Part shown: in pieces, positions 1-64,000 of the stretch | How positions within the stretch are numbered: position 1 is the stretch's first letter | How the letters are laid out: each line of letters opens with the position of its first letter | Origin: Candidatus Spongiisociaceae bacterium | GTDB lineage: Bacteria > Actinomycetota > Acidimicrobiia > Spongiisociales > Spongiisociaceae | DNA: 64,000 bases | Reading direction: 5' to 3' | NCBI GenBank assembly: GCA_965262915.1 | Contig: OZ253564.1 | Span: forward strand, 4,160,001-4,224,000 | Program-made: the position numbers and the translations under genes | Notes under the pieces: model-generated | Database searches by the model: none | Seen by the model: the letters and a program-made list of their open reading frames with translations, nothing else | What the model was told of the DNA's origin: nothing

Positions 1-1
1 G

Positions 2-2284
2 TTGCACGATGCACTTCGAGAGACGCGCTATTCGGGTCACGATCTGGAGCGTTTCCTCGTACGGGTGACGTTCTGCCTGTTCGCCGACGACACAGGTGTG
101 TTCGAACGGAATATCTTCCTCAATCTGATCACGGAACGCACTAGCGAGGACGGGGCAAACACGGGACAATGGTTGGGACAGCTCTTCGAGGTGCTGGACA
201 CGCCCGAGGCAGATCGGTCTTCGGTTCTGGACGAGGATCTTGACAGGTTCCCCTACGTCAACGGGGGGTTGTTCGAGGGGCAGGTTCGGGTTACTTCGTT
301 CAACGCGAACATGCGGAATCTGCTACTGGAAGCGTGCTGGTTTAACTGGTCGAACATCTCCCCCGCGACCTTCGGGGCGCTGTTCCAGTCGGTGATAGAC
401 CCTGACAAACGGCGGGCGGATGGAGCGCATTACACCACCGAAGCGAACATTATGAAGGTGATCGGCCCGCTCTTCATGGATGGCCTCCAAGAAGAGTTCC
501 AACGTCTCCGGTCGCGTCGTGACAGTCGTCGGGCAGTCGAACTCAAACGGTTCCAACAGAGACTGGGGACCCTGAGCTTTTTCGACCCTGCCTGCGGGTG
601 CGGCAACTTTTTGGTTATCGCCTACCGGGAGCTGAGGCGCCTCGAAATAGAGGTCCTCCGCGAGATCAGGGCCGCTACCGGCCAGTCCGGGCAACAGGCG
701 TTGGATGTGCAGTTGATGTCGCATGTCGATGTGGACCAGTTCTACGGTATCGAGCTGGGAGAGTTCCCGGCGCGGATCGCCGAGACCGCCCTGTGGATGA
801 TGGACCACATCATGAACACCCAGCTGAGCCTGGAGTTCGGACAGACATACACACGTATACCGCTAGAAACCTCACCACGCATCATCTGTGGGGACGCACT
901 GGAAACCGACTGGGCAGCAGTCTTGCCGCCCGACCAGTGCTCCTACGTATTCGGTAATCCACCGTTTTCTGGCTCCAAGATACAGAAATCCCACCGACGC
1001 GGGCAGGTGAAGCAGCTGTTCGGCGGTGGGCGGGGAACTCTGGACTACGTAACCGCCTGGTTCGCGAAGGCCGGAGAGTACCTGCAGGGAAACCGCAGCG
1101 TCCGGATCGGGTTCGTGGCCACAAACTCGATAACCCAAGGTGAACAACCAGGCCAGCTGTGGCCGGTCCTGTTCGACAGGTACAGCCTCGAGATATCGTT
1201 CGCCCACCGTACCTTCGCGTGGGGTTCCGACGCCCGCGGCAAAGCACACGTCCATGTCGTGATTATCGGCTTGGACCACAGCGACCATGCTCCCAAACAG
1301 AAGCGCCTGTTCGACTATCCGGACATCAACGGCCAACCCGACGAAAGCTCTACCACAGCCATATCACCCTATCTCGTCGACGCAGCCCACATGGACGACC
1401 CCCATGTCACAGTGCGGAAAGAATACAACCCCATCAACGGGATGAGCCGCCTGCGCGTCGGCTCCAAGCCCATCGACGGCGGGATCTACATCCTCAACGC
1501 TAACCAACGAGCTGCGTTCCTCGACTCCGAACCCGAAGCGGAACCGTTCCTACGCCCCTACATCGGTGGACGTGAATATCTACACAACGTCGAACGGTGG
1601 ATACTCGTACTTCACGACGCCGCTCCCGACCAATTAGCCCGCCTACCCCAAGTGAAGGAACGCATCAGTCGAGTCCGGTCCTACCGGCTAGCCAGAATAA
1701 GCGCGCCTACCCGTAAGCTAGCCGACACACCAACCCGATACCATGTGAACGTCCTACCTACTGCCCCGTATCTGGTTGTACCGGAATCCAGTTCCGAACG
1801 GAGAGAGTACATACCGATCGGATGGTTAGAACCGCCCACCATTCCCAGCAACCTCGTGAAGGTTCTGACGGACGCTTCGCTAGCCGATTTCGCCCTGCTG
1901 ACATCCACGATGCACATGGAATGGATGCGCCGTATCGGCGGCCGCATCAAAAGCGACTACCGCTACTCGGTCGGAGTGGTCTACAACACCTTCCCCACCC
2001 CACCCGGCTACCACACCAAAGACACCCAGGCGAAACTCGAACCCGTCGCACAAGCCGTCGTCGACGCCCGAGCCGTGTGGCCGCACTCCACACTCGCCAA
2101 CCTGTACGACCCCGACCTGATGCCCCCGAACCTGCGCCGGGCGCACCAGAGCCTAGACCGCACAGTAGACCGCCTATACAGCCGGACCCGTTTCACAACA
2201 CAATCCCAACGGATCCAGCATCTGCTCACGCTCTACCGCAACGCCCAATGCCGAGATGTGCCTACCGGGCGGAGTCCTTCGTGA
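2..2284 (+). CDS. MmeI-like type IIL restriction-modification enzyme (N6-adenine methyltransferase + target recognition domain), 5'-partial
   Basis: FDPACGCGNFL (motif I), GNPPF (motif IV), GAHYT, AHRTFAW, KSDYRYS C-terminal TRD; ORF runs off the window start so the nuclease domain is not visible. Confidence 0.92.
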   Translation: MHDALRETRYSGHDLERFLVRVTFCLFADDTGVFERNIFLNLITERTSEDGANTGQWLGQLFEVLDTPEADRSSVLDEDLDRFPYVNGGLFEGQVRVTSFNANMRNLLLEACWFNWSNISPATFGALFQSVIDPDKRRADGAHYTTEANIMKVIGPLFMDGLQEEFQRLRSRRDSRRAVELKRFQQRLGTLSFFDPACGCGNFLVIAYRELRRLEIEVLREIRAATGQSGQQALDVQLMSHVDVDQFYGIELGEFPARIAETALWMMDHIMNTQLSLEFGQTYTRIPLETSPRIICGDALETDWAAVLPPDQCSYVFGNPPFSGSKIQKSHRRGQVKQLFGGGRGTLDYVTAWFAKAGEYLQGNRSVRIGFVATNSITQGEQPGQLWPVLFDRYSLEISFAHRTFAWGSDARGKAHVHVVIIGLDHSDHAPKQKRLFDYPDINGQPDESSTTAISPYLVDAAHMDDPHVTVRKEYNPINGMSRLRVGSKPIDGGIYILNANQRAAFLDSEPEAEPFLRPYIGGREYLHNVERWILVLHDAAPDQLARLPQVKERISRVRSYRLARISAPTRKLADTPTRYHVNVLPTAPYLVVPESSSERREYIPIGWLEPPTIPSNLVKVLTDASLADFALLTSTMHMEWMRRIGGRIKSDYRYSVGVVYNTFPTPPGYHTKDTQAKLEPVAQAVVDARAVWPHSTLANLYDPDLMPPNLRRAHQSLDRTVDRLYSRTRFTTQSQRIQHLLTLYRNAQCRDVPTGRSPS

Positions 2285-3450
2285 TTAGACGAAAGCGCAG
2301 AACGTTGCGGTCGGCGGAACCGAGGTTTGCGGTTGTGGATGTGGAGACGACCGGGTTCTCCAGACATGACCGCATCGTCGAGTTCGCGTGTGTCACTGTG
2401 GTTGACGGTGCCGTGGTGGAGGAGTACGAAACACTGATACAGCCGCACCGTGACCCGGGGCCGGTCCATATTCATGGAATCACTCCAGATATGCTGCAAT
2501 CGGCGCCACCGTTCGAAGCCGTTGCCGGTGACATAGCTAACCGCCTCGACGGAGCAGTGCTCGTAGCTCACAACATCAGCTTCGACGTAAGGATGCTGGC
2601 CTACGAAGCTGACCGTCTCGAAAGCGGCGGCTTCCACCCTGGAGAAGGATTATGCACCTACAAACTGACCAGACAGAAGCTGGCACTAGCCGCCGCGGAA
2701 GCCGGTCTGCCCGAACCGAACCACACCGCGCTTACCGACGCCCGCACCGTCGCCGCGCTGGTTGACTTGCATGCCCCGCGCCGGGCTGTGCGAGATCTGA
2801 CCGCCGTGTCGTGGGTACCGAACATCTCCGCCAGCCGACTTACCGTACGCCGTCCAGACTCACCACCCCGTCGCGGGTCGCTGCACCAAGCTGCTGCACT
2901 CACCCGCTGGCCAGGCACCCCCGAGGAACCCACCGCGCTGTACCTCGACGTGCTAGACCGCTGCCTAGACGACGGAATCCTCGAAGACGATGAACGCGAA
3001 TGGTTGGATGGCACCGCCAGAGTGCTCGGTATCAGCGAACACGGCAGGACGCAGCTGCACAAGCAGTACTACGAACTCCTTAAAGAACAGATACTCGCCG
3101 ACGGGATCGTCACCCAAGAAGAGCAGCGCCTCGCGGAACAGATCGCCGCTGCGCTCGCTCTCGGACCCACCGGCCTTCCCGTCACGCAGCCTCCCGAGAA
3201 CCCGGTGGACATCCGCGCAGGCATGACAGTGTGCTTCACCGGAACAGCAGTGATCAAAGGTGGCCCCGCTAACAGACTGCTGTTAGAGAAGATCGCCACA
3301 CTAGTCGGGATGCGGACGGTGAAGTCCCTTACCAAGAAATGTGACCTGCTCGTCGCGGCCGATCCGCTATCACAATCCAGGAAAGCCCAAACCGCACGAA
3401 AGCGGGACATCCCGATCATCAGCGTCGAGGACTTTATCGACGCTACTTGA
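2281..3450 (+). CDS. DEDDh 3'-5' exonuclease (DnaQ-like) with helical TerB-like middle region and C-terminal BRCT domain
   Basis: VVDVETTG, LVAHNISFD, HTALTDA exonuclease motifs; VCFTG...SLTKKCDLLVAADP...KAQTARKRDIPII BRCT; GTG start overlaps upstream TGA (GTGA). Confidence 0.85.
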   Translation: MIRRKRRTLRSAEPRFAVVDVETTGFSRHDRIVEFACVTVVDGAVVEEYETLIQPHRDPGPVHIHGITPDMLQSAPPFEAVAGDIANRLDGAVLVAHNISFDVRMLAYEADRLESGGFHPGEGLCTYKLTRQKLALAAAEAGLPEPNHTALTDARTVAALVDLHAPRRAVRDLTAVSWVPNISASRLTVRRPDSPPRRGSLHQAAALTRWPGTPEEPTALYLDVLDRCLDDGILEDDEREWLDGTARVLGISEHGRTQLHKQYYELLKEQILADGIVTQEEQRLAEQIAAALALGPTGLPVTQPPENPVDIRAGMTVCFTGTAVIKGGPANRLLLEKIATLVGMRTVKSLTKKCDLLVAADPLSQSRKAQTARKRDIPIISVEDFIDAT

Positions 3451-3456
3451 CAGCGA

Positions 3457-3627
3457 ATGGCTGATGTACATTCCTCCATACGCTCCGCGAGGTAGCGAAC
3501 CAGCACCCGACCAATCTTCGACATCCTCCACGGCAACCGCTGGGGCAGCCTCCCCACCATCGCCCGCCTCGAAAACGCCCTCAACACCAACCTCTGGGGA
3601 AACGAACACCGCCAGCCGCCGACGTAG
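3457..3627 (+). pseudogene. XRE-family HTH regulator remnant
   Basis: Reads MADVHSSIRSAR*RTSTRPIFDILHGNRWGSLPTIARLENALNTNLWGNEH with an in-frame TAG at 3493. Confidence 0.55.
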
Positions 3628-3732
3628 GTCCCGCGCCGTTCGGGGGTCTCGTCCAGGACCCAACTTGACCCCAACAACGCTGCGTTCGGGTCTGTCGTGG
3701 CTATTGCATGGACGGATGCAATTCGTTCACCG

Positions 3733-4728
3733 TCAGACTACATCCAAGACCTTCTGGACCTTAGGCAAAAGGCGCGTCAGTCTTTCACGGTGGCTCTCAT
3801 ACAGGACCGACGCTTCGACCCGCTGATCTCCGTGCTTCTCGGTGACTATCTGGGCTACGAGTGCCTCAGCCACGATCTCGGCCAACGCGGTCCTCGCCTC
3901 CGATGTGCCGTCCCTGGAGAGGTCTTCACCGACTAGAGGCAGGAGAGACGGCTGTTTCTGGGCGATCCACAGGGTTTGCTCCTCGTCGGACCTTCGGCCT
4001 GGTGGGTCAAAGTAGGAGCGCAGATTGCCAACATCGTGAGAGGCGAACTTGATATTCAGACCGGCGATCCCGGAGTCTCTGCTCATGATTGTCACCGTGG
4101 TTCGGGTAGTGTGTTCTCCAAGCGTTGCGTACAACGTTGATGTGGAACCGAGTTGGGAACCCGTGACGCGTATGGCCGATGTGTAGAAACCGAGCTCCCC
4201 GTCGAGGGACATGGTTGCGATTCCGCCGTCAAGTACCGTTACACCCTCGCTGTCGGATCGTACGCGTATACCCTTGACGATCATCTCTTCGGCTAGTTCG
4301 ACTGGTGCCCAGATCACCAGTGCCTTGGTTTTGTTGAGGCCTAGGGTGTATGTGTCCTTTTCGAACCGGAGTCGGTCAGGCGGCTCTATCGGTGTTGGTG
4401 GTGGAGGCTCTGGGATACCTTCTAGGACCGCAAGGCCCGACCGTTCGCCGATGGATACCTCTAAGAGTCCCTGCTCGGGTTTCAGCGCCCTGATGCGGAC
4501 AGGTGCTGTCAAGACATCGGTGCGGCCGCTTCGGTGGGGTCCGAGCCGGATGGATGCGTCGTTTACGACTTCGAAGGCATCGTCGGGCTCCCGCTCGATA
4601 TCGATGTCTTTGGTGATGATCTGGTTTGCCAGCACGTTCTCGCGGTCGCGCCGGGCAAGTTCAGGGAGATACTTGTAAAATCGCTCGCCGCGGGAGGCTT
4701 CGTCGGACACGGCATGCAAACCGATCAA
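3733..4728 (-). CDS. Hypothetical protein, probably the 5'-truncated C-terminal part of a larger protein
   Basis: 331-aa ORF with protein-like composition (beta-rich segments, Pro linker, helical end); no clear start signal, no recognised motif. Confidence 0.6.
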   Translation of the reverse strand: MIGLHAVSDEASRGERFYKYLPELARRDRENVLANQIITKDIDIEREPDDAFEVVNDASIRLGPHRSGRTDVLTAPVRIRALKPEQGLLEVSIGERSGLAVLEGIPEPPPPTPIEPPDRLRFEKDTYTLGLNKTKALVIWAPVELAEEMIVKGIRVRSDSEGVTVLDGGIATMSLDGELGFYTSAIRVTGSQLGSTSTLYATLGEHTTRTTVTIMSRDSGIAGLNIKFASHDVGNLRSYFDPPGRRSDEEQTLWIAQKQPSLLPLVGEDLSRDGTSEARTALAEIVAEALVAQIVTEKHGDQRVEASVLYESHRERLTRLLPKVQKVLDVV

Positions 4729-5001
4729 TCCCAGTTAGAGAAAACGATCTGACACATGGGCTGCAAGTGTCCGGTACCACGGCGATATCATCGGATACAT
4801 ACTAGCGCCAGCTCGCAGTCTGCATGAGTGGGTTCTACGGGGCGCAGTACATGCAGCAGCAGAATCCAGAATCCAAAGTGAAGCCTGGCAAGATCTTGCC
4901 TCGACGCCCGGATCCGACAACTGGCTGATGGAACTGTTTGGCGAGGGGTTTCTCACGTCTCCTACCGTCCACCACATCGCAACAACCCGAGGAAGGGCAT
5001 C

Positions 5002-5094
5002 ATGGACGGCAAGTATCCGAGTCTCGTATGGATCGCCGTCGGCATCTGGGTGATGATCGGGGGGCAGTGCGCCGCAGCCGTTTTATCGCTGTAG
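5002..5094 (+). CDS. Putative 30-aa hydrophobic small protein
   Basis: MDGKYPSLVWIAVGIWVMIGGQCAAAVLSL*, preceded by RBS-like GAGGAAGGG. Confidence 0.35.
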   Translation: MDGKYPSLVWIAVGIWVMIGGQCAAAVLSL

Positions 5095-5559
5095 GCTGCT
5101 CGCCCGTTGGGTCGATGAATCAGCCTGCCTCGTCCCGCCTCGCCTGGGCCGGGGACACTTCTGCCCGGAGACGATGTAGCGGTGGGGAGGTACCGTTCGG
5201 AGGTGTTCGTCGCCCCATAGCCGGTAATCCAGGTAGTGCTCTAGTCGGGCGATGGTGTCCAGGTCTCCCCAGCTAGTCCCGTTGTAGATATCTTGGGCAG
5301 CTAGGAGGCTGAGTCAGGTCACTCCCTTCTCTGGGCTGCTCACTCCGCCTCAACGCGCTGACGGTTACCGGTCGTTCGGGGGTACGGATCTCCACGGTTC
5401 GGTCTCTGATGCCCTTCCACCGGAAGCGGCCCGATCCGTGGAAGCAGACGTTGCTGCGTTAGACGACCCCTACGAACAAAAGGCTGACTTGATTGATGGT
5501 TCCATAGGCGAAGCGTCGATGTGTCATACGACATCCGGATACTATGCTCAGGGTTGTGC

Positions 5560-5760
5560 GTACTGATTTGATGTGCAGCACAATCAAAGCAGTCGAGCGG
5601 TACAAGTGGGATGACTTAGCCCGGGAACCGCTCGTAGACGTGACTAGCAGGACAAACACTTGGCACATATTGTTCAGAGAGGCCTATGTCGGGCCTGCAA
5701 CCGTAAGCGCTCGTCAAGGTCGCCAAAGTAGCAGGTCACAATGGTTAATTACGTCGAGCC
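5560..5760 (+). promoter_or_regulatory. Probable CRISPR leader
   Basis: AT-richer non-coding stretch directly 5' of repeat 1; contains GCAGGTCA about 30 bp upstream of the repeat. Confidence 0.5.
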
Positions 5761-6012
5761 GTCGCGAAGGGAGCAAGGCTCCCGCATCGTTGAAGCGCCG
5801 TCCGCCATCGCCTCGGCCACCGCCTCGGCCTGGTCGCGAAGGGAGCAAGGCTCCCGCATCGTTGAAGCGCCCGCAGCACGGCCAGGCCAGTTCCGGCTTC
5901 GACAGTCGCGAAGGGAGCAAGGCTCCCGCATCGTTGAAGCTTTGTCTGCGAGTGGGGCTACAACGTCGGCGTGTTGGTCGCGAAGGGAGCAAGGCTCCCG
6001 CATCGTTGAAGC
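5761..6012 (+). CRISPR. CRISPR mini-array, 4 identical 36-bp repeats and 3 x 36-bp spacers, type I-G(I-U)-like repeat, no cas genes in window
   Basis: GTCGCGAAGGGAGCAAGGCTCCCGCATCGTTGAAGC at 5761, 5833, 5905, 5977; hairpin GGGAGC-AAG-GCTCCC; 3' end TTGAAGC. Confidence 0.95.
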
Positions 6013-6129
6013 TGGCGTGCCGAGATCCGAAACGCGGTCTCGTCTCCCGGTGTGTACGGGGGATAGGAACATGCTTGCGGGTCGGTTCCCCACCGGTGGC
6101 CAACCATCCCCGAACGCAGCCCGACCCAC

Positions 6130-6309
6130 CGCGGCATGGAGTTCCTTTACAGCCTCAACCGCCTCAATGTGGCCACAAGCCGCGCTCAGTGTCTCGCCGT
6201 CGTGGTCGCCAGCCCAGAACTCATCCGCGTCCGCTGCCGCACGCCTCGGCAGATGCGGCTCGCGAACGCTCTCGCGCGGCTCGTGGAAGTAGCCACTGAG
6301 CAAGCGTAG
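6130..6309 (+). pseudogene. C-terminal remnant of a TM0106-family RecB-nuclease/SF1 (DNA2-like) helicase
   Basis: RGMEFLYSLNRLNVATSRAQCLAVVVASPELIRVRCRTPRQMRLANALARLVE* contains SF1 motif VI (NRLNVATSRA) and the typical TM0106 tail. Confidence 0.75.
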
Positions 6310-6837
6310 CGGGGAACTCCAAACAGCACCTGGGAGACCGGCGGCCACGCGGGAATGCACGCTACGCGACGAACGGCGCGAGGCCGACGCCAGTGGTGGA
6401 CTCCGACATTGACTCGCACCCCAGAATCAGGAACCTCTTCGATGCGGTCCCGTTCTAATCCCCTGAGCGACGACCTGCGGTCTGGTTGACCTGACAGTTT
6501 CCAGGCCCTGTCGGCCGTGTACTCAACTCTAGAGAGCGAACCTGCCCCCAACTACTCTATCAACGAATGGACATCTGCACGACGCAGGGACTACCTCGCT
6601 GCCGCACTGCTGAACATCGGCTCGTACGACGATTGGTGTGACCCCACTCACAGCGATGCCGAGTCGTTCCTGGCCCAATACCGCACGGTCCACACCCATC
6701 GCCCCCGACCCCACCATGGTCCACCGTCCGACGCAGATGAAGCCGCCGAAGAAGTCTTAAGACTCATCTGTCAATTGCGGAACTCTTATGGACCGACGCG
6801 TGGGCCTAGGACTCCCCACATCGACGTAGAAGCATTA

Positions 6838-8291
6838 CCCGGGTTCAAGGGGTCGTTGCAACACTGCCTTGTTGGAGGGAGTGTAGGAGGTTGTCGAGGG
6901 TCTCGGCGGGGGTCTTCCAGTTGAGGGTTTTGCGGGGTCGGCTGTTGAGTGCTGCGGCGACGGCGTCGAGGTCGCCTCTTGAGTGTCTGTGGAGGTCGGT
7001 GCCTTTGGGGAAGTATTGGCGTAGGAGACCGTTGGTGTTCTCGTTGGTTCCACGCTGCCATGGACTCTGCGGGTCGCAGAAGTAGATGTCGAGGTTGGCC
7101 TCTGTGCGGAGTTGAGCATGCTGGGCCATTTCGACTCCTTGGTCCCAGGTCAGCGAGCGGCGGAGCTGTTGGGGCAGGGTGATGATCGACGCAGCGATAG
7201 CGTCTCGTACGGCTTGGGCGCCGTGGCCGGCGAGAGGGGGCCCGTTGTGGACCCGTTGCTGTTTTCGGTGGCCTGGCATGGGTGGGAGGTGCAGCAGCAT
7301 CGTGAACCTGGTGGTCCGCTCCACCAGTGTTCCGATCGCGGAACTGTGGAGTCCCAGGATCAGGTCGCCTTCCCAGTGTCCTGGCACTGCCCGGTCGTCG
7401 GCCTCGGCGGGGCGTTGGGTGATCATGATCTCGGGAGCAACGAACGTCTTGCGTCGCCTCCGGGTTCGTGCCCGCGGGACCCGCAAAGCTCGCCCGGTTC
7501 GCCCACACGCCACGAGTTCGCGTTTTAGCGCGCCTCGGCCTTGCACATAGGCCGCCTGGTAGATGGCTTCGTGGGAGATTCGCATGGACTCATTGTGGGG
7601 GAAGTCGATCCGGAGCCGGTTCGAGATCTGCTCAGGGCTCCACGACGTTGCCCACCGCTGGGCAGCTCGCCTTCCGTGACGGCGACCCGCCCAGCGCACC
7701 TGGGGTCCTGGCACCAGCTCACCATCCGGGCGGGCGATCTGCCCACCCAAACGATCCTGCACATACTCACGAAGCTCGTCGTTGGCGGCCAGCTTGGAGA
7801 GCTTCGGGCGGCTGGCACGCCGCTCCGCGTGCCACTGCGCTGTCGTTGCCCGATAAACCACACCACGACTACGAGTCGACGCGTTACGGCGCAACTCCCG
7901 CGAAATCGTCGACGCGCAACGACCCACGCGACGACCGATCTCCCGCACCCCCACACCCTGCGCACAGAAGATGGCGATCTCTTCCCGTTCGGTAAACGAC
8001 AGATAACGCCCCGACACCGAACCCAGAGAGATCGGCGGCATCCCACCAGCCTGGCGGAACCATCTAGACCCAACCGCCGGGGACACCCCCGCCCCGGCAG
8101 CCGCGTCCTCACTCGAGACACCCCCAGCGATCCCCTCCCAGAACCGGACCCGATCCTCACGCCGCGCTTTCGACGGCCGACCAGGCGACCACATCCGGCC
8201 GCGCACCGCCCGAATCGCCTCCCGACGCTCCACAACACTCACCGCAAACCTCCTTCATCACCAAGTGTTGCGACCACCAATTGAATCCGCC
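6838..8291 (-). mobile_element. IS30-family insertion sequence
   Basis: Imperfect 28-bp IRs (CCCGGGTTCAAGGGGTCGTTGCAACACT / AGTGTTGCGACCACCAATTGAATCCGCC), 3-bp TTA direct repeats at 6835-6837 and 8292-8294. Confidence 0.9.
6845..8242 (-). CDS. IS30-family transposase
   Basis: HTH (LSFTEREEI...STISRELRRN), WSPEQIS, GHWEGDL, LTWDQG, PWQRGTNENTNGLLRQYFPKG. Confidence 0.96.
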   Translation of the reverse strand: MSVVERREAIRAVRGRMWSPGRPSKARREDRVRFWEGIAGGVSSEDAAAGAGVSPAVGSRWFRQAGGMPPISLGSVSGRYLSFTEREEIAIFCAQGVGVREIGRRVGRCASTISRELRRNASTRSRGVVYRATTAQWHAERRASRPKLSKLAANDELREYVQDRLGGQIARPDGELVPGPQVRWAGRRHGRRAAQRWATSWSPEQISNRLRIDFPHNESMRISHEAIYQAAYVQGRGALKRELVACGRTGRALRVPRARTRRRRKTFVAPEIMITQRPAEADDRAVPGHWEGDLILGLHSSAIGTLVERTTRFTMLLHLPPMPGHRKQQRVHNGPPLAGHGAQAVRDAIAASIITLPQQLRRSLTWDQGVEMAQHAQLRTEANLDIYFCDPQSPWQRGTNENTNGLLRQYFPKGTDLHRHSRGDLDAVAAALNSRPRKTLNWKTPAETLDNLLHSLQQGSVATTP

Positions 8292-8462
8292 TTAGCCAAC
8301 TTGCTCGAAATGCGTTAGCTTCCGCGAGACGTTCCCACCGACTGATGTGCTGGTCAAGGCCCGGGGCGTCACTATCGACGTATGCCTGATGGACCTCACC
8401 CTTGAAAGAGGCGGCTGAGCGAGAAGCGTGAGTGAAACTGTCGATTCCCAGCCTCATGAGAC

Positions 8463-8575
8463 GAGGTGACGCCCGTCGTTCCCTATCTCTGAGGTGACGT
8501 CGTCCGGGTTCTGGAGGCGACGTCCTCTACTGCCCCTGAGCGAACTCCCTGGTGGGGGGTGGTCGCGAAGACCCC
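8463..8575 (+). repeat. Dispersed island repeat, copy A (three GAGGTGACG-type boxes + GGTCGCGAAGACCCC)
   Basis: Boxes at 8463, 8491, 8514; GGTCGCGAAG at 8561, 47 bp after the last box; followed by CACGAC-rich tail. Confidence 0.85.
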
Positions 8576-8682
8576 ACGGCACGGCACGACGACCGACGGC
8601 GACGCCCGGCTTTCGCCCCCGGCCCATTGAGCACTACGGCTCGGCCTGGCTGTGGACGTTCTGCAGAGGTTCGTCTACAGAC

Positions 8683-8728
8683 CCTACCCATAACGACATC
8701 AAAGTAGTTGAATGTCGTCATGGGTAGG
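8683..8728. promoter_or_regulatory. About 20-bp inverted repeat overlapping the fic start codon
   Basis: CCTACCCATAACGACATCAA-AGTAG-TTGAATGTCGTCATGGGTAGG (1 mismatch, 1 bulge). Confidence 0.6.
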
Positions 8729-9928
8729 TATGAGAAACGCCTATGGTCTCCTCACGACGCCGAACGTTATCCACCAACGAGCGGCCGCCGCAACCGCAGA
8801 TCCGGCACATACGATGCTTACATTCCAGACCTGCTCAGCGGCTGGGAACCGTCGCTACCGCTGCGCTTGGCGGGTGCGATAGCAGAAGCCGAAACGCTGG
8901 TACGCCTGACCGACGCTGTGGGGTCCGCAGACGATCCGAGCGCGGCTGAGTGGCTACTGGTGAGAGCTGAGAGCGTGGCTTCCAGCCGCATTGAAGGAGT
9001 GTTCCCGTCGCTGCGCCGCGTGGCAAGGGCCGAAGCCCGTCAAAGCGGTCTAGCACCATCCGACAAGATGGCAATCGGGAATATCACCGTCACGGCACAA
9101 GCCCTAGTGCTGGGGAAGCAGGCGCGGCCGGTGACCGTAGATGACCTATGCGGACTTCACCGATCCCTGATGAACCACTCACTCCACCCGCAGGCAGGTG
9201 GAGTAATCCGGGAACGACAGAACTGGATAGGCCCGGAGTTCTCCACTCCCCTAGAAGCCGTACACGTGCCACCGCCGCCCGAGATGGTCCGTCCGCGGCT
9301 CGAGGATCTCGTGTCCTACATGAACAACCAGCACCACCCACCCCTCGTTCAAGCTGCCCTAGCCCATTCACAGTTCATTGCGATCCACCCGTTCGCGGAC
9401 GGTAACGGCCGCACCGGACGAGCACTCATCCATCTCGTCATGCGCAGGCGGAAACTCACCCGCAACCTGACCGTACCCATAAGCTCGGTGCTGGCACGGC
9501 AACGCTCCGCCTACATCGGCACCCTCGACGCCGGACTGCACGAAGGCTCCCCTCACGACCCCGCCCGAATGACCGCACAACAACCATGGCTACAACTCCT
9601 CGCCGACGCGACCCTGGCCGCCTGCGACTACTCGGACCGCATCCAGAACAGGCTCGCCGACATTCGCGCACAATGGCAACAGGCCGTCCCACTACGCGGC
9701 GAATACCAGCGGCGCATGGTCGAACTACTACCCACCCAGCCCGTGTTCGACATCCCGACCATCTCCCAACAACTCGGAGTCAGCCAACGCACAGCCGCCC
9801 GCGTAGTGGCACACCTCCAAGAAGGCGGAATACTCCGCCAACACAACGCCGGCAAGCGAAACCGTGTCTTCGAAGCCGCAGCAATCGTCGACCTGTTCAC
9901 TTCCCTACCAGACAACATCCAAACCTGA
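8720..9928 (+). CDS. Fic family protein with C-terminal winged HTH
   Basis: ESVASSRIEG, catalytic HPFADGNGRTGR, C-terminal ISQQLGVSQRTAARVVAHLQEGGIL. Confidence 0.93.
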   Translation: MGRYEKRLWSPHDAERYPPTSGRRNRRSGTYDAYIPDLLSGWEPSLPLRLAGAIAEAETLVRLTDAVGSADDPSAAEWLLVRAESVASSRIEGVFPSLRRVARAEARQSGLAPSDKMAIGNITVTAQALVLGKQARPVTVDDLCGLHRSLMNHSLHPQAGGVIRERQNWIGPEFSTPLEAVHVPPPPEMVRPRLEDLVSYMNNQHHPPLVQAALAHSQFIAIHPFADGNGRTGRALIHLVMRRRKLTRNLTVPISSVLARQRSAYIGTLDAGLHEGSPHDPARMTAQQPWLQLLADATLAACDYSDRIQNRLADIRAQWQQAVPLRGEYQRRMVELLPTQPVFDIPTISQQLGVSQRTAARVVAHLQEGGILRQHNAGKRNRVFEAAAIVDLFTSLPDNIQT

Positions 9929-9939
9929 CCGCTTTCGAC

Positions 9940-10102
9940 GAGCAGCCCGGCACGGGCGATGTTTGTCCCAGTCTGGCGTTCAGCCATACGCTCTCCATCG
10001 TGTTGGTTCGCCAGCGTTTCTGCTGGTGGTTGGCTCATCTATCTGGGGTTCGCTGTAATACATGTAGATGGCGATGCCATAGAACGTGGACAGCCTGGGC
10101 AT
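9940..10102 (-). pseudogene. DUF4160-family toxin remnant
   Basis: Starts MPRLSTFYGIAIYMYYSE (typical DUF4160 N-terminus), then loses frame; premature TGA at 9980. Confidence 0.65.
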
Positions 10103-10103
10103 G

Positions 10104-10300
10104 TCAGTCGAGGTATCTGACCTGTGGGCATACTTCGTCTAAAGGTTTGCCGGTGACCAGCATGTAAAGCACGAGAGGACTCATGTCGTAGCGTTCGTCT
10201 TCCCAGGAGACGCCGCCGCCGTCGAGTGCATGAACCGACTCGAAGTATTCCCGGTCCGACCACAGGGCCGCCGCGAGGTTAGCTGACCACACCTGGACAG
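10104..10300 (-). pseudogene. DUF2442-family antitoxin, 5'-truncated
   Basis: SDREYFESVHALDGGGVSWEDERYDMSPLVLYMLVTGK resembles the DUF2442 C-terminal half. Confidence 0.6.
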
Positions 10301-10481
10301 GCTGATAATTACCCGCAGAGCCGGAAACAACACGACGGTTGGGCCGGTTGGGGTTGCGGGTCTTGGCGGTGGCCATAACGCGGCCCAAGTGCCGTCTGTT
10401 ACTGAAGTGCTCGCATTCTGGGGCCAGTTGCTCTCGTTTGTGGCGTTTGTTGGTCCGCCATCAATGGCCACGAGCCTGTTT

Positions 10482-11240
10482 TTATCGAACCGACGCATCG
10501 CCCCTCCTTTTGTTGGGACAGGTCTCACCGTCTCTGTTGCCCCGGCGAGAGGCATACACGAGCCGGGGCACCATAATGACGGCAACAAGAGCGAACAGAA
10601 ACAGCGATACTGCCACGACCCCCTTCCACTCTGCCGTGCGAAGGGGGATGGCCTTCACGGCGATACTACCTGCCACTATCAGAGCTGCAACCCGCGCAGC
10701 GCCGACCACTAACGCGTCACTGGGTGCAGGGATATGCTGACCTTCACGCCACGCAGTGGTGAGAAGCATCCCCGCCAAAGCCACTAAGTACACGAGGGAC
10801 CGCTCGGCGGCGACGCCTAGATCCCGGGCGACAGACATAGCGCGCGACGGTACCGCAACCAGCCAGTGTACTGCTAAGCCAGCTAGGAGGAGAAGACAAG
10901 CATTCACCGCCCAGTGCGCTAGCCGTCTGCCAGATGCTGCATCATCTCGGTCTGGTGCACGATCACCCAGCCGCTCGCCACTCGGGGGCTGAATGATTGC
11001 CTTAGCCAGTACGCCAGCGCCGAGGCCACCAAAGAAGGCAAGTCCGAACCGTAGGAGTTCCGTCTGGTCGGGCAATCCGTCCCCAACGAGGCGGAGCAAT
11101 ACCATCAACGCAGCCACTACCCCAAGCTCCACCCCCGACCGCCAGCGAGGTGGTTTAGTCGTCCACCATCTCCAAACCGTTCCGACGACTCTTCTCACGG
11201 CTAGAACGAACATGCCTAGACCGGGCAACCTTAATCTCAT
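10482..11240 (-). CDS. Hypothetical multi-pass membrane protein
   Basis: 252-aa ORF with about 6 hydrophobic segments. Confidence 0.6.
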   Translation of the reverse strand: MRLRLPGLGMFVLAVRRVVGTVWRWWTTKPPRWRSGVELGVVAALMVLLRLVGDGLPDQTELLRFGLAFFGGLGAGVLAKAIIQPPSGERLGDRAPDRDDAASGRRLAHWAVNACLLLLAGLAVHWLVAVPSRAMSVARDLGVAAERSLVYLVALAGMLLTTAWREGQHIPAPSDALVVGAARVAALIVAGSIAVKAIPLRTAEWKGVVAVSLFLFALVAVIMVPRLVYASRRGNRDGETCPNKRRGDASVR

Positions 11241-11711
11241 GGGTGAGATGTTAACCCGACCGTGCTACGGCGGCTCTTGTACCAATCTACGTGGCGAAGT
11301 GGTTGTCGAGATGCTTGACCCTGATTGCCACGGTACCATCGTAGCAGTATTCGCTGTCGACTACGGCTTCGATAGGTAGGCTGACCGCGTTGTTGCGGGC
11401 GGTCGCTGTGGTGAGGACCCGTCCGGCGTATTGGGGGCATATGAACCTCAGGACACCGTCGGGTTCACGTCCTGCTACGGACCAGCGCCATTGGGCCGCC
11501 CGCTACGTGTATCAGTCTCACAACTCGTTGCTTGCCAGTTTATGTGGTGGTGTGTGGAAATCGGTGGTGTCCGGACGGCGGAGAGGAACGTTCCGCAGTG
11601 TTCTATCTATCAGGGTTGTGGTGGACGGCGACCATTACAGCGTGGATGGCGGTGGTCACCTAGTTCAAGGGGACGACCCTAACCCCCCGGATACCGCCAG
11701 AATGGACTCCA

Positions 11712-11960
11712 CTATGCGAGCAACGGCAGAGGCGAAACATGGTGGTGATGATGGCGCGGTCCCGAGCCGAGGGGCACCGCTCGACAGCCCGTAGCAGCAT
11801 TCGATGTGACCACCACGTCATAGCGATGCTCGTCCGCTGCATCGAGCAAGGCACTATTCGCTAGTTCCTCCCAATCCAACTCCGCAGCTGTATCGACACT
11901 GTGAGGATCGAGATATCGTCGAAGCGGAGCAGGGGTGCAATTATCGAACAGTATTCTCAT
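11712..11960 (-). pseudogene. DUF5615/PIN-like (VapC45-type) toxin, 3'-truncated
   Basis: MRILFDNCTPAPLRRYL...WEELANSALLDAA...YDVVVT then unrelated sequence. Confidence 0.75.
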
Positions 11961-11987
11961 CGCATTGCCTGTTGCGCTCAAACACCC

Positions 11988-12434
11988 CTACGCGGCGGTT
12001 GCCCTGGCAGCAACTGTTTTTCGCAGATGGTCTAGAAGGACTCTTACCTGACGTATGTCCACAGCGGGGAACCACTCACAAAACTGTTCGATGGTCGCGC
12101 CACTCTCCAAATTGGCGAACAGAGCATCAACTGGGACACGCGTACCCCGGAACTCCCAAGCACCGCTGAGCCTATCGGGATGCCGCGCGACTACTTCGCA
12201 GTCCTCCCAAACGGTAGCCAACCGACCCCAAGCCTTGTTGGCTCCACGGTTCAGCAGGTCCGATAGTTCTCCTTCGGAGATACCGACCGCGCTCGCCAGA
12301 TCAGACTCCGAGTATGAGTTGATCCACCAGATGTGTAGCAAGATATCCAGCAGGCGTGACTCGACATCCAGGGCATCTGGCTCATCTCGCCACACCTCCG
12401 CCGCGCTGGCTAAGTCCGTGAGTGTGTATCCCAT
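11988..12434 (-). CDS. HTH + DUF433 antitoxin (VapB45-type)
   Basis: SESDLASAVGISEGELSDLL HTH; HPDRLSGAWEFRGTRVPVDALFANLESGATIEQFCEWFP DUF433. Confidence 0.85.
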   Translation of the reverse strand: MGYTLTDLASAAEVWRDEPDALDVESRLLDILLHIWWINSYSESDLASAVGISEGELSDLLNRGANKAWGRLATVWEDCEVVARHPDRLSGAWEFRGTRVPVDALFANLESGATIEQFCEWFPAVDIRQVRVLLDHLRKTVAARATAA

Positions 12435-12586
12435 CTCTCTATCCGCTGTGCAGGGAACTCCCATCGTACCATGAGGCCACCAAACTGCATGCCCCCCTAT
12501 GTGTTGCCAAGCCGCCCGGGGGTCCGGCTCTGGGCCTTTGGCGTTGGCAGGATGTGTAGACGGCTTGGGTTACCGAAGCCGCGAGT

Positions 12587-12604
12587 GAGGTGACGTCGTC
12601 CGGC
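12587..12604 (+). repeat. Isolated GAGGTGACGTCGTCC box of the dispersed island repeat
   Basis: Exact match to the box in copies A, C and D. Confidence 0.6.
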
Positions 12605-12611
12605 TGAGTCT

Positions 12612-12965
12612 GTGATCATCGTCCAGTTCTGCCGTGACTGGCGGACCTGGCCCGAAGATCGGGAATGGATGCTCGAAGGCGAACCCCGACCCGGCCGGCG
12701 ACCCGTACGACCTGGCGAAGGTCGCGGCTGTAGTCCGCGGGTTGTGCGAACGTTGGGACCATCCGACCCCCGCCTGGATCGAAGGCGTCCGCGCTCCGAC
12801 CGAGATTCTTCTATTCCTAGACAAAGTCCCGCTTAACCCAGAGTACGAGCGGAGCATACGTGAGGTTGCTCCGCCAGCTTGCGCGAAGCATGGCGTCTAA
12901 TTACGAGGCGGACATGTTGGAGTACAAGAAGGACGTGTTCCGACGGCTCCGCCCGAAGATACGTT
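12612..12965 (+). pseudogene. Frameshifted paralog of the 19033..19536 gene (DUF6036 partner)
   Basis: WRTWPEDREWML..P / DPYDLAKVAAVVRGLCERWD..W...APPACAKHGV aligns with WDSFPQDREIMI..P.DPEDLCRIAAVVHALCDRD..W...APPACEYHNV. Confidence 0.75.
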
Positions 12966-12967
12966 TC

Positions 12968-13148
12968 GGTGTATCCCCGTCTCTGCCATGGAACCTCTGA
13001 GGAGCAGAACCGTTGGGAACTGCTTGACGGGGGCAGGGGAATATCGTGGCCCGACCTTGACGAGGACATCGCAGTGAGAGACCTGCTCGACGGTATACCG
13101 TCGGGAGAGTCGGCAAGGTCGCTGGCTGCAGGCCCGCAAGCAGGGTAG
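12968..13148 (+). pseudogene. DUF2442-family C-terminal fragment
   Basis: YPRLCHGTSEEQNRWELLDGGRGISWPDLDEDIAVRDLLDGIPSGESARSL. Confidence 0.8.
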
Positions 13149-13262
13149 GCCCCTGACCCTGTACGACTTGGCCGCATACGAAGAGTCAGACGACTTCCGC
13201 AACAAAGCCGCTCTTCCGTAAGCCGCGTACGCGCAGGCTGCCTCGTCGTATTGGCGTGCTGC

Positions 13263-13324
13263 GCCCGTTGGTCGTCGCGGAACCGCTACTGTCGTTCCTG
13301 GTCAGGGGCGGTCTCGAAGACCCC
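13263..13324 (+). repeat. Degenerate copy E of the dispersed island repeat
   Basis: GTCGTC at 13271 and CCTGGTCAGGGGCGGTCTCGAAGACCCC keep the same register as the full copies. Confidence 0.7.
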
Positions 13325-13344
13325 ATGGGGGGTAGGCGCGGGGG

Positions 13345-13776
13345 TCAGGGACGGGCATACAGTTCGACTTTGGTGGCGTCCACCGACGCTTGGAAATACT
13401 TGTTGTCGATGAACTTGTAGGAGCCTATGTCGATCTGTTCGCGGCCTTCGGTTTCGGTGAGCCACCCGTCGAAAACGTCTCGGAGGGCGGCCCGGAGCGC
13501 ACGGTAGTTGACCGGATACGCCGACCCGGGACGGGTTGGGGGTCCGAACGGGCAGTGTTCGGAAGGTCCGTCGTAGGCCATGCCCGCTCCCGGCGCGAAC
13601 ACGACCATGAAATCCAAGTCTGATAGTCGGGGCTGATAGTCGGGGCTGACAGCCGACCCGTACAGCCACAGCCGGTCCACGTGGAACTGTTCGCACGCTG
13701 CCCGTATCTGCGGCAGCCGGTCGCGGACGAAACGGCGAAGACGCGGCGTGAACGGAACATCGACAGCGACAGCCAT
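13345..13776 (-). CDS. Minimal nucleotidyltransferase (MNT/MntA-like), no adjacent HEPN gene
   Basis: CEQFHVDRLWLYGSAVSPDY..SDLDFMV and IDNKYFQASVDATKVELY. Confidence 0.85.
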   Translation of the reverse strand: MAVAVDVPFTPRLRRFVRDRLPQIRAACEQFHVDRLWLYGSAVSPDYQPRLSDLDFMVVFAPGAGMAYDGPSEHCPFGPPTRPGSAYPVNYRALRAALRDVFDGWLTETEGREQIDIGSYKFIDNKYFQASVDATKVELYARP

Positions 13777-13912
13777 AACCCCGCCCATTCTACCGGACCG
13801 AACCGGACCGTCCCCGTGTTCGACACCACACCGGATACCGAGCTTCGAGAGGGGGGCTCTGCCCAGCAGTTGCTGTTGAGCCTGTGGCGGACGATAGCTA
13901 CTGCGGTCTGAT

Positions 13913-13996
13913 GAGGTGCCAGATTCCGGCTGAGGAGGTGACAGACTCGTGGGACCCCTACCATTACCCCTGGTCAGGGGTGGTCGCGAAGACCCC
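13913..13996 (+). repeat. Dispersed island repeat, copy B
   Basis: GAGGTG boxes at 13913 and 13935; GGTCGCGAAGACCCC at 13982 (47 bp after the last box); CACGAC tail. Confidence 0.8.
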
Positions 13997-14164
13997 ACGA
14001 CACGGCGGCCGTGACGAAATGCGCACCGCCCGTTTCGCCCGAGCAGCGCAGCAGCGTCTGGCCGGACAGTCCTTCGACCCCGACACGCTGTTCCAGCACG
14101 ACCCTGTCACGCTGCTCGATGCCTGAAATACACCGCGACGGAGCACTGGTGTTCCAACTCGTGG

Positions 14165-15385
14165 TGCACCGCCTGGGGTGGTGATCCGTTCCCGCAAGCC
14201 CCGCCCGTTGTGTGAGTCCTGTGGCGGCCCGGTGTGGTCCAAGGGTCACAGAACGGTTGTGTTGGTGGATTTACCGGCGTTCGGCGTCCGGTTCGGCTGC
14301 GGTGGCGGAAACGCCGTTGGACATGTCCGAACCCCGACTGTGAGATCAGGTCGTTCATCGAACAAGACCCCACGATTGGTCCCCAACGGGCGTTGTTGAC
14401 CTCCCGAGCGGCCCGGTGGGTGACCATCCAGGTGGGTGGGCGGGGCCGTTCGGTCGACGAGGTCGCCGCGGAGCTTGGTTGTGGGTGGCATACGGTGAAC
14501 AACGAGGTCGGCCGCTGGGGCGAAGCCCTGTTGGAAGCCGACACCGACCGGATAGGCGAGGTCCAAGCTGTGGGCATCGACAAGAAGCGTTGTTCTGGCG
14601 GAAAGGCCGGTGGCGCACCAAAGTCTGGTGCACCTCTGTCGTCGACGTGGGAGGCCACCAGCCGGTTCGACATAGTCGGTGGTAGAACGGCAGAAAGCGC
14701 CGCAGCCTGGTTCCGGGCGCAGCCCACCGAATGGTGTGAGGCTATCCGCTGGGCGGTGTCGGGTCATGTCCGGTTCGTATCGGAAGGCGTATGACAGGGT
14801 GCTGCCCCACGCCCCCGGGGTAGCGGACCCGTTCGGTGTCAGCCGCCTCGCCAACCAGCGTCTCGACGACCTACGACGAAGAGTCCAAAACGAAACCCTG
14901 GGACACAGAGGCCGCAAGGATGACCCGCTGTATCGGATACGCCGCCTCCTCACCGCCGCGCATGAGAGGATCAGCGACCGCGGTCAAACACGGCTGCGTG
15001 GCCTCCTCGATGCCGGTGACCCCCACGGGGAGGTACGCACAGCCTGGCACGCGACCGAAACGGTACGGGGCATCTACGGGATCGAAAGTCCCGCCCTTGC
15101 TCTCCGGTACACCGTCGGGCTCGCGGACGACCTCCAGGACGAATCCTGCCCACCCGAGATCAACAAGCTGGGTCGCACCATCGCCCGCTGGACCCCCCAG
15201 ATCACCAACTGGCACATCTCGAAGGTAACCAACAGACGCCACCGAAGCCCTCAACAACCTGATCAAACGGATCAAACGAGCAGCGTTCGGGTTACCCAAC
15301 TTCGCGAACTACCGAATCCGCGCCCTTCTCTACGCCGGGAAACCCAACTGGGACCTCCTCGCATCGGTCACTCCCCACTGAAATC
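14165..15385 (+). pseudogene. ISL3-family element (a): 5'-truncated, multiply frameshifted transposase; right IR split by IS110
   Basis: High similarity to 16842..18140 across several frames; IR half CCCCACTGAAATC ends at 15385, remainder GAAGAGCC at 18304-18311. Confidence 0.9.
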
Positions 15386-15401
15386 CACTCATAATTAGAA
15401 G

Positions 15402-15590
15402 GTTCCTGGGCTAGGGCGGGTCTGACCCAACTGAAATCTGGCCTTGTGCCTTTTCATCGATCTGTCGGCCCGTTCCCGGCCTGGGGCGTAACCCCCTGAC
15501 CCGGGGCGGATGTGACCTAATAGGAGCCTTCAACTTCTCCACCGTGAGTGGCCTGTCCAACCGCACACGGGTCCGGGGATCGGAAATGAT
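15402..15590 (+). ncRNA. Putative IS110 bridge RNA
   Basis: Non-coding left end with ACTGAAATC (15430, left target), TCATCGA (15454, revcomp right target), ATAGGAGC (15520, left donor), TGAGTGG (15545, revcomp right donor) in canonical order; ends approximate. Confidence 0.8.
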
Positions 15591-15616
15591 TCTATCCCCT
15601 AGAGGAGAAGAGCATC

Positions 15617-16855
15617 ATGGGAGAAGCAGACCAGATTATCTACGGTGGGGTTGACACCCATCGGGACGTCCACGTAGCAGCGGTGGTGGATGGCGTCGGG
15701 CGGGTACTGGGATCGGAGTCTTTCGCGGTGGAGGAATCCGGTTATCGGCGAATGGTCACCTGGTTCGAGTCGCGGGGACAGTTGGTTCGGGTTGGGGTGG
15801 AAGGAACGGGTAGTTACGGCGCCGGCCTGGCCCGTTACCTGACCGAGATGAACATCGAGGTGGTGGAGGTCAACCGCCCCAACCGCCAACTACGCCGCCA
15901 GAAGGGCGGCAAGACCGACAGCGTCGACGCCGAGGCGGCAGCTCGGGCAGCTGCCTCGGGCGAAGCAACCGCGGTTCCCAAGTCCGGTGTGGGCCCGGTC
16001 GAGTGCATACGGATGCTGTGGGTGGTGCGCCGCTCCGCGGTCAAGGCCCGCACCCAGGCCGCTAACCAGATACATGCGCTGGTCGTAACAGCTCCCGAGC
16101 CGCTAAAACACCAGCTAAAGGGCATGAATCTCAAAGCACGGGTCAAAACCTGTGCCCGGTTCCGACCCGGCACAGACCACACCACCACCGCGTATGCGAA
16201 GCGTGCCCTACAGCATTTGGCCCGCCGGTATCAGGCCCTCGACGTAGAGATCGCCCAACTCGAAGCCGAGATCCGGCGTCTCTGCGCCCAGGCCAACCCG
16301 GCCCTGCTGGCCACAGAAGGTGTCGGTCCTGACACAGCCGCCGCGTTGTTGGTCGCCGCCGGCGACAACCCCAAGCGAATGAAATCGGAACGGTCTTTCG
16401 CGGCGCTGTGCGGCGCCAGCCCCGTCCAGGCGTCATCAGGACGAACCCTTCGGCATCGTCTCAACCGGGGCGGCAACCGCCAAGCCAACAACGCGCTATG
16501 GCGGATCGCTACCACCCGGATGCGCACCGACGCCGCCACCAAAGCCTACGTGGCACGACGCAAGGCCGAGGGCAAGAAGAAAAAGGAGATCATCCGCTGC
16601 CTCAAGCGGCACATCGCCCGAGAAATCTACCGGCTCCTCACCAACCCGCACCCAACCCCGAACTGCGCCCGCCTACGCACCCGACGCCAACAACGCGGCA
16701 TCACCCTCACCCAGACCGCCCAAGCCGTCGGAACCCACCCCAATCGCATCTCAGCACTCGAACACGGCCGAGACCACAACCACCACCTCGCCACCCGATA
16801 CCAGAACTGGCTGCACACCCACCAAACCGGCTCATCGGATTTCAGTGGGGAGTGA
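15617..16855 (+). CDS. IS110 transposase (DEDD RuvC-like + Tnp) with C-terminal XRE HTH; last codons replaced by ISL3 insertion
   Basis: GGVDTH, GVEGTGSYG, GKTDSVDA, ASSGR.RHRLNRGGNRQAN; RBS GAGGAG; native end HQTAPSSI* at 18270-18287. Confidence 0.95.
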   Translation: MGEADQIIYGGVDTHRDVHVAAVVDGVGRVLGSESFAVEESGYRRMVTWFESRGQLVRVGVEGTGSYGAGLARYLTEMNIEVVEVNRPNRQLRRQKGGKTDSVDAEAAARAAASGEATAVPKSGVGPVECIRMLWVVRRSAVKARTQAANQIHALVVTAPEPLKHQLKGMNLKARVKTCARFRPGTDHTTTAYAKRALQHLARRYQALDVEIAQLEAEIRRLCAQANPALLATEGVGPDTAAALLVAAGDNPKRMKSERSFAALCGASPVQASSGRTLRHRLNRGGNRQANNALWRIATTRMRTDAATKAYVARRKAEGKKKKEIIRCLKRHIAREIYRLLTNPHPTPNCARLRTRRQQRGITLTQTAQAVGTHPNRISALEHGRDHNHHLATRYQNWLHTHQTGSSDFSGE

Positions 16856-18261
16856 CCGATGGGAGTAGGTCCCAGTTGGGTTTCCCCGCGTAGAGAAGGG
16901 CGCGGATTCGGTAGTTCGCGAAGTTGCGGAACCCGAACGCTGCTCGTTTGATCCGTTTGATGAGGTTGTTGAGGGCTTCGGTGGGTCCGTTGGTTACCTT
17001 CGAGATGTGCCAGTTGGTGATCTGGGGGGTCCAGCGGGCGATGGTACGACCCAGCTTGTTGATCTCGGGTGGGCAGGATTCGTGTTGGAGGTCGTCTGCG
17101 AGCTGGAGGGTGTATCGGAGAGCAAGGACCGGACTCTCGATCCCGTAGATGCCTCGTACCGTCTCTTTCGCGTGCCAGGCTGTGCGCACTTCCCCGTAGG
17201 GGTCACCAGCATCGAGGAGACCACGCAGCCGTATTTGACCCCGGTCGCTGATCCTCTCATGCGCAGCGGTTAGGAGCCGCCGTATCCGATACAGCGGGTC
17301 ATCCTTGCGGCCTCGATGCCCGAGGGTTTCGTTTTGGACTCTTCGTCGTACCTCGTCGAGACGCTGGTTGGCGAGGCGGATGACGTGGAACGGGTCCGCT
17401 ACCTGCAGCGCGTGCGGCAGCACCCTGTCATACGCCTTCCGATACGAACCGGACATGTCCAACACCGCCCAGCGGATAGCCTCACACCATTCGGTGGGTT
17501 GTGACCGGAACCAGGCTGCGGCGCTTTCTGCTGTTCTACCAGGGACTATGTCGATCAGCTGGTGGCCGCCAACGTCGACGACAGAGGTGCACCAGACTTT
17601 GGTACGCCAACGGCCCCGACGCCAGAACAACGTCTCGTCCACTCCCACAGCTTCGACGGTCCCGACCCGATCGGTGTCTGCTTCCAGCAGCGCTTCGCCC
17701 CAGCGGCCAACCTCTTTGTTCACCGTATGCCAATCACAACCAAGTTCTGCGGCGACCTCGTCGACCGAACGGCCCCGCCCACCCACCTGGATGGTCACCC
17801 ACCGGGCCGCTCGGGATGTCAACAACGCCCGTTGGGGACCAATCTTGGGGTCTTGTTCGATGAACGATCTGAGCGCACAGTCGGGGTTCGGACATGTCCA
17901 GCGCCGTTTCCGCCACCGCAGCCGCACAGGCCGGCCGAACGCCGGTAAATCCACCAACACAACCGTCCGATAGCCCTTCGACCACACCGACCCGCCACAG
18001 GACTCACACAACGGCCGGGGCTTGCGGGACCGGATCACCACCTCCAACGGTGCCTCCTCGCCCGGGTCGTTGATCCCTACCAGATCAACCTCACCTAGGC
18101 CTACCAACTTCTCGCACATGCGCGTAGGATCAGCTTCCACAGGGGTCCTCCTGCCTCGGATGTCATTACCAACACCCGATTATGGAGGACCCCTCCTCAC
18201 TTCTGGTGGATTCCAACTCCCCCTGGCAGATCCCCTACTCCCCACTCATTTCCGAAGAGCC
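16829..18261 (-). mobile_element. ISL3-family element (b), intact
   Basis: IRs GGCTCATCGGATTTCAGTGGGG / CCCCACTCATTTCCGAAGAGCC; 8-bp target duplication ACCAAACC at 16821-16828 and 18262-18269. Confidence 0.95.
16842..18140 (-). CDS. ISL3-family transposase
   Basis: Zn finger CESCG...WTCPNPDC, VGVDET, VLDMS, ADPFHV, TNGPTEALNNLIKRIKRAAFGFRNFANYRIRALL. Confidence 0.96.
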   Translation of the reverse strand: MEADPTRMCEKLVGLGEVDLVGINDPGEEAPLEVVIRSRKPRPLCESCGGSVWSKGYRTVVLVDLPAFGRPVRLRWRKRRWTCPNPDCALRSFIEQDPKIGPQRALLTSRAARWVTIQVGGRGRSVDEVAAELGCDWHTVNKEVGRWGEALLEADTDRVGTVEAVGVDETLFWRRGRWRTKVWCTSVVDVGGHQLIDIVPGRTAESAAAWFRSQPTEWCEAIRWAVLDMSGSYRKAYDRVLPHALQVADPFHVIRLANQRLDEVRRRVQNETLGHRGRKDDPLYRIRRLLTAAHERISDRGQIRLRGLLDAGDPYGEVRTAWHAKETVRGIYGIESPVLALRYTLQLADDLQHESCPPEINKLGRTIARWTPQITNWHISKVTNGPTEALNNLIKRIKRAAFGFRNFANYRIRALLYAGKPNWDLLPSVTPH

Positions 18262-18311
18262 ACCAAACCGCCCCATCATCGATTTGACAACCATAGGAGC
18301 ATCGAAGAGCC

Positions 18312-18400
18312 CCATAAGCCCCGTCCGTCGTGTGGGGCGTGTGGTGGGTTGGTGTGGTCCAAGGGTGAGCGGACGGTGGTGTTGGTGGATTTGCCGGGTA
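18312..18400 (+). pseudogene. Third ISL3 transposase fragment
   Basis: KPRPSCGACGGLVWSKGERTVVLVDLP. Confidence 0.8.
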
Positions 18401-18412
18401 CGGTGAGGACGA

Positions 18413-19036
18413 TTATGTGCGTCCATCGTATTCGTCGACGAGCCTAGTCAGGCGCTCCCGGATTCCTTTACCCGAGCGCTTGTCCGCGAGGAGGGAGTGA
18501 ATATCTCGGCAAACGCTGGACACCCAGTCTCGTTCGTGCCGGTAGGCGGCATTCGCGGAGAAGGTACTGTCACACAACGCCATCAGGTCGTCATAGTAAA
18601 CGATACCGGTGAACTCCGCGAGGTCGAGTATATCCTGGATGTCTTTACCGCGACCTGACAGCAGTTTCAATGCCAATAGTGTTTCAGGGTCCGCCGCCCG
18701 AACCAGTAGTGAACTGCCTTCGTAAACCGTACCGAACGACGTGCTAGGAAGATCGGCGTCGATTATCTGGCCAGCATCATCATTGATCCAGTTGTCGGCC
18801 ATCCCATGGCGTCGAGCAACGATACGGGATGCTTCCAGAACTTGTGGTGGGATTGGTCCCGCGACGACGTCCACATCTTGGGTGAGCCTTCCCCCAATAA
18901 TACCTCCGATCGCAGCGCCCCCAATCACATACAGAACATACATGTTCCCGGGTGGAGTTTCTGAACATAGTACTTCGTCGACTTCGGCAAGCAGGCCCAT
19001 CAATTCAGAGTGGGTGCGGTATGGAAGCACACTCAC
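18413..19036 (-). CDS. DUF6036-family nucleotidyltransferase (putative TA toxin)
   Basis: LYVIGGAAI, RLTQDVDV, NWINDDA, LLALKLLSGRGKDIQDI; GTG start overlaps upstream TGA. Confidence 0.85.
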   Translation of the reverse strand: MSVLPYRTHSELMGLLAEVDEVLCSETPPGNMYVLYVIGGAAIGGIIGGRLTQDVDVVAGPIPPQVLEASRIVARRHGMADNWINDDAGQIIDADLPSTSFGTVYEGSSLLVRAADPETLLALKLLSGRGKDIQDILDLAEFTGIVYYDDLMALCDSTFSANAAYRHERDWVSSVCRDIHSLLADKRSGKGIRERLTRLVDEYDGRT

Positions 19037-19536
19037 CGGATTATGAACTCGGTGTAGTTCTCCTTCGTTACCCGGCTGCGCACGGAGGCGATGAACTGAT
19101 AGTCGAACCACACATTATGGTATTCGCAAGCGGGGGGAGCGTTCACCAAGGTATGTTCCCAGATGAATCCCCGCATAGTACAACTCCGATCCCAGGCCAA
19201 CGCTACGGCCGATTTATGGCCCCACACCCAGTCTGTAATCTGGACCCCGTCACGATCACAAAGAGCATGAACCACGGCAGCGATCCGGCAAAGATCCTCT
19301 GGGTCTGGACCCACAGGAGCGTCTTTGATCATGATCTCCCGGTCCTGCGGAAAGGAGTCCCACTGCTTGATGAGAAGGGAGAGAGGTACGTGAGGTCTGG
19401 ATTCGCCGGGTTTCATGAGGGAAGGGAGGTCTGCCGCCCTTACCCGTCGGTAAGGCGCTGCCTTCTCATAGGATGGTGGTTGATTAACGATCCTCACGGG
19501 CACGCTCGTGACCCCCGACACGCTCTTTAGGCGCAT
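19033..19536 (-). CDS. Hypothetical protein, putative antitoxin partner of the DUF6036 NTase
   Basis: Translationally coupled to the NTase gene; decayed paralog at 12612-12965. Confidence 0.75.
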   Translation of the reverse strand: MRLKSVSGVTSVPVRIVNQPPSYEKAAPYRRVRAADLPSLMKPGESRPHVPLSLLIKQWDSFPQDREIMIKDAPVGPDPEDLCRIAAVVHALCDRDGVQITDWVWGHKSAVALAWDRSCTMRGFIWEHTLVNAPPACEYHNVWFDYQFIASVRSRVTKENYTEFIIR

Positions 19537-19814
19537 AGCACTTACCTCACCGTCTAGTCTACTAGCGGATCTGGGTTAGTTTCGGATGACGCTCGCTGCG
19601 AGTTGCCGCCCGATTCTTCCTGGCGCCGTTAACTACCGCTAACCCATCCCGTCGCCAGGGGGCGCCCCACACCCACCCGGGTACCCCCAATAAACCAACC
19701 CCGGCCGATCTCGCGTGTCGTGTGTCGTGGGTCGCTGCGTGTCTCTCAGCGATGGCCCCGCGTGCCACCGGGCTTTCAGTGACTGAGGCCTACCACGCCA
19801 GTCGCGTCTGAGCC

Positions 19815-19899
19815 GAGGTGACGTCCTGCCTAGTTCGGAGGTGACGTCGTCCCTAGACTCATATCGAAGTGCCTGCTCGGGGGTGGTCGCGAGGATCCT
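19815..19899 (+). repeat. Dispersed island repeat, copy C
   Basis: Boxes at 19815 and 19838; GGTCGCGAGGATCCT at 19885 (47 bp after the last box); first 39 bp identical to copy D. Confidence 0.9.
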
Positions 19900-19993
19900 C
19901 AGCTTCGCTACGGTCAAACGGGTAGGGCGCGGTACCAATGTTGAGCAGCGCCGCCGCGAAGTCGTTGCCGGAACCTATTAGACTGAAGGAGTC

Positions 19994-20488
19994 ATGGGCA
20001 ACAACACCATCACAGCAGCCCAGCCCGACCCGAACGTGGATTCTCAGAACGACCCGATGGTCCTGAGAATGATCGACTGGCGCGGCTGCTCCGCGGTTGA
20101 GTACGTTCCCGGACGCGTGGGAAGCCACCCCTCCTTCATCGGCCGTCGTATCTCGGTGCAGGGTTTGGTTGACTGGATCGAAGCGGGTCGTTCGTGGGAG
20201 GGTTTCGCTGAAACGTTCCGAATCGAACCGGACGCTGTGAAGGAGGCGTTCCGCTACTTGAACAACGACCCGCCTGTGGAAATCGTCGATTTAACCGACT
20301 GCCCCGCGGTGTGTATCGGCTATAGGGGCGTCCCGGTGTTCGAGGACTCGCGGTTCCCGGTTGAGTCGCTGTTCCACTACATCAAAGGCGGGAAGACGGC
20401 ACAGGAGTTCAGCGCAACCTACGGGTTCGGCTACGACCTCGTCGCAGCCGTCCTCCGCCACGCCGCCGTTGAGAGCCATTGGGCGTAG
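19994..20488 (+). CDS. Tandem DUF433 antitoxin
   Basis: Two DUF433-like units (PGRVGSHPSFIGRRISV..; RGVPVFEDSRFPVESLF..); RBS AAGGAG. Confidence 0.85.
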   Translation: MGNNTITAAQPDPNVDSQNDPMVLRMIDWRGCSAVEYVPGRVGSHPSFIGRRISVQGLVDWIEAGRSWEGFAETFRIEPDAVKEAFRYLNNDPPVEIVDLTDCPAVCIGYRGVPVFEDSRFPVESLFHYIKGGKTAQEFSATYGFGYDLVAAVLRHAAVESHWA

Positions 20489-20506
20489 CCGACGAGACTG
20501 GTTGCT

Positions 20507-20794
20507 GTGAGAATCCTGATCGACGAGGACCTGAACATACGCCTGAGACACCTCTTCCCGGACGACGACATATCCACGGTCGAGTACATGGGATGGAAGG
20601 GATTGGACAACGGGACTCTGTTAGACACCGCCGAGCAACACGGTTTTGTCCTCATCATCACTGGTGACACGAACATGAGCGATCAGCAGAACTTGCACAG
20701 GCGAACAATCGCGTGTGTTCTAACAGACAAAGCCTGGCCCGTTACCCCTGAACACGAACAGGAACTCGTAGCCAGGGTAGACAGGTTCCGGTGA
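20507..20794 (+). CDS. DUF5615/PIN-like (VapC45-type) toxin
   Basis: MRILIDEDL...GWKGLDNGTLLDTAEQHGFVLIITGDTNMSDQQNL. Confidence 0.88.
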   Translation: MRILIDEDLNIRLRHLFPDDDISTVEYMGWKGLDNGTLLDTAEQHGFVLIITGDTNMSDQQNLHRRTIACVLTDKAWPVTPEHEQELVARVDRFR

Positions 20795-20952
20795 CACGTC
20801 GAGTGCCCTCTAGATGGTACGGAAGCGCCGCAGCAGCAAGATCTCCGTCTGGGCTTCCCCCAAAACCGGGAAGGAATACTGCCGTCTCCACGCGGATGCT
20901 TCCGGAAGGCTGACATGACCGGGTCGCCCGCCGGTGCCGTGGACAGGTTCTG

Positions 20953-21168
20953 ATGGCGCCCACCACCGAAGAGAACGCGCGAGAGGTCCTCGCCCACCGC
21001 CGGGCCGCTCAGCAGGGACTGCGCCTGTCGAAGAGTCGCAGCCTCGCTGTCGGGCTGAGCGTGCTGTTCTGGCTGGCCGTACACGACCCCCTAGGCGCCT
21101 GGATAGCCGGGGCGGGCACGGTCGCTCTGCTGGCGCTCGCTACCGCCGGTCGCGAAGACCCCGCCTAA
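20953..21168 (+). CDS. Small hypothetical protein with hydrophobic C-terminal half, 3' end fused to a repeat half-site
   Basis: 71-aa ORF; last codons come from GGTCGCGAAGACCCC at 21148. Confidence 0.35.
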   Translation: MAPTTEENAREVLAHRRAAQQGLRLSKSRSLAVGLSVLFWLAVHDPLGAWIAGAGTVALLALATAGREDPA

Positions 21169-21220
21169 GACACGACGACGACGGCACGACGGGGGCACGA
21201 AACGACGGGCACGACGACGG
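21148..21220 (+). repeat. Right half (copy F) of the dispersed island repeat with CACGAC-rich tail
   Basis: GGTCGCGAAGACCCC followed by several CACGAC(G)-like units. Confidence 0.75.
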
Positions 21221-21545
21221 GGGCGGCCACGCCACGCCACCGCGCTACGCCGCCCCCCTCCCTGACTCGCCGTCTGACCCACGGCGTCCGACCGCACGCG
21301 GCTAGTTCCGCCGATCCCCCACGACCTGCAGTCTGGTTGGCCTCACCCGTGAGACACATCGTCCATTGCCCACAGCAAAACCCCGTTGCGAACCGTCGGT
21401 GATTCCACTGGGCGCACCTTGACCAGTGGCTCCTTGCTCATCTATCCCTTCAGTACTGGCAATGGCCGGTTGCTATGTAGCTAGACGCGTTCGATTGTCT
21501 AGCCTAAGGGTTCGTAGCCGGGGTTGACTCCCGGCGCTCATTGAG

Positions 21546-21582
21546 GGGGATACCGAGAGGGAACTTGGTATCCCCCCGTTTA
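21546..21582 (+). terminator. Strong hairpin, possible intrinsic terminator
   Basis: GGGGGATACCGAG-AGGGAA-CTTGGTATCCCCC followed by CGTTTA. Confidence 0.5.
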
Positions 21583-21684
21583 CTGCTTGAAGTCCTACCC
21601 GGACTCCCCCGGCTAAGTGCCTGGTCGGAGGGTGCTGCAGTGCCCGCCCCGACGGCCTCGTCCGTGGGCAGCGCCCCCCATCTC

Positions 21685-21769
21685 GAGGTGACGTCCTGCC
21701 TAGTTCGGAGGTGACGTCGTCCCGAGACCCCTACCGAAGTGCCTGGTGGGGGGTGGTCGCGAAGACCCC
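21685..21769 (+). repeat. Dispersed island repeat, copy D, near the island/core boundary
   Basis: Boxes at 21685 and 21708; GGTCGCGAAGACCCC at 21755 (47 bp after the last box). Confidence 0.9.
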
Positions 21770-22113
21770 GCTCCGGGGTGTTAGCCGTTCGAGGGTACCT
21801 GTCCGCCCGTTGGGGATCGGGTCTTGTGGGTGGGGTAGCGTAACTGCTCACAGCCGGCTCGGGTCGCCTTTCTATCAGAACCGACTCGTCAGCGGTACGG
21901 TGGCATCAGGTAGGAGGGGAGGCTGCAGGATCAAGCTGGGCAACCCGGTGAGCAGCCCATAACGCAGGGACTCTCACACAGCCGAAGGTATCCGCCGACA
22001 CATCGTCGTAAGCCCCGGCCTCAACGTCTTCCCGCTGTCTCTGCAGGCGAACCTCGTGCTCCGCTACCGAAGACCCGGGTCAGCGATGGTGGCGAACATG
22101 CCGCGTGCGCCTC

Positions 22114-22848
22114 TCAGTCGTGGTCCGTGCGGAATCGGGTCACCAGGGACGCAGGGTCGCGGAATACCACGGAGCGGGCCAGAGCCTGGTCGGCGCCCGC
22201 ACGCCGCGCCTGCTCCAATGCCTCGACATCCACGTGCGGACCGTAGGCCAAGCAGCCGATCGGGCGCTCCACCGCTGCCTCTATGACCTGGAACGCCGCC
22301 GGGTGCTCCAAGTCCACCACGACGCCATCCAGAGCCGGTGGCAGGTCCTGGCCTTTGAGCGGAACCACCGCCCAGCCGGATCTCTTCAAGCCCCCCTCAA
22401 GCTTCGACCTGTCCATGAGGTTCCGGGTGAGCAACCCCGCCGTCCTCCGGGTCATGGCGGCCGCCTTGGCCGCTCCCCAAGCCAGGTGGGCCCGCCAGAC
22501 ACCCTCACCCAGGTCGCGGGAGGAGGCCGGGGCGAGGTCGTAGAGATCGCCGGGCAGGGCGTTGCTGGCCAGGGCGTCCCTGGCTGCGGCAGGGTGGCCT
22601 GCATCGGCCAGCACCTTGGTCGGGAACCTCATGGCATCCTGGAACAACTCGAGAGGACCGCGGTCCTGGCTGGGAAACGGAAGGCTCAACATCCGTGAGA
22701 GGGCCTCCTCCAGCCATCTGCGGCCTTCCTCGATGGCATCGTCCAACCCTGGCGGCTCGCTGACCGCCCGACCCGCCAGTACGGCCCTCACGTACGGCTC
22801 GTAGGCGGCCGCGAGTACTTCCGACAGCCGGGCGTTTGTCTCGCTCAC
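22114..22848 (-). CDS. Hypothetical protein with C-terminal receiver-like domain
   Basis: VVVDLE...LAYGPHVD.EALEQARRAGADQALARSVVF; last gene of a coupled operon. Confidence 0.75.
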   Translation of the reverse strand: MSETNARLSEVLAAAYEPYVRAVLAGRAVSEPPGLDDAIEEGRRWLEEALSRMLSLPFPSQDRGPLELFQDAMRFPTKVLADAGHPAAARDALASNALPGDLYDLAPASSRDLGEGVWRAHLAWGAAKAAAMTRRTAGLLTRNLMDRSKLEGGLKRSGWAVVPLKGQDLPPALDGVVVDLEHPAAFQVIEAAVERPIGCLAYGPHVDVEALEQARRAGADQALARSVVFRDPASLVTRFRTDHD

Positions 22849-22861
22849 CGATAACCTCCTC

Positions 22862-23827
22862 TCATCCTGAGAATACCTGCACGACCATGAGACCCAGCGG
22901 ACCTTCGAGAGCCGACACCCCCACGCGGGTGAACCTCGGGTCGAGCATCGTGGCTCGGTGCGGCGACGAAGCCAGCAATCCCTCGTGCACGGTGGCCACG
23001 GTCGGGGAGAGGGCCAGGTTCTCGCCGACGACCCTGAAGGGAATCCCCCGGGCCTCCAGACGCTCGTCGACGGTTCCGGTTACCGGTGAGACATGGGAGA
23101 AGTAGCCGTCCTCGTACATCTCCCGCCCATGCCCGCCGGCCACTTCGGCCAGCGCCGCCGACCATGCCACCGCCGCCACCCCCTCCTCGATCCTGGCCAG
23201 GTTGAGATTCTCGAACAGCACGCGGGCCTGCTCGGGACCGTCGGCCAGTTCCCATGGGGTTTCGAGCGGGATCGCCACCCGCTCCTCACCCTCGATCACC
23301 ACCTGGCCCCGGCCGGCCAGGCGGTTGATGTTCACGAAGGACTCCAGCAGGCGGTCTCCCAGCACCCGGCTGACCACCGGGGTGACCGCGTTCCCCTGCG
23401 ACAGCACCGCTCCGGCGACACGGGAATCGGAGACGAGTGCCCGGAGACGGGCCGGGAGGTTGGGCGTGGCGCCGGCCAGGAGAAGCAACAGCACCGCCAC
23501 CACGACGAACCAGGCGCCCGAGAGCACCGCTCCGGCGATGCGATCCACGGGGCGGAGAGGACCCAGAACAGCCACCGATCTCCTGGCTGCCAGCGTGCCA
23601 GCCGCGAGGACGACCAAGAAAACAACCACCGAACCCATGATCCTCGCCGCGAGCGGGTCGGTACCCGTCCACGACCCCACGAAAGCCGCTCCGGCGGGGC
23701 CGGCACGGTAGCCGACGAGGATCGCCACCACCATCACCACCAGGCCCAACGCTCCTCTGAGGAGGCCGCTGCGGTATCCGCGGAACAGGGCGGCCAGGAG
23801 CCCCACCCCGAGCAGGAGATCGAGCAT
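22862..23827 (-). CDS. CvpA (colicin V production) + CAP/SCP domain protein
   Basis: GYRSG, DRIAGAVL in TM part; NLARIEEG, YFSHVSP, GENLA, SSPHRATMLDPRFTRVGV. Confidence 0.88.
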   Translation of the reverse strand: MLDLLLGVGLLAALFRGYRSGLLRGALGLVVMVVAILVGYRAGPAGAAFVGSWTGTDPLAARIMGSVVVFLVVLAAGTLAARRSVAVLGPLRPVDRIAGAVLSGAWFVVVAVLLLLLAGATPNLPARLRALVSDSRVAGAVLSQGNAVTPVVSRVLGDRLLESFVNINRLAGRGQVVIEGEERVAIPLETPWELADGPEQARVLFENLNLARIEEGVAAVAWSAALAEVAGGHGREMYEDGYFSHVSPVTGTVDERLEARGIPFRVVGENLALSPTVATVHEGLLASSPHRATMLDPRFTRVGVSALEGPLGLMVVQVFSG

Positions 23828-23831
23828 CTGG

Positions 23832-25133
23832 TCAGTCGTCCTGGGACCGAACGGTCTCCACGGACGGTTCCCCGGCACTGCCGCCGGGCGTCCCGGTCGT
23901 GACAGCCTCCCCCGGGACCTCATCCCCACCGTCGGCCGGCGCCGCGCGGGAACCCTCCGAGCGCGTACGGCGGAGCCGCTCCTTCAACGGCTCGGGCTCG
24001 TACTCCACTATGACATCCTGGAGTGCCTGGTCCCACGACTCGCCCAGTACCCGGGTCCGCCACAGGTGGCCGGCAACGATCTTCAGAACGGCGGTGACGG
24101 GCACCGCGATGAGGATACCGAACAGGCCCCCAATCGAGCCCCCGGCCAGCAGGCCCAGGATGATGGTGACCGGATTGAGATGGACCGCCACCCGCAGGAT
24201 CAGGGGGCTGACGAAGTGGTTGTCGAACTGCTGGATGGCCAGGAACGCCACCATCACCCACACGGCCCGGATAGGGTCGCCGACGACCAGGGCCGTCGAG
24301 ACTCCCAAGGCCCCGCCCACCCATGGTCCGATGAAGGGCACGATGTTGAGCAGGCCGGCGATCATCCCGACGATCAGCCAGAAGGGCAGGTCGAGGATTC
24401 GGAGCGCCAGGCTGGAGAGCAGGCCGACGATCACCGCCACCATGAGTTGGCCCCGGATGAAACCGCCCACCGCCTTCCCGATCTGTCTCGCTACGTGGAC
24501 CATCTCGGCCCGGTCGGCCTTCGGGATGAGGCGTTCGGCGGCCTGCCGCAGGTTGTGAGCGTCCACGAGGATGTAGAAGGCCAGCACCGGCGCCAGCAGC
24601 ACGATGACCACCACCTCCAGAACTCCCCGGGCGATCTCCCCTATCCGGCCGATACCCTCCAGGATCACTTCCCGGTTGGCCGGATCGGCGAACCAGTCGC
24701 TCAGCCCTCCCGAGAGGGTATCCACGTCCTGGAAACCGGCAGGGAGGTTGAGCCAGACGGCCACGTCCGACAGGACCATGGCGGCACTGTCGATCACCTC
24801 CGGCACGTGGTCGACCAGCTCCACCGACTGGCTGCTGATCACCGGAACCATCAGGACCCCTATCAGGACCAGCACCCCCCCGAACAGCAGGTAGGAGAGG
24901 CATCCACCCGCCACCCTGGGTACCTTGTAGCGCTCGAGCCGGTCCACCAGCGGCTTGAAGAGATAGACGATGATTACCGCGAAGATGAGCGGCGGCCAGA
25001 TGATCCTCAACTGGAGCACCAGCCAGGCCAGCAGCGCCACCACCAGGCAGGCCCCGACGATGCTCCAAGCCGCTATGCCCATACCGCGCAGCCACTCGAA
25101 CCGGCGGCGCGCCTCCCGATCCTGCTGACTCAC
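23832..25133 (-). CDS. AI-2E family (PerM-like) transporter
   Basis: GFIRGQL, NIVPFIGP, IQQFDNHFVSPLI, GGLFGILIAVP. Confidence 0.92.
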   Translation of the reverse strand: MSQQDREARRRFEWLRGMGIAAWSIVGACLVVALLAWLVLQLRIIWPPLIFAVIIVYLFKPLVDRLERYKVPRVAGGCLSYLLFGGVLVLIGVLMVPVISSQSVELVDHVPEVIDSAAMVLSDVAVWLNLPAGFQDVDTLSGGLSDWFADPANREVILEGIGRIGEIARGVLEVVVIVLLAPVLAFYILVDAHNLRQAAERLIPKADRAEMVHVARQIGKAVGGFIRGQLMVAVIVGLLSSLALRILDLPFWLIVGMIAGLLNIVPFIGPWVGGALGVSTALVVGDPIRAVWVMVAFLAIQQFDNHFVSPLILRVAVHLNPVTIILGLLAGGSIGGLFGILIAVPVTAVLKIVAGHLWRTRVLGESWDQALQDVIVEYEPEPLKERLRRTRSEGSRAAPADGGDEVPGEAVTTGTPGGSAGEPSVETVRSQDD

Positions 25134-25317
25134 CTTCTACCCCGTGGCTTACTCATGCTGTCCGATTCCTACGATACGGCATCCCATCGACCTGCCAGCG
25201 GTTTTGCGGCTCTCTCGGAGGGTGGTCACGACCTCCGGTCGGTCCGACGGTCGATGACAAGAGGCTACGTCAGAGGACGACGGGCCAACCATTTAGCCCC
25301 GGATTCCGGGCACCCTC

Positions 25318-26265
25318 CTACCCTTGTTCCGCGTTCGGCTGCCATTGCTCCACCACCAGATCCGATCCGGGGTCCACCTCCACGAGATACCGGGAGGCGC
25401 CGCCCCCCACGTACCGTTTCCCGCCGGCCGTCACCTCCCAACCCGGGCCCACCCGGACCGGACCGACCACCTCCACCGACGCATCCGAAGGGACCGCCAG
25501 TACCAGTTCACCACCGACGCGAACCGGTACGTCCCCTGACGGAGCGCCCAGCCGGACCCGACCGCCGGAAGCCACCCGCAGGAAATCCACCCTTACCATG
25601 GTCAGGTCGGCATCGAGACTCGTAGCCAGGACGGTGATCTCCCACCGCGGGGAGGGGGAGACGGACACTCTCCACCCGCTCGACCCGAACCAACCCGGTT
25701 CCGGCCCCTCCCTCAGCCGGACCGTCATGTCGCGGTCGGCCAAAACCTCCGAGGCGCGGGCGGGCGCGATGTTCCCACCGGTCCGCATGGGACTCACCTC
25801 GTAGAGGGGCCCCGCGGCGCCATCCAGTACGACTTCCCCTTCCAGTTGGATGTCGAGCACCGCGGACGTGATGTCACCGCCGACCGCGGGTCCCGCCAGG
25901 TGACCTGCCGATGAGGGAAGCACATCCCAACCCCCCAGGTGCAACGCCAGACCCACGACCACCCAGCCGAGCAACAGGAGGGGTGGGGCGACGCCGGGCC
26001 CCGAACCGATTGCACGCAGGTGATGCCTCAACATCCGGCGACGTATCAGCACCGGCGTGATAGTGACCAGCCAACCCGGCCAGAGCGAGACGACATCTAC
26101 CAGAACGGATCGCATCAACCATCCGACCTCTCCGGCGACCACCAGTAGGACGACCGCAACTGCCAGGACGGCCCATGCGTACGCGGCGCGTACGCGGCCC
26201 CTCCGCGCGTGGCGACCCCTGGCGCGGAAAGAACGGGACCTCCGCTTCGCAGTCGGACCTATCAC
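25318..26265 (-). CDS. Hypothetical membrane protein with extracellular beta domain
   Basis: N-terminal TM helices; start overlaps the upstream gene stop. Confidence 0.7.
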   Translation of the reverse strand: MIGPTAKRRSRSFRARGRHARRGRVRAAYAWAVLAVAVVLLVVAGEVGWLMRSVLVDVVSLWPGWLVTITPVLIRRRMLRHHLRAIGSGPGVAPPLLLLGWVVVGLALHLGGWDVLPSSAGHLAGPAVGGDITSAVLDIQLEGEVVLDGAAGPLYEVSPMRTGGNIAPARASEVLADRDMTVRLREGPEPGWFGSSGWRVSVSPSPRWEITVLATSLDADLTMVRVDFLRVASGGRVRLGAPSGDVPVRVGGELVLAVPSDASVEVVGPVRVGPGWEVTAGGKRYVGGGASRYLVEVDPGSDLVVEQWQPNAEQG

Positions 26266-26852
26266 TCGCGGAAGGAAGCCCCGACAACCACGGTCAGCGG
26301 CGCCCGGGGGTTGTCACCGGGAAACGGTTCGACGTTGGCGTCGGGTATCGACTCCGCCAGAACCTCGGCCTCCCGCTCGAATCCGTCCACGAACCAGACA
26401 ACCGAGACATCCAGTAGGGAGGGGTGGTTGCCGGGTTCGACGGTGCGGTAGCCCAGGCCGGATAGCCGGTCCGTGACGCGACCCGCCAAGCCGCCGGTCC
26501 GCGTCGAGTTGAGCACCAGTACGGTGAGTTGGGCGGGTTCCCGTACCGGCGAGGTCGTGGTGGTCGTTGTCGCGGTCGAAGTGGTGGTCGGCACGGTGGA
26601 TGTAGTGGACGGGACCGTGGTGGAGGGCCGGGCCGTCGTGGTGGTCGCCGGCTCGCTAGGAGACGGATCGGCGGAGGTGGATGTGGGAGCAGTGGTCCCG
26701 CCGGAACCCAGCCCCTCCGACCGGCCCAACAGGAAACGGGTCCCCAGGGCGACAACCACAACTATCACCAGAGACACCAGGACAAGCGTGATCATCCGTC
26801 TCAGGTCACGGCGAAAGCGGCCCCGATCCGCGGAAGCGTGCCTTCCTGGCAT
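26262..26852 (-). CDS. LytR C-terminal domain protein
   Basis: TM + Thr-rich linker + VLVLNSTRTGGLAGRV...LTVVVG. Confidence 0.88.
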   Translation of the reverse strand: MPGRHASADRGRFRRDLRRMITLVLVSLVIVVVVALGTRFLLGRSEGLGSGGTTAPTSTSADPSPSEPATTTTARPSTTVPSTTSTVPTTTSTATTTTTTSPVREPAQLTVLVLNSTRTGGLAGRVTDRLSGLGYRTVEPGNHPSLLDVSVVWFVDGFEREAEVLAESIPDANVEPFPGDNPRAPLTVVVGASFRE

Positions 26853-27001
26853 CGACTACTCCTCTTGTTCGGAATCTGGGGTCGGAATCCCCGAAAGTAC
26901 TGCCATAGCAGGGTGGTGCAAGACACGGCCCGTCGATCGATGACGCGATGCCTGTTCAGAGCAAGACGGGCCGTCGGTCCCCATCGTTTTACAGCACTCT
27001 C

Positions 27002-27256
27002 CTAATCCCCGGCTCGGGACATCCCGGATCGGCCCTCGACGGCCCCGGCCCCACGGGCTCGTATGCGCCGGAGCCTCCGCACGGCCAGCGGATCATAAGA
27101 GAGAGCGTCCGGCTTGTCGATCATCCCCCTCAACACCCGGTAATAGACGGCAGAACTGATCCCGAACAACTCGGATATGTCGCGGTCCTTGGGTCCCGGC
27201 AGCATCCACCAAGAGCGCTCGAAATCCAGGACGCGCCGCTCCCTAGGCGTGAGCAT
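27002..27256 (-). CDS. DUF3263 domain protein
   Basis: LTPRERRVLDFERSWW..GPKD..I.ELFG.S...YY..L......AL.YDP..VRRLRR. Confidence 0.9.
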   Translation of the reverse strand: MLTPRERRVLDFERSWWMLPGPKDRDISELFGISSAVYYRVLRGMIDKPDALSYDPLAVRRLRRIRARGAGAVEGRSGMSRAGD

Positions 27257-27383
27257 GATGGGCAGAGCGTATTACGACGAAAGGCCTTAATGGTGGATTT
27301 CGCGTTCTTCGCGAGCGGCACCGGTACACCGGACGGGTCTCCCCGGAAGACCCGGACACGCCCTCGAAGGCGCCGCGGTGATC

Positions 27384-27833
27384 CTAGGAGAATGAAACGC
27401 AGGTGTCGTCCACGACCTGGAGAACGGACTCCTGGCTGAATCGATACTTGTACTCGTCGGAGATCTCATCGATACGGCCCATCGCGTCCTCCTCCGGCGG
27501 CACCAGCACCAGGAGCACCTTGGAACGTTCCGTCCGGACCAGTCCGTCCGGGTCGCGCCATTGGCCGCGTCCGTCGATGACGGTCAGGCCGTCCGGGAAG
27601 CGCGGGGTAACCGTGTCCCGGAGAAAGGCGTCCCACGCCGCATCGTCCACAACCTCGCCGGACGGACCGCTGCGGCCCATGAACAACTGGTACCTGATGA
27701 ACCGATCGGTGCCCTCCGGACAGGGGGCCACGGTGGTTTCGGAGCAGGCCGCGGCGCCTAGAACCGCCAATATCAGGCAGGCCGACAGAGCCTTCCGCAT
27801 CCGACTCCTACTCTCGGCCACGCCACTCGCCAT
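27384..27833 (-). CDS. DUF3574 lipoprotein
   Basis: Lipobox AAAC; WDAFLRDTVTPRFPDGLTVIDGRGQW, YKYRFSQESVL. Confidence 0.88.
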   Translation of the reverse strand: MASGVAESRSRMRKALSACLILAVLGAAACSETTVAPCPEGTDRFIRYQLFMGRSGPSGEVVDDAAWDAFLRDTVTPRFPDGLTVIDGRGQWRDPDGLVRTERSKVLLVLVPPEEDAMGRIDEISDEYKYRFSQESVLQVVDDTCVSFS

Positions 27834-27908
27834 CGTCACGCCCGATCGCCACCCGAAGGATCCTAGGTCGCAGCCACCGGGCCATGAATCGGGAGCAGCC
27901 GGACGGGG

Positions 27909-27981
27909 AGCCGGGTACCGGATTCGAACCGGTGACATCTTCTTTACAAGAGAAGTGCTCTACCAACTGAGCTAACCCGGC
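27909..27981 (-). tRNA. tRNA-Thr(UGU)
   Basis: GCCGGGTTAGCTCAGTTGGTAGAGCA-CTTCT-CTTGTAA-AGAAG-ATGTCACCGGTTCGAATCCGGTACCCGGCT cloverleaf, anticodon TGT. Confidence 0.96.
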
Positions 27982-28144
27982 CGGCCGCCGTATCCTAGTG
28001 GCCTGTCCGGGGATCGGCGCCCCGGCATGCGGCGGCGACTACCCGACCCGCTCAAGGTACCCCTGGGTGCCATCCGGGGGCCGGCAACCGGGTTGCGGCG
28101 CTGACTGCGGCGCTGACTGCGGAAGTCGAGTCCGGGGTTGCCGC

Positions 28145-28923
28145 TCATCGACCCGCCTCGGCGGGACGGCCGAGATAGGCCTCGATGACCGCCTCGTTGC
28201 TCGACACCTCGTCGTGGGAACCTTCGGCGATCTTGACTCCGTGATCGAGCACCACCACCCGGTCGCTCACATCCCGAACCACCCGCATGTCGTGTTCGAT
28301 GACCAGTAGGGTCAGACCCCTCTCGTCACGGAGCCTGCGGATCAGGCCGGTCAACTCGGCGGTCTCGTGAGGGTTCATCCCGGCCACGGGCTCGTCGAGC
28401 AGCAGCAGCTTCGGACGGGTGGCCATAGCCCGGGCGATCTCGAGGCGCCGTTGGTTCGCGTAGGAGAGCGACGCCGCAGGTTGGTCGAATCGGTAACCCA
28501 CCAGCCTGGACCCGAAGAACGAGAGAATCTCCCGTGCCCGGGCGCGGATCTCCGCCTCCTCGCGGCGAAGGAACGGGGTACGCAGCACCGCTCTGAAGGC
28601 ACCCGCCCTGGTCCGGCAGTGCTGGGCGACCATCACGTTCTCGAGCACTGTCATGTTCATGAACAGCCGTACGTTCTGGAACGTCTGAGCTATGCCGTCA
28701 CCGTGATCTCACTCGCTTCGAGCCCGACGACGCTCTCTTCTTCGAAGAGGATATCTCCGCCATCAGGAGGATAGATGCCGGTCACGACATTGAACAACGA
28801 GGTCTTTCCGGCGCCGTTCGGGCCGATCAAAGAGACGATCTCCCCTTCGGATACCCCAAGACTCAACCCGGCGAGTGCTCGGACCCCGCCGAACGACTTG
28901 TGGAGGTCCCGAACGTCCAGCAT
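28145..28923 (-). pseudogene. livG: LivG-type ABC ATP-binding protein, frameshifted near 28698
   Basis: GPNGAGKT in one frame; GIAQTFQNVRLF...LLLDEP in another. Confidence 0.8.
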
Positions 28924-29008
28924 TGCGATCAGCCGCTCGCCTGACCGTGAACCGTCCCGGCGCCGTTCTCGCCGACAGCTCCCTGCCCGAGGAGCCAGGC
29001 ATCCTGGG

Positions 29009-30697
29009 TCACCTCTCCGCGCGCAGCTCCCGCGACCGGCGCACGCTGGGGACAAGGCCCTCGGGTCTGCGCAGCATCATGAAGACCAGCAGGGCTCCGT
29101 AGATGAGGAGTTTGAACTCGGCGAATTCCTGGAGCAGGCCGGGCACGTTGGGACCGCCCAGCACCCCGATCAACACCACCGCGCCGACCGTCACGCCCGG
29201 AATGTTGCCCATGCCACCCACGATGACAATCACCAGGACGATGATCGACACGAGGAGCTCGAACGAACTGGGGAATACCGAGCCGAGCTTGGCGGCGAAC
29301 AGGGCTCCCGCGGATCCGGCCAGGACGGCCCCGACGATGAACGCGTTCAGCTTGGCCCTCACGGTGTTTACACCCATGGCCGCGGCTGCCGTCTCGTCCT
29401 CCCGGAGGGCCATCCACGCCCGGCCGATACGCGACTCCTGGAGCGACCAGGAGACCCACGCCGCCAGCACTACGAAGAACAGCGCGAAGTAGAGAACCCC
29501 TTCGGGACCCACACCGCTCACCTCTGTGAAACCGAGGGGGATACCCGGAATGTTGAGCACCCCTTGGGCGCCTCCGAAAGTGGGAGAGAGCCAGTCCGAC
29601 AGGAACAGGATCCGGACGATCTCCCCAAAACCGAGGGTAACGATGGCCAGGTAGTCACCCCGCATCCGGATCACGGGAGTTCCCACCAGCAGCCCGGCGA
29701 CCGCCGACATGACGATCGCCACAGGCAGCGCGGCCCACCAGGACCACCCCAGAACGAATCCGGGAGAAGCGGGAGAGGTGAGAACCCCGACGGTATAGGC
29801 CCCGACTGCGAAGAAGGCCACATGGCCCAGGTCCAGCATCCCGGCCAGCCCCACCACGATGTTGAGGCCGAGACCCATCAACAGGAACAGGCCTACGTTG
29901 GCGAGCACCTCCGACAGGAGGCTCCCGAGGATCTGCGGGATGAGGATCAGTACCACCAGCACCAGCAGCGCCGCCAAGACCGAATTCCGGATGCGCCGCC
30001 CCGGGTCTGCGGCGGAGAGACGCCCCTTGATCCTGCCCATCCCGCCCCTGGTCCTCTCGGCGGTGGCGGCAACCATCACCGCCACCGCCAGGGCAGTCCA
30101 CCATTCGAGTGCCCGGCGGACGAAGATCCTCTCCGCCACATCCTCCAATCGCACCTGCCGCAGCACCTGTGAGATCACCTGCTCCAGCAGGGCTACCACC
30201 ACCGTCCACTCCACCGCCAGGATCAATCTGCGTCGAGCAGGGGCGGACATCAGGTGCATGAGGCCACCCACCAGCCCGAGTACGGTCGGCGCCAGGACGG
30301 TCACCACCAGCCCGGTGGGCACACCCCGCCCGTGGGTCAGCAGTTGCACCAGCTTCGCCGAGAAGGCCACGAACACCCCGCGGAGGTCGAACGAGTCGAC
30401 CACAAGCGTGAAGGCCGCCAGGATCGCACCACCCACGAGGCCGCAGGCAACTCCGGCCAGGACATTGCGATGATTCCCGGGTGACCGCTCGACACCGTCG
30501 AGAGCCGGTGTCTTGGTTACCTGGTACTCCGCAACCGGCACGAACCACAGGAGCATCAGGTGGCCGAGGCTCAGAACGGCGTATACGAGCAGGCGGTCCT
30601 CGAAGGCCTCGAGCATCCCCACCGCCGCGACGAACACCATGACGATTCCCGCCGCCGACCCCCATCGAAGCACCCTCCGGATGTCGCTCCCCCTCAC
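29009..30697 (-). CDS. livM: Branched-chain amino acid ABC permease (LivM-like, extended N-terminus)
   Basis: GLNIVVGLAGMLDLG, RMRGDYLAIVTLGFGE, GRAWMALREDE. Confidence 0.9.
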   Translation of the reverse strand: MRGSDIRRVLRWGSAAGIVMVFVAAVGMLEAFEDRLLVYAVLSLGHLMLLWFVPVAEYQVTKTPALDGVERSPGNHRNVLAGVACGLVGGAILAAFTLVVDSFDLRGVFVAFSAKLVQLLTHGRGVPTGLVVTVLAPTVLGLVGGLMHLMSAPARRRLILAVEWTVVVALLEQVISQVLRQVRLEDVAERIFVRRALEWWTALAVAVMVAATAERTRGGMGRIKGRLSAADPGRRIRNSVLAALLVLVVLILIPQILGSLLSEVLANVGLFLLMGLGLNIVVGLAGMLDLGHVAFFAVGAYTVGVLTSPASPGFVLGWSWWAALPVAIVMSAVAGLLVGTPVIRMRGDYLAIVTLGFGEIVRILFLSDWLSPTFGGAQGVLNIPGIPLGFTEVSGVGPEGVLYFALFFVVLAAWVSWSLQESRIGRAWMALREDETAAAAMGVNTVRAKLNAFIVGAVLAGSAGALFAAKLGSVFPSSFELLVSIIVLVIVIVGGMGNIPGVTVGAVVLIGVLGGPNVPGLLQEFAEFKLLIYGALLVFMMLRRPEGLVPSVRRSRELRAER

Positions 30698-31714
30698 GCC
30701 CGGTCCTCGGTCGCCAAGCGCTCACCGAAGAGGCCGGTCGGCTTGAATATCAGGACCAGCACCAGCGCCGTGAACGCCACCACGTCCTTGAGTCGGGACA
30801 CAGCCGGGATGCCGAAACCGCCCAGCACCAGCTGCGGACCAACCCCCTCGAACAATCCCAGAAACACTCCACCCGCCATCGCCCCACCCAGATTCCCGAT
30901 CCCGCCCAGGACCGCGGCGGTGAAGGCCTTGATTCCGGGGAGGAAACCCGTGATGAACGACACTCCCCGGAACAGCAGGGCCCACAGGGTGGCGGCGACC
31001 CCGGCCAGGGCCCCTCCCACCGCGAAGGTGGCGACGATCATGCGGTCGACGTCGATGCCCATGAGCGCGGCGATCTCCTTGTCCTCAGCCACCGCCCTGA
31101 TCGCACGGCCGGTTCTGGTCCTCTCCACGAAGAGGTACAGGCCGGCCATCGCCACGACCGCCACCGCTATCACGCCCAGCTTGGTGCCCTCGATCGAAAC
31201 GCCCAGGAACTCGATCCGGTCCCTGAGCGAGTCGGGCGGCGGGGGATAGCTCTTGACCGCGACCCCGAAGAGACCGGCGAAGGTGTACTGGAGAAAGAAG
31301 GCGATGCCTATCGACGTGATGAGGGGGACCATGCGAGGCGCGTTCCGCAGCGGCCGGTAGGCGATCCTCTCCACCACCAGTGCCACCAGGGTCGAGGTCA
31401 GTACCGACGAGAGAAGCACCAACAGGATGGACAGCGCGAAGTTGGTGTCCCAGAGCCGTATCTCCCACAGGTAGTCGGCGACGAAGAAGCCCACCTGCCA
31501 CCCGACATGAACACCTCGCCGTGGGCGAAGTTGATGAAGCGGAGCACCCGGTAGACCATCGAGTAACCGAGCGCAATGAGACCGTACATGGCGCCTTGGG
31601 CGATTCCTGCCACCACCAGATCGCGCCACGCGTCGCCGGTGGGACGGCCCGCAGGAACCAGTCGACCCAACTCCTCCCGGCCCTTCGCGAGCCGGGTACC
31701 GCAGAGGTGGTCAC
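30694..31714 (-). pseudogene. livH: LivH-type ABC permease with two frameshifts (near 31640 and 31503)
   Basis: VDWFL / GAMYGLIALGYSMVY..INFAHGEVFM / ERIAYRPLR...TGRAIRAVAED lie in three frames. Confidence 0.8.
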
Positions 31715-31810
31715 GGTTCCCGACTCAGAAGAGGAAGCAACCGATCCATCGGCGGAACGACTGCTGTCTGCCGGTCGCCTCCTTCACTGGTCACCGGCGG
31801 CGGGTCACCG

Positions 31811-33142
31811 TCAGCCGGCAGCTGCTTGGGTGGGTGCGTAGCCGAATACCACGTTGTTCTTGCCGGCTTCGATGTTCCGCGGATCCGTGTGGTGGATCAC
31901 CGTGATCCGTTGCGAACCGCAGTCGCCGAACTCGTCACATGCGATCGGACCGACGATCCCGTCGAAGCTCGACCCGGTCAGTTCGTCCCTAAGGGCCTGG
32001 CGGTCGATGTACACGGTCCCCTCCACGTCGACCGCCACCCGATCGATAGCCCTCAACAACATCGTCGTGGCGTCGTAGGCATGCCCCCAGTAGCCGGCCG
32101 ACGGCTTCTCGCCGTAGGTCTCCACGTAGGCGGCCAGCAGACCATCGGCGGTCCGGCCGGTGATGCTGCTGGCGTTGCTGCCGAACCGCAGATCCGGACC
32201 CGAGATGTAGACACCCTCGGACTCGGGCAACTCCATGAAGTTGTCCACCAGGAGCGCAGCGGACACGATCAACGTCACATCCTCGAGGGCGGGGACACTG
32301 CCCACCTGCTGGACGATGAACCCTCCCTCGGGCATGAAGATAGGAAAGAACAACGCCTGTGGACTTCCCTCCGCTACCTCGGTGAGCACCGCGATCATGT
32401 CGGTGTCACCCTTGTTGACTGCGCTGAAGCCCGTCACCTCGCCACCGAGATCCTCGTAGGCGTCCTTGAATGCCTGCACCAGACCCTGGGTGTAGGGATC
32501 GCCGTCATGGATCGCGGCCGTTCTGGCGAACCCCAGTTCGTTCCGCACGAACAGAGCCACCGCCCGACCCTGGAACAGATCGTTGTGGGATATCCGGTAG
32601 TAACCCGGCTGGTAGGCCGTACCGGGGTTTCCCTCCAGGTCCGATGTCAGCGCCGGTGATGTGTTGGAGGGTGCGATCATCACCATGCCCGCATCGGAGA
32701 TCAAGGGTGAGGCGGCCACGGCCGCCGCCGAACAAGTAGTCCCGATCACCCCCACCACGCTGGGATCGGCCACGAGCGCTTGCGCAGTTGCCTGACCACC
32801 CTCAGGTGAACACAGATCGTCCAGAGCGGAACCGAGAGAAACGCTACGACCGGCTACCGGCCCGTAATCGCCGATCGCCAACTCGGCTCCCCTCTGATTG
32901 GGAATACCGAGGAAGGCCACATCCCCGCTTATGGAATTGAGCGACCGGATCTGGATCTCTTCGCCCGGGCCTACCTCCACCGCGCCAAAGGGACCTGCTG
33001 TGAACCCGGCCACCTCTCCAGATGCCTCGGTCGACGTCGGGGTGGTTGCATCAGTGGCCTCCGGCCCTGCTCCTTCTCCATTGTCACCGCAGGCCGAGGC
33101 GATCAGCAACAGACACAGCCCGACAATACCCAACCTACGCAT
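31811..33142 (-). CDS. Branched-chain amino acid ABC substrate-binding lipoprotein
   Basis: Lipobox ASAC; GVIGTTCS, SNTSPALT, HAYDAT. Confidence 0.9.
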   Translation of the reverse strand: MRRLGIVGLCLLLIASACGDNGEGAGPEATDATTPTSTEASGEVAGFTAGPFGAVEVGPGEEIQIRSLNSISGDVAFLGIPNQRGAELAIGDYGPVAGRSVSLGSALDDLCSPEGGQATAQALVADPSVVGVIGTTCSAAAVAASPLISDAGMVMIAPSNTSPALTSDLEGNPGTAYQPGYYRISHNDLFQGRAVALFVRNELGFARTAAIHDGDPYTQGLVQAFKDAYEDLGGEVTGFSAVNKGDTDMIAVLTEVAEGSPQALFFPIFMPEGGFIVQQVGSVPALEDVTLIVSAALLVDNFMELPESEGVYISGPDLRFGSNASSITGRTADGLLAAYVETYGEKPSAGYWGHAYDATTMLLRAIDRVAVDVEGTVYIDRQALRDELTGSSFDGIVGPIACDEFGDCGSQRITVIHHTDPRNIEAGKNNVVFGYAPTQAAAG

Positions 33143-33363
33143 CGCGATCTTCCTCCGGATCTGGCGGTCAGTCCCCGGACAAGAGTACTGGCCGCGACGC
33201 CGGACGCAGGTGACGATGGTGGGCGGGAGGCGAATCCTCGAATTCCACCGGGCCCTCGCCGACCGCTTCGTAAGACGCATGCGCGGAAGGTAGGACCGCA
33301 CATCTCTCCGGAATCGGTGAGTGACCCTTCCCGCCTGCTACGAACTGTCCCGGCCCGATGCGA

Positions 33364-34095
33364 TCAGGAATCCCCACCGCCCAGATACGAGGTACGCAGG
33401 TCGGGATGGGCCAGCAGGTTCTGGGCCGTGTCGTCCAAAACCACCCGCCCGGTTTGGAGAACCCAGCCACGGTCGGCGATCGAAAGAGCCATGTTGGCGT
33501 TCTGCTCCACCATGAACACCGTCATGCCCGCCTCGTGGATCTGTCTGATCAGCTCGAAGTTCTGCTGTACCAGGACCGGGGCGAGACCCATCGACGGTTC
33601 GTCCATCAGCAGTACACGCGGCCCGGCCATCAGCGCCCGGCCGATTGCAACCATCTGTTGTTCACCCCCCGAGAGAGTGCCCGCCTTCTGACCCAGCCGT
33701 TCCTCGACCCGCGGGAACAGGTCGAACACGCGCTCCATGTCGGCGGCGATCCCGTCCGTGTCTTTGCGTAGGTAAGCGCCCAGCTCGAGATTGTCCTTCA
33801 CGCTGAGACGCTTGAACAGGCGGCGGTTCTCCGGAACCATCGTCACGCCCTTGCGGACGCGGTAGCTGATTGGCCGGTCGTTGACCACTTCGCCGTCGAG
33901 CAGTACCTCGCCGGATGTGGGGGTGAGCATCCCGAGCAGCGTCTTGAGGGTGGTCGACTTCCCTGACGCGTTGCCTCCCAGGAGACAGACCAACTCTCCC
34001 TCGTAGATGGCCAGGTCCACGTCCCGCAAAGCGTGGACGGCGCCGTAGTGGACGTTCACCGACCTCATCTCCAGCAGCGGGTGGGAGTCCTTCAT
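33364..34095 (-). CDS. livF: ABC ATP-binding protein LivF
   Basis: GGNASGKST, LSGGEQQM, LLMDEPSMGLAP. Confidence 0.93.
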   Translation of the reverse strand: MKDSHPLLEMRSVNVHYGAVHALRDVDLAIYEGELVCLLGGNASGKSTTLKTLLGMLTPTSGEVLLDGEVVNDRPISYRVRKGVTMVPENRRLFKRLSVKDNLELGAYLRKDTDGIAADMERVFDLFPRVEERLGQKAGTLSGGEQQMVAIGRALMAGPRVLLMDEPSMGLAPVLVQQNFELIRQIHEAGMTVFMVEQNANMALSIADRGWVLQTGRVVLDDTAQNLLAHPDLRTSYLGGGDS

Positions 34096-34873
34096 GTCGC
34101 CGCCCCATGGCCGAGATAAGCCTCTATCACGCGGGGATCCGCCGAGACGTCTTCATAGTCCCCGTCGGCGATCAGGACGCCATGGTCCAGAACGATCACC
34201 CGGTCCGAAACCTCGCGCACCACCTCCATATCGTGCTCGATGACCACGATGGTGTAACCCCACTCGTCACGGAGCCGGGCGATAAGCCCGGTGAGTTCCG
34301 CCGACTCCACAGGGTTCATTCCCGCCACCGGCTCGTCGAGGAGCAGTAGCTTGGGCTGGGTGGCCATGGCCCGGGCGATCTCGAGGCGCCGGCTGTTGGC
34401 ATACGAGAGCACCGCAGCTGGTTGATCGAGGCGAAAACCGATGAGACGGGTTCCGAAGAATGCCAGGATCTCCTCTGCCCGCTCGCGGATCTCGGCTTCC
34501 TCACGCCTGAAGGCCTTCGTGTAGAAAAGCGCGCCGAAGATACCCTGTTTGGTCCGGCAGTGCTGAGCCACCATGACGTTCTCGAGTACCGACATATTGG
34601 CGAAGAGCCGCACATTCTGAAAGGTGCGGGCGACGCCCTGGGATGTCACCTGGTTGGGATCGAGACCGAGGAGTGACTGGCCCTCGAAGACAATCTCGCC
34701 GGTACCCTCCACCGAAGCGGTTATGGCGTTGAACAGGGTGGTCTTGCCCGCGCCGTTCGGCCCGATCACCGAGACGATTTGACCCTCGTGTATCTGTATG
34801 TCCACCCCGGCCAGAGCCCGCAGACCACCGAACTCCACGGACAGACCGCGGATATCGAGAAGGGGCCGACCGT

Positions 34874-34877
<4 letters not shown>
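34092..34877 (-). CDS. livG: ABC ATP-binding protein LivG
   Basis: GPNGAGKTT, ARTFQNVRLF, LLLDEPVAGMN, VIEHDM. Confidence 0.93.
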
Positions 34878-36699
<1,822 letters not shown>

Positions 36700-36703
<4 letters not shown>

Positions 36704-37806
36704 GCGCGATCCTCCGCCGACAGGCGTTCGCCGAACAGCCCGGAGGGTCTGATAAGCAGCACACCGATCAACATGGCGAATGCAACCGCGTCGCGGAGTT
36801 GGGACACTCCGCTGACGCCGAGAGGCTCGAGGATGAGTAGCGGACCGGTCGACTCCGCCAACCCGATTAACAACCCACCTGCCATGGATCCGCCTAGGTT
36901 GCCGATGCCTCCCACGACAGCCGAACTGAAAGCTTTGATGCCGGGAAGGAACCCGGTGTAGTGGATCACGCTGCGGAAGAGAACCCCCCACAGGATGCCG
37001 GCCACACCGGCCATGGCGCCGCCCACCGCGAACACCTTCACGATCGTCCGGTTCACGTCCACGCCCATGAGCCCGGCGATCTCGGCGTCCTCGGCAACGG
37101 CCCGCATCGCCTTGCCCGTCTTGGTCCGCTCCACCAAGAGCCACAGAGTCAGCATCGCCACGGCGGCCACGCATATCACCAGAATCTTGGTGCCCTCGAT
37201 TTGGATGAAAGTGCGCTTGGCGGTGAGCCAATCGGGCATGTCCGGGTACGATTTGCTGGTCGGACCGAGTAGCACCACCGACGTGTTCTGGATGAAGAAC
37301 GAGATGCCGATCGACGTGATCAGGGGGATGAGCCGGGGTGATCTCCGCAACGGCCGGTAGGCGATCCGCTCCATTACCACCGCTGTCAGGGTGCAGACGA
37401 TCATCGAGACCACCACGATGAAGATCAGCGATCCCAGGAAATTGCTTTCCCAGTATCCGGCGTCGGCCAGCTTGTTGGAGGTGATCATCCCGGTCATCGC
37501 CCCGACCATGAAAACCTCGCCATGGGCGAAGTTGATGAAACCGAGCACGCCGTAGACCATCGAGTAACCGAGAGCTATCAGACCGTACATGGCTCCCTGG
37601 GCGAGGCCGGAGATGATGAGCCCTCGGAATTGGGCCCCGGTCAACCCGGTTGCATCAGGATTTATCAAGCGGGCGAAGGGGTTGTCGACGTCCACCTGCT
37701 GGGCTAGGAACGCCAACAACCCCACCACTACCACAGTCAGGGCAGCAACCCGCAAGAGGGCTAAGAACCAGTCAACCTTGGTCCTGGGAACCCTATTGCT
37801 TGCCAT
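36700..37806 (-). CDS. livH: ABC permease LivH
   Basis: GAMYGLIALGYSMVYGVLGFINFAHG, TGKAMRAVAED. Confidence 0.92.
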
Positions 37807-37876
37807 TGACCGCTCTCAACGGGACGAACTCGAAAGCTAGCCTATCCATGCTCGATTCGAGATCGTCGGATTGCGA

Positions 37877-38045
37877 CTAGTGGTCTGTCTGCGAAACGGC
37901 GGCGTGGTATGCGCCGGGAACGGCGTTCCTCGCAAGGCTCGCCGACGAAGGCGTACCCGCAGCGGTACGTCAACGAGGCGGAACGCAGCGAGGGGCGTCG
38001 ATGGCTAGCAGAACACGCCAAGTTGTCTTGCAGACAGACTCCCAG
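37877..38045. mobile_element. 169-bp MITE-like element, copy 1
   Basis: TIR CTAGTGGTCTGTCTGC...GCAGACAGACTCCCAG; homologous to 61470..61638. Confidence 0.8.
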
Positions 38046-38047
38046 GC

Positions 38048-39385
38048 TCAGCTGCCGCCTCCGGAATACACGACGTTGCCCATGCTTGCTTCAGGATCAG
38101 CGGCGCTCTCGTGGTAGACCACCGTAATCTTCTGGGAGCCGCAGTCACCGAAGTCGTCACAACTGATCAGGCCGATCAGACCCTGATAGTCCATGACGTT
38201 GTCGAGATGCTCGCGCACCCCCTGCCGGTCGATCATCAACGAACCGTCCTCCGCCACGTACGACGCGGCGGCGATGGCATCCAGCAAAAGGGTCGTGGCG
38301 TCGTAGCCATGCGCCCAGAACGGCGCGGCCGGCGCCTCACCATAGTCACTCTCGTAGGCAGCCAGGAAGTCGTTGGCCGACTTACCGGTACTCTCGTTGA
38401 CGTTCTCGCCGAACCGGGTATCAGGCCCTGAGAGATACATGCCCTCCGTCTGTGACAGCGCAAGATACTTAGTATTGAGCAGACCGTCGGCGGCAAGCAG
38501 CACCGTGTGCTCCAGACCGGAGACCCCGGGCGCCTGTTCGGCGATGAAGTCCCCGGCGGGTTGGAAGATCGGGAAGAACAACGCCTCCGGGCTACCGGCC
38601 GCGATCTCGGTGAGCACCGGAACCATGTCGGTGTCCTCCTTGTTCACAGCCGAGAAGCCGGTCACATCGCCCCCGAGCGCCGCGAACGCATCCGTGAACG
38701 CCTTCGCCAACCCCTGGGTGTAGGGATCGCCGTCATGGATGGCGGCCGCGGTGGTCAGACCCAGTTCACTGAAAACGAACTCGGCCATGACCCTGCCCTG
38801 GAACAGGTCGTTGTGAGCCGTGCGGTAGTAGCCGTAGCTGTAGTTCTCCCCCGCGTTACCCGCAAGGTCCGATGTCAGCGCGGGCGAGGTGTTACCACCC
38901 GAGATGAGCACCATTCCCGCGTCGGTGATCAGCGGAGCGGCCGCGGTGGCGGCACCCGAGCAGGATGTACCGATGACACCGATCACATCCTCGTCGGCAA
39001 CGATGACCTGAGCCGCGGCTTGGCCTCCGTCGTTGGAGCAGGTGTCATCGAGTCCGGTCCCGAGATCGACATCAAAACCATGAACCTGCCCGTAGTCGGC
39101 GATTGCCAGAACCACGGATCGCTCGATGGGCAGACCGAAGAATGCCACATCGCCCGTGATGGCATTGAGTGAGCGGATCTGGACGGCCTCGCCCGGGGCT
39201 ACCTCCACAACACCCAGCGAACCATCGCCGAGATGCTCCATCATCATTTCCTCTGCAGCGGGCGTGTCCTCGGCCGGCTCGCTCTCGTCTGCACACGCGG
39301 CTGCAACCAGTGCCAGGCATGAGAGCACAGCCAAGATCCGGATTCGAACTCCAGATCGCAGCGAGAAGATTCTGTATCCAAGCAT
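38048..39385 (-). CDS. Branched-chain amino acid ABC substrate-binding lipoprotein
   Basis: RBS AGGAGG; lipobox AAAC; paralog of 31811..33142. Confidence 0.9.
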   Translation of the reverse strand: MLGYRIFSLRSGVRIRILAVLSCLALVAAACADESEPAEDTPAAEEMMMEHLGDGSLGVVEVAPGEAVQIRSLNAITGDVAFFGLPIERSVVLAIADYGQVHGFDVDLGTGLDDTCSNDGGQAAAQVIVADEDVIGVIGTSCSGAATAAAPLITDAGMVLISGGNTSPALTSDLAGNAGENYSYGYYRTAHNDLFQGRVMAEFVFSELGLTTAAAIHDGDPYTQGLAKAFTDAFAALGGDVTGFSAVNKEDTDMVPVLTEIAAGSPEALFFPIFQPAGDFIAEQAPGVSGLEHTVLLAADGLLNTKYLALSQTEGMYLSGPDTRFGENVNESTGKSANDFLAAYESDYGEAPAAPFWAHGYDATTLLLDAIAAASYVAEDGSLMIDRQGVREHLDNVMDYQGLIGLISCDDFGDCGSQKITVVYHESAADPEASMGNVVYSGGGS

Positions 39386-39540
39386 GGATCTACCTCCTGA
39401 CTAGATGCTGTTGCCAGCCGTGTGGATGTCCTTAGGGTGTAGCCTAATGGGCTGGGTTAATCATCGCCCCGTTGGGCCGTCGAGAGTATCTAGCGTTGTC
39501 CGAAACTCGATTCACCACCCGGTAACCCGGATCTCGACAC

Positions 39541-40296
39541 CTACGACGATCCAGCGTGATCACCCATTGCTCTCACGCGGCCCACTTCGAAGCACGCCAG
39601 CGCCGCCGCCACCGAGGCGTTCAGGCTGGCCGTGCCTCGCGCCATCGGAATCGACACCAACACGTCGATACGCTCCTTGACGAGACGGCCGAGACCCCTG
39701 CCCTCAGCTCCCACGAATACCGCCACGGGCTCGGAAAGGAGGCCGAGACCGAATAGGGGCTCGGGTGCGGAAGGGTCGAGCCCCACCGTCCAGACACCGG
39801 CGCCTGAGACCCGCTGAGCGGCGACCGCGACGGAGGACACCGACGCCACCGGCAGGTGTTCGAGCGCTCCGGCCGCCGCCTTGAAGGCCAGAGCGGACAG
39901 AGGGGCCGCCCGGCGGCGCGGGACCACCATCCCGGTCATCCCCGCCGCCAGAGCCGACCGGGCGATAGCACCCACGTTGCGGGGATCCTCCAGGTGGTCG
40001 AGCACGAGGAGAGCCGGTTTCCCGTTCGGGGGATGCTCGGCAACCAGCCTGTCCAACGAGGCGAGGGGTATGGGCCGGGCCTTCGCCACCAGCCCCTGGG
40101 GAGATTCCGTCTCGGCGAGGGAAGCCACCGTGTCGACCAGCTTCACAGCCGTTCCCACGCGCCGGGCCTCCCCCACCAGGCGCTCCGCATCGCGGCGGGT
40201 GCGTTCCACGTAGAGCACCGTCACCCTCCCGGCGGCCAGGGCGGCCCTGACCGCATGAACCCCCTCGACCTTACCGCCGATACCAGCGGGTGCCAT
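39541..40296 (-). CDS. rlmB: 23S rRNA (G2251-2'-O)-methyltransferase
   Basis: LDHLEDPRNVGAIARS, GAEGRG, SLNASVAA; follows cysS. Confidence 0.9.
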   Translation of the reverse strand: MAPAGIGGKVEGVHAVRAALAAGRVTVLYVERTRRDAERLVGEARRVGTAVKLVDTVASLAETESPQGLVAKARPIPLASLDRLVAEHPPNGKPALLVLDHLEDPRNVGAIARSALAAGMTGMVVPRRRAAPLSALAFKAAAGALEHLPVASVSSVAVAAQRVSGAGVWTVGLDPSAPEPLFGLGLLSEPVAVFVGAEGRGLGRLVKERIDVLVSIPMARGTASLNASVAAALACFEVGRVRAMGDHAGSS

Positions 40297-41671
40297 CGGC
40301 CGAATCCTCGATCAGGATCCCGATACCGGCCAGGTCGTCGCGGATGGCGTCGGCGCGGCCCCAGTCCCGGGCATCCCTGGCACGGCCCCGGACCTCCACC
40401 AAGCCGGCCACCACCATCTCGGCACTCCCGGCGCCCACTCCGTGGGCGGCCGCCAGACCGACCAGGCGCCCGGCCAGATCCTCCAACCCGGACCGGGCCA
40501 GATCGATTCCGAGCACACCGGCCATTTCGGCCACCGCCGCCGCCAAGGGACGGGCGTCCTGGCCACGGTCCAACCGGGCGTTGCCCTCCCGAACCGTCTC
40601 GAACAGCACGGCCAGCGCCCCGGCAGTGTTGAAATCGTCGTCCATGGCCCCGCCGAAACGCTCGATCGCCCCGGCATCCGGTACCGGGGCCGTCTCCGAA
40701 CGGCGTAGAAAGGCCCGCAGCCTGGCCAGGCTGGCCACCGCCTCGTCCAGCGACTCCTCGGAGAACTCGAGTGGCGACCGGTAGGCGGCCCTGAGGTAGA
40801 ACAGCCGCACGGCCGGACCCCCGTGTTGTTGGATGGCTTCGGCAAGATCGATGACGTGCCCGGTCGACTTCGAGAGCTTCTCGCCGCGCAGGTTCACCAT
40901 GCCGTTGTGCAACCAGTAGCGCACGAACCGGCGGCCCGAGGAACCCTCCGACTGGGCGATCTCGTTTTCGTGATGGGGGAAGATGAGGTCGGCGCCTCCG
41001 GCATGGATATCGAAGGGCGTGCCCAGGTACTTGGCCGACATGGCCGAGCACTCGATGTGCCACCCCGGCCGTCCCGGACCCCAGGGAGAAGGCCAGGCCG
41101 GCTCGCCGGGCTTGGCGGCCTTCCACAGGGCGAAGTCCAGCGGATCCTCCTTGTCCAGCCCGGGCTCGATGCGCGCTCCGGCTCGCAGTTCGTCGACGTT
41201 CCTTCCCGAAAGCTTCCCGTAGCCCTCCAGACGGCGAACCCTGAAGTAGACATCGCCCCCGCCGGGATAGGCCAGCCCTCGATCGATCAACCGGCGGATC
41301 ATCGCCAGCATCTCCGGTATGTGATCGGTGGCGGTGGGTTCCATGTCCGGGTCGAGAACATTGAGAAGCCGGTAACCGGTACGGAAGCGGTCTGCCATGT
41401 CACGGGCCAGCTCCTCGGGGGTAACCCCCAGGCGGGCGGCATTGGCGATGATCTTGTCGTCGACATCGGTGACGTTCTGGACGTACAGGACGTCCCATCC
41501 CCTCCACATGAGGTACCGGCGGATCACGTCGAAGACGACCGCGCACCTGCCGTGCCCGAGATGCGGTGCCGACTGGACGGTCGGACCGCACACGTAGACA
41601 CGCACCCGCCCATCTTCCAGCGGTTCGAAGGCCTGGCGCGTCCTGCCGAGGGTGTTGTAGACCGTGGTCAC
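40271..41671 (-). CDS. cysS: Cysteine-tRNA ligase
   Basis: YVCGPTV, HLGH, GRPGWHIECS, FPHHENE, KLSKS. Confidence 0.97.
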   Translation of the reverse strand: MTTVYNTLGRTRQAFEPLEDGRVRVYVCGPTVQSAPHLGHGRCAVVFDVIRRYLMWRGWDVLYVQNVTDVDDKIIANAARLGVTPEELARDMADRFRTGYRLLNVLDPDMEPTATDHIPEMLAMIRRLIDRGLAYPGGGDVYFRVRRLEGYGKLSGRNVDELRAGARIEPGLDKEDPLDFALWKAAKPGEPAWPSPWGPGRPGWHIECSAMSAKYLGTPFDIHAGGADLIFPHHENEIAQSEGSSGRRFVRYWLHNGMVNLRGEKLSKSTGHVIDLAEAIQQHGGPAVRLFYLRAAYRSPLEFSEESLDEAVASLARLRAFLRRSETAPVPDAGAIERFGGAMDDDFNTAGALAVLFETVREGNARLDRGQDARPLAAAVAEMAGVLGIDLARSGLEDLAGRLVGLAAAHGVGAGSAEMVVAGLVEVRGRARDARDWGRADAIRDDLAGIGILIEDSADGTRWYRR

Positions 41672-41803
41672 GGTGTTCTCCTCATCCGGCACGCGGCCAG
41701 CCGACGGGCACCGGTCGGGCACTCCTCACCGGTGTGGACGCCGGACACCCGGGAGGATCCGTCGCGTAGGGATGGGCAAGGCACTGAGCGGAAGGGTACC
41801 CGG

Positions 41804-42328
41804 TCAGGTCGATACACCCGAAGAGGCATCCGGGACCACCGGACCCTTCACCAGCAGCACCGCCGCCCACGCCGCGACGCCCTCACCGCGACCGGTGAAC
41901 CCCATCCCGTCGGTGGTGGTGGCCTTGACCGACACGCGAACCGGGTCGACGCCCAGGACCGCCGCCAAGCGGGTGCGCATCTCGCCACGATGCGGGGCTA
42001 CCCGCACCGTCTCCGCGATCACCGTGAGATCCACGTTCCCGACGGTCATCCCCTCGGACGCCGCGAGCCCGACCACACCCCTCAGCAAGTCCATGCTGTC
42101 GGCGCCCTCCCACCGTGCCTCCCCCGACGGGAAGAAGGTACCCATATCACCGAGAGCTGCGGCGCCCAGGACCGCGTCGGCGACCGCGTGGGCGGCGACG
42201 TCCCCATCCGAGGTTGCCTCCAGCCCGAGACTCCGGTCCACCACGACCCCGGCCAGCATCAGCGGGGGCGTCCGTCCGAGGCGGTGGGCATCGAAGCCCA
42301 GACCGATCAGGGGAATGCCTGCGCTCAT
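41804..42328 (-). CDS. ispF: 2-C-methyl-D-erythritol 2,4-cyclodiphosphate synthase
   Basis: IGLGFDAH, SDGDVAAHAVADA, SVKATTTDGMGFTGRGEG. Confidence 0.95.
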   Translation of the reverse strand: MSAGIPLIGLGFDAHRLGRTPPLMLAGVVVDRSLGLEATSDGDVAAHAVADAVLGAAALGDMGTFFPSGEARWEGADSMDLLRGVVGLAASEGMTVGNVDLTVIAETVRVAPHRGEMRTRLAAVLGVDPVRVSVKATTTDGMGFTGRGEGVAAWAAVLLVKGPVVPDASSGVST

Positions 42329-43029
42329 GGCAGCAGGCCCCTCGCAAGGCTCCGGACGAGAGCCTCGGCCAGCACCAGATCCTCGGGATAGGTGATCTTC
42401 ATGGCCGCGCGATCGCCCGGGACCGTCACCACGCGACCTCCGATCCCCTCGATCAAGGCGGCGTCGTCGGGCGCCCGATCGGATGGTGGGCCGGCCGCGA
42501 AGGCCGCGTGAGCCCGCCGGAGGACCGGGGCGCGGAATACCTGGGGCGTCTGGGCCCCCATGACCGCGGTCCGGCTCAGGGTCCTCAACACCCGGCCCTC
42601 CCCGACATTGAGGCGCTTGATGGAATCGGGGATCGGCACCACCGGGATCACTCCGTCCGCCCGCCTCTCCCGGAGAGCGGCGTACATCCGCGTGATCATC
42701 GCGGCTGGAGCGAGCGGCCGGGCGGCATCGTGGACAGCCACCACCGCCGCCCCCTCACCTACCCTGGCCAGGCCCTGGGCTACCGAGTTGTGCCGCTCGG
42801 GCCCGCCTTCGACGCCGCCCGGCACAGGACCGACCACCACCACCCGGTGGGCACCGCTGTCGAGGAGTGCATCCCTCGCCCATTCCCAGAGCGCCTTGCC
42901 GCCCAACTCGACTTCGTGCTTGGGCGCCCCGAAACGCGACCCGCTTCCCGCCGCCACCACTATTCCCCAGATCTGCTCCCCGCCGGTTACGGGTGACGAC
43001 CGTCTGCGATCGACCAGGCTAGCGGTCAC
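42325..43029 (-). CDS. ispD: 2-C-methyl-D-erythritol 4-phosphate cytidylyltransferase
   Basis: VAAGSGSRFG..K, VHDAARPL, AQTPQVF, KITYPEDL. Confidence 0.95.
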   Translation of the reverse strand: MTASLVDRRRSSPVTGGEQIWGIVVAAGSGSRFGAPKHEVELGGKALWEWARDALLDSGAHRVVVVGPVPGGVEGGPERHNSVAQGLARVGEGAAVVAVHDAARPLAPAAMITRMYAALRERRADGVIPVVPIPDSIKRLNVGEGRVLRTLSRTAVMGAQTPQVFRAPVLRRAHAAFAAGPPSDRAPDDAALIEGIGGRVVTVPGDRAAMKITYPEDLVLAEALVRSLARGLLP

Positions 43030-43292
43030 CGATCAGACCGTCGCCGGGGGGTACTGAGAAACGGTTGAAATAGTTGGCCCGTCATCCGCTTAAGAGGGTG
43101 CGCGGATAGGCGGACCGTGACCGCCCCTGTCAATGAACCTACCCGGCTCCAGCTCGAAGAACCCCAGGTCATCGCTGTGTACTCATCAACGGTCGTACTC
43201 GGTGTTTCCCCAGGTGAGCACCTATCCGCGCACTCTCTAAGTGGCATTCTGTCATCGACCGTCGAGCCAGCGGGGGGTTTATCAGCACCCTC

Positions 43293-44192
43293 CTATGCCT
43301 CGGAGTCCTCCGGCTTGGGGAGCACGCGATCGAGACGGCTGGTGGCTTCCTCGGTGTCGACGCCGAAGGCGAACTCGAGCTCGCTGATGAGTGTCACCCG
43401 CGCCCTGGAGAGCATCCGCTTCAACGCCGGCGAGATGCCTTTGACGATCTGGGCATGGGTCAGGTCACGGACGACCTCTGCCACCTGGTGTATATCCCCC
43501 GACGTCATCTTCTCGTTCAGGACCTTGTACCAGCGACTCCAGTTTTTACCCGCGGCCTGGGGATCCTCCTTGAAGATACGCAGAACCTTCCCGGCCGCCG
43601 TCTTCGAGATCACAGGCCTGATGGTCTGGTCGATCGTGTCCACCGGCACGAATACGGCGAGCTGCTCGGTGGCGATCTGGAGCACGAAATAGCTCCGGGT
43701 CTCACCGACTATCTCCTGATCAACCCGCTTGGTTATGACAGCCGCACCGTGATGAGGGTGCACCACCTTGTCTCCCACCTTGAACGAGGTCGGCCTCCTG
43801 GCGCCCGCCGCCCGGGATCTCGAAGCTCTGGATCTGGCGACCGATCTCTTGGCAGGCGCTCGCCTGGCAGGCGCCCTCTTGGCAGGCGCTCGCTTGGCGC
43901 GCGGCTTCTTGGCTGCCGGCTTCTTGGCCGCCGGCTTCTTGGCCGCCGGCTTCTTGGCCGCCGGTTTCTTGGCCGCCGGTTTCTTGGCCGCCGGCTTCTT
44001 GGCTGCCGGTTTCTTGGCTGCCGGTTTCTTGGCTGCCGGTTTCTGGGCCGTCCGGGATGCGGGCATCTGGTCGGCCGGATCGGCGGACCGGTCGTCGACG
44101 GTGCTCGTCACCGCCGGTTCGGTGACCACCGAAGGCTTGGCGGAACTGCTTTGGGAGTCTTGGGAAGGCTGTTTAGCTGGGGTCTCGATCAT
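43293..44192 (-). CDS. carD: CarD/CdnL RNA-polymerase-binding factor with long N-terminal PAAKK-repeat extension
   Basis: [30 protein letters not shown]; canonical disA-carD-ispD synteny; start uncertain (44192 or 44066). Confidence 0.9.
43900..44045 (-). repeat. 15-bp tandem repeat encoding (KPAAK)n, about 9 units
   Basis: TTCTTGGC(C/T)GCCGG(C/T) iterated on the + strand. Confidence 0.92.
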
Positions 44193-44295
44193 CGAGATCG
44201 AGTTTACCGGATCGTAGCCATCTAGGGGAATGCTGGACGATGACGATCGCGGTTGGCGCGTTGCCCGCCCACCTGGTTGAGCGATGGGCCCGGAG

Positions 44296-45354
44296 TCAGC
44301 GCTCCGAATCGGGCTGGCGGTATTGCCGCTCGACCTGATCGAGATAACGCCGGAGTGACCGCGCCCGGGCCTCACCCACGCCGGACACCATGCTCAACTC
44401 CGCCATGGAGGACGCCAGGATCTTGTCAACGTCCCGGAAGTGTCCCACCAGGGCCTCGCAGGCCGATCGAGGCAGGCCCGGCGTATTGCTGACGAGCCGG
44501 TACCCCATCGGCCGGGCCTCGGTACCCGCACGCCCCAGCCCCAGCATCCGGCACAACCGATCGGTGTCGTACAGATCTTCCAGCGGCGTGGTCTCCAGCC
44601 CTCGGAACGTCTCGGCCACTTGGTCCCCGTTCTCGTGCAGGTAGTCGCGGCCAACCTGTTCCCGCATCTCCATCACCCCTACCACCAGATCGGCATGCTG
44701 GAGATCGACCATCCGCCGCTCCTTACCCAGGCCGACGGCCAGGCGCCCGACCCGCTCACCAATACGGCGTAACAGTTCGGTCCGCTGGAGCACCGTCATC
44801 GCGTCACCAAACGTCGCCTGGTCGTTGATCTCCAACCGGGTGAGATTCTCCTCCGCCTCCCTCAACCGGCGCCGGAAACGCTCGAGGGTCTGGAACTCCT
44901 GGTTGATACGCACGAGCAGTTCGGAAGGATTGCGGAGTCGGTGCTTCCGGTCCCCGTAGAACAGGATCCCCTGGCCGCGTTCCTCGCTGACTGCCACGAT
45001 CGGCCGATGGGTCATCCGGGCCATCCGCTCCGCGGTGCGGAAGCGGGCGCCCGTCTCGTCGGTGGTGATGGCGGGATCGGGAAGGAGATGCACGTTGGCG
45101 CCCACGATCCTGGTTCCGGAGTCGTCGAGGATGATGGCGCCGTCCATCTTGGCCAGTTCGGCGAGGCGGGCCGGGGTAAACCCGCTATCCTCAAGGCTGA
45201 ACCCACCGCTGCTGACGGACTCGATCTCGGGACCCGAGCCGATCACTACCAGCGCTCCGTTACCTTGGTGAACTATCCGCTCCAATGCGGCACGAAGCCC
45301 CGTGCCGGGGGCGACCCGCGACAAGACTTCGAGGAAATGGACCCGTTCAGTCAT
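44296..45354 (-). CDS. disA: DNA integrity scanning diadenylate cyclase
   Basis: APGTGLR, ELAKMDGAIIL, ETGARFRTAER, C-terminal HhH VSGVGEARAR. Confidence 0.93.
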   Translation of the reverse strand: MTERVHFLEVLSRVAPGTGLRAALERIVHQGNGALVVIGSGPEIESVSSGGFSLEDSGFTPARLAELAKMDGAIILDDSGTRIVGANVHLLPDPAITTDETGARFRTAERMARMTHRPIVAVSEERGQGILFYGDRKHRLRNPSELLVRINQEFQTLERFRRRLREAEENLTRLEINDQATFGDAMTVLQRTELLRRIGERVGRLAVGLGKERRMVDLQHADLVVGVMEMREQVGRDYLHENGDQVAETFRGLETTPLEDLYDTDRLCRMLGLGRAGTEARPMGYRLVSNTPGLPRSACEALVGHFRDVDKILASSMAELSMVSGVGEARARSLRRYLDQVERQYRQPDSER

Positions 45355-45609
45355 CGGTCCATCAGGCTAACGAGATTCGGGCGTAGGTGTCACTTCGAGA
45401 AGGGGTTGCAGTGAAGGCCCGCTCACCGGCGACTGCGGGCCCTCAACACTCGGTACAGCCCGACGCCCACGAGGATGAGCAACCCGATCCCCGCCAGCTC
45501 CGATGACATGGTCCACGGCTCGGCCGTTCGGATAGCTTCCAACTGCACCACCACAGATTGCCCAACTATCATCGCTGTGAGATTAGCGGCAATCAGGGAA
45601 GGCGCGGGC

Positions 45610-46509
45610 TTGAGCGATCGAAACCGAGGTGGATCGCGGGACGATCCATTGGACGACATCGACTTCGAGGAGTTCGAGCTCACGGAGCCCGAGAACTGGG
45701 ACGATGTAGAGGAGTACCGGCCATACGAGTCCCCGGGAGCGATTCTGACCTGCCCATCCTGCGGCGTCGGACAGAACGCCACGAACCGCCATTGCGAGCA
45801 GTGCGGAGCAAGGTTGGGCCAGCAGAGGATCGCGGTGGCGGCGCCACCCCTCCGCACCGTCAGCGCAGGTGGCCGGGCTCTGGGAATATTCCTGGCGGTG
45901 ATCGCCCTCGTAGTGGTCGCGGCGCTGGTCTATCCGGCTATCCGGGGCGACGACGAGACTGCCACGGTCTCGGAGCTGGAAGGAGGGACCACGACGACAA
46001 CACCTATAACGGCCACGACGCGGCCTCCGCTCGAGGAGATCACTCCCATCTCCATCAACTGTTCGAGCGAATACAACTCCAACCTCGGGTGCGATAACCT
46101 GATCGACGGCGAGGACACCTACTGGAACGACGAGAGCCTGCGGGGTGAGGATGCCCGTATAGCGGTCACCTTCGTGAACCCGGTAGCCCTCGAACAGGTC
46201 CAGATCATCAATGTCGCCAACGAGGAGAAGTTCCGCCGTAACTACCGGGTCAAGGCAGTGGAGATCTATGCGAACGATCTCCCCGGAGTACCGTTCGTGG
46301 GAGATTTACCCGATACGAACAACCGGCCACACGCAATAGAGACGGACACCAACCACACGTTGGAGCTCGAGATCCGGGTGACATCCACATGGTCCTCCGA
46401 GGCTCTCGCCGGGAACCAGGCATTCGATGAGCTGGCCATCGAGGAGATCAAGTTCTGGGGCCGCGTGCAGAGTTCCACGCCGCTGGAGAGCACCACCACC
46501 TCCGGGTGA
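45610..46509 (+). CDS. Zinc-ribbon + TM + discoidin/glycan-binding-like domain protein
   Basis: CPSCG...CEQCG, TM helix, Thr linker, NLIDGEDTYW...LAIEEIKFWG; start uncertain. Confidence 0.8.
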   Translation: MSDRNRGGSRDDPLDDIDFEEFELTEPENWDDVEEYRPYESPGAILTCPSCGVGQNATNRHCEQCGARLGQQRIAVAAPPLRTVSAGGRALGIFLAVIALVVVAALVYPAIRGDDETATVSELEGGTTTTTPITATTRPPLEEITPISINCSSEYNSNLGCDNLIDGEDTYWNDESLRGEDARIAVTFVNPVALEQVQIINVANEEKFRRNYRVKAVEIYANDLPGVPFVGDLPDTNNRPHAIETDTNHTLELEIRVTSTWSSEALAGNQAFDELAIEEIKFWGRVQSSTPLESTTTSG

Positions 46510-47729
46510 TGCCCGCGTTCTTCGATCCCTCCGATCCCGACTTCATAGCCGATCCCTATCCGACCCTCAACGCCCTGCGCGAGGCAGGACCGTTGCACCG
46601 CGATGCCGAGTGGAACCTGTGGCTGGTGACCCGATTCAGAGATGTGCGAGCGGTCCAGCTCGACAGGCGCCTGGGAAGGGTGAAGCAGGGATACGCTCTC
46701 CCCACCGACCTTCGTCCGATCCGTGAACTGGGGCTGGAAGGATGGGAACCGTATTATCGGGTGGAGCGTCACTCCCTGCTGATGCTGGAACCGCCGGAAC
46801 ACACCCGGCTCCGGTCGCTGGTGAATCGGGCATTCACCCCCAGACGGGTGCGGGAGTTGAGGACACCCGTGACCTCAATCGCCGATTCCCTGCTGGACGG
46901 CCTTCGCGACCGATCGACCTTCGACCTCCTCGCCGATTACGCTCAGCCCTACTCGGTCCGGGTGATAGCCACGCTGCTCGGCGCCCCGGTCGACGACGCC
47001 GACCTCCTTGCAGACTGGTCGCACGCCATCGTGAAGATGTACGAACTCCACACGACGCCCGTCCAGGCGCAAGCCGCCATCGATGCCTCTCGACAGTTCG
47101 CCGACTGGACCACCGCTCTCATCGCCGCTCGCCGGGCCGATCCCCGGGACGATCTCATAACCGCGCTGTGCTTCGCAGAAACGGCCCAGGGGACGCTTAC
47201 CGACGCCGAGATCATCTCCACCGTAGTCCTCCTGCTCAATGCCGGACATGAAGCCACTGTGAACACGATGGGCAACGGGATCGTCGCCGCCATGCAAAAC
47301 GGCGGCGCCTGGCGGCAACTAGCCGATCGCGCCGTTCTGCCCGGGGTGGCCATCGAGGAGATGATGCGCTTCGACCCCCCGCTCCAGCTCTTCGAGCGGT
47401 ACGTGCTCCGGGAGGGGGTGGAGATAGCAGGCACCCCCATCCCGCCGGGCGACAAGGTGGCCATGTTGTTCGGATCGGCCAATCGCGACCCGCGGAGGTT
47501 CGAGGCGCCCGATGAGTTCCGTATCGGTCGGGGTGACCCGGACCACATAACCTTCGGCGCGGGGGTCCACTTCTGCCTGGGGGCGCCCCTCGCCCGCCTC
47601 GAACTCGAGATCGCCCTCGACCGACTGACGGCGGCCTTCCCCGACGCCATCCTCGCCGGCCGACCCAGGCGAGAGGACGGGTTCGTCATCCGCGGCTACC
47701 GGACGGTCGAACTCTCACCGTTCGGATAG
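46509..47729 (+). CDS. Cytochrome P450
   Basis: AGHEAT (I helix), EEMMR (ExxR), FGAGVHFCLG heme ligand. Confidence 0.96.
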   Translation: MPAFFDPSDPDFIADPYPTLNALREAGPLHRDAEWNLWLVTRFRDVRAVQLDRRLGRVKQGYALPTDLRPIRELGLEGWEPYYRVERHSLLMLEPPEHTRLRSLVNRAFTPRRVRELRTPVTSIADSLLDGLRDRSTFDLLADYAQPYSVRVIATLLGAPVDDADLLADWSHAIVKMYELHTTPVQAQAAIDASRQFADWTTALIAARRADPRDDLITALCFAETAQGTLTDAEIISTVVLLLNAGHEATVNTMGNGIVAAMQNGGAWRQLADRAVLPGVAIEEMMRFDPPLQLFERYVLREGVEIAGTPIPPGDKVAMLFGSANRDPRRFEAPDEFRIGRGDPDHITFGAGVHFCLGAPLARLELEIALDRLTAAFPDAILAGRPRREDGFVIRGYRTVELSPFG

Positions 47730-47736
47730 TTGCCCT

Positions 47737-48693
47737 ATGGCTTCGGCTGGGAAAGAACTTCCCATGGCTTCGGTAGCGGTGCTCGGTTCGTTCAACATGG
47801 ACCTCGTTGTCCAAGCCGACCACCTGCCCCGGCCCGGCCGGACGGTGCTCGGCCGGTCCTTCCACCGCGGCCCGGGAGGTAAGGGATCCAACCAGGCGAT
47901 TGCCGCACGCCGTCTGGGCGCGGACGTCAGCTTCATCGGCGCGGTAGGCGATGACGACTTCGGCCGCGCCGCACGCCGTCTTCTCGAGGCTGAAGGCGTG
48001 GACACCGCCGGCCTTGCCACCGTCGGCTCCCCGACCGGAGTAGCCCTGATCGTGGTGGACACCGACGGAGAGAACCAGATCGCCGTGGCGCCCGGCGCCA
48101 ACTCGCGGATAACCCCGGGGATGGTCGTGGGTTACAAGTCCGCCATAGCGAATGCCGACGTGCTGCTGGCCCAGCTCGAAACCCCGCTGGACGCCTTCCT
48201 GGCCGCGGCCAGGATCGCTCGGGCTCACGGGACGGTAGTGATACTCAACCCCGCACCTGCGATGCAACTACCCGAGCGGGTATGGGCGCTCACGGATGTC
48301 CTGACCCCGAACCAGCACGAAATATTGGAGCTGTTCGGGAGTCGAAAGGTCGAGCCGGCTATGTTCGAGCACCGGCGGTCGCGCCTCGAACTCATAGTCA
48401 CCCGCGGTCGGGAAGGCGCAGCGTGGATCGGTGCCACCGGAACGCGGACCTACCTTGCCTTCCCCGCCCAGGCCATCGACACTACCGGGGCCGGAGACGC
48501 CTTCAACGCCGGCTTGGCCGTCGGCATCGCAGAGGAAGGGATCGAGGCCGGGATCGTCCTGGGGCTGCGCGCCGGGGCGTTCGCAGTCACGCGTATCGGG
48601 GTTCTCGACGGCTTGGCAACCCGTGCCGAACTTGACTCGGTGTTCCCGACGCCTCATCCACTTTCCGGGAGTCCCGAGAGGAGCACATCATGA
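47737..48693 (+). CDS. rbsK: Ribokinase
   Basis: GSFNMDLV, GGKGSNQA, NPAPA, DTTGAGDAF. Confidence 0.92.
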   Translation: MASAGKELPMASVAVLGSFNMDLVVQADHLPRPGRTVLGRSFHRGPGGKGSNQAIAARRLGADVSFIGAVGDDDFGRAARRLLEAEGVDTAGLATVGSPTGVALIVVDTDGENQIAVAPGANSRITPGMVVGYKSAIANADVLLAQLETPLDAFLAAARIARAHGTVVILNPAPAMQLPERVWALTDVLTPNQHEILELFGSRKVEPAMFEHRRSRLELIVTRGREGAAWIGATGTRTYLAFPAQAIDTTGAGDAFNAGLAVGIAEEGIEAGIVLGLRAGAFAVTRIGVLDGLATRAELDSVFPTPHPLSGSPERSTS

Positions 48694-49622
48694 CCGTACG
48701 AATGGTGATCGACACTGATACCGCCTCGGACGACGCGGTCGCCCTGGCTATGGCGTTGCGGCATCCACGAGTGGAGGTGGTGGCCATCACGACGGTGGCC
48801 GGCAACTGCCCGGTCGACCAGTCGACCCGCAACGCCCTGTACACGGCGGAGTTGTGCGGCGCCGATGTCCCGGTGTACCAGGGTGCGGCAGGCCCGCTAC
48901 TGGTAGGCGCTCGCTTCGCTACCTGGTTCCACGGCAAGGACGGGCTGGGTGACCAGGGATACCCACCTCCGGAACGGGAGCCCGAGGCTGCCGATGCCAC
49001 GACGGCGCTCGTAGCCACTATCCGCGCCAACCCCGGATTGACCCTCGTGACCCTGGGCCCGTTGACCAACATCGTGATGGCTCTTCGGCAGGCCCCCGAC
49101 ATCGTCGACCTCGTGGGTAGGTGCGTGGTGATGGGGGGAACCGTGAATGCCGTCGGCAACGTGACCCCCGCCGCCGAGTTCAACCTCTGGTTCGATCCGC
49201 ACGCGGCCCGTGCCGTGTTCGCATCCGGCCTCCCCATCGAAATGGCGCCTTGGGAGCTCTGCCGGGGTGAGGCCGGCTTCGACCGGGAGGAGAAGGACGC
49301 CCTCAAAGCACTGGAGACTCCCCTCGCCCATTTCTTCGTGGACTGCAATGCCACCGCCGTCGAAGCCGCTCGGAGGCAGTCCGGAACCAACCGGATGGAA
49401 CTACCCGATCCCACCGCCATGGCGATCGCCCTGGACAGGGACTCCGTGGTCACCCATGCCACCCGGCACCATGTCGAGGTGGAAGCCGACAGCCCGCTGA
49501 CAAGGGGAATGTCGGTGGTCGACTCCCTGGATGTCACCGGCGAGCCCCCCAACACTGAAGTGGTGCGGGCCATAGACACGCGTCGCTTCAAGCAGATGGT
49601 GTTCGAGGCGGCCCGTAGCTAG
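48690..49622 (+). CDS. Nucleoside hydrolase (IU-NH family)
   Basis: IDTDTASDDAVA, HGKDGLG, LGPLTN, AEFNLWFDP. Confidence 0.94.
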   Translation: MTVRMVIDTDTASDDAVALAMALRHPRVEVVAITTVAGNCPVDQSTRNALYTAELCGADVPVYQGAAGPLLVGARFATWFHGKDGLGDQGYPPPEREPEAADATTALVATIRANPGLTLVTLGPLTNIVMALRQAPDIVDLVGRCVVMGGTVNAVGNVTPAAEFNLWFDPHAARAVFASGLPIEMAPWELCRGEAGFDREEKDALKALETPLAHFFVDCNATAVEAARRQSGTNRMELPDPTAMAIALDRDSVVTHATRHHVEVEADSPLTRGMSVVDSLDVTGEPPNTEVVRAIDTRRFKQMVFEAARS

Positions 49623-49702
49623 CCCCAATTCTTCATGGGGTTGGTGGTGGGGGTGGGTGCCGGTTGCCGGTTATCTGTTTGCAGTACTTTGGAATCCAAT
49701 AC

Positions 49703-49737
49703 GGCACCTGGCACCTGGCACCTGGCACCTGGCACCC
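49703..49737 (+). repeat. (GGCACCT)n heptamer tract, about 5 units
   Basis: Direct reading; between convergent genes. Confidence 0.9.
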
Positions 49738-49740
49738 GAC

Positions 49741-51024
49741 CTAGCTCTCGCCCTTCCGGAACGGGAGGCCGTCGGCGGCGGGGGGACGGAGGCGGGAGGT
49801 GGCGAACAACAACACCACCAGCACCGCTATGTGGGGTGTGATAGCGGGGAGCTGGTTGGGAACACCGGTCGAGTTGGCGTACCAGAACCCGACGGCAACG
49901 GCGACGATCACCAGCTGCAGGGTGCCCAGGCGGCCACTCCGGCGGAGGAGGCGCCACAGGATGAGCAGGCCGACGGCGATGGCGACCAGCAGGAGGAGCG
50001 CGTGGGCGGCGTTCTCGTCCCGCAGCCGCAGGGTCTCGGTGAAGCCGAAGAGGATTGCACCGCGCGCGGTACCGATCGGGTTCCAGTTGCCGAAGATCAT
50101 GGTGGCCAGTCCGATGTAGCCCTTCCCCTGGGTCTGGCCCTCCTTGTAGAGACCCGATAGCTGGATGGCCAGGAAGCCACCGCCCAACCCGGCCAGGGCT
50201 CCGCTGATCATCACTCCGTAGTACTTGTACTTGTACACATTGACGCCCAGCGAGTCGGCGGCGTGGGGATGCTCGCCGCAACTCCGCAACCTCAGACCGA
50301 ACCGGGTCCGCCACAGCACGAAGATGGACAGCGGAATGATGAGATAGGCGATCAGCGTCAACCACGACATCTGGAACATGAAACCCCGCAGGATCCCGGC
50401 GAGATCCGATAGCCAGAACACCTCTCCCCGTTCGATGGCCCCCAGGAGGTCGGGACTCTTCCAGCCGAACATGGTTCCGCCCGCCAGGATCGGGAGGGCG
50501 AAATCGCTCACGCCGGTGATGGTGGGCGACTGGGTGATCGACCCGCCCCGGTCGGAGAAATGCAGGTCGGACAGGAAGCGGGTCAGCCCGGGCGCCATGA
50601 GGTTGATGGCCACCCCGGCAACGATGTGATCCACGTTGAAACCGACCGCCGCCACCGCCATCATCAGACCGCCCACACCGCCCGCGACGGCCGCCAGCAG
50701 CATCCCGAACCAGGGCCCGCCGATCATCGTCCCGAAAGCCCCGAACCAGGTCCCCAGGATCAGCATGCCCTCGAGACCGATGTTGACCACTCCGGATCGT
50801 TCGGAGAACAACCCGCCCAATCCGGCCATGAGGATCGGGACCGACCAAGCCAGGGCTATCGACCATGTTCCGCTCGAGGTCAGATCGTCGGTGGCCTGCT
50901 TGGCGAACAGTTGGGTAGCGGCGAGCAGGAGGACCGCACCCAGGCCGTAGACGAGCCAGCGGCGCCTCCCCTGCCGGAGGATTGTCCGGAGGCTGATCAT
51001 CGGTCGCTCGCGCACAATGCTCAC
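49741..51024 (-). CDS. Nucleoside/sugar ABC permease
   Basis: SERSGVVNIGLEG, TRFGLRLRSCGEHP, GKGYIGLA. Confidence 0.92.
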   Translation of the reverse strand: MSIVRERPMISLRTILRQGRRRWLVYGLGAVLLLAATQLFAKQATDDLTSSGTWSIALAWSVPILMAGLGGLFSERSGVVNIGLEGMLILGTWFGAFGTMIGGPWFGMLLAAVAGGVGGLMMAVAAVGFNVDHIVAGVAINLMAPGLTRFLSDLHFSDRGGSITQSPTITGVSDFALPILAGGTMFGWKSPDLLGAIERGEVFWLSDLAGILRGFMFQMSWLTLIAYLIIPLSIFVLWRTRFGLRLRSCGEHPHAADSLGVNVYKYKYYGVMISGALAGLGGGFLAIQLSGLYKEGQTQGKGYIGLATMIFGNWNPIGTARGAILFGFTETLRLRDENAAHALLLLVAIAVGLLILWRLLRRSGRLGTLQLVIVAVAVGFWYANSTGVPNQLPAITPHIAVLVVLLFATSRLRPPAADGLPFRKGES

Positions 51025-52151
51025 GTGTCGACCTCCTTGACCGCAAGCCCCGGTGCATCGCCGACCTGTGCCGCCGCAGCCGCAGCCGCCTCGATCCGCC
51101 TCCGCCGCTGGGCCAGCGCGTACGCGATCACCGCGAACAGAATGATGACGCCGACCATGATCGTGACGATCTCCCGGGGGGCGTCGCCCCTTACCTCCAG
51201 CACCCCGGAGGCCCGCTCCAGCCAGCCGAAGGCCACGGCCGCGATAGCCGCTCCCACCGCGTGGTTACGGCCGAGCAGGGCCACCGCGATGCCTGCGAAA
51301 CCCAGGCCCTGCGGGAACCGGAGGCTGTAGAAGTGCTGGTCACCCAACAGATCAGCCATCCCCACCAGGCCCGCCACCGCGCCGCTGAGCAGCATGGCCA
51401 GAACGATGGTCCGCTTGGGCGGCACCCCGCTCGCCTCCGCCGCCCACGGGTTGGCCCCGGTGGCCCGCAGGTCGTATCCGAGACGGGTCCGGTTGATGAT
51501 GAGGTGGTAGGCGATGCCGACCGCCGCCGCAACCAGGATGAAGCCGGTCAACTCCACACGCTTGATCTCCCGGGTGACCAGCTCGAGGATCGGGTTGAGG
51601 CTCGGGAACCAGCCGGTGGTGGCGATGTCACCAAGCCGGGTATCCAGGGACTCGGACTCGATGCTCCACCGGCCCAGGAGGAAGGAGACCGCGCCGGCCA
51701 CGGCGATGGCGTTGAGCATGATGGTGGAGATCACCTCGTGGACGTTGCGCGTCACCTTCATCCATCCGGCCAGTCCCGCCCAGGCGGCGCCCACGATCAT
51801 CGCAACGACCAGGATGATGGCGACATGGAGAGGAGGGAACAGCGAGCCGACACCGGCGCCCACATAGGCGGCAAGGAACGCGGCGAGGATGTACTGCCCT
51901 TCCACACCGATCTGGAACAGGTTCATCCTCATGGCGATGGCGAAGGCGATACCGGAGAGGTAGAGCGGCGTAGCCCGGTTGAAGGCCTCGACGAGGGTCT
52001 CGAGCCGGGTGCCGTACTCGAGGACGTTGCCGAAGGCGACGAACGGGTCGGCTCCGGAGACGAACAGGATCAGAGAGGCGACGGCGATGGCGAGTAGCAC
52101 TGCCGCCACCGGCGGACCCAACACCCTCCGGATGGCGCGCAACCGACTCAT
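51021..52151 (-). CDS. Nucleoside/sugar ABC permease
   Basis: LFQIGVEGQ, HEVISTIMLN, GFAGIAVALLGRN. Confidence 0.92.
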   Translation of the reverse strand: MSRLRAIRRVLGPPVAAVLLAIAVASLILFVSGADPFVAFGNVLEYGTRLETLVEAFNRATPLYLSGIAFAIAMRMNLFQIGVEGQYILAAFLAAYVGAGVGSLFPPLHVAIILVVAMIVGAAWAGLAGWMKVTRNVHEVISTIMLNAIAVAGAVSFLLGRWSIESESLDTRLGDIATTGWFPSLNPILELVTREIKRVELTGFILVAAAVGIAYHLIINRTRLGYDLRATGANPWAAEASGVPPKRTIVLAMLLSGAVAGLVGMADLLGDQHFYSLRFPQGLGFAGIAVALLGRNHAVGAAIAAVAFGWLERASGVLEVRGDAPREIVTIMVGVIILFAVIAYALAQRRRRIEAAAAAAAQVGDAPGLAVKEVDT

Positions 52152-53719
52152 GCGGCGGCGCCGGTCATGTAGGCCCCCAGCTCGCGGGGACCGACCTCCG
52201 CCGGATCGAGCCGGGCCACGATCTCACCGCGCAGCATGACCAGCAGCGTGTCGCTGAGTCCGATCAGTTCCTCAAGGTCGGCCGAGACCAGCAGGACGCC
52301 CAGCCCCCCCGCCCTCGCCCGACGGAGTTCCTCCCAGATCGCCGCCTGTGATCCGACATCGATGCCCCTGGTGGGATGGGCGGCGATCAGGGGGTTGCAT
52401 CCGGTCGACATCTCCCGGCCTACGACCAGCTTCTGCTGGTTGCCCCCGGACAAGGCGTGGACAGGCGTGTGCACCCCGGGGGTACGCACGTCGAAGTGCC
52501 GGATCACATCCGAGGCATGGCCCTTGGAGGCGTCCTCATCGATCCACAGACCCGAACGCAGAAACGGCGGCTGCGTCTGGTGGCCCAGAAAGCTGTTCTC
52601 CCATACCGGGGCAGGGAGTAACAGGCCCCGTCGGTGGCGATCCTCGGGAATGTATCCGAGGCCAGCCTCGCGCCGCCGCCTCACCGACCAATCGGTGACG
52701 TCTTCACCATGAAGATGGATCGAGCCTTCCGTCACCAGGGCGATTCCCAGGATCGCTTCCACCAACTCGGCCTGACCGTTGCCCTCCACGCCAGCCACAC
52801 CGACGATCTCGCCACATTGGACGGAGAACCCGACGCTCCGCAGTCTCGTCACCCCTGCCTCATCCGCCGCCGAGATCCCCCTGACCTCGATTGCGGTCCG
52901 GTCGGTGACGGTTACCTCACGCGTCTCGGGCGTGGGTAGTTCGGATCCGACCATCAACTCGGCAAGATCCTGGGCGGTCACGTCCTCCGGCTTCACGGTG
53001 GCAACCGACCTACCCTGCCGAAGCACCGTGATCGTGTCAGCGATCGCCAGCACCTCGTCCAGCTTGTGATCGATGAAGATGATGGTATGTCCCTCCGCCT
53101 TCAGTTCCCTCATGTTGCGGAACAACTCCTCCACCTCTTGGGGAACCAGAACCGCGGTAGGTTCGTCCAGGATCAGGATGCGGGCCCCCCGGTAGAGCAC
53201 CTTGATGATCTCGATTCTCTGCCGTTCCCCGACCTCCAAGGTCCCGACCATGTCGTCGAGGTCGAGCTCCAGACCGTAAGCATCCCCCAGCCGACGGAGT
53301 CGAGCTCGAGCGGTGGCAAAGTCGACGAGCGACAGGGCTCGAAAGAGGAGCTGCAGAAGCCGAGCTCGAGCGCGGAGGGAATCGCCGAGCGATCCCTTGG
53401 CGGGCTCCGCACCGAGGATCACGTTCTCGAGGACCGTGAGGTTGTCGGCCAGCATAAAATGCTGGTGAACCATCCCAATCCCGACATCGATGGCGTCCTT
53501 GGGCGACGAGAACCGGCGCTTGTCCCCCAGTACCTCGATCCGACCCTCATCGGGCGGCTGCATGCCGTACAGGATCTTCATCAACGTCGACTTGCCGGCA
53601 CCGTTCTCACCGCATATCGCGTGGATCTCGCCGGCCTCGACGGTCAGGTCAATCGCGTCGTTAGCGACCACGCCTGGAAAACGCTTGGTGATACCGGTCA
53701 GCCGGACCGCGGCACTCAT
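52148..53719 (-). CDS. Nucleoside ABC ATP-binding protein (two NBDs)
   Basis: GENGAGKST, ILDEPT, LSGGNQQK, PTRGIDVG. Confidence 0.94.
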   Translation of the reverse strand: MSAAVRLTGITKRFPGVVANDAIDLTVEAGEIHAICGENGAGKSTLMKILYGMQPPDEGRIEVLGDKRRFSSPKDAIDVGIGMVHQHFMLADNLTVLENVILGAEPAKGSLGDSLRARARLLQLLFRALSLVDFATARARLRRLGDAYGLELDLDDMVGTLEVGERQRIEIIKVLYRGARILILDEPTAVLVPQEVEELFRNMRELKAEGHTIIFIDHKLDEVLAIADTITVLRQGRSVATVKPEDVTAQDLAELMVGSELPTPETREVTVTDRTAIEVRGISAADEAGVTRLRSVGFSVQCGEIVGVAGVEGNGQAELVEAILGIALVTEGSIHLHGEDVTDWSVRRRREAGLGYIPEDRHRRGLLLPAPVWENSFLGHQTQPPFLRSGLWIDEDASKGHASDVIRHFDVRTPGVHTPVHALSGGNQQKLVVGREMSTGCNPLIAAHPTRGIDVGSQAAIWEELRRARAGGLGVLLVSADLEELIGLSDTLLVMLRGEIVARLDPAEVGPRELGAYMTGAAA

Positions 53720-53778
53720 GCGCTCATCCCATACTCAGCCCCAGCACATTCGTTCCGCCGAGTTCCTTCCGACTCCGC

Positions 53779-55830
53779 TCACCCTGCGTAAACGGCGGGG
53801 TCGCGGCTTACCACGATCTCGCCCGAGACGATCTTCTCCTTGAACCCGTCGAGCTGAGCCGCTATATCGCCCACGTGCCCGCCGGTGGTCGAATACCCGA
53901 CCCCATCCACCGACAGGTCGAACCTCTGCTCACCCGCGGCGAACGTACCCGCCTGCACCGCCCGGATAGTGTCGAACACCGCTACGTCCACCCGCTTCAG
54001 CATCGACGTCAGAATGTATGGCTGGAAGTCCTCACCGGCCGTCAGGTACTGATCCGAATCCACCCCGATCGCCCACACATGGGTGTTGTTCGCCTCCGAG
54101 TAATCCTTGGCGGCCTGGAACAGCCCCCCACCCGTACCGCCCGCCGCGTGATAGACCACATCGGCGCCCTGCTCGAACATCGACTGGGCAATCACCCGCC
54201 CAGCCGCCGGATCGTTGAAACCACTGAAATCAGGCGGCTCCGTCACGTACTGGGAGATCACCTGGATGGACGGATCCACCGCCTGCACACCCGCCAGGAA
54301 CCCGGCCTCGAAAGCATGGATCAAAGGAATGTTAACCCCACCTATGTAGCCGACGATACCGCTCTCGGTCTTCAACGCAGCGGCCGCCCCGACCAAGAAC
54401 GAGCCCTGCTCCTCCGAGAACAACAACCCGGCCACATTCGGAGCGTCCACAGACGAGTCCACGATCGCGAAGCTGGTCTCGGGAAACTCTGCGGCCACAG
54501 CGGCCATCGGCTCAGCGAACAGGAACCCGACCCCGATCACCAGATCGGCTCCCTCCGACGCCTGAAGCGCCAGCAGCTCCTCACGGTTGGTCCCGTCCTC
54601 GTTGGCTGAAGCCTCCGAGAAGGTGACACCCAGCTCGGTGGAGGCCCGATCGAGGCCCGCCGCCGCCGCATCGTTGAACGACTGGTCCCCCCGACCGCCG
54701 ATGTCATAAACCAAACCGATCCTGATCGAAGGCAGAACAACCTCTAGTTCGGCGGGGTCGCGGCTTACCACGATCTCGCCCGAGACGATCTTCTCCTTGA
54801 ACCCGTCGAGCTGAGCCGCTATATCGCCCACGTGCCCGCCGGTGGTCGAATACCCGACCCCATCCACCGACAGGTCGAACCTCTGCTCACCCGCGGCGAA
54901 CGTACCCGCCTGCACCGCCCGGATAGTGTCGAACACCGCTACGTCCACCCGCTTCAGCATCGACGTCAGAATGTATGGCTGGAAGTCCTCACCGGCCGTC
55001 AGGTACTGATCCGAATCCACCCCGATCGCCCACACATGGGTGTTGTTCGCCTCCGAGTAATCCTTGGCGGCCTGGAACAGCCCCCCACCCGTACCGCCCG
55101 CCGCGTGATAGACCACATCGGCGCCCTGCTCGAACATCGACTGGGCAATCACCCGCCCAGCCGCCGGATCGTTGAAACCACTGAAATCAGGCGGCTCCGT
55201 CACGTACTGGGAGATCACCTGGATGGACGGATCCACCGCCTGCACACCCGCCAGGAACCCGGCCTCGAAAGCATGGATCAAAGGAATGTTAACCCCACCT
55301 ATGTAGCCGACGATACCGCTCTCGGTCTTCAACGCAGCGGCCGCCCCGACCAAGAACGAGCCCTGCTCCTCCGAGAACAACAACCCGGCCACATTCGGAG
55401 CGTCCACAGACGAGTCCACGATCGCGAAGCTGGTCTCGGGAAACTCTGCGGCCACAGCGGCCATCGGCTCAGCGAACAGGAACCCGACCCCGATCACCAG
55501 ATCGGCTCCCTCCGACGCCTGAAGCGCCAGCAGCTCCTCACGGTTGGTCCCGTCCTCGTTGGCTGAAGCCTCCGAGAAGGTGACACCCAGCTCGGTGGAG
55601 GCCCGATCGAGGCCCGCCGCCGCCGCATCGTTGAACGACTGGTCCCCCCGACCGCCGATGTCATAAACCAAACCGATCCTGATCGGCTCACCTGCCGGGG
55701 CCTGGGTGGCTGAGGGGGTCTCGGAGGTTGCCTGGGTTGTGGTCGTCCCCGGCTCCTCATCACCGCCGCAAGCCGCTGCCAGCAACGCGAACGCCGCCAG
55801 CGCGATGAACAACCTCGTCTTTGTGTACAT
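53779..55830 (-). CDS. BMP-family nucleoside-binding lipoprotein with two tandem domains
   Basis: Lipobox AAAC; GGRGDQSFN, IGVDSDQ, SMLKRVD each twice. Confidence 0.92.
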   Translation of the reverse strand: MYTKTRLFIALAAFALLAAACGGDEEPGTTTTQATSETPSATQAPAGEPIRIGLVYDIGGRGDQSFNDAAAAGLDRASTELGVTFSEASANEDGTNREELLALQASEGADLVIGVGFLFAEPMAAVAAEFPETSFAIVDSSVDAPNVAGLLFSEEQGSFLVGAAAALKTESGIVGYIGGVNIPLIHAFEAGFLAGVQAVDPSIQVISQYVTEPPDFSGFNDPAAGRVIAQSMFEQGADVVYHAAGGTGGGLFQAAKDYSEANNTHVWAIGVDSDQYLTAGEDFQPYILTSMLKRVDVAVFDTIRAVQAGTFAAGEQRFDLSVDGVGYSTTGGHVGDIAAQLDGFKEKIVSGEIVVSRDPAELEVVLPSIRIGLVYDIGGRGDQSFNDAAAAGLDRASTELGVTFSEASANEDGTNREELLALQASEGADLVIGVGFLFAEPMAAVAAEFPETSFAIVDSSVDAPNVAGLLFSEEQGSFLVGAAAALKTESGIVGYIGGVNIPLIHAFEAGFLAGVQAVDPSIQVISQYVTEPPDFSGFNDPAAGRVIAQSMFEQGADVVYHAAGGTGGGLFQAAKDYSEANNTHVWAIGVDSDQYLTAGEDFQPYILTSMLKRVDVAVFDTIRAVQAGTFAAGEQRFDLSVDGVGYSTTGGHVGDIAAQLDGFKEKIVSGEIVVSRDPAVYAG
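53793..55685. repeat. 936-bp direct repeat x2 (53793-54728 and 54750-55685), 21-bp unique linker
   Basis: Offset 957 bp; no differences seen by eye; shadow ORFs at 53875 and 54832 translate identically. Confidence 0.93.
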
Positions 55831-55997
55831 GGTCTCAGTTCCTCCTACTCGCACCCCCGCCACAGGGATACCCGCTCCGACAGTCTACGCCGCCCGGAGT
55901 CCGGTAGCCAGTGGCGGAGCCGGCGGCCGGTGGACAAATAGTGGTGGGCAGATAGTGGACGGACTACCGGCGGGCAGTGGCCGGTAGGCCGGTGTGG

Positions 55998-58478
55998 CTA
56001 CGAGCCGGAGTCGACCAGGTCTACGGGTGGGATGTCGGGCGTGTCGACCATTTCGAAGAACAGGCCCTCGCCCTCGGGGTCCGCATCCACCACGATGGTG
56101 GTACCGGACCGGTACTCGCCCAGCAATACCTGCTCGGCCAGCGGGTCCTCCAGGAACCGCTGGATGGCCCGCCTCAGAGGACGGGCGCCGAGTTGGCGGT
56201 CATAGCCGATCCTGACCAGGAACGTCTTGGCCGCGTCGCTCAGGACCAGGTTGAGCGCTTGGGTGGCGAGTTGTTCACGGTCCCTCACCAGCAGCAGGTC
56301 GACGATCTGCTTGACCTCGTCCTCCGTGAGCTGGTGGAAAACGATCACCTCGTCGATCCGGTTGAGGAACTCGGGACGGAAGTGGCGCTTGAGCTCGTCG
56401 GTCAGCTTCTGCTTCATCTTCTCGTAGCTGACCTCATGGCTCTCGTGCTGGAAGCCCACCGACCGCTTGTGGAGGGCCTCCGAACCCAGGTTGGAGGTCA
56501 TGATGATGACGGTGTTCTTGAAGTCCACCGTCCGACCCTGGGCGTCGGTCAGCCGGCCGTCCTCCAGGATCTGCAGCAGGGTGTTGAAGACATCGGAATG
56601 GGCTTTCTCGATCTCGTCGAAGAGCACCACCGAGAAGGGCTTCCGCCGGACCGACTCGGTGAGTTGCCCGCCCTCGCCGTAGCCCACGTACCCGGGTGGG
56701 GATCCCAGCAGGCGGCTGACCGTGTGCTTCTCCATGTACTCGGACATGTCGAGCTGGATGAGGGAGTCCTCGTCGCCGAACAGGAACTCGGCGAGGGCCT
56801 TGGCGGTCTCGGTCTTTCCTACTCCCGACGGACCCAGGAAGACGAAGGACCCGCTGGGCCGCTTGGGGTCCTTGAGGCCAGCTCTCGTGCGCCTGATCGC
56901 CCGGCTCACCGCCGAAATCCCGTCGTGCTGCCCGATGATCCGCTTGTGCAGTTCCTCCTCCATGTGGACCAACCGGGCGGTCTCCTCCTCGGTCAGGCGG
57001 TGGACGGGGATGCCGGTCCATTGTGCCAGCACGTCGGCGATCTCGTCTTCGTCTATCACCGAATCGTCGGTCGCGCCCAGCTCGGATTGCCGCCGGGCCC
57101 GGTCAGAGAGCAGGGCCCGTTCCTGGTCACGGAGCTGGGCGGCCCGCTCGAACTGCTGGGCCGACACGGCCTGCATCTTGTCCTTGCGCACCGCGCTCAA
57201 CTGATCATCGATCTGCTTGACCTGGGGGCTGGAACTGATGCGGAAGATGCGGTTGCGGCTGCCGGCCTCGTCGATCAGGTCTATGGCCTTGTCGGGCAGG
57301 AACCGGTCCGAGATGTAGCGGTCCGCCAGGTTGGCGGCCGTCTTGAGGGCGCTGTCGGTGAAGCGCACCGAATGGTGGGCCTCGTAGCGATCCCTCAGAC
57401 CATGGAGGATGAGCACCGTCTCGGCCACCGTGGGTTCGTCGACGTGGATCGGCTGGAAACGCCGTTCCAACGCCGAGTCCTTCTCCAGGTACTTGCGGTA
57501 CTCCTCGAGGGTGGTAGCGCCCACCGTCTGGAGTTCGCCCCGGGCCAGCATGGGTTTGAGGATGCTGGCGGCGTCGATGGCTCCTTCGGCTGCACCGGCG
57601 CCCACCAGGGTGTGGATCTCGTCTATGAAGAGGATGATGTCCCCTCGGGTCTTGATCTCCTTCAGTACCTTCTTGAGGCGCTCCTCGAAGTCCCCCCGGT
57701 ACCGGGAGCCGGCCACCAGCGCCCCGAGGTCAAGCGTGTATATGGACTTCGACGTGAGGGTGTCGGGAACCTCCGAGGCCACGATGCGCTGAGCCAGACC
57801 CTCCACGATGGCGGTCTTCCCCACCCCCGGTTCGCCGATCAGTACCGGGTTGTTCTTGGAACGCCGCGACAGGATCTGCATGACCCGCTCTATCTCGGTA
57901 CGGCGTCCTATGACCGGGTCGAGGTCATGGTCGCGGGCCATGGTGGTCAGGTTGCGGCCAAACTGGTCGAGCACGGTGGATCCCGATACCGGGGATCCCC
58001 TCCCCGAGGGCGCGGTGCCGGCCGGTGCGGGCTCGTCGCCCGAGCCTCCGGACAGCAACTGGATGACCGTGTGGCGCACCTTGGGGAGGTCGGCGCCCAG
58101 CTTCTCGAGCACTTGGGCGGCGACGCCGTCCCCTTCCCGGATCAGGCCCAGCAGGATGTGCTCGGTACCGATGTAGTTGTGCCCCAACTGCAGAGCTTCG
58201 CGCAGGCTCAACTCCAGTACCTTCTTGGCCCGGGGGGTGAACGGTATGTGGCCGGACGGAGACTGGTGACCCTGGCCGATGGTATCCACAACCTGGCTGC
58301 GCACCGAATCGAGGCGAATGCCGAGACTCTGGAGACCGCGGGCCGCCACGCCCTCTCCCTCGTGGATCAGGCCCAACAGGATGTGCTCGGTACCGATGTA
58401 GTTGTGGTTGAGTAACCGGGCCTCTTCCTGTGCCAGCACCACCACCCGACGGGCGCGGTCGGTGAAGCGTTCAAACAC
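55998..58478 (-). CDS. clpC: ATP-dependent Clp protease ATPase ClpC
   Basis: [37 protein letters not shown]. Confidence 0.98.
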
Positions 58479-58653
58479 AGCCGATCAACCTCCATGGTCT
58501 GGCAGCTTTGCGTCTTACGGAATACAAGCTTAGGTGCACAAGTCTTTCCGTCGCGACTATACCCCGGGGGGGCTGACTATGGCGATCCCGATCAACGATC
58601 GACATACGCTTACCATAGGCCGTGACGATGACTCCAACGCTCGCTCAACAGCA

Positions 58654-59685
58654 ATGGTGACTCCGGTCCTGCGGAACCTGATCGACATACCGGACCTATG
58701 GGAGCGGATCGAACGGGTGGAGAGCCGGCTGTTCGAGGTCTCCTCGTCCGCTCACCCCTTCCTGACCGAGATCGCCCAGCATCTGCTGGCAGCCGGGGGT
58801 AAGAGGTTCCGTCCGATCCTCTCCCAGCTGGCGTCGGAGTTCGGTCCGTCGCGCGACCACCGGCTGATCGAGGCAGGGGCAGCCGTGGAACTGATCCATA
58901 TCGGATCCCTGTACCACGACGACGTGATCGACGGGGCGGAGACCCGCCGCGGGACGACGTCGGTCAACACCAGATGGAGTAACGCCCAAGCGATCCTGGC
59001 CGGCGACTTCCTCATCTCCCGTGCTTCGGAGTTGGCCGCTACGAGCCTGGGCGAGGAAGCGGTCCGCCTACTGGCCCGCACCTACACCGAGTTGGTGGTG
59101 GGCCAGGCGCTCGAACTCCGGCTGACCGGAGACCTTACCCACGGCCCGGAGGATTACCACCGCGTCATAAGCGGCAAGACCGCCAGCCTCATCAGGACCT
59201 CCGCCCGGATCGGCGCTCTGGCTGCCGATGCCCCGCGGGAAGTCGTGGAGGCATTGTCCGCCGCCACTTGGCAGCTGGGAATGGTATTCCAACTCACCGA
59301 CGACGCCCTCGACCTGGTAGCAACCGACGAGCAACTGGGCAAGCCGGCCGGGAGCGACATCCATCAGGGGGTGTACACCCTTCCGGTACTCCATGCTCTC
59401 GAGGGACCCGCCGGGAACCGCATCGCCACCCTGCTGGCCGGAGGCATACCGTTCGACGACAGGACGGTGAGGGAGGTGATCGGCCTGATCCAGGAGGGTG
59501 ATTACCTCGACCACGTCCTCGACGAGTGCACCGACCGCCTGAGGCAGGCCTCGGATGCCATCGCCACGCTCCCCGACATCGAGGCTCGCTCGGTCCTCGT
59601 CCGGATGGGGACCTTCCTGGTGGACCGGGTCCACGCAGTCAGTCAGCCTGAATCCACCGATTCATATTCCGAAAACCAATCCTGA
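58654..59685 (+). CDS. Polyprenyl diphosphate synthase
   Basis: GGKRFRP, HDDVID..RRG, GKTASL, FQLTDDALD, GKPAGSD. Confidence 0.93.
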   Translation: MVTPVLRNLIDIPDLWERIERVESRLFEVSSSAHPFLTEIAQHLLAAGGKRFRPILSQLASEFGPSRDHRLIEAGAAVELIHIGSLYHDDVIDGAETRRGTTSVNTRWSNAQAILAGDFLISRASELAATSLGEEAVRLLARTYTELVVGQALELRLTGDLTHGPEDYHRVISGKTASLIRTSARIGALAADAPREVVEALSAATWQLGMVFQLTDDALDLVATDEQLGKPAGSDIHQGVYTLPVLHALEGPAGNRIATLLAGGIPFDDRTVREVIGLIQEGDYLDHVLDECTDRLRQASDAIATLPDIEARSVLVRMGTFLVDRVHAVSQPESTDSYSENQS

Positions 59686-59860
59686 CCAGGGCGATCTCCG
59701 GGATCCACCACTCACAGGAAGTTGCTCCTCTTCCCAGGACCGAACCATCCTTACCAATAGCTATCGCCGCAGATCAGGAGGCATTTCCACCATATCTCTA
59801 TGTCCGCTGCGCCCTCCCCATCGGTGGATTCAGGGTCAGTGACCGGCGGGTGCCAGTTGT

Positions 59861-59918
59861 CAGGTGCCAGACAACCAGCACCTGGCACCTGGCACCTGGC
59901 ACCTGGCACCTGGCACCT
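59861..59918 (+). repeat. (GCACCTG)n tract, about 6 units, plus one inverted unit
   Basis: Units from 59878; CAGGTGCC at 59861; abuts the lysS stop. Confidence 0.88.
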
Positions 59919-61443
59919 ACCTGGCTTCGGGACGCAGGTGGGGGAAGAGCACCACCTCTCGCAGGTTTCTCTGATCGGTGAGCAACATCACGAGCCGGTC
60001 CACGCCGATACCCAGACCGCCCGTCGGAGGCAAACCCACCTCGAGAGCCCGCAGGAAGTCCTCGTCGACCGGGTGGGCCGATTGGTCCCCCGCCGCCCGG
60101 GCGGCGGCCTGAGCCTCGAAGCGGCCTCTCTGGTCGATCGGATCGTTCAGCTCGGTGAAGGCGTCGGCGTGCTCGCTTCCGGCTATGAACAACTCGAACC
60201 GCTCGACCAGACCGTCGATCGAGCGGTGCCGGCGGGCCAGTGGCGAGATGTCGATGGGATGGTCGATGACGAAGGTCGGCTCCCATAACCCCGGTACTAC
60301 CCGGTGGTCGAAGATCTCCTCGACCAACTTCCCGAACCCCCAAGTGGCATCGGTCTCGACCCCGGCCCGATCGGCCAGGCTCCTCAGCCGGGACGGTGGC
60401 GTCGAGGGTGTGACAGGTGCATCCAGCGCCTCTCCCACCAGCTCCAGCATGGGCACGCGCCGGTAGGGAGGCCGGAGATCGATCGGCCGACCCTGGTAGG
60501 TGAGGCGGGATGTTCCGACTACCCGCCGAGCCACCGCCGGGATGACCTCCTCCATCAACTCCATGATGTCCCGGTAGTCGGCCAGCGCCTGGTAGGCCTC
60601 GAGAGTGGTGAACTCCGGGTTGTGCGTGGAGTCGATGCCTTCGTTGCGGAACACCCGGCCCAACTCGAAGACCCGCTCCATGCCTCCCACCACCAGCCTC
60701 TTCAGATGGAGTTCGGTGGCGATCCGCAGATACATCTCGATCCCGAGAGCGTTGTGATAGGTCTCGAAGGGCCGGGCCAGCGCCCCGCCCGCCTGGATCT
60801 GGAGCACAGGGGTCTCCACCTCGATGAAGCCCCTTCCTTCGAACTGGCTCCGCAACTCGGACACCACCCCGGCCCGCGCCTCGGCGACGTGCCGGGCTTC
60901 CGGGTTGACCAGCAGGTCCAACTCGCGCCGGCGGAAACGCCGCTCCTTGTCCCTCAGGCCGTGCCACTTCGCAGGTAGGGGACGCAGACCCTTGGCCAGC
61001 AGAGCGAAATCGCCTACACCTACGCTAAGCTCACCCCGGCGGGTTGTCATCACCTCCCCCCTCGCCCACACCCAGTCGCCGGTGTCCAGATCCCCGAAAG
61101 CAGCCCACGCGGCGTCGCCGAGCCCCCGCTCGTCCACAAAAAGCTGGATACGTCCCGAATAGTCCTGGAGCACCCCGAACACCAGCCGGCCCAGACGGCG
61201 CAGGTTCATGAGCCGCCCGGCCACCTCCACCACCTCGCCGGTATTCACGTCGGGGTCGAGGCCGGCGAAGCGGTCATGGAGATCGGAGGCCGAGGAGTCG
61301 CGGGTGTAACCGAGCGGGTAGGGGTCGATGCCCCGGGAGCGCAGGCGGTCGACCTTCTCGAGCCGCTGAGCGGTGAGGGGATGGTCGGCGAGCCCGACGC
61401 CCTCCTGGATGTCGCTCTGGGGCGTTTCACCGGGTTCGTTCAT
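59917..61443 (-). CDS. lysS: Lysine-tRNA ligase (class II)
   Basis: GFIEVETP, YLRIATEL, FRNEGID.THNPEFT, GLPPTGGLGIGVDRL. Confidence 0.97.
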   Translation of the reverse strand: MNEPGETPQSDIQEGVGLADHPLTAQRLEKVDRLRSRGIDPYPLGYTRDSSASDLHDRFAGLDPDVNTGEVVEVAGRLMNLRRLGRLVFGVLQDYSGRIQLFVDERGLGDAAWAAFGDLDTGDWVWARGEVMTTRRGELSVGVGDFALLAKGLRPLPAKWHGLRDKERRFRRRELDLLVNPEARHVAEARAGVVSELRSQFEGRGFIEVETPVLQIQAGGALARPFETYHNALGIEMYLRIATELHLKRLVVGGMERVFELGRVFRNEGIDSTHNPEFTTLEAYQALADYRDIMELMEEVIPAVARRVVGTSRLTYQGRPIDLRPPYRRVPMLELVGEALDAPVTPSTPPSRLRSLADRAGVETDATWGFGKLVEEIFDHRVVPGLWEPTFVIDHPIDISPLARRHRSIDGLVERFELFIAGSEHADAFTELNDPIDQRGRFEAQAAARAAGDQSAHPVDEDFLRALEVGLPPTGGLGIGVDRLVMLLTDQRNLREVVLFPHLRPEAR

Positions 61444-61469
61444 ACGACGGGAAGGGTACCGCAGGCGAA

Positions 61470-61638
61470 CTAGTGGTCCGTCTGTGAAACGGCGGCGTGG
61501 TATGCGCCGGCAGCGGCGTTCCTCACAAGGCCCGCCGACGAAGGCGTACCCGCAGCGGTACATAGAGGAGGCGGAACACAGCGAGGGACGCCGATGGCTG
61601 CCGGAGCACGCCAAGTTAATCTGCAGGCAGACCACCAA
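61470..61638. mobile_element. 169-bp MITE-like element, copy 2
   Basis: CTAGTGGTCCGTCTGT...GCAGGCAGACCACCAA; same internal AAGGCGTACCCGCAGCGGTAC as copy 1. Confidence 0.8.
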
Positions 61639-61639
61639 C

Positions 61640-62419
61640 TCAGCGGTTGCGCTCCCATACGAGGCGGAGCCCCTCCAGCGTGAGGGTGTGATCCACCTTC
61701 GTAACGAGTCGGCACAGGGGAACGATGAGGGGAGCGATCCCGCCGGTGGCCACCACGTTCGTGCATTCGCCACCCCCGCCACCGACTTGATCGATGATCC
61801 GTCCCAGGATCCCGTCCACCAGACCGGCATACCCGTATAGGAGGCCGCTTTGGATAGCCTCGACGGTGCCCTTGCCCACCACCGATCGGGGCTCGATCAG
61901 ATCCACCCGTCTCAGGGCGGCGGTGGCCGCCACCAGGGCCTCCATCGACACCTCGAGGCCGGGAGCGATAGCGCCACCGATGTAGTCACCGGAGCGATCC
62001 ACCACATCGAAGGTCGTGGCCGTACCAAAGTCGACCACCACCGCCGGCACGCCGTAGCGCTCGCGGGCCGCCACGGAGTTGACGACCCTGTCGGCCCCCA
62101 CTTCCCGCGGGTTGTCGATCTTGATGGCCATCCCCGTACGGACACCGGGTCCGACGACCAGAACCCGGGTTCCCACCAGCTTCTCGAGGGCCGATTGCAG
62201 GGCGGTCGCCACCGGCGGCACCACAGACGACATCGCCGCCCCCTCGAAGTCCTCGGACCGGTAACCGGTGGGAGCCAGCAACCCCCTGAGCAGGATGGAG
62301 AACTCGTCCTCCGTACGCTCCCGGCCGCTGGAGAGGCGCCACTGCTCGATCACCCTGCGGCCGGATATGACGCCGATCACTGTCTGGGTGTTACCGACAT
62401 CGACAGCCAGGAACATCAA
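61640..62419 (-). CDS. coaX: Type III pantothenate kinase
   Basis: AVDVGNT, EVGADRVVN, VVDFGTATT, GGAIAPG, LTLEGL. Confidence 0.95.
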   Translation of the reverse strand: MMFLAVDVGNTQTVIGVISGRRVIEQWRLSSGRERTEDEFSILLRGLLAPTGYRSEDFEGAAMSSVVPPVATALQSALEKLVGTRVLVVGPGVRTGMAIKIDNPREVGADRVVNSVAARERYGVPAVVVDFGTATTFDVVDRSGDYIGGAIAPGLEVSMEALVAATAALRRVDLIEPRSVVGKGTVEAIQSGLLYGYAGLVDGILGRIIDQVGGGGGECTNVVATGGIAPLIVPLCRLVTKVDHTLTLEGLRLVWERNR

Positions 62420-62425
62420 CTTCTC

Positions 62426-62516
62426 CAGTGGTCAGTGGTCAGGTGCCAGGTGCCAGGTGCCAGGTGCCAGGTGCCAGGTGCCAGGTGCCAGGTGCCAGGT
62501 GCCAGGTGCCGGGTGC
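62426..62516 (+). repeat. (CAGGTGC)10 plus variant units, overlapping the panC 3' end
   Basis: 10 perfect units 62440-62509, flanked by CAGTGGT x2 and CGGGTGC. Confidence 0.93.
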
Positions 62517-63479
62517 CGGTGATATTTCACGGGTGCACGAGCCGAGGGCTTTCCGACTATCGGATGCCGCCCGGCTGACCGTACTGTAGAGCACGCTGGG
62601 TCGTTCCAACCACACGCCGCGATCCGCTTCGGCGACCCGGTCGCCGACCGAGAACCGCACGTTGTCGATGAGGCGAACCGGACCGATACGGGCGGCGGCG
62701 GCGAGCACTACCTCCCCTTCTACGCAGGAAACCGGAGCCATGGTGGTGGCGTCGCACGTCTCGGCATACTCGATCGCGGCGGGGTCGAGGGCGTTCCGGA
62801 CCGCCCCCTCGAGAGCACCCGCCCCTCGCTCACCGGCCTCGAACAGCCCGGCCGCCTCCATCAGGCCATGGGAGAGTCCCAGGGCCTTCTCCCGGTGAGC
62901 GCCGAGCAGCACGTTCCGGGACGACAGCGCCAGGCCGTCGGCTTCGCGGATCAGGGGGCAGCCCACCACCTCCAGGGGAAAGCCCAGATCGGACGCCAGC
63001 CGGGTCACCATCGCCAGCTGCTGGGCGTCCTTGCGGCCGAAGTAGGCGACATCGGGCTGCAGTCCCGCGAACAGCTTGGTCACCACCGTCGCCACGCCCG
63101 TCATGTGACCGGGCCGGTACACACCTTCCAGTCGATCCCCGATTCCCGCCACCGATACCTCGGTGAGCGGCGCGGTGGGAAACATCTCGGCGGCTTCGGG
63201 AACCACCATCACATCCACGCCGACCTCTTCCGCCAGGGCCAGATCACGGTCGTGATCGACCGGGTAGCGAGCCAGGTCGGCCGGTTCCTCGAACTGCAGG
63301 GGATTCACGTACAGCGTGGCCACGGTCTGATCACACTCGGCCACAGACCTCTCCATGAGGGAGAGATGGCCCTCGTGGAAGAAACCCATGGTCGGGACGA
63401 GACCGACCAACCCGCGTGCCATGGTCCGGGCCTCCGCCATAGTCCCCACGACCTTCACGCGGAGCGGCTCCTCACCCAT
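62439..63479 (-). CDS. panC: Pantoate-beta-alanine ligase
   Basis: VPTMGFFHEGH, NPLQF, FGRKDAQQ, READGLALSSRN, RLIDN. Confidence 0.95.
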   Translation of the reverse strand: MGEEPLRVKVVGTMAEARTMARGLVGLVPTMGFFHEGHLSLMERSVAECDQTVATLYVNPLQFEEPADLARYPVDHDRDLALAEEVGVDVMVVPEAAEMFPTAPLTEVSVAGIGDRLEGVYRPGHMTGVATVVTKLFAGLQPDVAYFGRKDAQQLAMVTRLASDLGFPLEVVGCPLIREADGLALSSRNVLLGAHREKALGLSHGLMEAAGLFEAGERGAGALEGAVRNALDPAAIEYAETCDATTMAPVSCVEGEVVLAAAARIGPVRLIDNVRFSVGDRVAEADRGVWLERPSVLYSTVSRAASDSRKALGSCTREISPAPGTWHLAPGTWHLAPGTWHLAPGT

Positions 63480-63561
63480 GCGGCGCCCGGTCGCCGACCC
63501 TTGCCGGACCGAGACGGATCGGCGGTGGCCACGAACGTCCAGCCACGGCCGGCCATCGAAT

Positions 63562-64000
63562 TCACGCCAGGGCGTCCTCCATCAACTCGGCGGTACCGGC
63601 CACGGCCGCCGTGGCGCGGGCGAAGGTCCTGAACGCCTCGGACGCGAGGGGCGCATGGAGATCCACGGCCTCCAGCTGACTGCGCACGGTTCCCGTATCA
63701 CCCCGGGCGATGGGACCGGTGAGAGCGGAGCCTATCCCCAGATCGAAGGCGTTGGCGACCACCTGCTCGACCAGGGGCCGGGCTACCCGGAGATCGACTG
63801 CCGCCTTACTGAACAGAGCTTCGGCCACCGCCAGGGCCGTCAACACGTAGTTGGAGGATGCGGCGGCTGCGGCGTGGTAGAGCGGCTTGACCTCATCCGC
63901 AATGCGGAAAGGCCGGCAACCCAAGGAGCCCGCCAGATCCTTGAGTACTTCTCCCAACCGCTCGCCGGCGGTGATCCCTATGTGAGCGCCTCTGAGCGAA
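63562..64000 (-). CDS. Rossmann-like/DUF2520 protein (PanG-like), 5'-partial
   Basis: LYHAAAAASSNY, ALTGPIARGD; upstream of panC. Confidence 0.85.
   Translation of the reverse strand, partial: SLRGAHIGITAGERLGEVLKDLAGSLGCRPFRIADEVKPLYHAAAAASSNYVLTALAVAEALFSKAAVDLRVARPLVEQVVANAFDLGIGSALTGPIARGDTGTVRSQLEAVDLHAPLASEAFRTFARATAAVAGTAELMEDALA

Follow-up and report, generated by a model that had tools for sequence, protein, structure and literature searches.

An ~85-bp repeat as the probable right end of a DDE transposon family that appears to stack head-to-tail behind tRNA genes

A co-oriented repeat of ~85 bp that punctuates a toxin-antitoxin island is probably the right end of a family of DDE transposons. 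Sequence comparisons suggest that this family, which appears to be previously uncatalogued, inserts precisely behind tRNA genes and stacks head-to-tail. The evidence comes from a 64-kb stretch of DNA (hereafter, the window), the 5.05-Mb genome to which it belongs, and related genomes.

Repeat copies in the window and the genome

A search of the window for the core GGTCGCGAAGACCCC, with up to two mismatches allowed, gave five matches, all on the + strand (8561, 13310, 13982, 21148, and 21755), a number reached in 0 of 100 shuffled windows (mean, 0.55). Repeat-finding detected families of 44–85 nt at 8490/8513, 13262/13283, 13934/13955, 19814/19837, and 21684/21707, and also at 21606 and 22061. 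These searches confirmed the four full and several partial copies, all on the + strand, reported in a preliminary description of this DNA; the half copies (12586–12615 and the core-only copy at 21148) also matched that description. In all four full copies, exactly 47 nt separate the start of the last GAGG(T/C)GAC box from GGTCGCG, and the preceding box starts 69–70 nt before GGTCGCG, so the fixed spacing and the box-to-box interval of 22–23 nt were reproduced by measurement. On the minus strand, GAGGTGAC occurs in the window only at 25437, 29015, and 32440, each time without the remaining repeat. The features of the window, named according to the reading of the repeat as a probable right end, are as follows:

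8463–8575, + strand: right-end copy A, with three boxes (8463, 8491, and 8514) and the terminal inverted repeat CGCGAAGACCCC at 8564–8575, then the 5-mer ACGGC; nhmmer E = 1.3e-17
12586–12615, + strand: box-only right-end fragment (half copy); repeat-family match
13273–13324, + strand: degenerate right end lacking boxes, with terminal GGTCTCGAAGACCCC at 13310–13324; nhmmer E = 2.6e-6
13912–13996, + strand: right-end copy of the GACAGA box type, terminal repeat at 13985–13996, then ACGAC; nhmmer E = 1.8e-21
19815–19899, + strand: right-end copy of the GACGTC box type, mutated terminus GGTCGCGAGGATCCT; nhmmer E = 2.4e-13
21148–21162, + strand: copy F, the terminal 15 nt of a right end alone, inside the 3′ end of ORF 20953–21168
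21560–21650, + strand: decayed right end of the CTTGAAGTCC box type, weak (21606–21649 at 64%; nhmmer E = 0.87)
21685–21769, + strand: right-end copy of the GACGTC box type that forms the outermost canonical end of the tRNA-Arg-adjoining block; nhmmer E = 2.6e-19
21770–21774, + strand: 5-bp target duplication GCTCC, found again between tRNA-Arg(cct) and the left end at genome position 4155525 (window coordinate ~−4475)
21775–22102, + strand: decayed mini-unit of subfamily 2 (repeat family 22061–22104; nhmmer E = 0.11), with native DNA beginning just beyond

The CTTGAAGTCC box type of the decayed copy has an intact counterpart at genome position 1601384. The decayed mini-unit has a left-end-like GGGGTGTTAGCCGTTCGAGGG from 21775 (matched by eye at ~15 of 21 positions) and a right-end-like GTGGCGAACATGCC at 22089–22102. 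Left ends were looked for within the window and none was found; the window copies are therefore orphan right ends, and the full extent of their units cannot be defined. Within the 26-kb block flanked by GCTCC lie four internal right ends with unrelated 5-mers. Copy F, which had been suggested to mark a crossover point, proved to be a 15-nt terminal remnant with no demonstrable crossover.

The repeat had been seen only in the island. This held inside the window, where all copies lie between 8463 and ~22104, but not in the genome, where nhmmer detected 19 copies (E < 1e-5; 16 on the + strand and 3 on the − strand; five of the copies in the window) in seven regions. The orientation of these matches was uniform inside each cluster. 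The repeat also occurs in related Acidimicrobiia metagenome-assembled genomes.

Element ends and organization of the units

The final 12 nt of the repeat (CGCGAAGACCCC) and the initial 12 nt of the left end (GGGGTCTTCGCG) are reverse complements of each other and thus form terminal inverted repeats. GGGGTCTTCGCG opens a GT-rich left end, which directly follows either a tRNA gene or another right end. The left end of a complete unit consists of GGGGTCTTCGCG, a second copy of TTCGCGnGTTA 23 bp inward, and then the GT-rich arm, and the right end consists of two or three boxes 22–23 bp apart, the fixed 47-bp interval, CCTGGTCAGGGGTGGT, and the terminal CGCGAAGACCCC. The subterminal regions, ~400 bp at the left end and ~130 bp at the right, are long and asymmetric. 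In a second subfamily, the ends are 14 bp long and co-vary (GGGATGTTCGCCAC and GTGGCGAACATCCC); they are paired in both units bearing both ends. In autonomous units, two genes adjoin the left end and read toward it, encoding a 596-aa DDE transposase and a 317-aa protein with a tyrosine-recombinase fold. Non-autonomous units are 1.0–1.5 kb long and have both ends, a remnant of the transposase 3′ end, and only toxin-antitoxin genes. A correspondence between box type and protein variant is based on five units.

Insertion sites and target duplications

The elements insert at a specific site and in a specific orientation, the left end adjoining the tRNA gene. The 5-mer starts right after the acceptor strand of tRNA-Met, tRNA-Arg, tRNA-Glu, and a tRNA-like 3′ fragment in this genome, of tRNA-Val in the related genome G006, and of tRNA-Met in G021, and the first base of the 5-bp target duplication is the tRNA discriminator base. 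In this genome, the outside 5-mers were identical in all five elements or arrays with both canonical outer ends (ACCAA, ACTTA, ACTAC, ACAGC, and GCTCC), and three other genomes supply further cases. Single elements away from tRNA genes have exactly one left end and one repeat, with the same 5-mer on both sides. G006 contains an element flanked by AAGGT on both sides and a tRNA-Val array in which three junctions show ACGGT. Because GCTCC here and AAGGT in G006 depart on both sides from the usual AC, the duplication is 5 bp rather than 3 bp. In the tRNA-Glu array, ACGGC adjoins the tRNA and recurs at two later junctions, and the last right end has ACAGC, not ACGGC; G021 has an ACACT/ACACT duplication, yet its outermost right end is followed by ATATA, not ACACT; and in one left-end/right-end pair of G006 (GTAAC versus AACTA), only AAC is common.

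Comparison with related genomes showed filled and empty sites at tRNA-Met, tRNA-Arg, and tRNA-Val. In G041, whose flanks are 99.6–99.9% identical, tRNA-Met is followed by ACAGC and unit 3; at that point, this genome contains an insertion of 15.1 kb (units 1 and 2) with ACAGC on both sides. G004 has neither the repeat nor the two genes, and its tRNA-Arg(cct) lies ~40 bp from the homologue of the window gene 22114–22848. In G005, a right end and ACGGT are followed by the orthologue of the DNA next to an unoccupied tRNA-Val in this genome. The terminal inverted repeats, 5-bp duplications, filled and empty sites, and tandem build-up behind tRNA genes favor one proposal of the preliminary description, namely, that the repeat is the end of a small element that accreted repeatedly.

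Transposase and partner protein

The enzyme had been expected to be encoded elsewhere. It does lie outside the window but nearby: a seemingly intact DDE transposase gene and its partner gene follow tRNA-Arg(cct) directly, 1.5–4.3 kb ahead of the first window position. Residues Asp213, Asp336, and Glu511 of the transposase are invariant in 17 homologues, within the signature Y504-x2-R507-x3-E511-x6-K (K518), and in the structural model, Asp213 follows strand 1, Asp336 follows strand 4, and Glu511 lies in a helix. The top fold match was Tn5 transposase (E = 7e-3, probability 0.97), and Pfam DDE_Tnp_1_6 scored 23.4 bits, below the cut-off of 25.1. The transposase had no match in an NCBIfam search that named the IS30 transposase. 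The model of the partner (pLDDT 91) matched the folds of XerA, Cre, XerH, Tn1549 integrase, and IntI (E = 2e-6 to 1e-3), and neither a C-terminal Tyr nor the first Arg was conserved among its 48 homologues. These models suggest that autonomous units encode a Tn5/IS4-like DDE transposase together with a predicted tyrosine-recombinase-fold protein that lacks a conserved nucleophile tyrosine.

Among 41 related genomes searched, the core pattern was found in nine, the transposase or pieces of it in eight, and both in six; intact transposase copies were found in this genome alone among the 41 searched. The gene pair also occurs at four loci in distant Acidimicrobiia; the contig ended at one of these, and at the other three, the transposase gene invariably reads toward a tRNA 3′ end ~230–350 bp away.

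Cargo genes and later insertions

Cargo genes of mixed orientation, a transposase gene fragment, and later insertions from outside the family lie in the island:

2–2284, + strand: MmeI-type restriction-modification enzyme (cargo); the ORF begins upstream of the window
6845–8242, − strand: IS30-family transposase gene (later insertion)
8708–9928, + strand: Fic/DOC family protein (cargo)
11275–11547, − strand: broken piece of the transposase gene (aa 401–498, 40% identity, four in-frame stops)
11988–12464, − strand: DUF433 protein, antitoxin-type (cargo)
12634–13148, + strand: two small overlapping ORFs (cargo), the second of which (12879–13148) matches DUF2442
13345–13777, − strand: weak nucleotidyltransferase NTP_transf_2 match (cargo), with E = 2.3e-4 on the longer ORF 13345–13998 and none at E ≤ 1e-3 on the shorter ORF
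14166–18053: two inverted ISL3-family copies around an IS110-family transposase gene (15617–16855), later insertions
19994–20794, + strand: DUF433 (19994–20488) and DUF5615 (20507–20794) pair (cargo)

Alternative explanations

The repeat and GT-rich arm might instead form an attP-type site of integrative elements mobilized by a tyrosine recombinase, with the boxes as arm-type sites, CGCGAAGACCCC-5 nt-GGGGTCTTCGCG as the core, and arrays arising by tandem integration at tRNA genes. The islands are indeed situated at tRNA genes, the autonomous units encode a protein with the appropriate fold, the junction resembles two inverted binding sites flanking a short spacer, tandem integration predicts a tRNA gene, then successive left arm...right arm pairs, then the flank, as observed, and a shared overlap region would equally give identical outer 5-mers. 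We nevertheless regard this explanation as unlikely: the fold protein lacks the conserved catalytic residues noted above, the genome has 31 Phage_integrase matches, none of which falls in the tRNA-Arg (this island), tRNA-Met, or tRNA-Glu arrays, and resolvases have no match genome-wide. The end-proximal gene is always the seemingly intact DDE transposase with invariant catalytic residues, and the far end duplicates only 5 bp, not the 3′ part of the tRNA. Furthermore, left parts that are 97% identical follow GCTCC in this genome and ACAGC in G041, and homology-dependent strand exchange would forbid such different 5-mers. It is very unlikely that the repeat is an independent resident element (a tRNA-like decoy or REP-type sequence) that the transposon merely targets as it does tRNA 3′ ends. 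Left ends adjoin either tRNA 3′ ends or the repeat, at a 5-nt distance in both cases, and the small terminal hairpin of the repeat, followed by AC, loosely resembles an acceptor end; however, the repeat is missing from the empty sites in G004 (tRNA-Arg) and this genome (tRNA-Val) and therefore arrives with the inserted DNA, its terminal 12–14 nt co-vary with the left end in two subfamilies, and the single non-tRNA elements each have one left end, one repeat, and the same 5-mer on both flanks.

The preliminary description had also proposed integron-like capture, in which the repeat would be an attC-type site acting as folded single-stranded DNA with an integrase encoded elsewhere. Short units of toxin-antitoxin genes are separated by co-oriented repeats, and the unit content of arrays differs among near-identical genomes, as this proposal would predict. 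The arrays, however, contain no IntI-type gene, cargo genes lie on both strands, the units have a second, different end and 5-bp duplications, and sequence rather than structure is conserved. RNAalifold of 41 copies predicted no structure other than the GGGGT/ACCCC hairpin, whose five pairs are nearly invariant with no compensatory change; the terminal hairpin described earlier is thus predicted but gains no support from covariation. The integron-like reading is largely refuted, and its probability is now slight. Least probable of all, and hardly credible, is a structured RNA (leader, sRNA, or riboswitch) tied to toxin-antitoxin operons. The copies are co-oriented, GGAGG-GTG occurs inside the boxes, and three hairpins with a common GGGGT/ACCCC can be drawn by eye at left-end junctions, but no Rfam family reached the gathering score in the window and six further loci, none of the five pairs covaried, the GGAGG motif is missing from other box subfamilies, and flanking genes occur on either strand and either side.

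Comparison with known systems

Read as a transposon end, the repeat places the family closest to known systems of several kinds. Like Tn7 and Tn7-like elements, it probably uses a DDE enzyme to enter, in a single orientation, an attachment site where a conserved gene ends at its 3′ side, and it shows asymmetric ends with several (here, predicted) phased binding sites and tandem accumulation into genomic islands with abundant defence cargo. Tn7 likewise has a 5-bp duplication and a repeat spacing of ~22 bp. The conserved core of the units here, in contrast, comprises just two genes, the transposase bears a YREK signature and resembles Tn5/IS4 rather than TnsB, and the ORFs of the 3-kb core showed no TnsA, TnsC, or TniQ. 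The target selector of Tn6022 is described as TnsF, a catalytically inactive protein derived from a tyrosine recombinase (PMC10293859). Compared with that description, the 317-aa partner lacks the zinc-finger N-terminus reported for TnsF.

The Y-x2-R-x3-E-x6-K signature, weak DDE_Tnp_1_6 match, short terminal inverted repeats, and short target duplication are shared with IS4, IS5, and IS1182-type elements, but the transposase lacks an NCBIfam match and falls under the Pfam cut-off, and the family differs in its second, obligatory-looking gene, long asymmetric subterminal regions, kilobases of cargo, and tRNA-gene targeting. Chromosomal integron arrays also consist of short, variable, toxin-antitoxin-rich units bounded by co-oriented repeats, with fast unit turnover between near-identical genomes; here, however, IntI, attI, and attC-type structures are missing, gene orientation is mixed, and boundaries are pairs of transposon ends with 5-bp duplications. 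The non-autonomous units resemble MITEs in retaining both ends and a transposase remnant without a transposase, but carry functional-looking toxin-antitoxin modules and occur in ordered tandem arrays rather than dispersed.

Proposed mechanism

Serial insertion at one tRNA gene would displace older units outward, producing arrays of the form tRNA, 5-mer, unit, 5-mer, unit, in which a co-oriented right-end repeat would mark every unit boundary. The boxes are predicted to be phased binding sites of the transposase or its partner and may give rise to an asymmetric transpososome; the apparently dead recombinase-fold protein is a putative end binder or target selector, and non-autonomous units are presumably mobilized in trans. 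Adjacent units may also be able to move jointly as composites, although the internal-junction 5-mers ACGCA and ACAGA match no tRNA flank of this genome. Left ends would then be worn away by homologous recombination and decay, including in the window. Such head-to-tail stacking would build arrays of toxin-antitoxin and defence genes in this sponge-associated actinobacterium.

Distribution and architecture of the repeat

The approximately 85-bp repeat is real and functional-looking. Repeat finding placed copies in the window at about 8490, 13262, 13912, 19814, and 21684, with weaker ones at 21606 and 22061, and five matches to the core GGTCGCGAAGACCCC were counted when as many as 2 mismatches were allowed, always on the + strand, against a mean of 0.55 in shuffled sequence. 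Each of the four full copies has its last GAGG(T/C)GAC box starting exactly 47 nt ahead of GGTCGCG and its penultimate box 69–70 nt ahead of that motif; because both positions hold in 4/4, the preliminary description of four full copies with an invariant 47-nt interval was accurate. The boxes may represent phased binding sites.

The same description had seen the repeat only in the island of the window; in the genome, it is not restricted to that island. The genome is a single contig of 5.05 Mb (64% G+C; window at 4160001–4224000), and a profile built from 15 copies gave 19 matches in it at E<1e−5, of which 5 lay inside the window, in a total of seven regions. What survived the scan was co-orientation, since the copies point the same way within each region. 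Among the related genomes, 9 of 41 contained the 20-nt core with at most 1 mismatch, and these belonged to a single family, in which they spanned two genera. Exact matching against public genomes returned 29 stretches, nearly all from Acidimicrobiia or 'Candidatus Spongiisociaceae' MAGs, and profile-detectable copies were present in 28 of them. The sequencing runs in which it occurs are all represented by Logan contigs, which are interrupted at the repeats and connect right ends with the ends of IS elements.

Terminal inverted repeats and target-site duplications

Judged from sequence, the repeat forms the right end of the units in a DDE transposon family that is uncatalogued, has two genes, and targets tRNA genes; its autonomous units and toxin–antitoxin (TA)-bearing derivatives accrete in tandem. 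We regard as established the co-varying inverted ends, the 5-bp duplications, the empty and filled sites, the fixed tRNA position and orientation, and the internal DDE gene. The 3′ border of the right end is sharp at ...CGCGAAGACCCC, and immediately beyond it the sequences of 62 copies, taken from this genome and others, part ways. In about half of these copies, a left end, consisting of GGGGTCTTCGCGTGTTATGGGCTGTTGAGTTCGCGGGTTAGG and then a GT-rich arm, starts 5 nt past the right end. The first 12 nt of the left end are the inverted complement of the last 12 of the repeat, so that both ends of one unit share 12-bp terminal inverted repeats (GGGGTCTTCGCG / CGCGAAGACCCC). The units of subfamily 2, with boxes differing from the main type, have a 14-bp end pair (GGGATGTTCGCCAC / GTGGCGAACATCCC); these ends match each other in both of the two units possessing both, which stand behind tRNA-Glu, and the decayed last copy in the window (22089–22102) belongs to this subfamily. 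Box type followed protein variant in the small sample of five scorable units, with GACGTC boxes accompanying tRNA-Arg-type proteins (2 units) and GACAGA boxes accompanying tRNA-Met-type proteins (3 units).

A left end with no preceding repeat occurs directly behind tRNA-Met (1661506–1661580), and another left end lies directly behind tRNA-Arg(cct) (4155448–4155521), 4.5 kb ahead of the window. A tRNA-like 3′ fragment likewise precedes a left end, and at two further places a left end has no tRNA ahead of it. None was found inside the window, where the left ends of the units would have been lost through homologous recombination and decay. Several right ends that have no canonical left end after them are followed by CA/CG-rich low-complexity tracts:

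Window 8581–8615, CACGACG-like tract
Window 14002–14030, CACGACG-like tract
Window 21168–21265, CACGACG-like tract
Genome 1689807–1689910, CACGACG-like tract

Other sequences were observed next to right ends. At genome 1687088–1687170 (15088–15170 of locus L001), a right end is fused to the next left end as CCTGGTCAGGGGTCTTCGCG, and roughly 26 bp between two GGGGT repeats, intact in the related genome G041, are absent. The GCCGCCGTGCCGTGC motif follows ACAGC in two places, at the end of the tRNA-Met array and behind the right end at genome 1604017. Another conserved sequence, GGGTCCTAAAAACGAATCTTACGGGGTTAGGTGGTCGGCAAACCGCC, follows some right ends after a 5-mer (L019, L007, and L015; loci of the related genomes G006 and G005) and may be the end of another element using the same target position. 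A lone right end at genome 766842 has no left end within 40 kb, and a Phage_integrase gene (765573–766052, locus L005) lies about 0.8 kb upstream of it.

The 5-mers outside the element were identical on both sides in 5/5 elements or arrays of this genome with both canonical outer ends:

476302..479046, element, ACCAA on both sides
692299..686346, element, ACTTA on both sides
3643792..3624643, element, ACTAC on both sides
tRNA-Met array, ACAGC on both sides
tRNA-Arg block ending at window 21769, GCTCC on both sides

Target-site duplication around the element was the rule, with exceptions in G006, in G021 (a further related genome), and in the tRNA-Glu array. In the tRNA-Glu array, ACGGC borders the tRNA and recurs at two later junctions, and the final 5-mer is ACAGC instead. 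One of the two single elements of G006 was concordant (AAGGT/AAGGT) and the other discordant (GTAAC vs AACTA), and its tRNA-Val array has ACGGT at three junctions. The tRNA-proximal unit of G021 is flanked by ACACT/ACACT, with ATATA behind the outermost right end. For six tRNA or tRNA-like targets, the 5-mer begins at the discriminator base. A 3-bp duplication, with a 3-nt spacer after a constant AC, was ruled out by the GCTCC and AAGGT cases; because these depart from AC, the AC positions belong to the duplication, which is 5 bp long. The internal junction 5-mers ACGGC, ACGGT, and ACGAA equal the flanks of tRNA-Glu, tRNA-Val, and two tRNA-Met genes of this genome, respectively, and no match among its tRNA flanks was found for ACGCA, ACAGA, and TCAGA.

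Occupied and empty sites in related genomes

Comparison between relatives revealed empty and occupied sites at tRNA-Met, tRNA-Arg, and tRNA-Val. At the tRNA-Met array, the flanks of G041 are 99.6–99.9% identical to those of this genome, and the third unit of the array here stands directly behind tRNA-Met in G041; the two extra units of this genome amount to 15.1 kb and are flanked by ACAGC. Further along the same array, G041 carries 19.2 kb of units in place of 3.2 kb here, and the breakpoints between the two genomes lie exactly at the right-end boundary. In the related genome G004, neither the repeat nor either gene was found, and only ~40 bp separate tRNA-Arg(cct) from the gene homologous to that at window 22114–22848. 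Because the two nearly adjoin in G004, the island in this genome measures ~26.6 kb, with its start at 4155522 and its end near window 22104. The tRNA-Val site is unoccupied here; G005 has a right end and ACGGT followed by the orthologous flank, and G006 is also occupied at this gene. The left end was tRNA-proximal at tRNA-Met, tRNA-Arg, and tRNA-Glu of this genome, tRNA-Val of G006, and tRNA-Met of G021, and the gene pair was oriented alike at tRNA-Gly, tRNA-Met, and tRNA-Ser of distant genomes. Arrays would grow through repeated insertion at the tRNA, and blocks with a different internal 5-mer probably moved as composites.

Doublets of units, with their own internal 5-mer (ACGCA, ACAGA, ACGGC, or TCAGA) inside the 5-mer of the tRNA, were frequent, and 3/4 consisted of an autonomous unit and then a small TA unit. 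They occur in the following arrays:

Genome 1661584–1689801, array with doublets
Genome 1596053–1598255, array with doublets
G041 3084124–3113456, array with doublets

The transposase and its recombinase-fold partner

The genes for a 596-aa and a 317-aa protein adjoin the left end of autonomous units and read towards it. In the 596-aa protein, D213, D336, and E511 are invariant among 17 sequences, with a YREK-type context (Y-x2-R-x3-E-x6-K; K518). In a structure model, the positions of the catalytic residues fit an RNase-H-fold transposase, and the best fold match is the Tn5 transposase. The element encodes its cognate DDE-triad transposase, of which this genome has three stop-free gene copies. 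By sequence, the protein scored 23.4 bits against Pfam DDE_Tnp_1_6, below the 25.1 cut-off; it had no NCBIfam match at E≤0.01 and did not reach the curated model of a catalogued IS family (IS4, IS5, IS1182, IS1634, IS701, ISH3, and others). Its only match among plasmids was a protein annotated as hypothetical (24% identity), and the partner had none there. PHROGs and NCBIfam gave no match for either protein, and PDB sequences gave none for the transposase and only three insignificant ones for the partner (E 0.33–1.1). The protein atlas gave 'hypothetical protein' clusters of Actinomycetota; among neighboring clusters, to be taken as leads only, one has Phage_integrase on 34% of its members and one has DDE_Tnp_1 on 10%.

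The 317-aa partner has 649 homologues and no Pfam family, and its model (pLDDT 91) matches XerA, Cre, XerH, the Tn1549 integrase, and IntI. Across 48 homologues, neither a nucleophile Tyr close to the C-terminus nor the first Arg is conserved, and the partner does not have the full R-K-H-R-H/W-Y set of a catalytically competent tyrosine recombinase. This dead recombinase-fold protein may be an end binder or a target selector, for which TnsF of Tn6022 offers a precedent. Prediction of a complex of the two proteins scored 0.03, which has no bearing either way. When gene context was compared at 10 loci from 9 distant Acidimicrobiia genomes, drawn from the 649 partner homologues, the transposase family was directly downstream of the 317-aa family in 4/10. 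The pair faced a tRNA 3′ end (Gly, Met, or Ser) 230–350 bp away in 3/3 of these loci, the contig having ended at the fourth. Distant relatives of the gene pair at L071 and L072 (genome G195) and L074 (genome G191) have different left-end sequences with the same design; in both G195 loci, a pair of direct repeats of the GTGTGCAC type is located no more than about 50 bp from where the tRNA ends (3′).

Cargo and later insertions

TA-type and defense genes lie between the copies in the window (Fic/DOC, DUF433, DUF433+DUF5615, DUF2442, and a weak nucleotidyltransferase), and the largest other cluster has DUF4160, AbiEii, and DUF433 in this position. Small units retain both ends and 60–105 codons of the transposase 3′ end, and are therefore deletion derivatives carrying TA genes. 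An MmeI-type restriction–modification enzyme and an RNase_T exonuclease–BRCT protein are present as cargo at window 2–3450, on the stretch that separates the transposase pair from the first right end. The IS30, ISL3, and IS110 elements in the island are later insertions. At window 14166–18053, two inverted ISL3-family copies (arms about 90% complementary) surround an IS110-family transposase gene, the product of which has a C-terminal HTH; these IS elements have many copies in the genome. A tRNA 3′-half-like fragment (T-arm CCGGG-GTTGACT-CCCGG plus CGCTCA) was observed inside the island at window 21495–21545, just ahead of a decayed CTTGAAGTCC-type right end; a unit of G041, a close relative, contains this segment with 91.6% conservation.

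Alternative explanations

Sites of the att type, belonging to an integrative element with a tyrosine recombinase, would account for the way in which the units are laid out and for the identity of the 5-mers at their flanks. They would leave the missing nucleophile tyrosine of the partner unaccounted for, the arrays contain no integrases, and the same unit stands behind different 5-mers, which makes this explanation very improbable. Phage_integrase (PF00589) has 31 matches in the genome, none of which falls within 4155522–4182104, 1661584–1689801, or 1596050–1604020. An integrase acting in trans was also considered and rejected, genome scans for Phage_integrase and Resolvase having found none in the arrays. 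The possibility that the repeat is a target decoy rather than the transposon's own end fails because the empty sites lack it.

The preliminary description had offered integron-like capture of cassettes while not recognizing the repeat as attC. The repeat is conserved in sequence, and for 41 copies RNAalifold predicted a single hairpin of 5 bp, nearly invariant and with 0 covarying pairs. Integron-type capture itself fails, because there is no IntI-type recombinase at the arrays, no attC-like structure is present, and the cargo genes are in mixed orientation. A structured RNA is likewise rejected on the lack of covariation and of an Rfam match; at the gathering score, the window and six loci (L001–L006) yielded tRNAs only. 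Coding of a conserved small peptide, with the boxes as SD+GTG, was dismissed because other box subfamilies do not have the motif. The other suggestion of the preliminary description, the end of a small element that accreted repeatedly, is borne out by the inverted repeats, the 5-bp duplications, and the filled and empty sites.

Relation to known systems and biological meaning

A transposon end is a known kind of object. The apparently new part is the combination of three features, which we could not find described: a Tn5-like transposase whose partner is an inactive protein of tyrosine-recombinase fold, insertion at the discriminator base, and integron-like cargo arrays. The literature searched, at the level of abstracts, contained no description of the element, and family models were likewise missing. 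Like Tn7-like elements, the family inserts in a specific orientation next to a conserved gene, on its 3′ side. It differs in that its conserved 3-kb core holds two ORFs only (TnsC and TniQ/TnsD being judged from ORF content) and in that its transposase resembles that of Tn5, not TnsB. [quoted passage not shown]

We consider it possible, with the balance leaning slightly against, that the two-gene module represents an unrecognised class of site-specific transposons, in which a transposase of the Tn5/IS4 superfamily recruited a dead tyrosine recombinase as a tRNA-directing DNA-binding partner. Through this partner, insertion would always be targeted to the discriminator base of the tRNA gene. 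The arrangement would have converged on that of TnsD and TnsF in Tn7-like elements, from different components. Homing again and again, with read-through to the right end of a neighbor, would turn tRNA loci into rapidly reshuffled, integron-like TA and defense libraries with no integrase.

Tyrosine integrases are the agents to which genomic islands at tRNA genes are usually attributed. In the present case, a DDE transposon that has only two genes and targets tRNA genes with base precision appears to have built the island. In annotation, the repeat offers a practical marker for delimiting islands and units, and a compact two-protein system with a fixed position and one orientation is a candidate tool for targeted DNA insertion. 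If confirmed, the partner would be an independent second example, following TnsF of Tn6022, of a tyrosine recombinase that has lost its activity and works for a DDE transposase, and the family would provide a transposition-based route to integron-looking cassette arrays and would explain the clustering of TA and defense genes behind tRNA genes in these sponge-associated Acidimicrobiia.

Follow-up and report, generated by a model that had tools for sequence, protein, structure and literature searches.

A predicted bridge RNA-guided IS110-group element inserted into the inverted repeats of ISL3 elements in a sponge-associated actinobacterium

The window (the whole 64,000-nucleotide stretch of DNA that was analysed) contains an IS110-group element that lies within the inverted repeat (IR) of a decayed ISL3 element and that chooses its insertion site, with a probability of about 0.9, by a bridge RNA encoded in its own left end; as such, it is a fresh example of an already known mechanism. 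The anatomy of the element, its repeated insertion at one position of the ISL3 IR, and the covariation of guides and targets across related families were observed in the genome.

The element, a member of family A, splits the right IR of ISL3(a) (Table 1), and the junction sequences, CCCCACTGAAATC(C)|ACTCATAAT at the left and ATAGGAGCATC|GAAGAGCC at the right, agree with the split described in the original prediction. The junctions show one shared and one variable base only; the absence of terminal inverted repeats and of a target duplication beyond this short core is a trait of the IS110 group. The non-coding left end (approximately 230 nt, 15387-15616) is longer than the right end, and in the intact copies of family A (1475-1477 bp) the stop codon lies within the last approximately 40 nt of the element. 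Membership of the IS1111 group was rejected, since both the guides and the non-coding region precede the gene, and the right end is short. Of the promoter proposed across the circle junction, TTGACA-18-CATAAT, both boxes are present, and joining of the element ends would place them 17 or 18 nt apart; the 18-nt spacer holds only with the boundary originally proposed, and shrinks to 17 nt when ACTCATA (15387) is taken as the element start, which the other families favour. The circle junction was absent from the assembly and from the contigs of three DNA sequencing runs, a form of data that drops rare forms.

Table 1. Coordinates of the IS110 element, its predicted bridge RNA and the associated ISL3 elements in the window
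Feature	Position	Strand	Remarks
ISL3(a), decayed copy	14166..15386	+	right IR cut after ...CCCCACTGAAATCC
Left half of target (LT + target core CC) in ISL3(a) IR	15377..15386	+	
IS110-family element, family A	15387..18303	+	2917 bp here, with ISL3(b) nested inside
-10 box CATAAT	15390..15395	+	putative, circle-junction promoter only; by analogy with IS621 as described in part of PMC11208158
Target-binding loop, predicted bridge RNA	15413..15476	+	outer stem 15413-15426 with 15464-15476; inner hairpin GGC...GCC
Left target guide (LTG) ACTGAAATC	15430..15438	+	
Right target guide (RTG) TCATC + GA	15454..15460	+	GA pairs with TC core
Donor-binding loop, predicted	15506..15564	+	outer stem GCGG..GAC with GTC..CCGC
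Left donor guide (LDG) ATAGGAGC	15520..15527	+	identical to right-end 18293-18300
Right donor guide (RDG) TGAGTGG	15545..15551	+	reverse complement of left-end (C)CACTCA
Recombinase ORF	15617..16855	+	412 aa here, 409 aa in intact copies
ISL3(b), intact	16829..18261	-	432-aa transposase at 16842-18140
-35 box TTGACA, right end	18284..18289	+	
Left donor ATAGGAGCA + donor core TC	18293..18303	+	kept in all families
Right half of target (RT), outer tip GAAGAGCC of ISL3(a) IR	18304..18311	+	

The transposase gene of ISL3(a) is broken into at least two frames (14234-14794 and 14679-15398), with the Pfam domains DDE_Tnp_ISL3 and HTH_Tnp_ISL3 on two separate ORFs; by BLAST, the copy is 90.3% identical to ISL3(b) over positions 11-1227. 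ISL3(b) is nested within the IS110 element near the recombinase stop codon, a point that the original prediction did not state. It belongs to the ISL3 family by its domains (PF01610, 1.1e-57; PF14690 and PF13542), carries the IR ACTGAAATCCGATGAGCC on the minus strand and the terminal IRs GGCTCATCGGATTTCAGTGGGG and GGCTCTTCGGAAATGAGTGGGG, and is flanked by an 8-bp target duplication (ACCAAACC at 16821-16828 and 18262-18269), a length typical of ISL3. Ten further copies in the genome are 100% identical, and a joint 16818->18260 that skips ISL3(b) is present in sequencing-run contigs. The window copy's own activity is uncertain, because ISL3(b) interrupts the element.

The recombinase contains a DEDD_Tnp_IS110 domain (PF01548; E 1.2e-23) and the C-terminal Tnp domain Transposase_20 (PF02371; E 1.7e-19). 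Its best match in the PDB is the IS621 structure 8wt6 (E 9.5e-12), in which D11, E60, D102 and D105 align to D13, E62, D101 and D104 of the recombinase, and the catalytic serine aligns to S274. The first 404 residues are identical to those of an intact copy; the last five were replaced through the insertion of ISL3(b), from which the final residues of the window protein are derived. An XRE-type helix-turn-helix (HTH) domain is predicted at the C-terminus (HTH_31, 3.6e-06; HTH_3, 1.7e-05).

All four guide motifs that had been placed at 15430, 15454, 15520 and 15545 were found there, in the order LTG, RTG, LDG, RDG, and the 9-mer of the LTG (ACTGAAATC) recurs in the flank at 15377. Shuffled sequence would give this 9-mer 0.18 times, and the window has it five times, with two of the five hits (54223 and 55180) being chance matches inside a duplicated ordinary gene; the combined block of LTG and RTG occurs once against 0.00 expected. 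The expectation that the guides sit in internal loops was borne out for the target guides by folding: RNAalifold places both in an internal loop of a conserved stem, around a small hairpin, and single folds agree in 13/13 sequences. Stem cells are paired in 96.3% of cases, compared with 38-50% in controls with the partners slid, and compensatory changes are seen in three pairs of the scaffold. The outer stem of the donor loop (helix 3) is 100% paired, its inner hairpin is poorly conserved and less well defined in single folds, and RNAalifold paired the RDG with the left end. No family match was obtained in Rfam, and in the one RNA run searched the left end had no cover, the sole contig being 152 nt inside the recombinase gene.

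The element has entered ISL3 IRs repeatedly. Nine copies of family A (matching at 99.5% or more, and 99.0-100% alike) and seven of family B, a sister family at 81%, lie at the same position of the ISL3 IR; 16 of the 17 A/B copies with ISL3 guides are found at the site at which the bridge RNA was predicted to aim, and a second genome (L011) carries the same element at the same IR position. The same 10 bases precede ACTCATA in 15/16 of the occupied IRs, and the remaining one reads CTGAGATCC. Approximately 47% of the matching ISL3 ends are occupied, with similar proportions for IRs with GAAGA (5/11) and GATGA (11/23), and none of the eight IRs with the ACGC variant (two changes beside the core) is occupied. 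The exception, a B-type copy on the minus strand at genome position 3665109 (Bx), has ISL3 guides and a site outside an ISL3 IR, which fits the guides of the co-resident family C at 12/14 bases.

Identical junctions would also be expected if a single ISL3::IS110 composite, with one ancestral junction, had spread, whether moved by the ISL3 transposase or exchanged between ISL3 copies by homologous recombination. We give this explanation next to no credence: the IS110 parts are 99.0-100% alike whereas the host ISL3 ends adjoining the family A copies are 82.9-98.4% alike (median 89.5%), which indicates separate insertions rather than the copying of one composite. Furthermore, the ISL3 sequence beyond the IS110 element amounts to 8 bp, too short for homologous exchange, two diverged IS110 families occupy the same position, and the other families are inserted in other elements that fit their guides.

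These other families supply the covariation that the original prediction had called for. Nine co-resident IS110 families with eight specificities were compared, and in 9/9, of the 14 bases of the LTG (9 nt) and RTG (5 nt), 13-14 fit the family's own flanks; the cross-family mean is 6.4/14, in a set that includes two 14/14 cells for A and B, which have one common target. The LDG, the RDG and the element ends are constant across the nine families, and a rough correspondence of guides and flanks is seen in five relatives from other genomes. The pattern bears on the possibility that the protein alone picks the site, for example by reading the ISL3 IR with its C-terminal HTH, and that the left-end matches are by-products. 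Such a role might be suggested by the extra XRE-type domain, which IS621 lacks, and by the RNA being unobserved, but the HTH tail is conserved across families with unrelated targets, the two guide blocks of the left end are the sole blocks that change with the target, and chance alone would give the combined guide block 0.00 times; we consider protein-only selection highly improbable, and selection by the bridge RNA is preferred.

The core bases are read from uninterrupted targets, which the genome retains for families H (3), G (2), I (4), D (4) and F (4). These fix the crossover at a shared C, i.e. a core xC: the left junction retains the first core base of the target and the right junction the T of the donor. 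H and G are unambiguous, their target core being AC and the donor core TC, so that the two differ at the first base. Because the uninterrupted targets of five families show the xC core, families A and B probably have the native ISL3 IR, 'extra C' included, as their true target. The RTG core bases match the donor core. The register of the LTG shifts by one base between families, which counts against the bridge RNA reading: in A/B, E and I its last base falls on the first core base, and in C, D, F, G and H on the second. For the RDG, agreement of its core bases with the target core is seen in families A/B, I, C, G and H and is lacking in D and E; judged from these sequences, this match may reflect a pairing after strand exchange, which would extend the 'handshake' idea to the first core base.

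The original prediction differed in this respect, with a TC core in both partners, an element start at CACTCATA and a target ACTGAAA-TC-GATGA that is one C shorter than the native IR. This version agrees with an LTG (ACTGAAATC) that ends on TC just before the conserved TGG, as in C, D, F, G and H, whose LTGs stop on their own cores, and with the RDG TGAGTGG of A/B and I, which would pair with C-CACTCA; there is also one single-C IR (ACTGAAATCGATGAGCC) at genome position 306086 on the minus strand, perhaps an unused target or the scar of an excision. However, CC is present in each of the 18 IRs that match the LTG and are unoccupied (12 GATGAGC and 6 GAAGAGC), and the occupied ISL3 copies belong to many sublineages (83% to 98% alike), one of them to a group of 100%-identical copies in which the 10 others have CC; the short target would therefore require sixteen prior one-base deletions. 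Families E and I likewise have 'one C too many' relative to their own uninterrupted copies, and the AC target cores of H and G do not equal the donor TC. The short target is thus unlikely, and the xC core is preferred.

In the mechanism proposed, the element would circularise, and the right-end -35 box would meet the left-end -10 box at the circle junction and drive transcription of the RNA. The LTG (ACUGAAAUC) and RTG (UCAUC-GA) in one loop would pair with the two strands of a resident ISL3 right IR, about 8-10 bp from its tip, and the LDG (AUAGGAGC) and RDG (UGAGUGG) in the second loop would pair with the element's own joined ends. The DEDD/Ser recombinase is presumed to exchange strands beside the two-base core (xC in the target, TC in the donor), with ...CTGAAAT-CC-GATGA... 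of the native ISL3 IR as the real target. Cleavage of the top strand probably falls 3' of the core, as in IS621, and such a cut would leave CC at the left junction and the donor TC at the right junction. Insertion probably immobilises the occupied ISL3 copy, because the IR tip is separated from the rest of ISL3. More tentatively, the fixed asymmetry of the first core base at all junctions might be the natural footprint of an integration decided by the top strand alone.

The nine families share a single donor sequence, donor loop and recombinase type, with eight different target loops. Beside their insertion sites are three ISL3-type elements, an IS21 element, an IS1182-like element and a CT-core IS110 element (element X); family F is inserted in the end of element X, and element X in turn is inserted in the ATAG|GAGC donor-guide sequence of these IS110 families. 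A guild of at least nine IS110 families aimed at other insertion sequences in every case examined may constitute an RNA-programmed IS-on-IS parasitism network, an interpretation that we regard as tentative and somewhat doubtful; if true, the network would curb ISL3 and other IS families and would represent a natural reprogramming series. Since all the families have the same donor side, the guide RNAs of one could also serve another in trans, which would account for the B-type body of Bx in a site that fits the guides of family C.

Bridge RNA recombinases are under development as genome-writing tools, and knowledge of them derives mostly from IS621 and a few relatives. The families described here would form a natural series with one scaffold, one donor, eight target specificities and empty sites kept for five, from which design rules may be read without experiment: which loop positions are free to change; that the first core base may differ between donor and target; and that occupancy is not reduced by a single mismatch in the right target arm (GAAGA instead of GATGA), while the ACGC variant is never hit. 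The element itself may represent a directly reprogrammable tool. RNA-guided elements on the ends of other insertion sequences appear on a large scale in a sponge-associated actinobacterium.

The closest known system is IS621 of Escherichia coli, a bridge RNA-guided recombinase of the IS110 group (Durrant et al. 2024, PMC11208160; Hiraizumi et al. 2024, PMC11208158). As far as the consulted parts of these papers describe it, IS621 shares with the present element a RuvC-like DEDD domain and a Tnp domain bearing a catalytic serine, a left end that is long and carries the -10 box, a right end that is short and carries the -35 box, the order LTG, RTG, LDG, RDG in two internal loops, and a two-base core of which the second base is strictly kept and the first is looser; the junction pattern seen here fits the top-strand cut 3' of the core (PMC11208160, PMC11208158). 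The two differ in that the proteins are distantly related (E 9.5e-12), the core is CT in IS621, by those same portions, and xC/TC here, approximately 60 extra C-terminal residues form the HTH here, and IS621 is described there as targeting a REP sequence instead of the ISL3 IR.

Insertion of IS110 relatives into IRs has precedents. IS1383 reportedly integrates into the inverted repeats of IS1384 (Muller and co-workers, 2001). The likeness, drawn from the title of that report only, is that of an IS110-family element with the IR of another insertion sequence as its specific target; in the portion of a published table that was seen, IS1383 is assigned to the IS110 family and IS1384 to the IS5 family (PMC5141477). 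IS1383 differs in its host, a Pseudomonas plasmid, and in a target of the IS5 family, not ISL3. IS4321 and IS5075 of the IS1111 group are said, by Partridge and Hall in 2003, to target the 38-bp IRs of Tn21-family transposons. They resemble the present element as RNA-guided DEDD elements at a fixed position in a transposon IR, according to the part of the seekRNA work consulted (PMC11187229). The IS1111 group is characterised, in the sections seen, by subterminal inverted repeats of 7-17 bp and a guide RNA in a long right end, downstream of the gene (PMC11208160, PMC11187229), whereas the element described here has its guide RNA upstream of the gene and is without such repeats.

In the window, at positions 4160001-4224000 of the contig, ISL3 and IS110 elements have hit each other: the IS110-family element lies within the right inverted repeat (IR) of a decayed ISL3 copy, ISL3(a), and is itself interrupted by an intact ISL3 copy, ISL3(b). 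This nested structure was resolved by reading the sequence of positions 14400-19400 in combination with ORF and Pfam analysis (see table). The recombinase ORF of the IS110 copy reads into ISL3(b); in comparison with an intact copy, 404 residues are identical and the last five residues alone are replaced, by ISL3(b), and the IS110 right end is moved 1.4 kb away. With its ends and guides intact, the interrupted copy could, speculatively, still move as a 2.9-kb unit. A further 10 ISL3 copies in the genome are 100% identical to ISL3(b), and this lineage has therefore been active recently. An effect of the IS110 insert on ISL3(a) is suggested by its position.

Features of the nested structure and its guides (window coordinates), sites of element X (genome coordinates) and uninterrupted targets of other IS110 families
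Feature	Position	Details
ISL3(a), decayed	~14166-15386	transposase split over at least two frames; ends ...CCCCACTGAAATCC
IS110-family element, start	15387	first bases ACTCATAAT; non-coding left end of 230 nt
Promoter box CATAAT	15390	
Left target guide (LTG)	15430	ACTGAAATC
Right target guide (RTG)	15454	TCATCGA
Left donor guide (LDG)	15520	ATAGGAGC
Right donor guide (RDG)	15545	TGAGTGG
Recombinase ORF	15617-16855	DEDD_Tnp_IS110 (1.2e-23), Transposase_20 (1.7e-19); Pfam
XRE-type HTH, recombinase C-terminus	16664-16855	residues ~350-409; HTH_31 (3.6e-06)
8-bp duplication around ISL3(b)	16821-16828 and 18262-18269	ACCAAACC
ISL3(b), intact	16829-18261, minus strand	432-aa transposase; DDE_Tnp_ISL3 (1.1e-57)
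Promoter box TTGACA	18284	
IS110 right end, resumes after ISL3(b)	ends 18303	last bases ...TTGACAACCATAGGAGCATC
ISL3(a) IR, outer tip	directly after IS110 right end	GAAGAGCC
Element X, sites	3638411 (locus L050), 4422068, 287119 (locus L007); also 291618	
Uninterrupted target, family H		GCGAAA-AC-GTGGGTT; 3 copies
Uninterrupted target, family G		CCTCGTA-AC-ATGACCCC; 2 copies
Uninterrupted target, family I		CCGGGAAA-CC-CGGGGCGG; 4 copies
Uninterrupted target, family D		GGTGAAA-TC-CTTGGAA; 4 copies
Uninterrupted target, family F		TAGAC-AC-CCCAGG; 4 copies

A BLAST search of the 5.05-Mb genome with the element gave 31 matches of at least 1000 nt in all, among which are family A (nine full-length copies at 99.5-100% to the query, the window copy included), family B (eight copies at ~81%, counting one odd copy, Bx) and families C to I (72-81%). 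The original prediction that homologous copies occupy the ISL3 IR was borne out for 16 of the 17 A/B copies (nine A and seven B), all in the same IR position and with one common left junction, the exception being Bx. The left junction reads CTGAAATCC/ACTCATA in 15/16 of these copies and CTGAGATCC in the other; the right junction reads GCATC/GATGAGCC in 11/16 and GCATC/GAAGAGCC in 5/16. Family A copies are mutually 99.0-100% alike, whereas identity among their host ISL3 copies, taken over the last 700 nt, is 82.9-98.4% (median 89.5%); each insertion was therefore a separate event, into an ISL3 element that had already diverged. Carriage of a composite unit by the ISL3 transposase was excluded, since the host ISL3 copies are far more diverged than the family A inserts; homologous exchange between ISL3 copies was likewise excluded, as the ISL3 sequence distal to the insert is just 8 bp long.

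The ISL3 right IRs of the genome comprise 16 occupied sites, 12 unoccupied sites ACTGAAATCCGATGAGC, six unoccupied sites ...CCGAAGAGC, eight copies of a variant ACTGAAACGCGATGAGC, none of them occupied, one site with a single C, and two other single variants. Among the IRs that match the LTG, 16/34 (47%) are occupied, and a one-base difference in the right arm is without influence on occupancy (11/23 versus 5/11). The never-occupied variant (ACTGAAACGCGATGAGCC; 0/8 versus 16/34 of the matching IRs) carries two changes beside the core, and could be an escape variant.

All four guide motifs and both promoter boxes were found where they had been predicted. The 9-mer occurs five times in the window (0.18 expected), and the combined LTG...RTG block once (0.00 expected). 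A chance match to ACTGAAATC is included in a tandem duplication of ~957 bp in an ordinary coding region (window 54150-55290; 54150-54330 repeated at 55107-55290).

For guide-target covariation, the decisive test, the left ends of 20 copies were aligned, and one representative of each of the nine families was compared. The scaffold is fixed, and two blocks vary between families: 9-10 nt following GGGTCTGACyC (block 1) and 5 nt preceding GATCTGTCG (block 2). In all nine families block 1 agrees with the left flank, and block 2, as its reverse complement, with the right flank, the score being 13-14 of 14; the cross-family mean is 6.4 of 14, from a set that includes two cells of 14 of 14 for A against B, families with one common target. 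The predicted covariation of guides and targets is thus present. ATAGGAGC, TGAGTG(G/T) and the element ends, ACTCATA...ATAGGAGCATC, are constant across families. In IS621, according to the available part of PMC11208160, the LTG is written in the sense of the left target and the RTG as the complement of the right target, and likewise for the donor; judged from sequence, the guide-flank pattern is as expected of an IS621-type bridge RNA. Of 32 related loci (L011-L042), seven fit the strict target-loop pattern, one of these (L013) being a copy from the same genome; the remaining 25 are mostly relatives at ~50% identity and lie outside the guide comparison. Guides and flanks agree approximately in five relatives from other genomes (7-9 of 9 and 4-5 of 5 bases).

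The core was read from families H, G, I, D and F: between occupied and uninterrupted targets a single base, C, is common to both junctions, and the preceding base comes from the target at the left junction and is always T at the right junction. For IS621, the accessible text of PMC11208158 describes a top-strand cut 3' of a two-base core, of which the first base is loosely and the second strictly conserved. If a donor GGAGCA-TC-ACTCATA exchanges top strands with a target whose core is xC, exactly the observed junctions would result. Because the junctions of the families with uninterrupted targets give an xC core, the substrate of families A and B is probably the native IR, CTGAAAT-CC-GATGA, and a shorter IR is unneeded. 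The original prediction, right overall in its interpretation, is not supported in assigning a TC core, given the uninterrupted targets of the other families; its junction promoter has both boxes in place, but with the xC core the spacer would be 17 nt, not 18. A true target one C shorter than the native ISL3 IR, as had been proposed, would remove a register difference between families, in that the LTG terminates on core base 1 in A/B, E and I, where a U able to wobble-pair follows, and on core base 2 in C, D, F, G and H; however, it requires 16 independent prior deletions, and again deletions in families E and I, and we regard it as very improbable.

One lone ISL3 right IR is indeed one C shorter (ACTGAAATCGATGAGCC; genome 306086, minus strand) and matches the guides exactly in the originally proposed register. 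This IR may be a target that has gone unused, a scar of excision or the product of a plain deletion; under the xC core, however, an excision scar would keep its C.

Under the xC core, the RTG always places GA opposite the core, matching the donor TC, and the RDG places GG or GT there, matching the target core (CC/AC) in A/B, I, C, G and H and mismatching it in D and E (target core TC). This pairing resembles the post-exchange 'handshake' that biases IS621 towards insertion, as presented in the available portions of PMC11208158 and PMC13626964. The junction asymmetry, present in the 16 A/B copies and in the other families, would be consistent with integration determined by the top strand, and also with a single-strand copy-and-paste model, as far as this is set out in the accessible part of a 2026 preprint (10.64898/2026.08.31.748434).

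The targets of the other families were characterized by flank copy number and Pfam searches of flanking ORFs. Families H and D have a second ISL3-family element as their target and lie 12 and ~34 nt in from its end; G adjoins another ISL3-type transposase, E an IS21 pair (rve plus IstB), and C an IS1182-like transposase. F sits at the end of X, an element of the IS110 family that is 1484 bp long, has a CT(A) core and carries its transposase on the opposite strand. X in turn lies inside the donor-guide sequence ATAG/GAGC of two H copies and the F copy, and additionally in the right end of another copy. Two H copies, inverted relative to each other and ~1.3 kb apart (plus strand at genome 541943, minus strand at 546193), could form a composite or act as a substrate for inversion.

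Copy Bx, on the minus strand at genome 3665109, combines a B-type body with ISL3 guides and is located between other elements. Its site, AAAGAAC-CC-ACCGC, matches the family C guides, AAAGAAC-AC-AACGC, at 12/14 bases, and a DDE_Tnp_1/DUF772 transposase adjoins it, as with C copies. Trans-guidance by a family C RNA may reasonably account for Bx, because the donor side is common to the families and the IS621 synapse takes its target loop and donor loop from two different RNA molecules (PMC11208158, available text).

An Rfam scan of 13000-19500 (E up to 1) yielded no bridge RNA family, with weak, irrelevant hits to sR10 and radC. The minimum-energy fold of 15396-15600 alone was uninformative (z = -1.54; 14/200 shuffles as stable), and alignment-based folds were therefore used. 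RNAalifold of nine left ends places both target guides in one internal loop, as predicted, with a 13-bp closing stem and a 3-bp hairpin inside; the closing stem also forms in all 13 single folds, four of them of sequences from other genomes. In the 13-sequence alignment 96.3% of cells are paired, versus 38-50% with slid partners, and compensatory changes occur in three pairs; the support from structural covariation is modest because the scaffold varies little. For the donor loop, an outer stem (GAC with GTC) is conserved and 100% paired, and the inner hairpin shifts between families; RNAalifold on sub-alignments gave no clean donor loop. With the whole left end, RNAalifold pairs the RDG with the first bases of the element; this was rejected as an RNA helix, since the transcript should begin after the -10 box, and reflects RDG-donor complementarity. 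Over 15200-18420, the Logan contigs of one RNA run gave a single contig (16375-16526; depth 2.4) and left the left end uncovered; such contigs cannot show RNA ends. No right end joined to a left end (circle) is present in the assembly, and three DNA runs showed no circle or empty-site joint over 15200-18420 in Logan contigs, which cannot show rare forms. The sole well-supported joint in these runs skips ISL3(b) and is explained by the other eight copies.

The source organism is a sponge symbiont rather than a pathogen. A related-locus search of genome contigs gave two loci only. The closest public records are an Acidimicrobiia MAG in which the protein is 100% identical and the IR position is the same, and a Candidatus Spongiisociaceae MAG (82%). 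Homologues (E 1e-40 or better) were found in 59/201 sampled genomes of the order, and at least half of the element's sampled words are present in 17 runs from eight studies.

Targeting of transposon IRs by the IS110 family is already known, since IS1383, in work ascribed to Muller in 2001, reportedly targets the IRs of IS1384, and IS4321/IS5075 are said to target those of Tn21. In the literature covered, which extends neither to supplements nor to many subscription journals, no IS110 element with an ISL3 IR target and no paper on IS110 in Acidimicrobiia was found; such targets may already appear in Durrant et al. 2024 (supplementary tables) or in the GitHub target lists of Siddiquee et al. 2024. 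The targeting of the ISL3 IR by IS110 is real, and the added value lies in the natural reprogramming series and the surrounding IS-on-IS network. The XRE-type HTH tail is kept in families A to I and in a relative at 49% identity (locus L021); IS621 and 369-aa relatives (loci L027 and L031) lack it. At the sequence level the element has the properties that define the IS110 group, and it is predicted to work like IS621.
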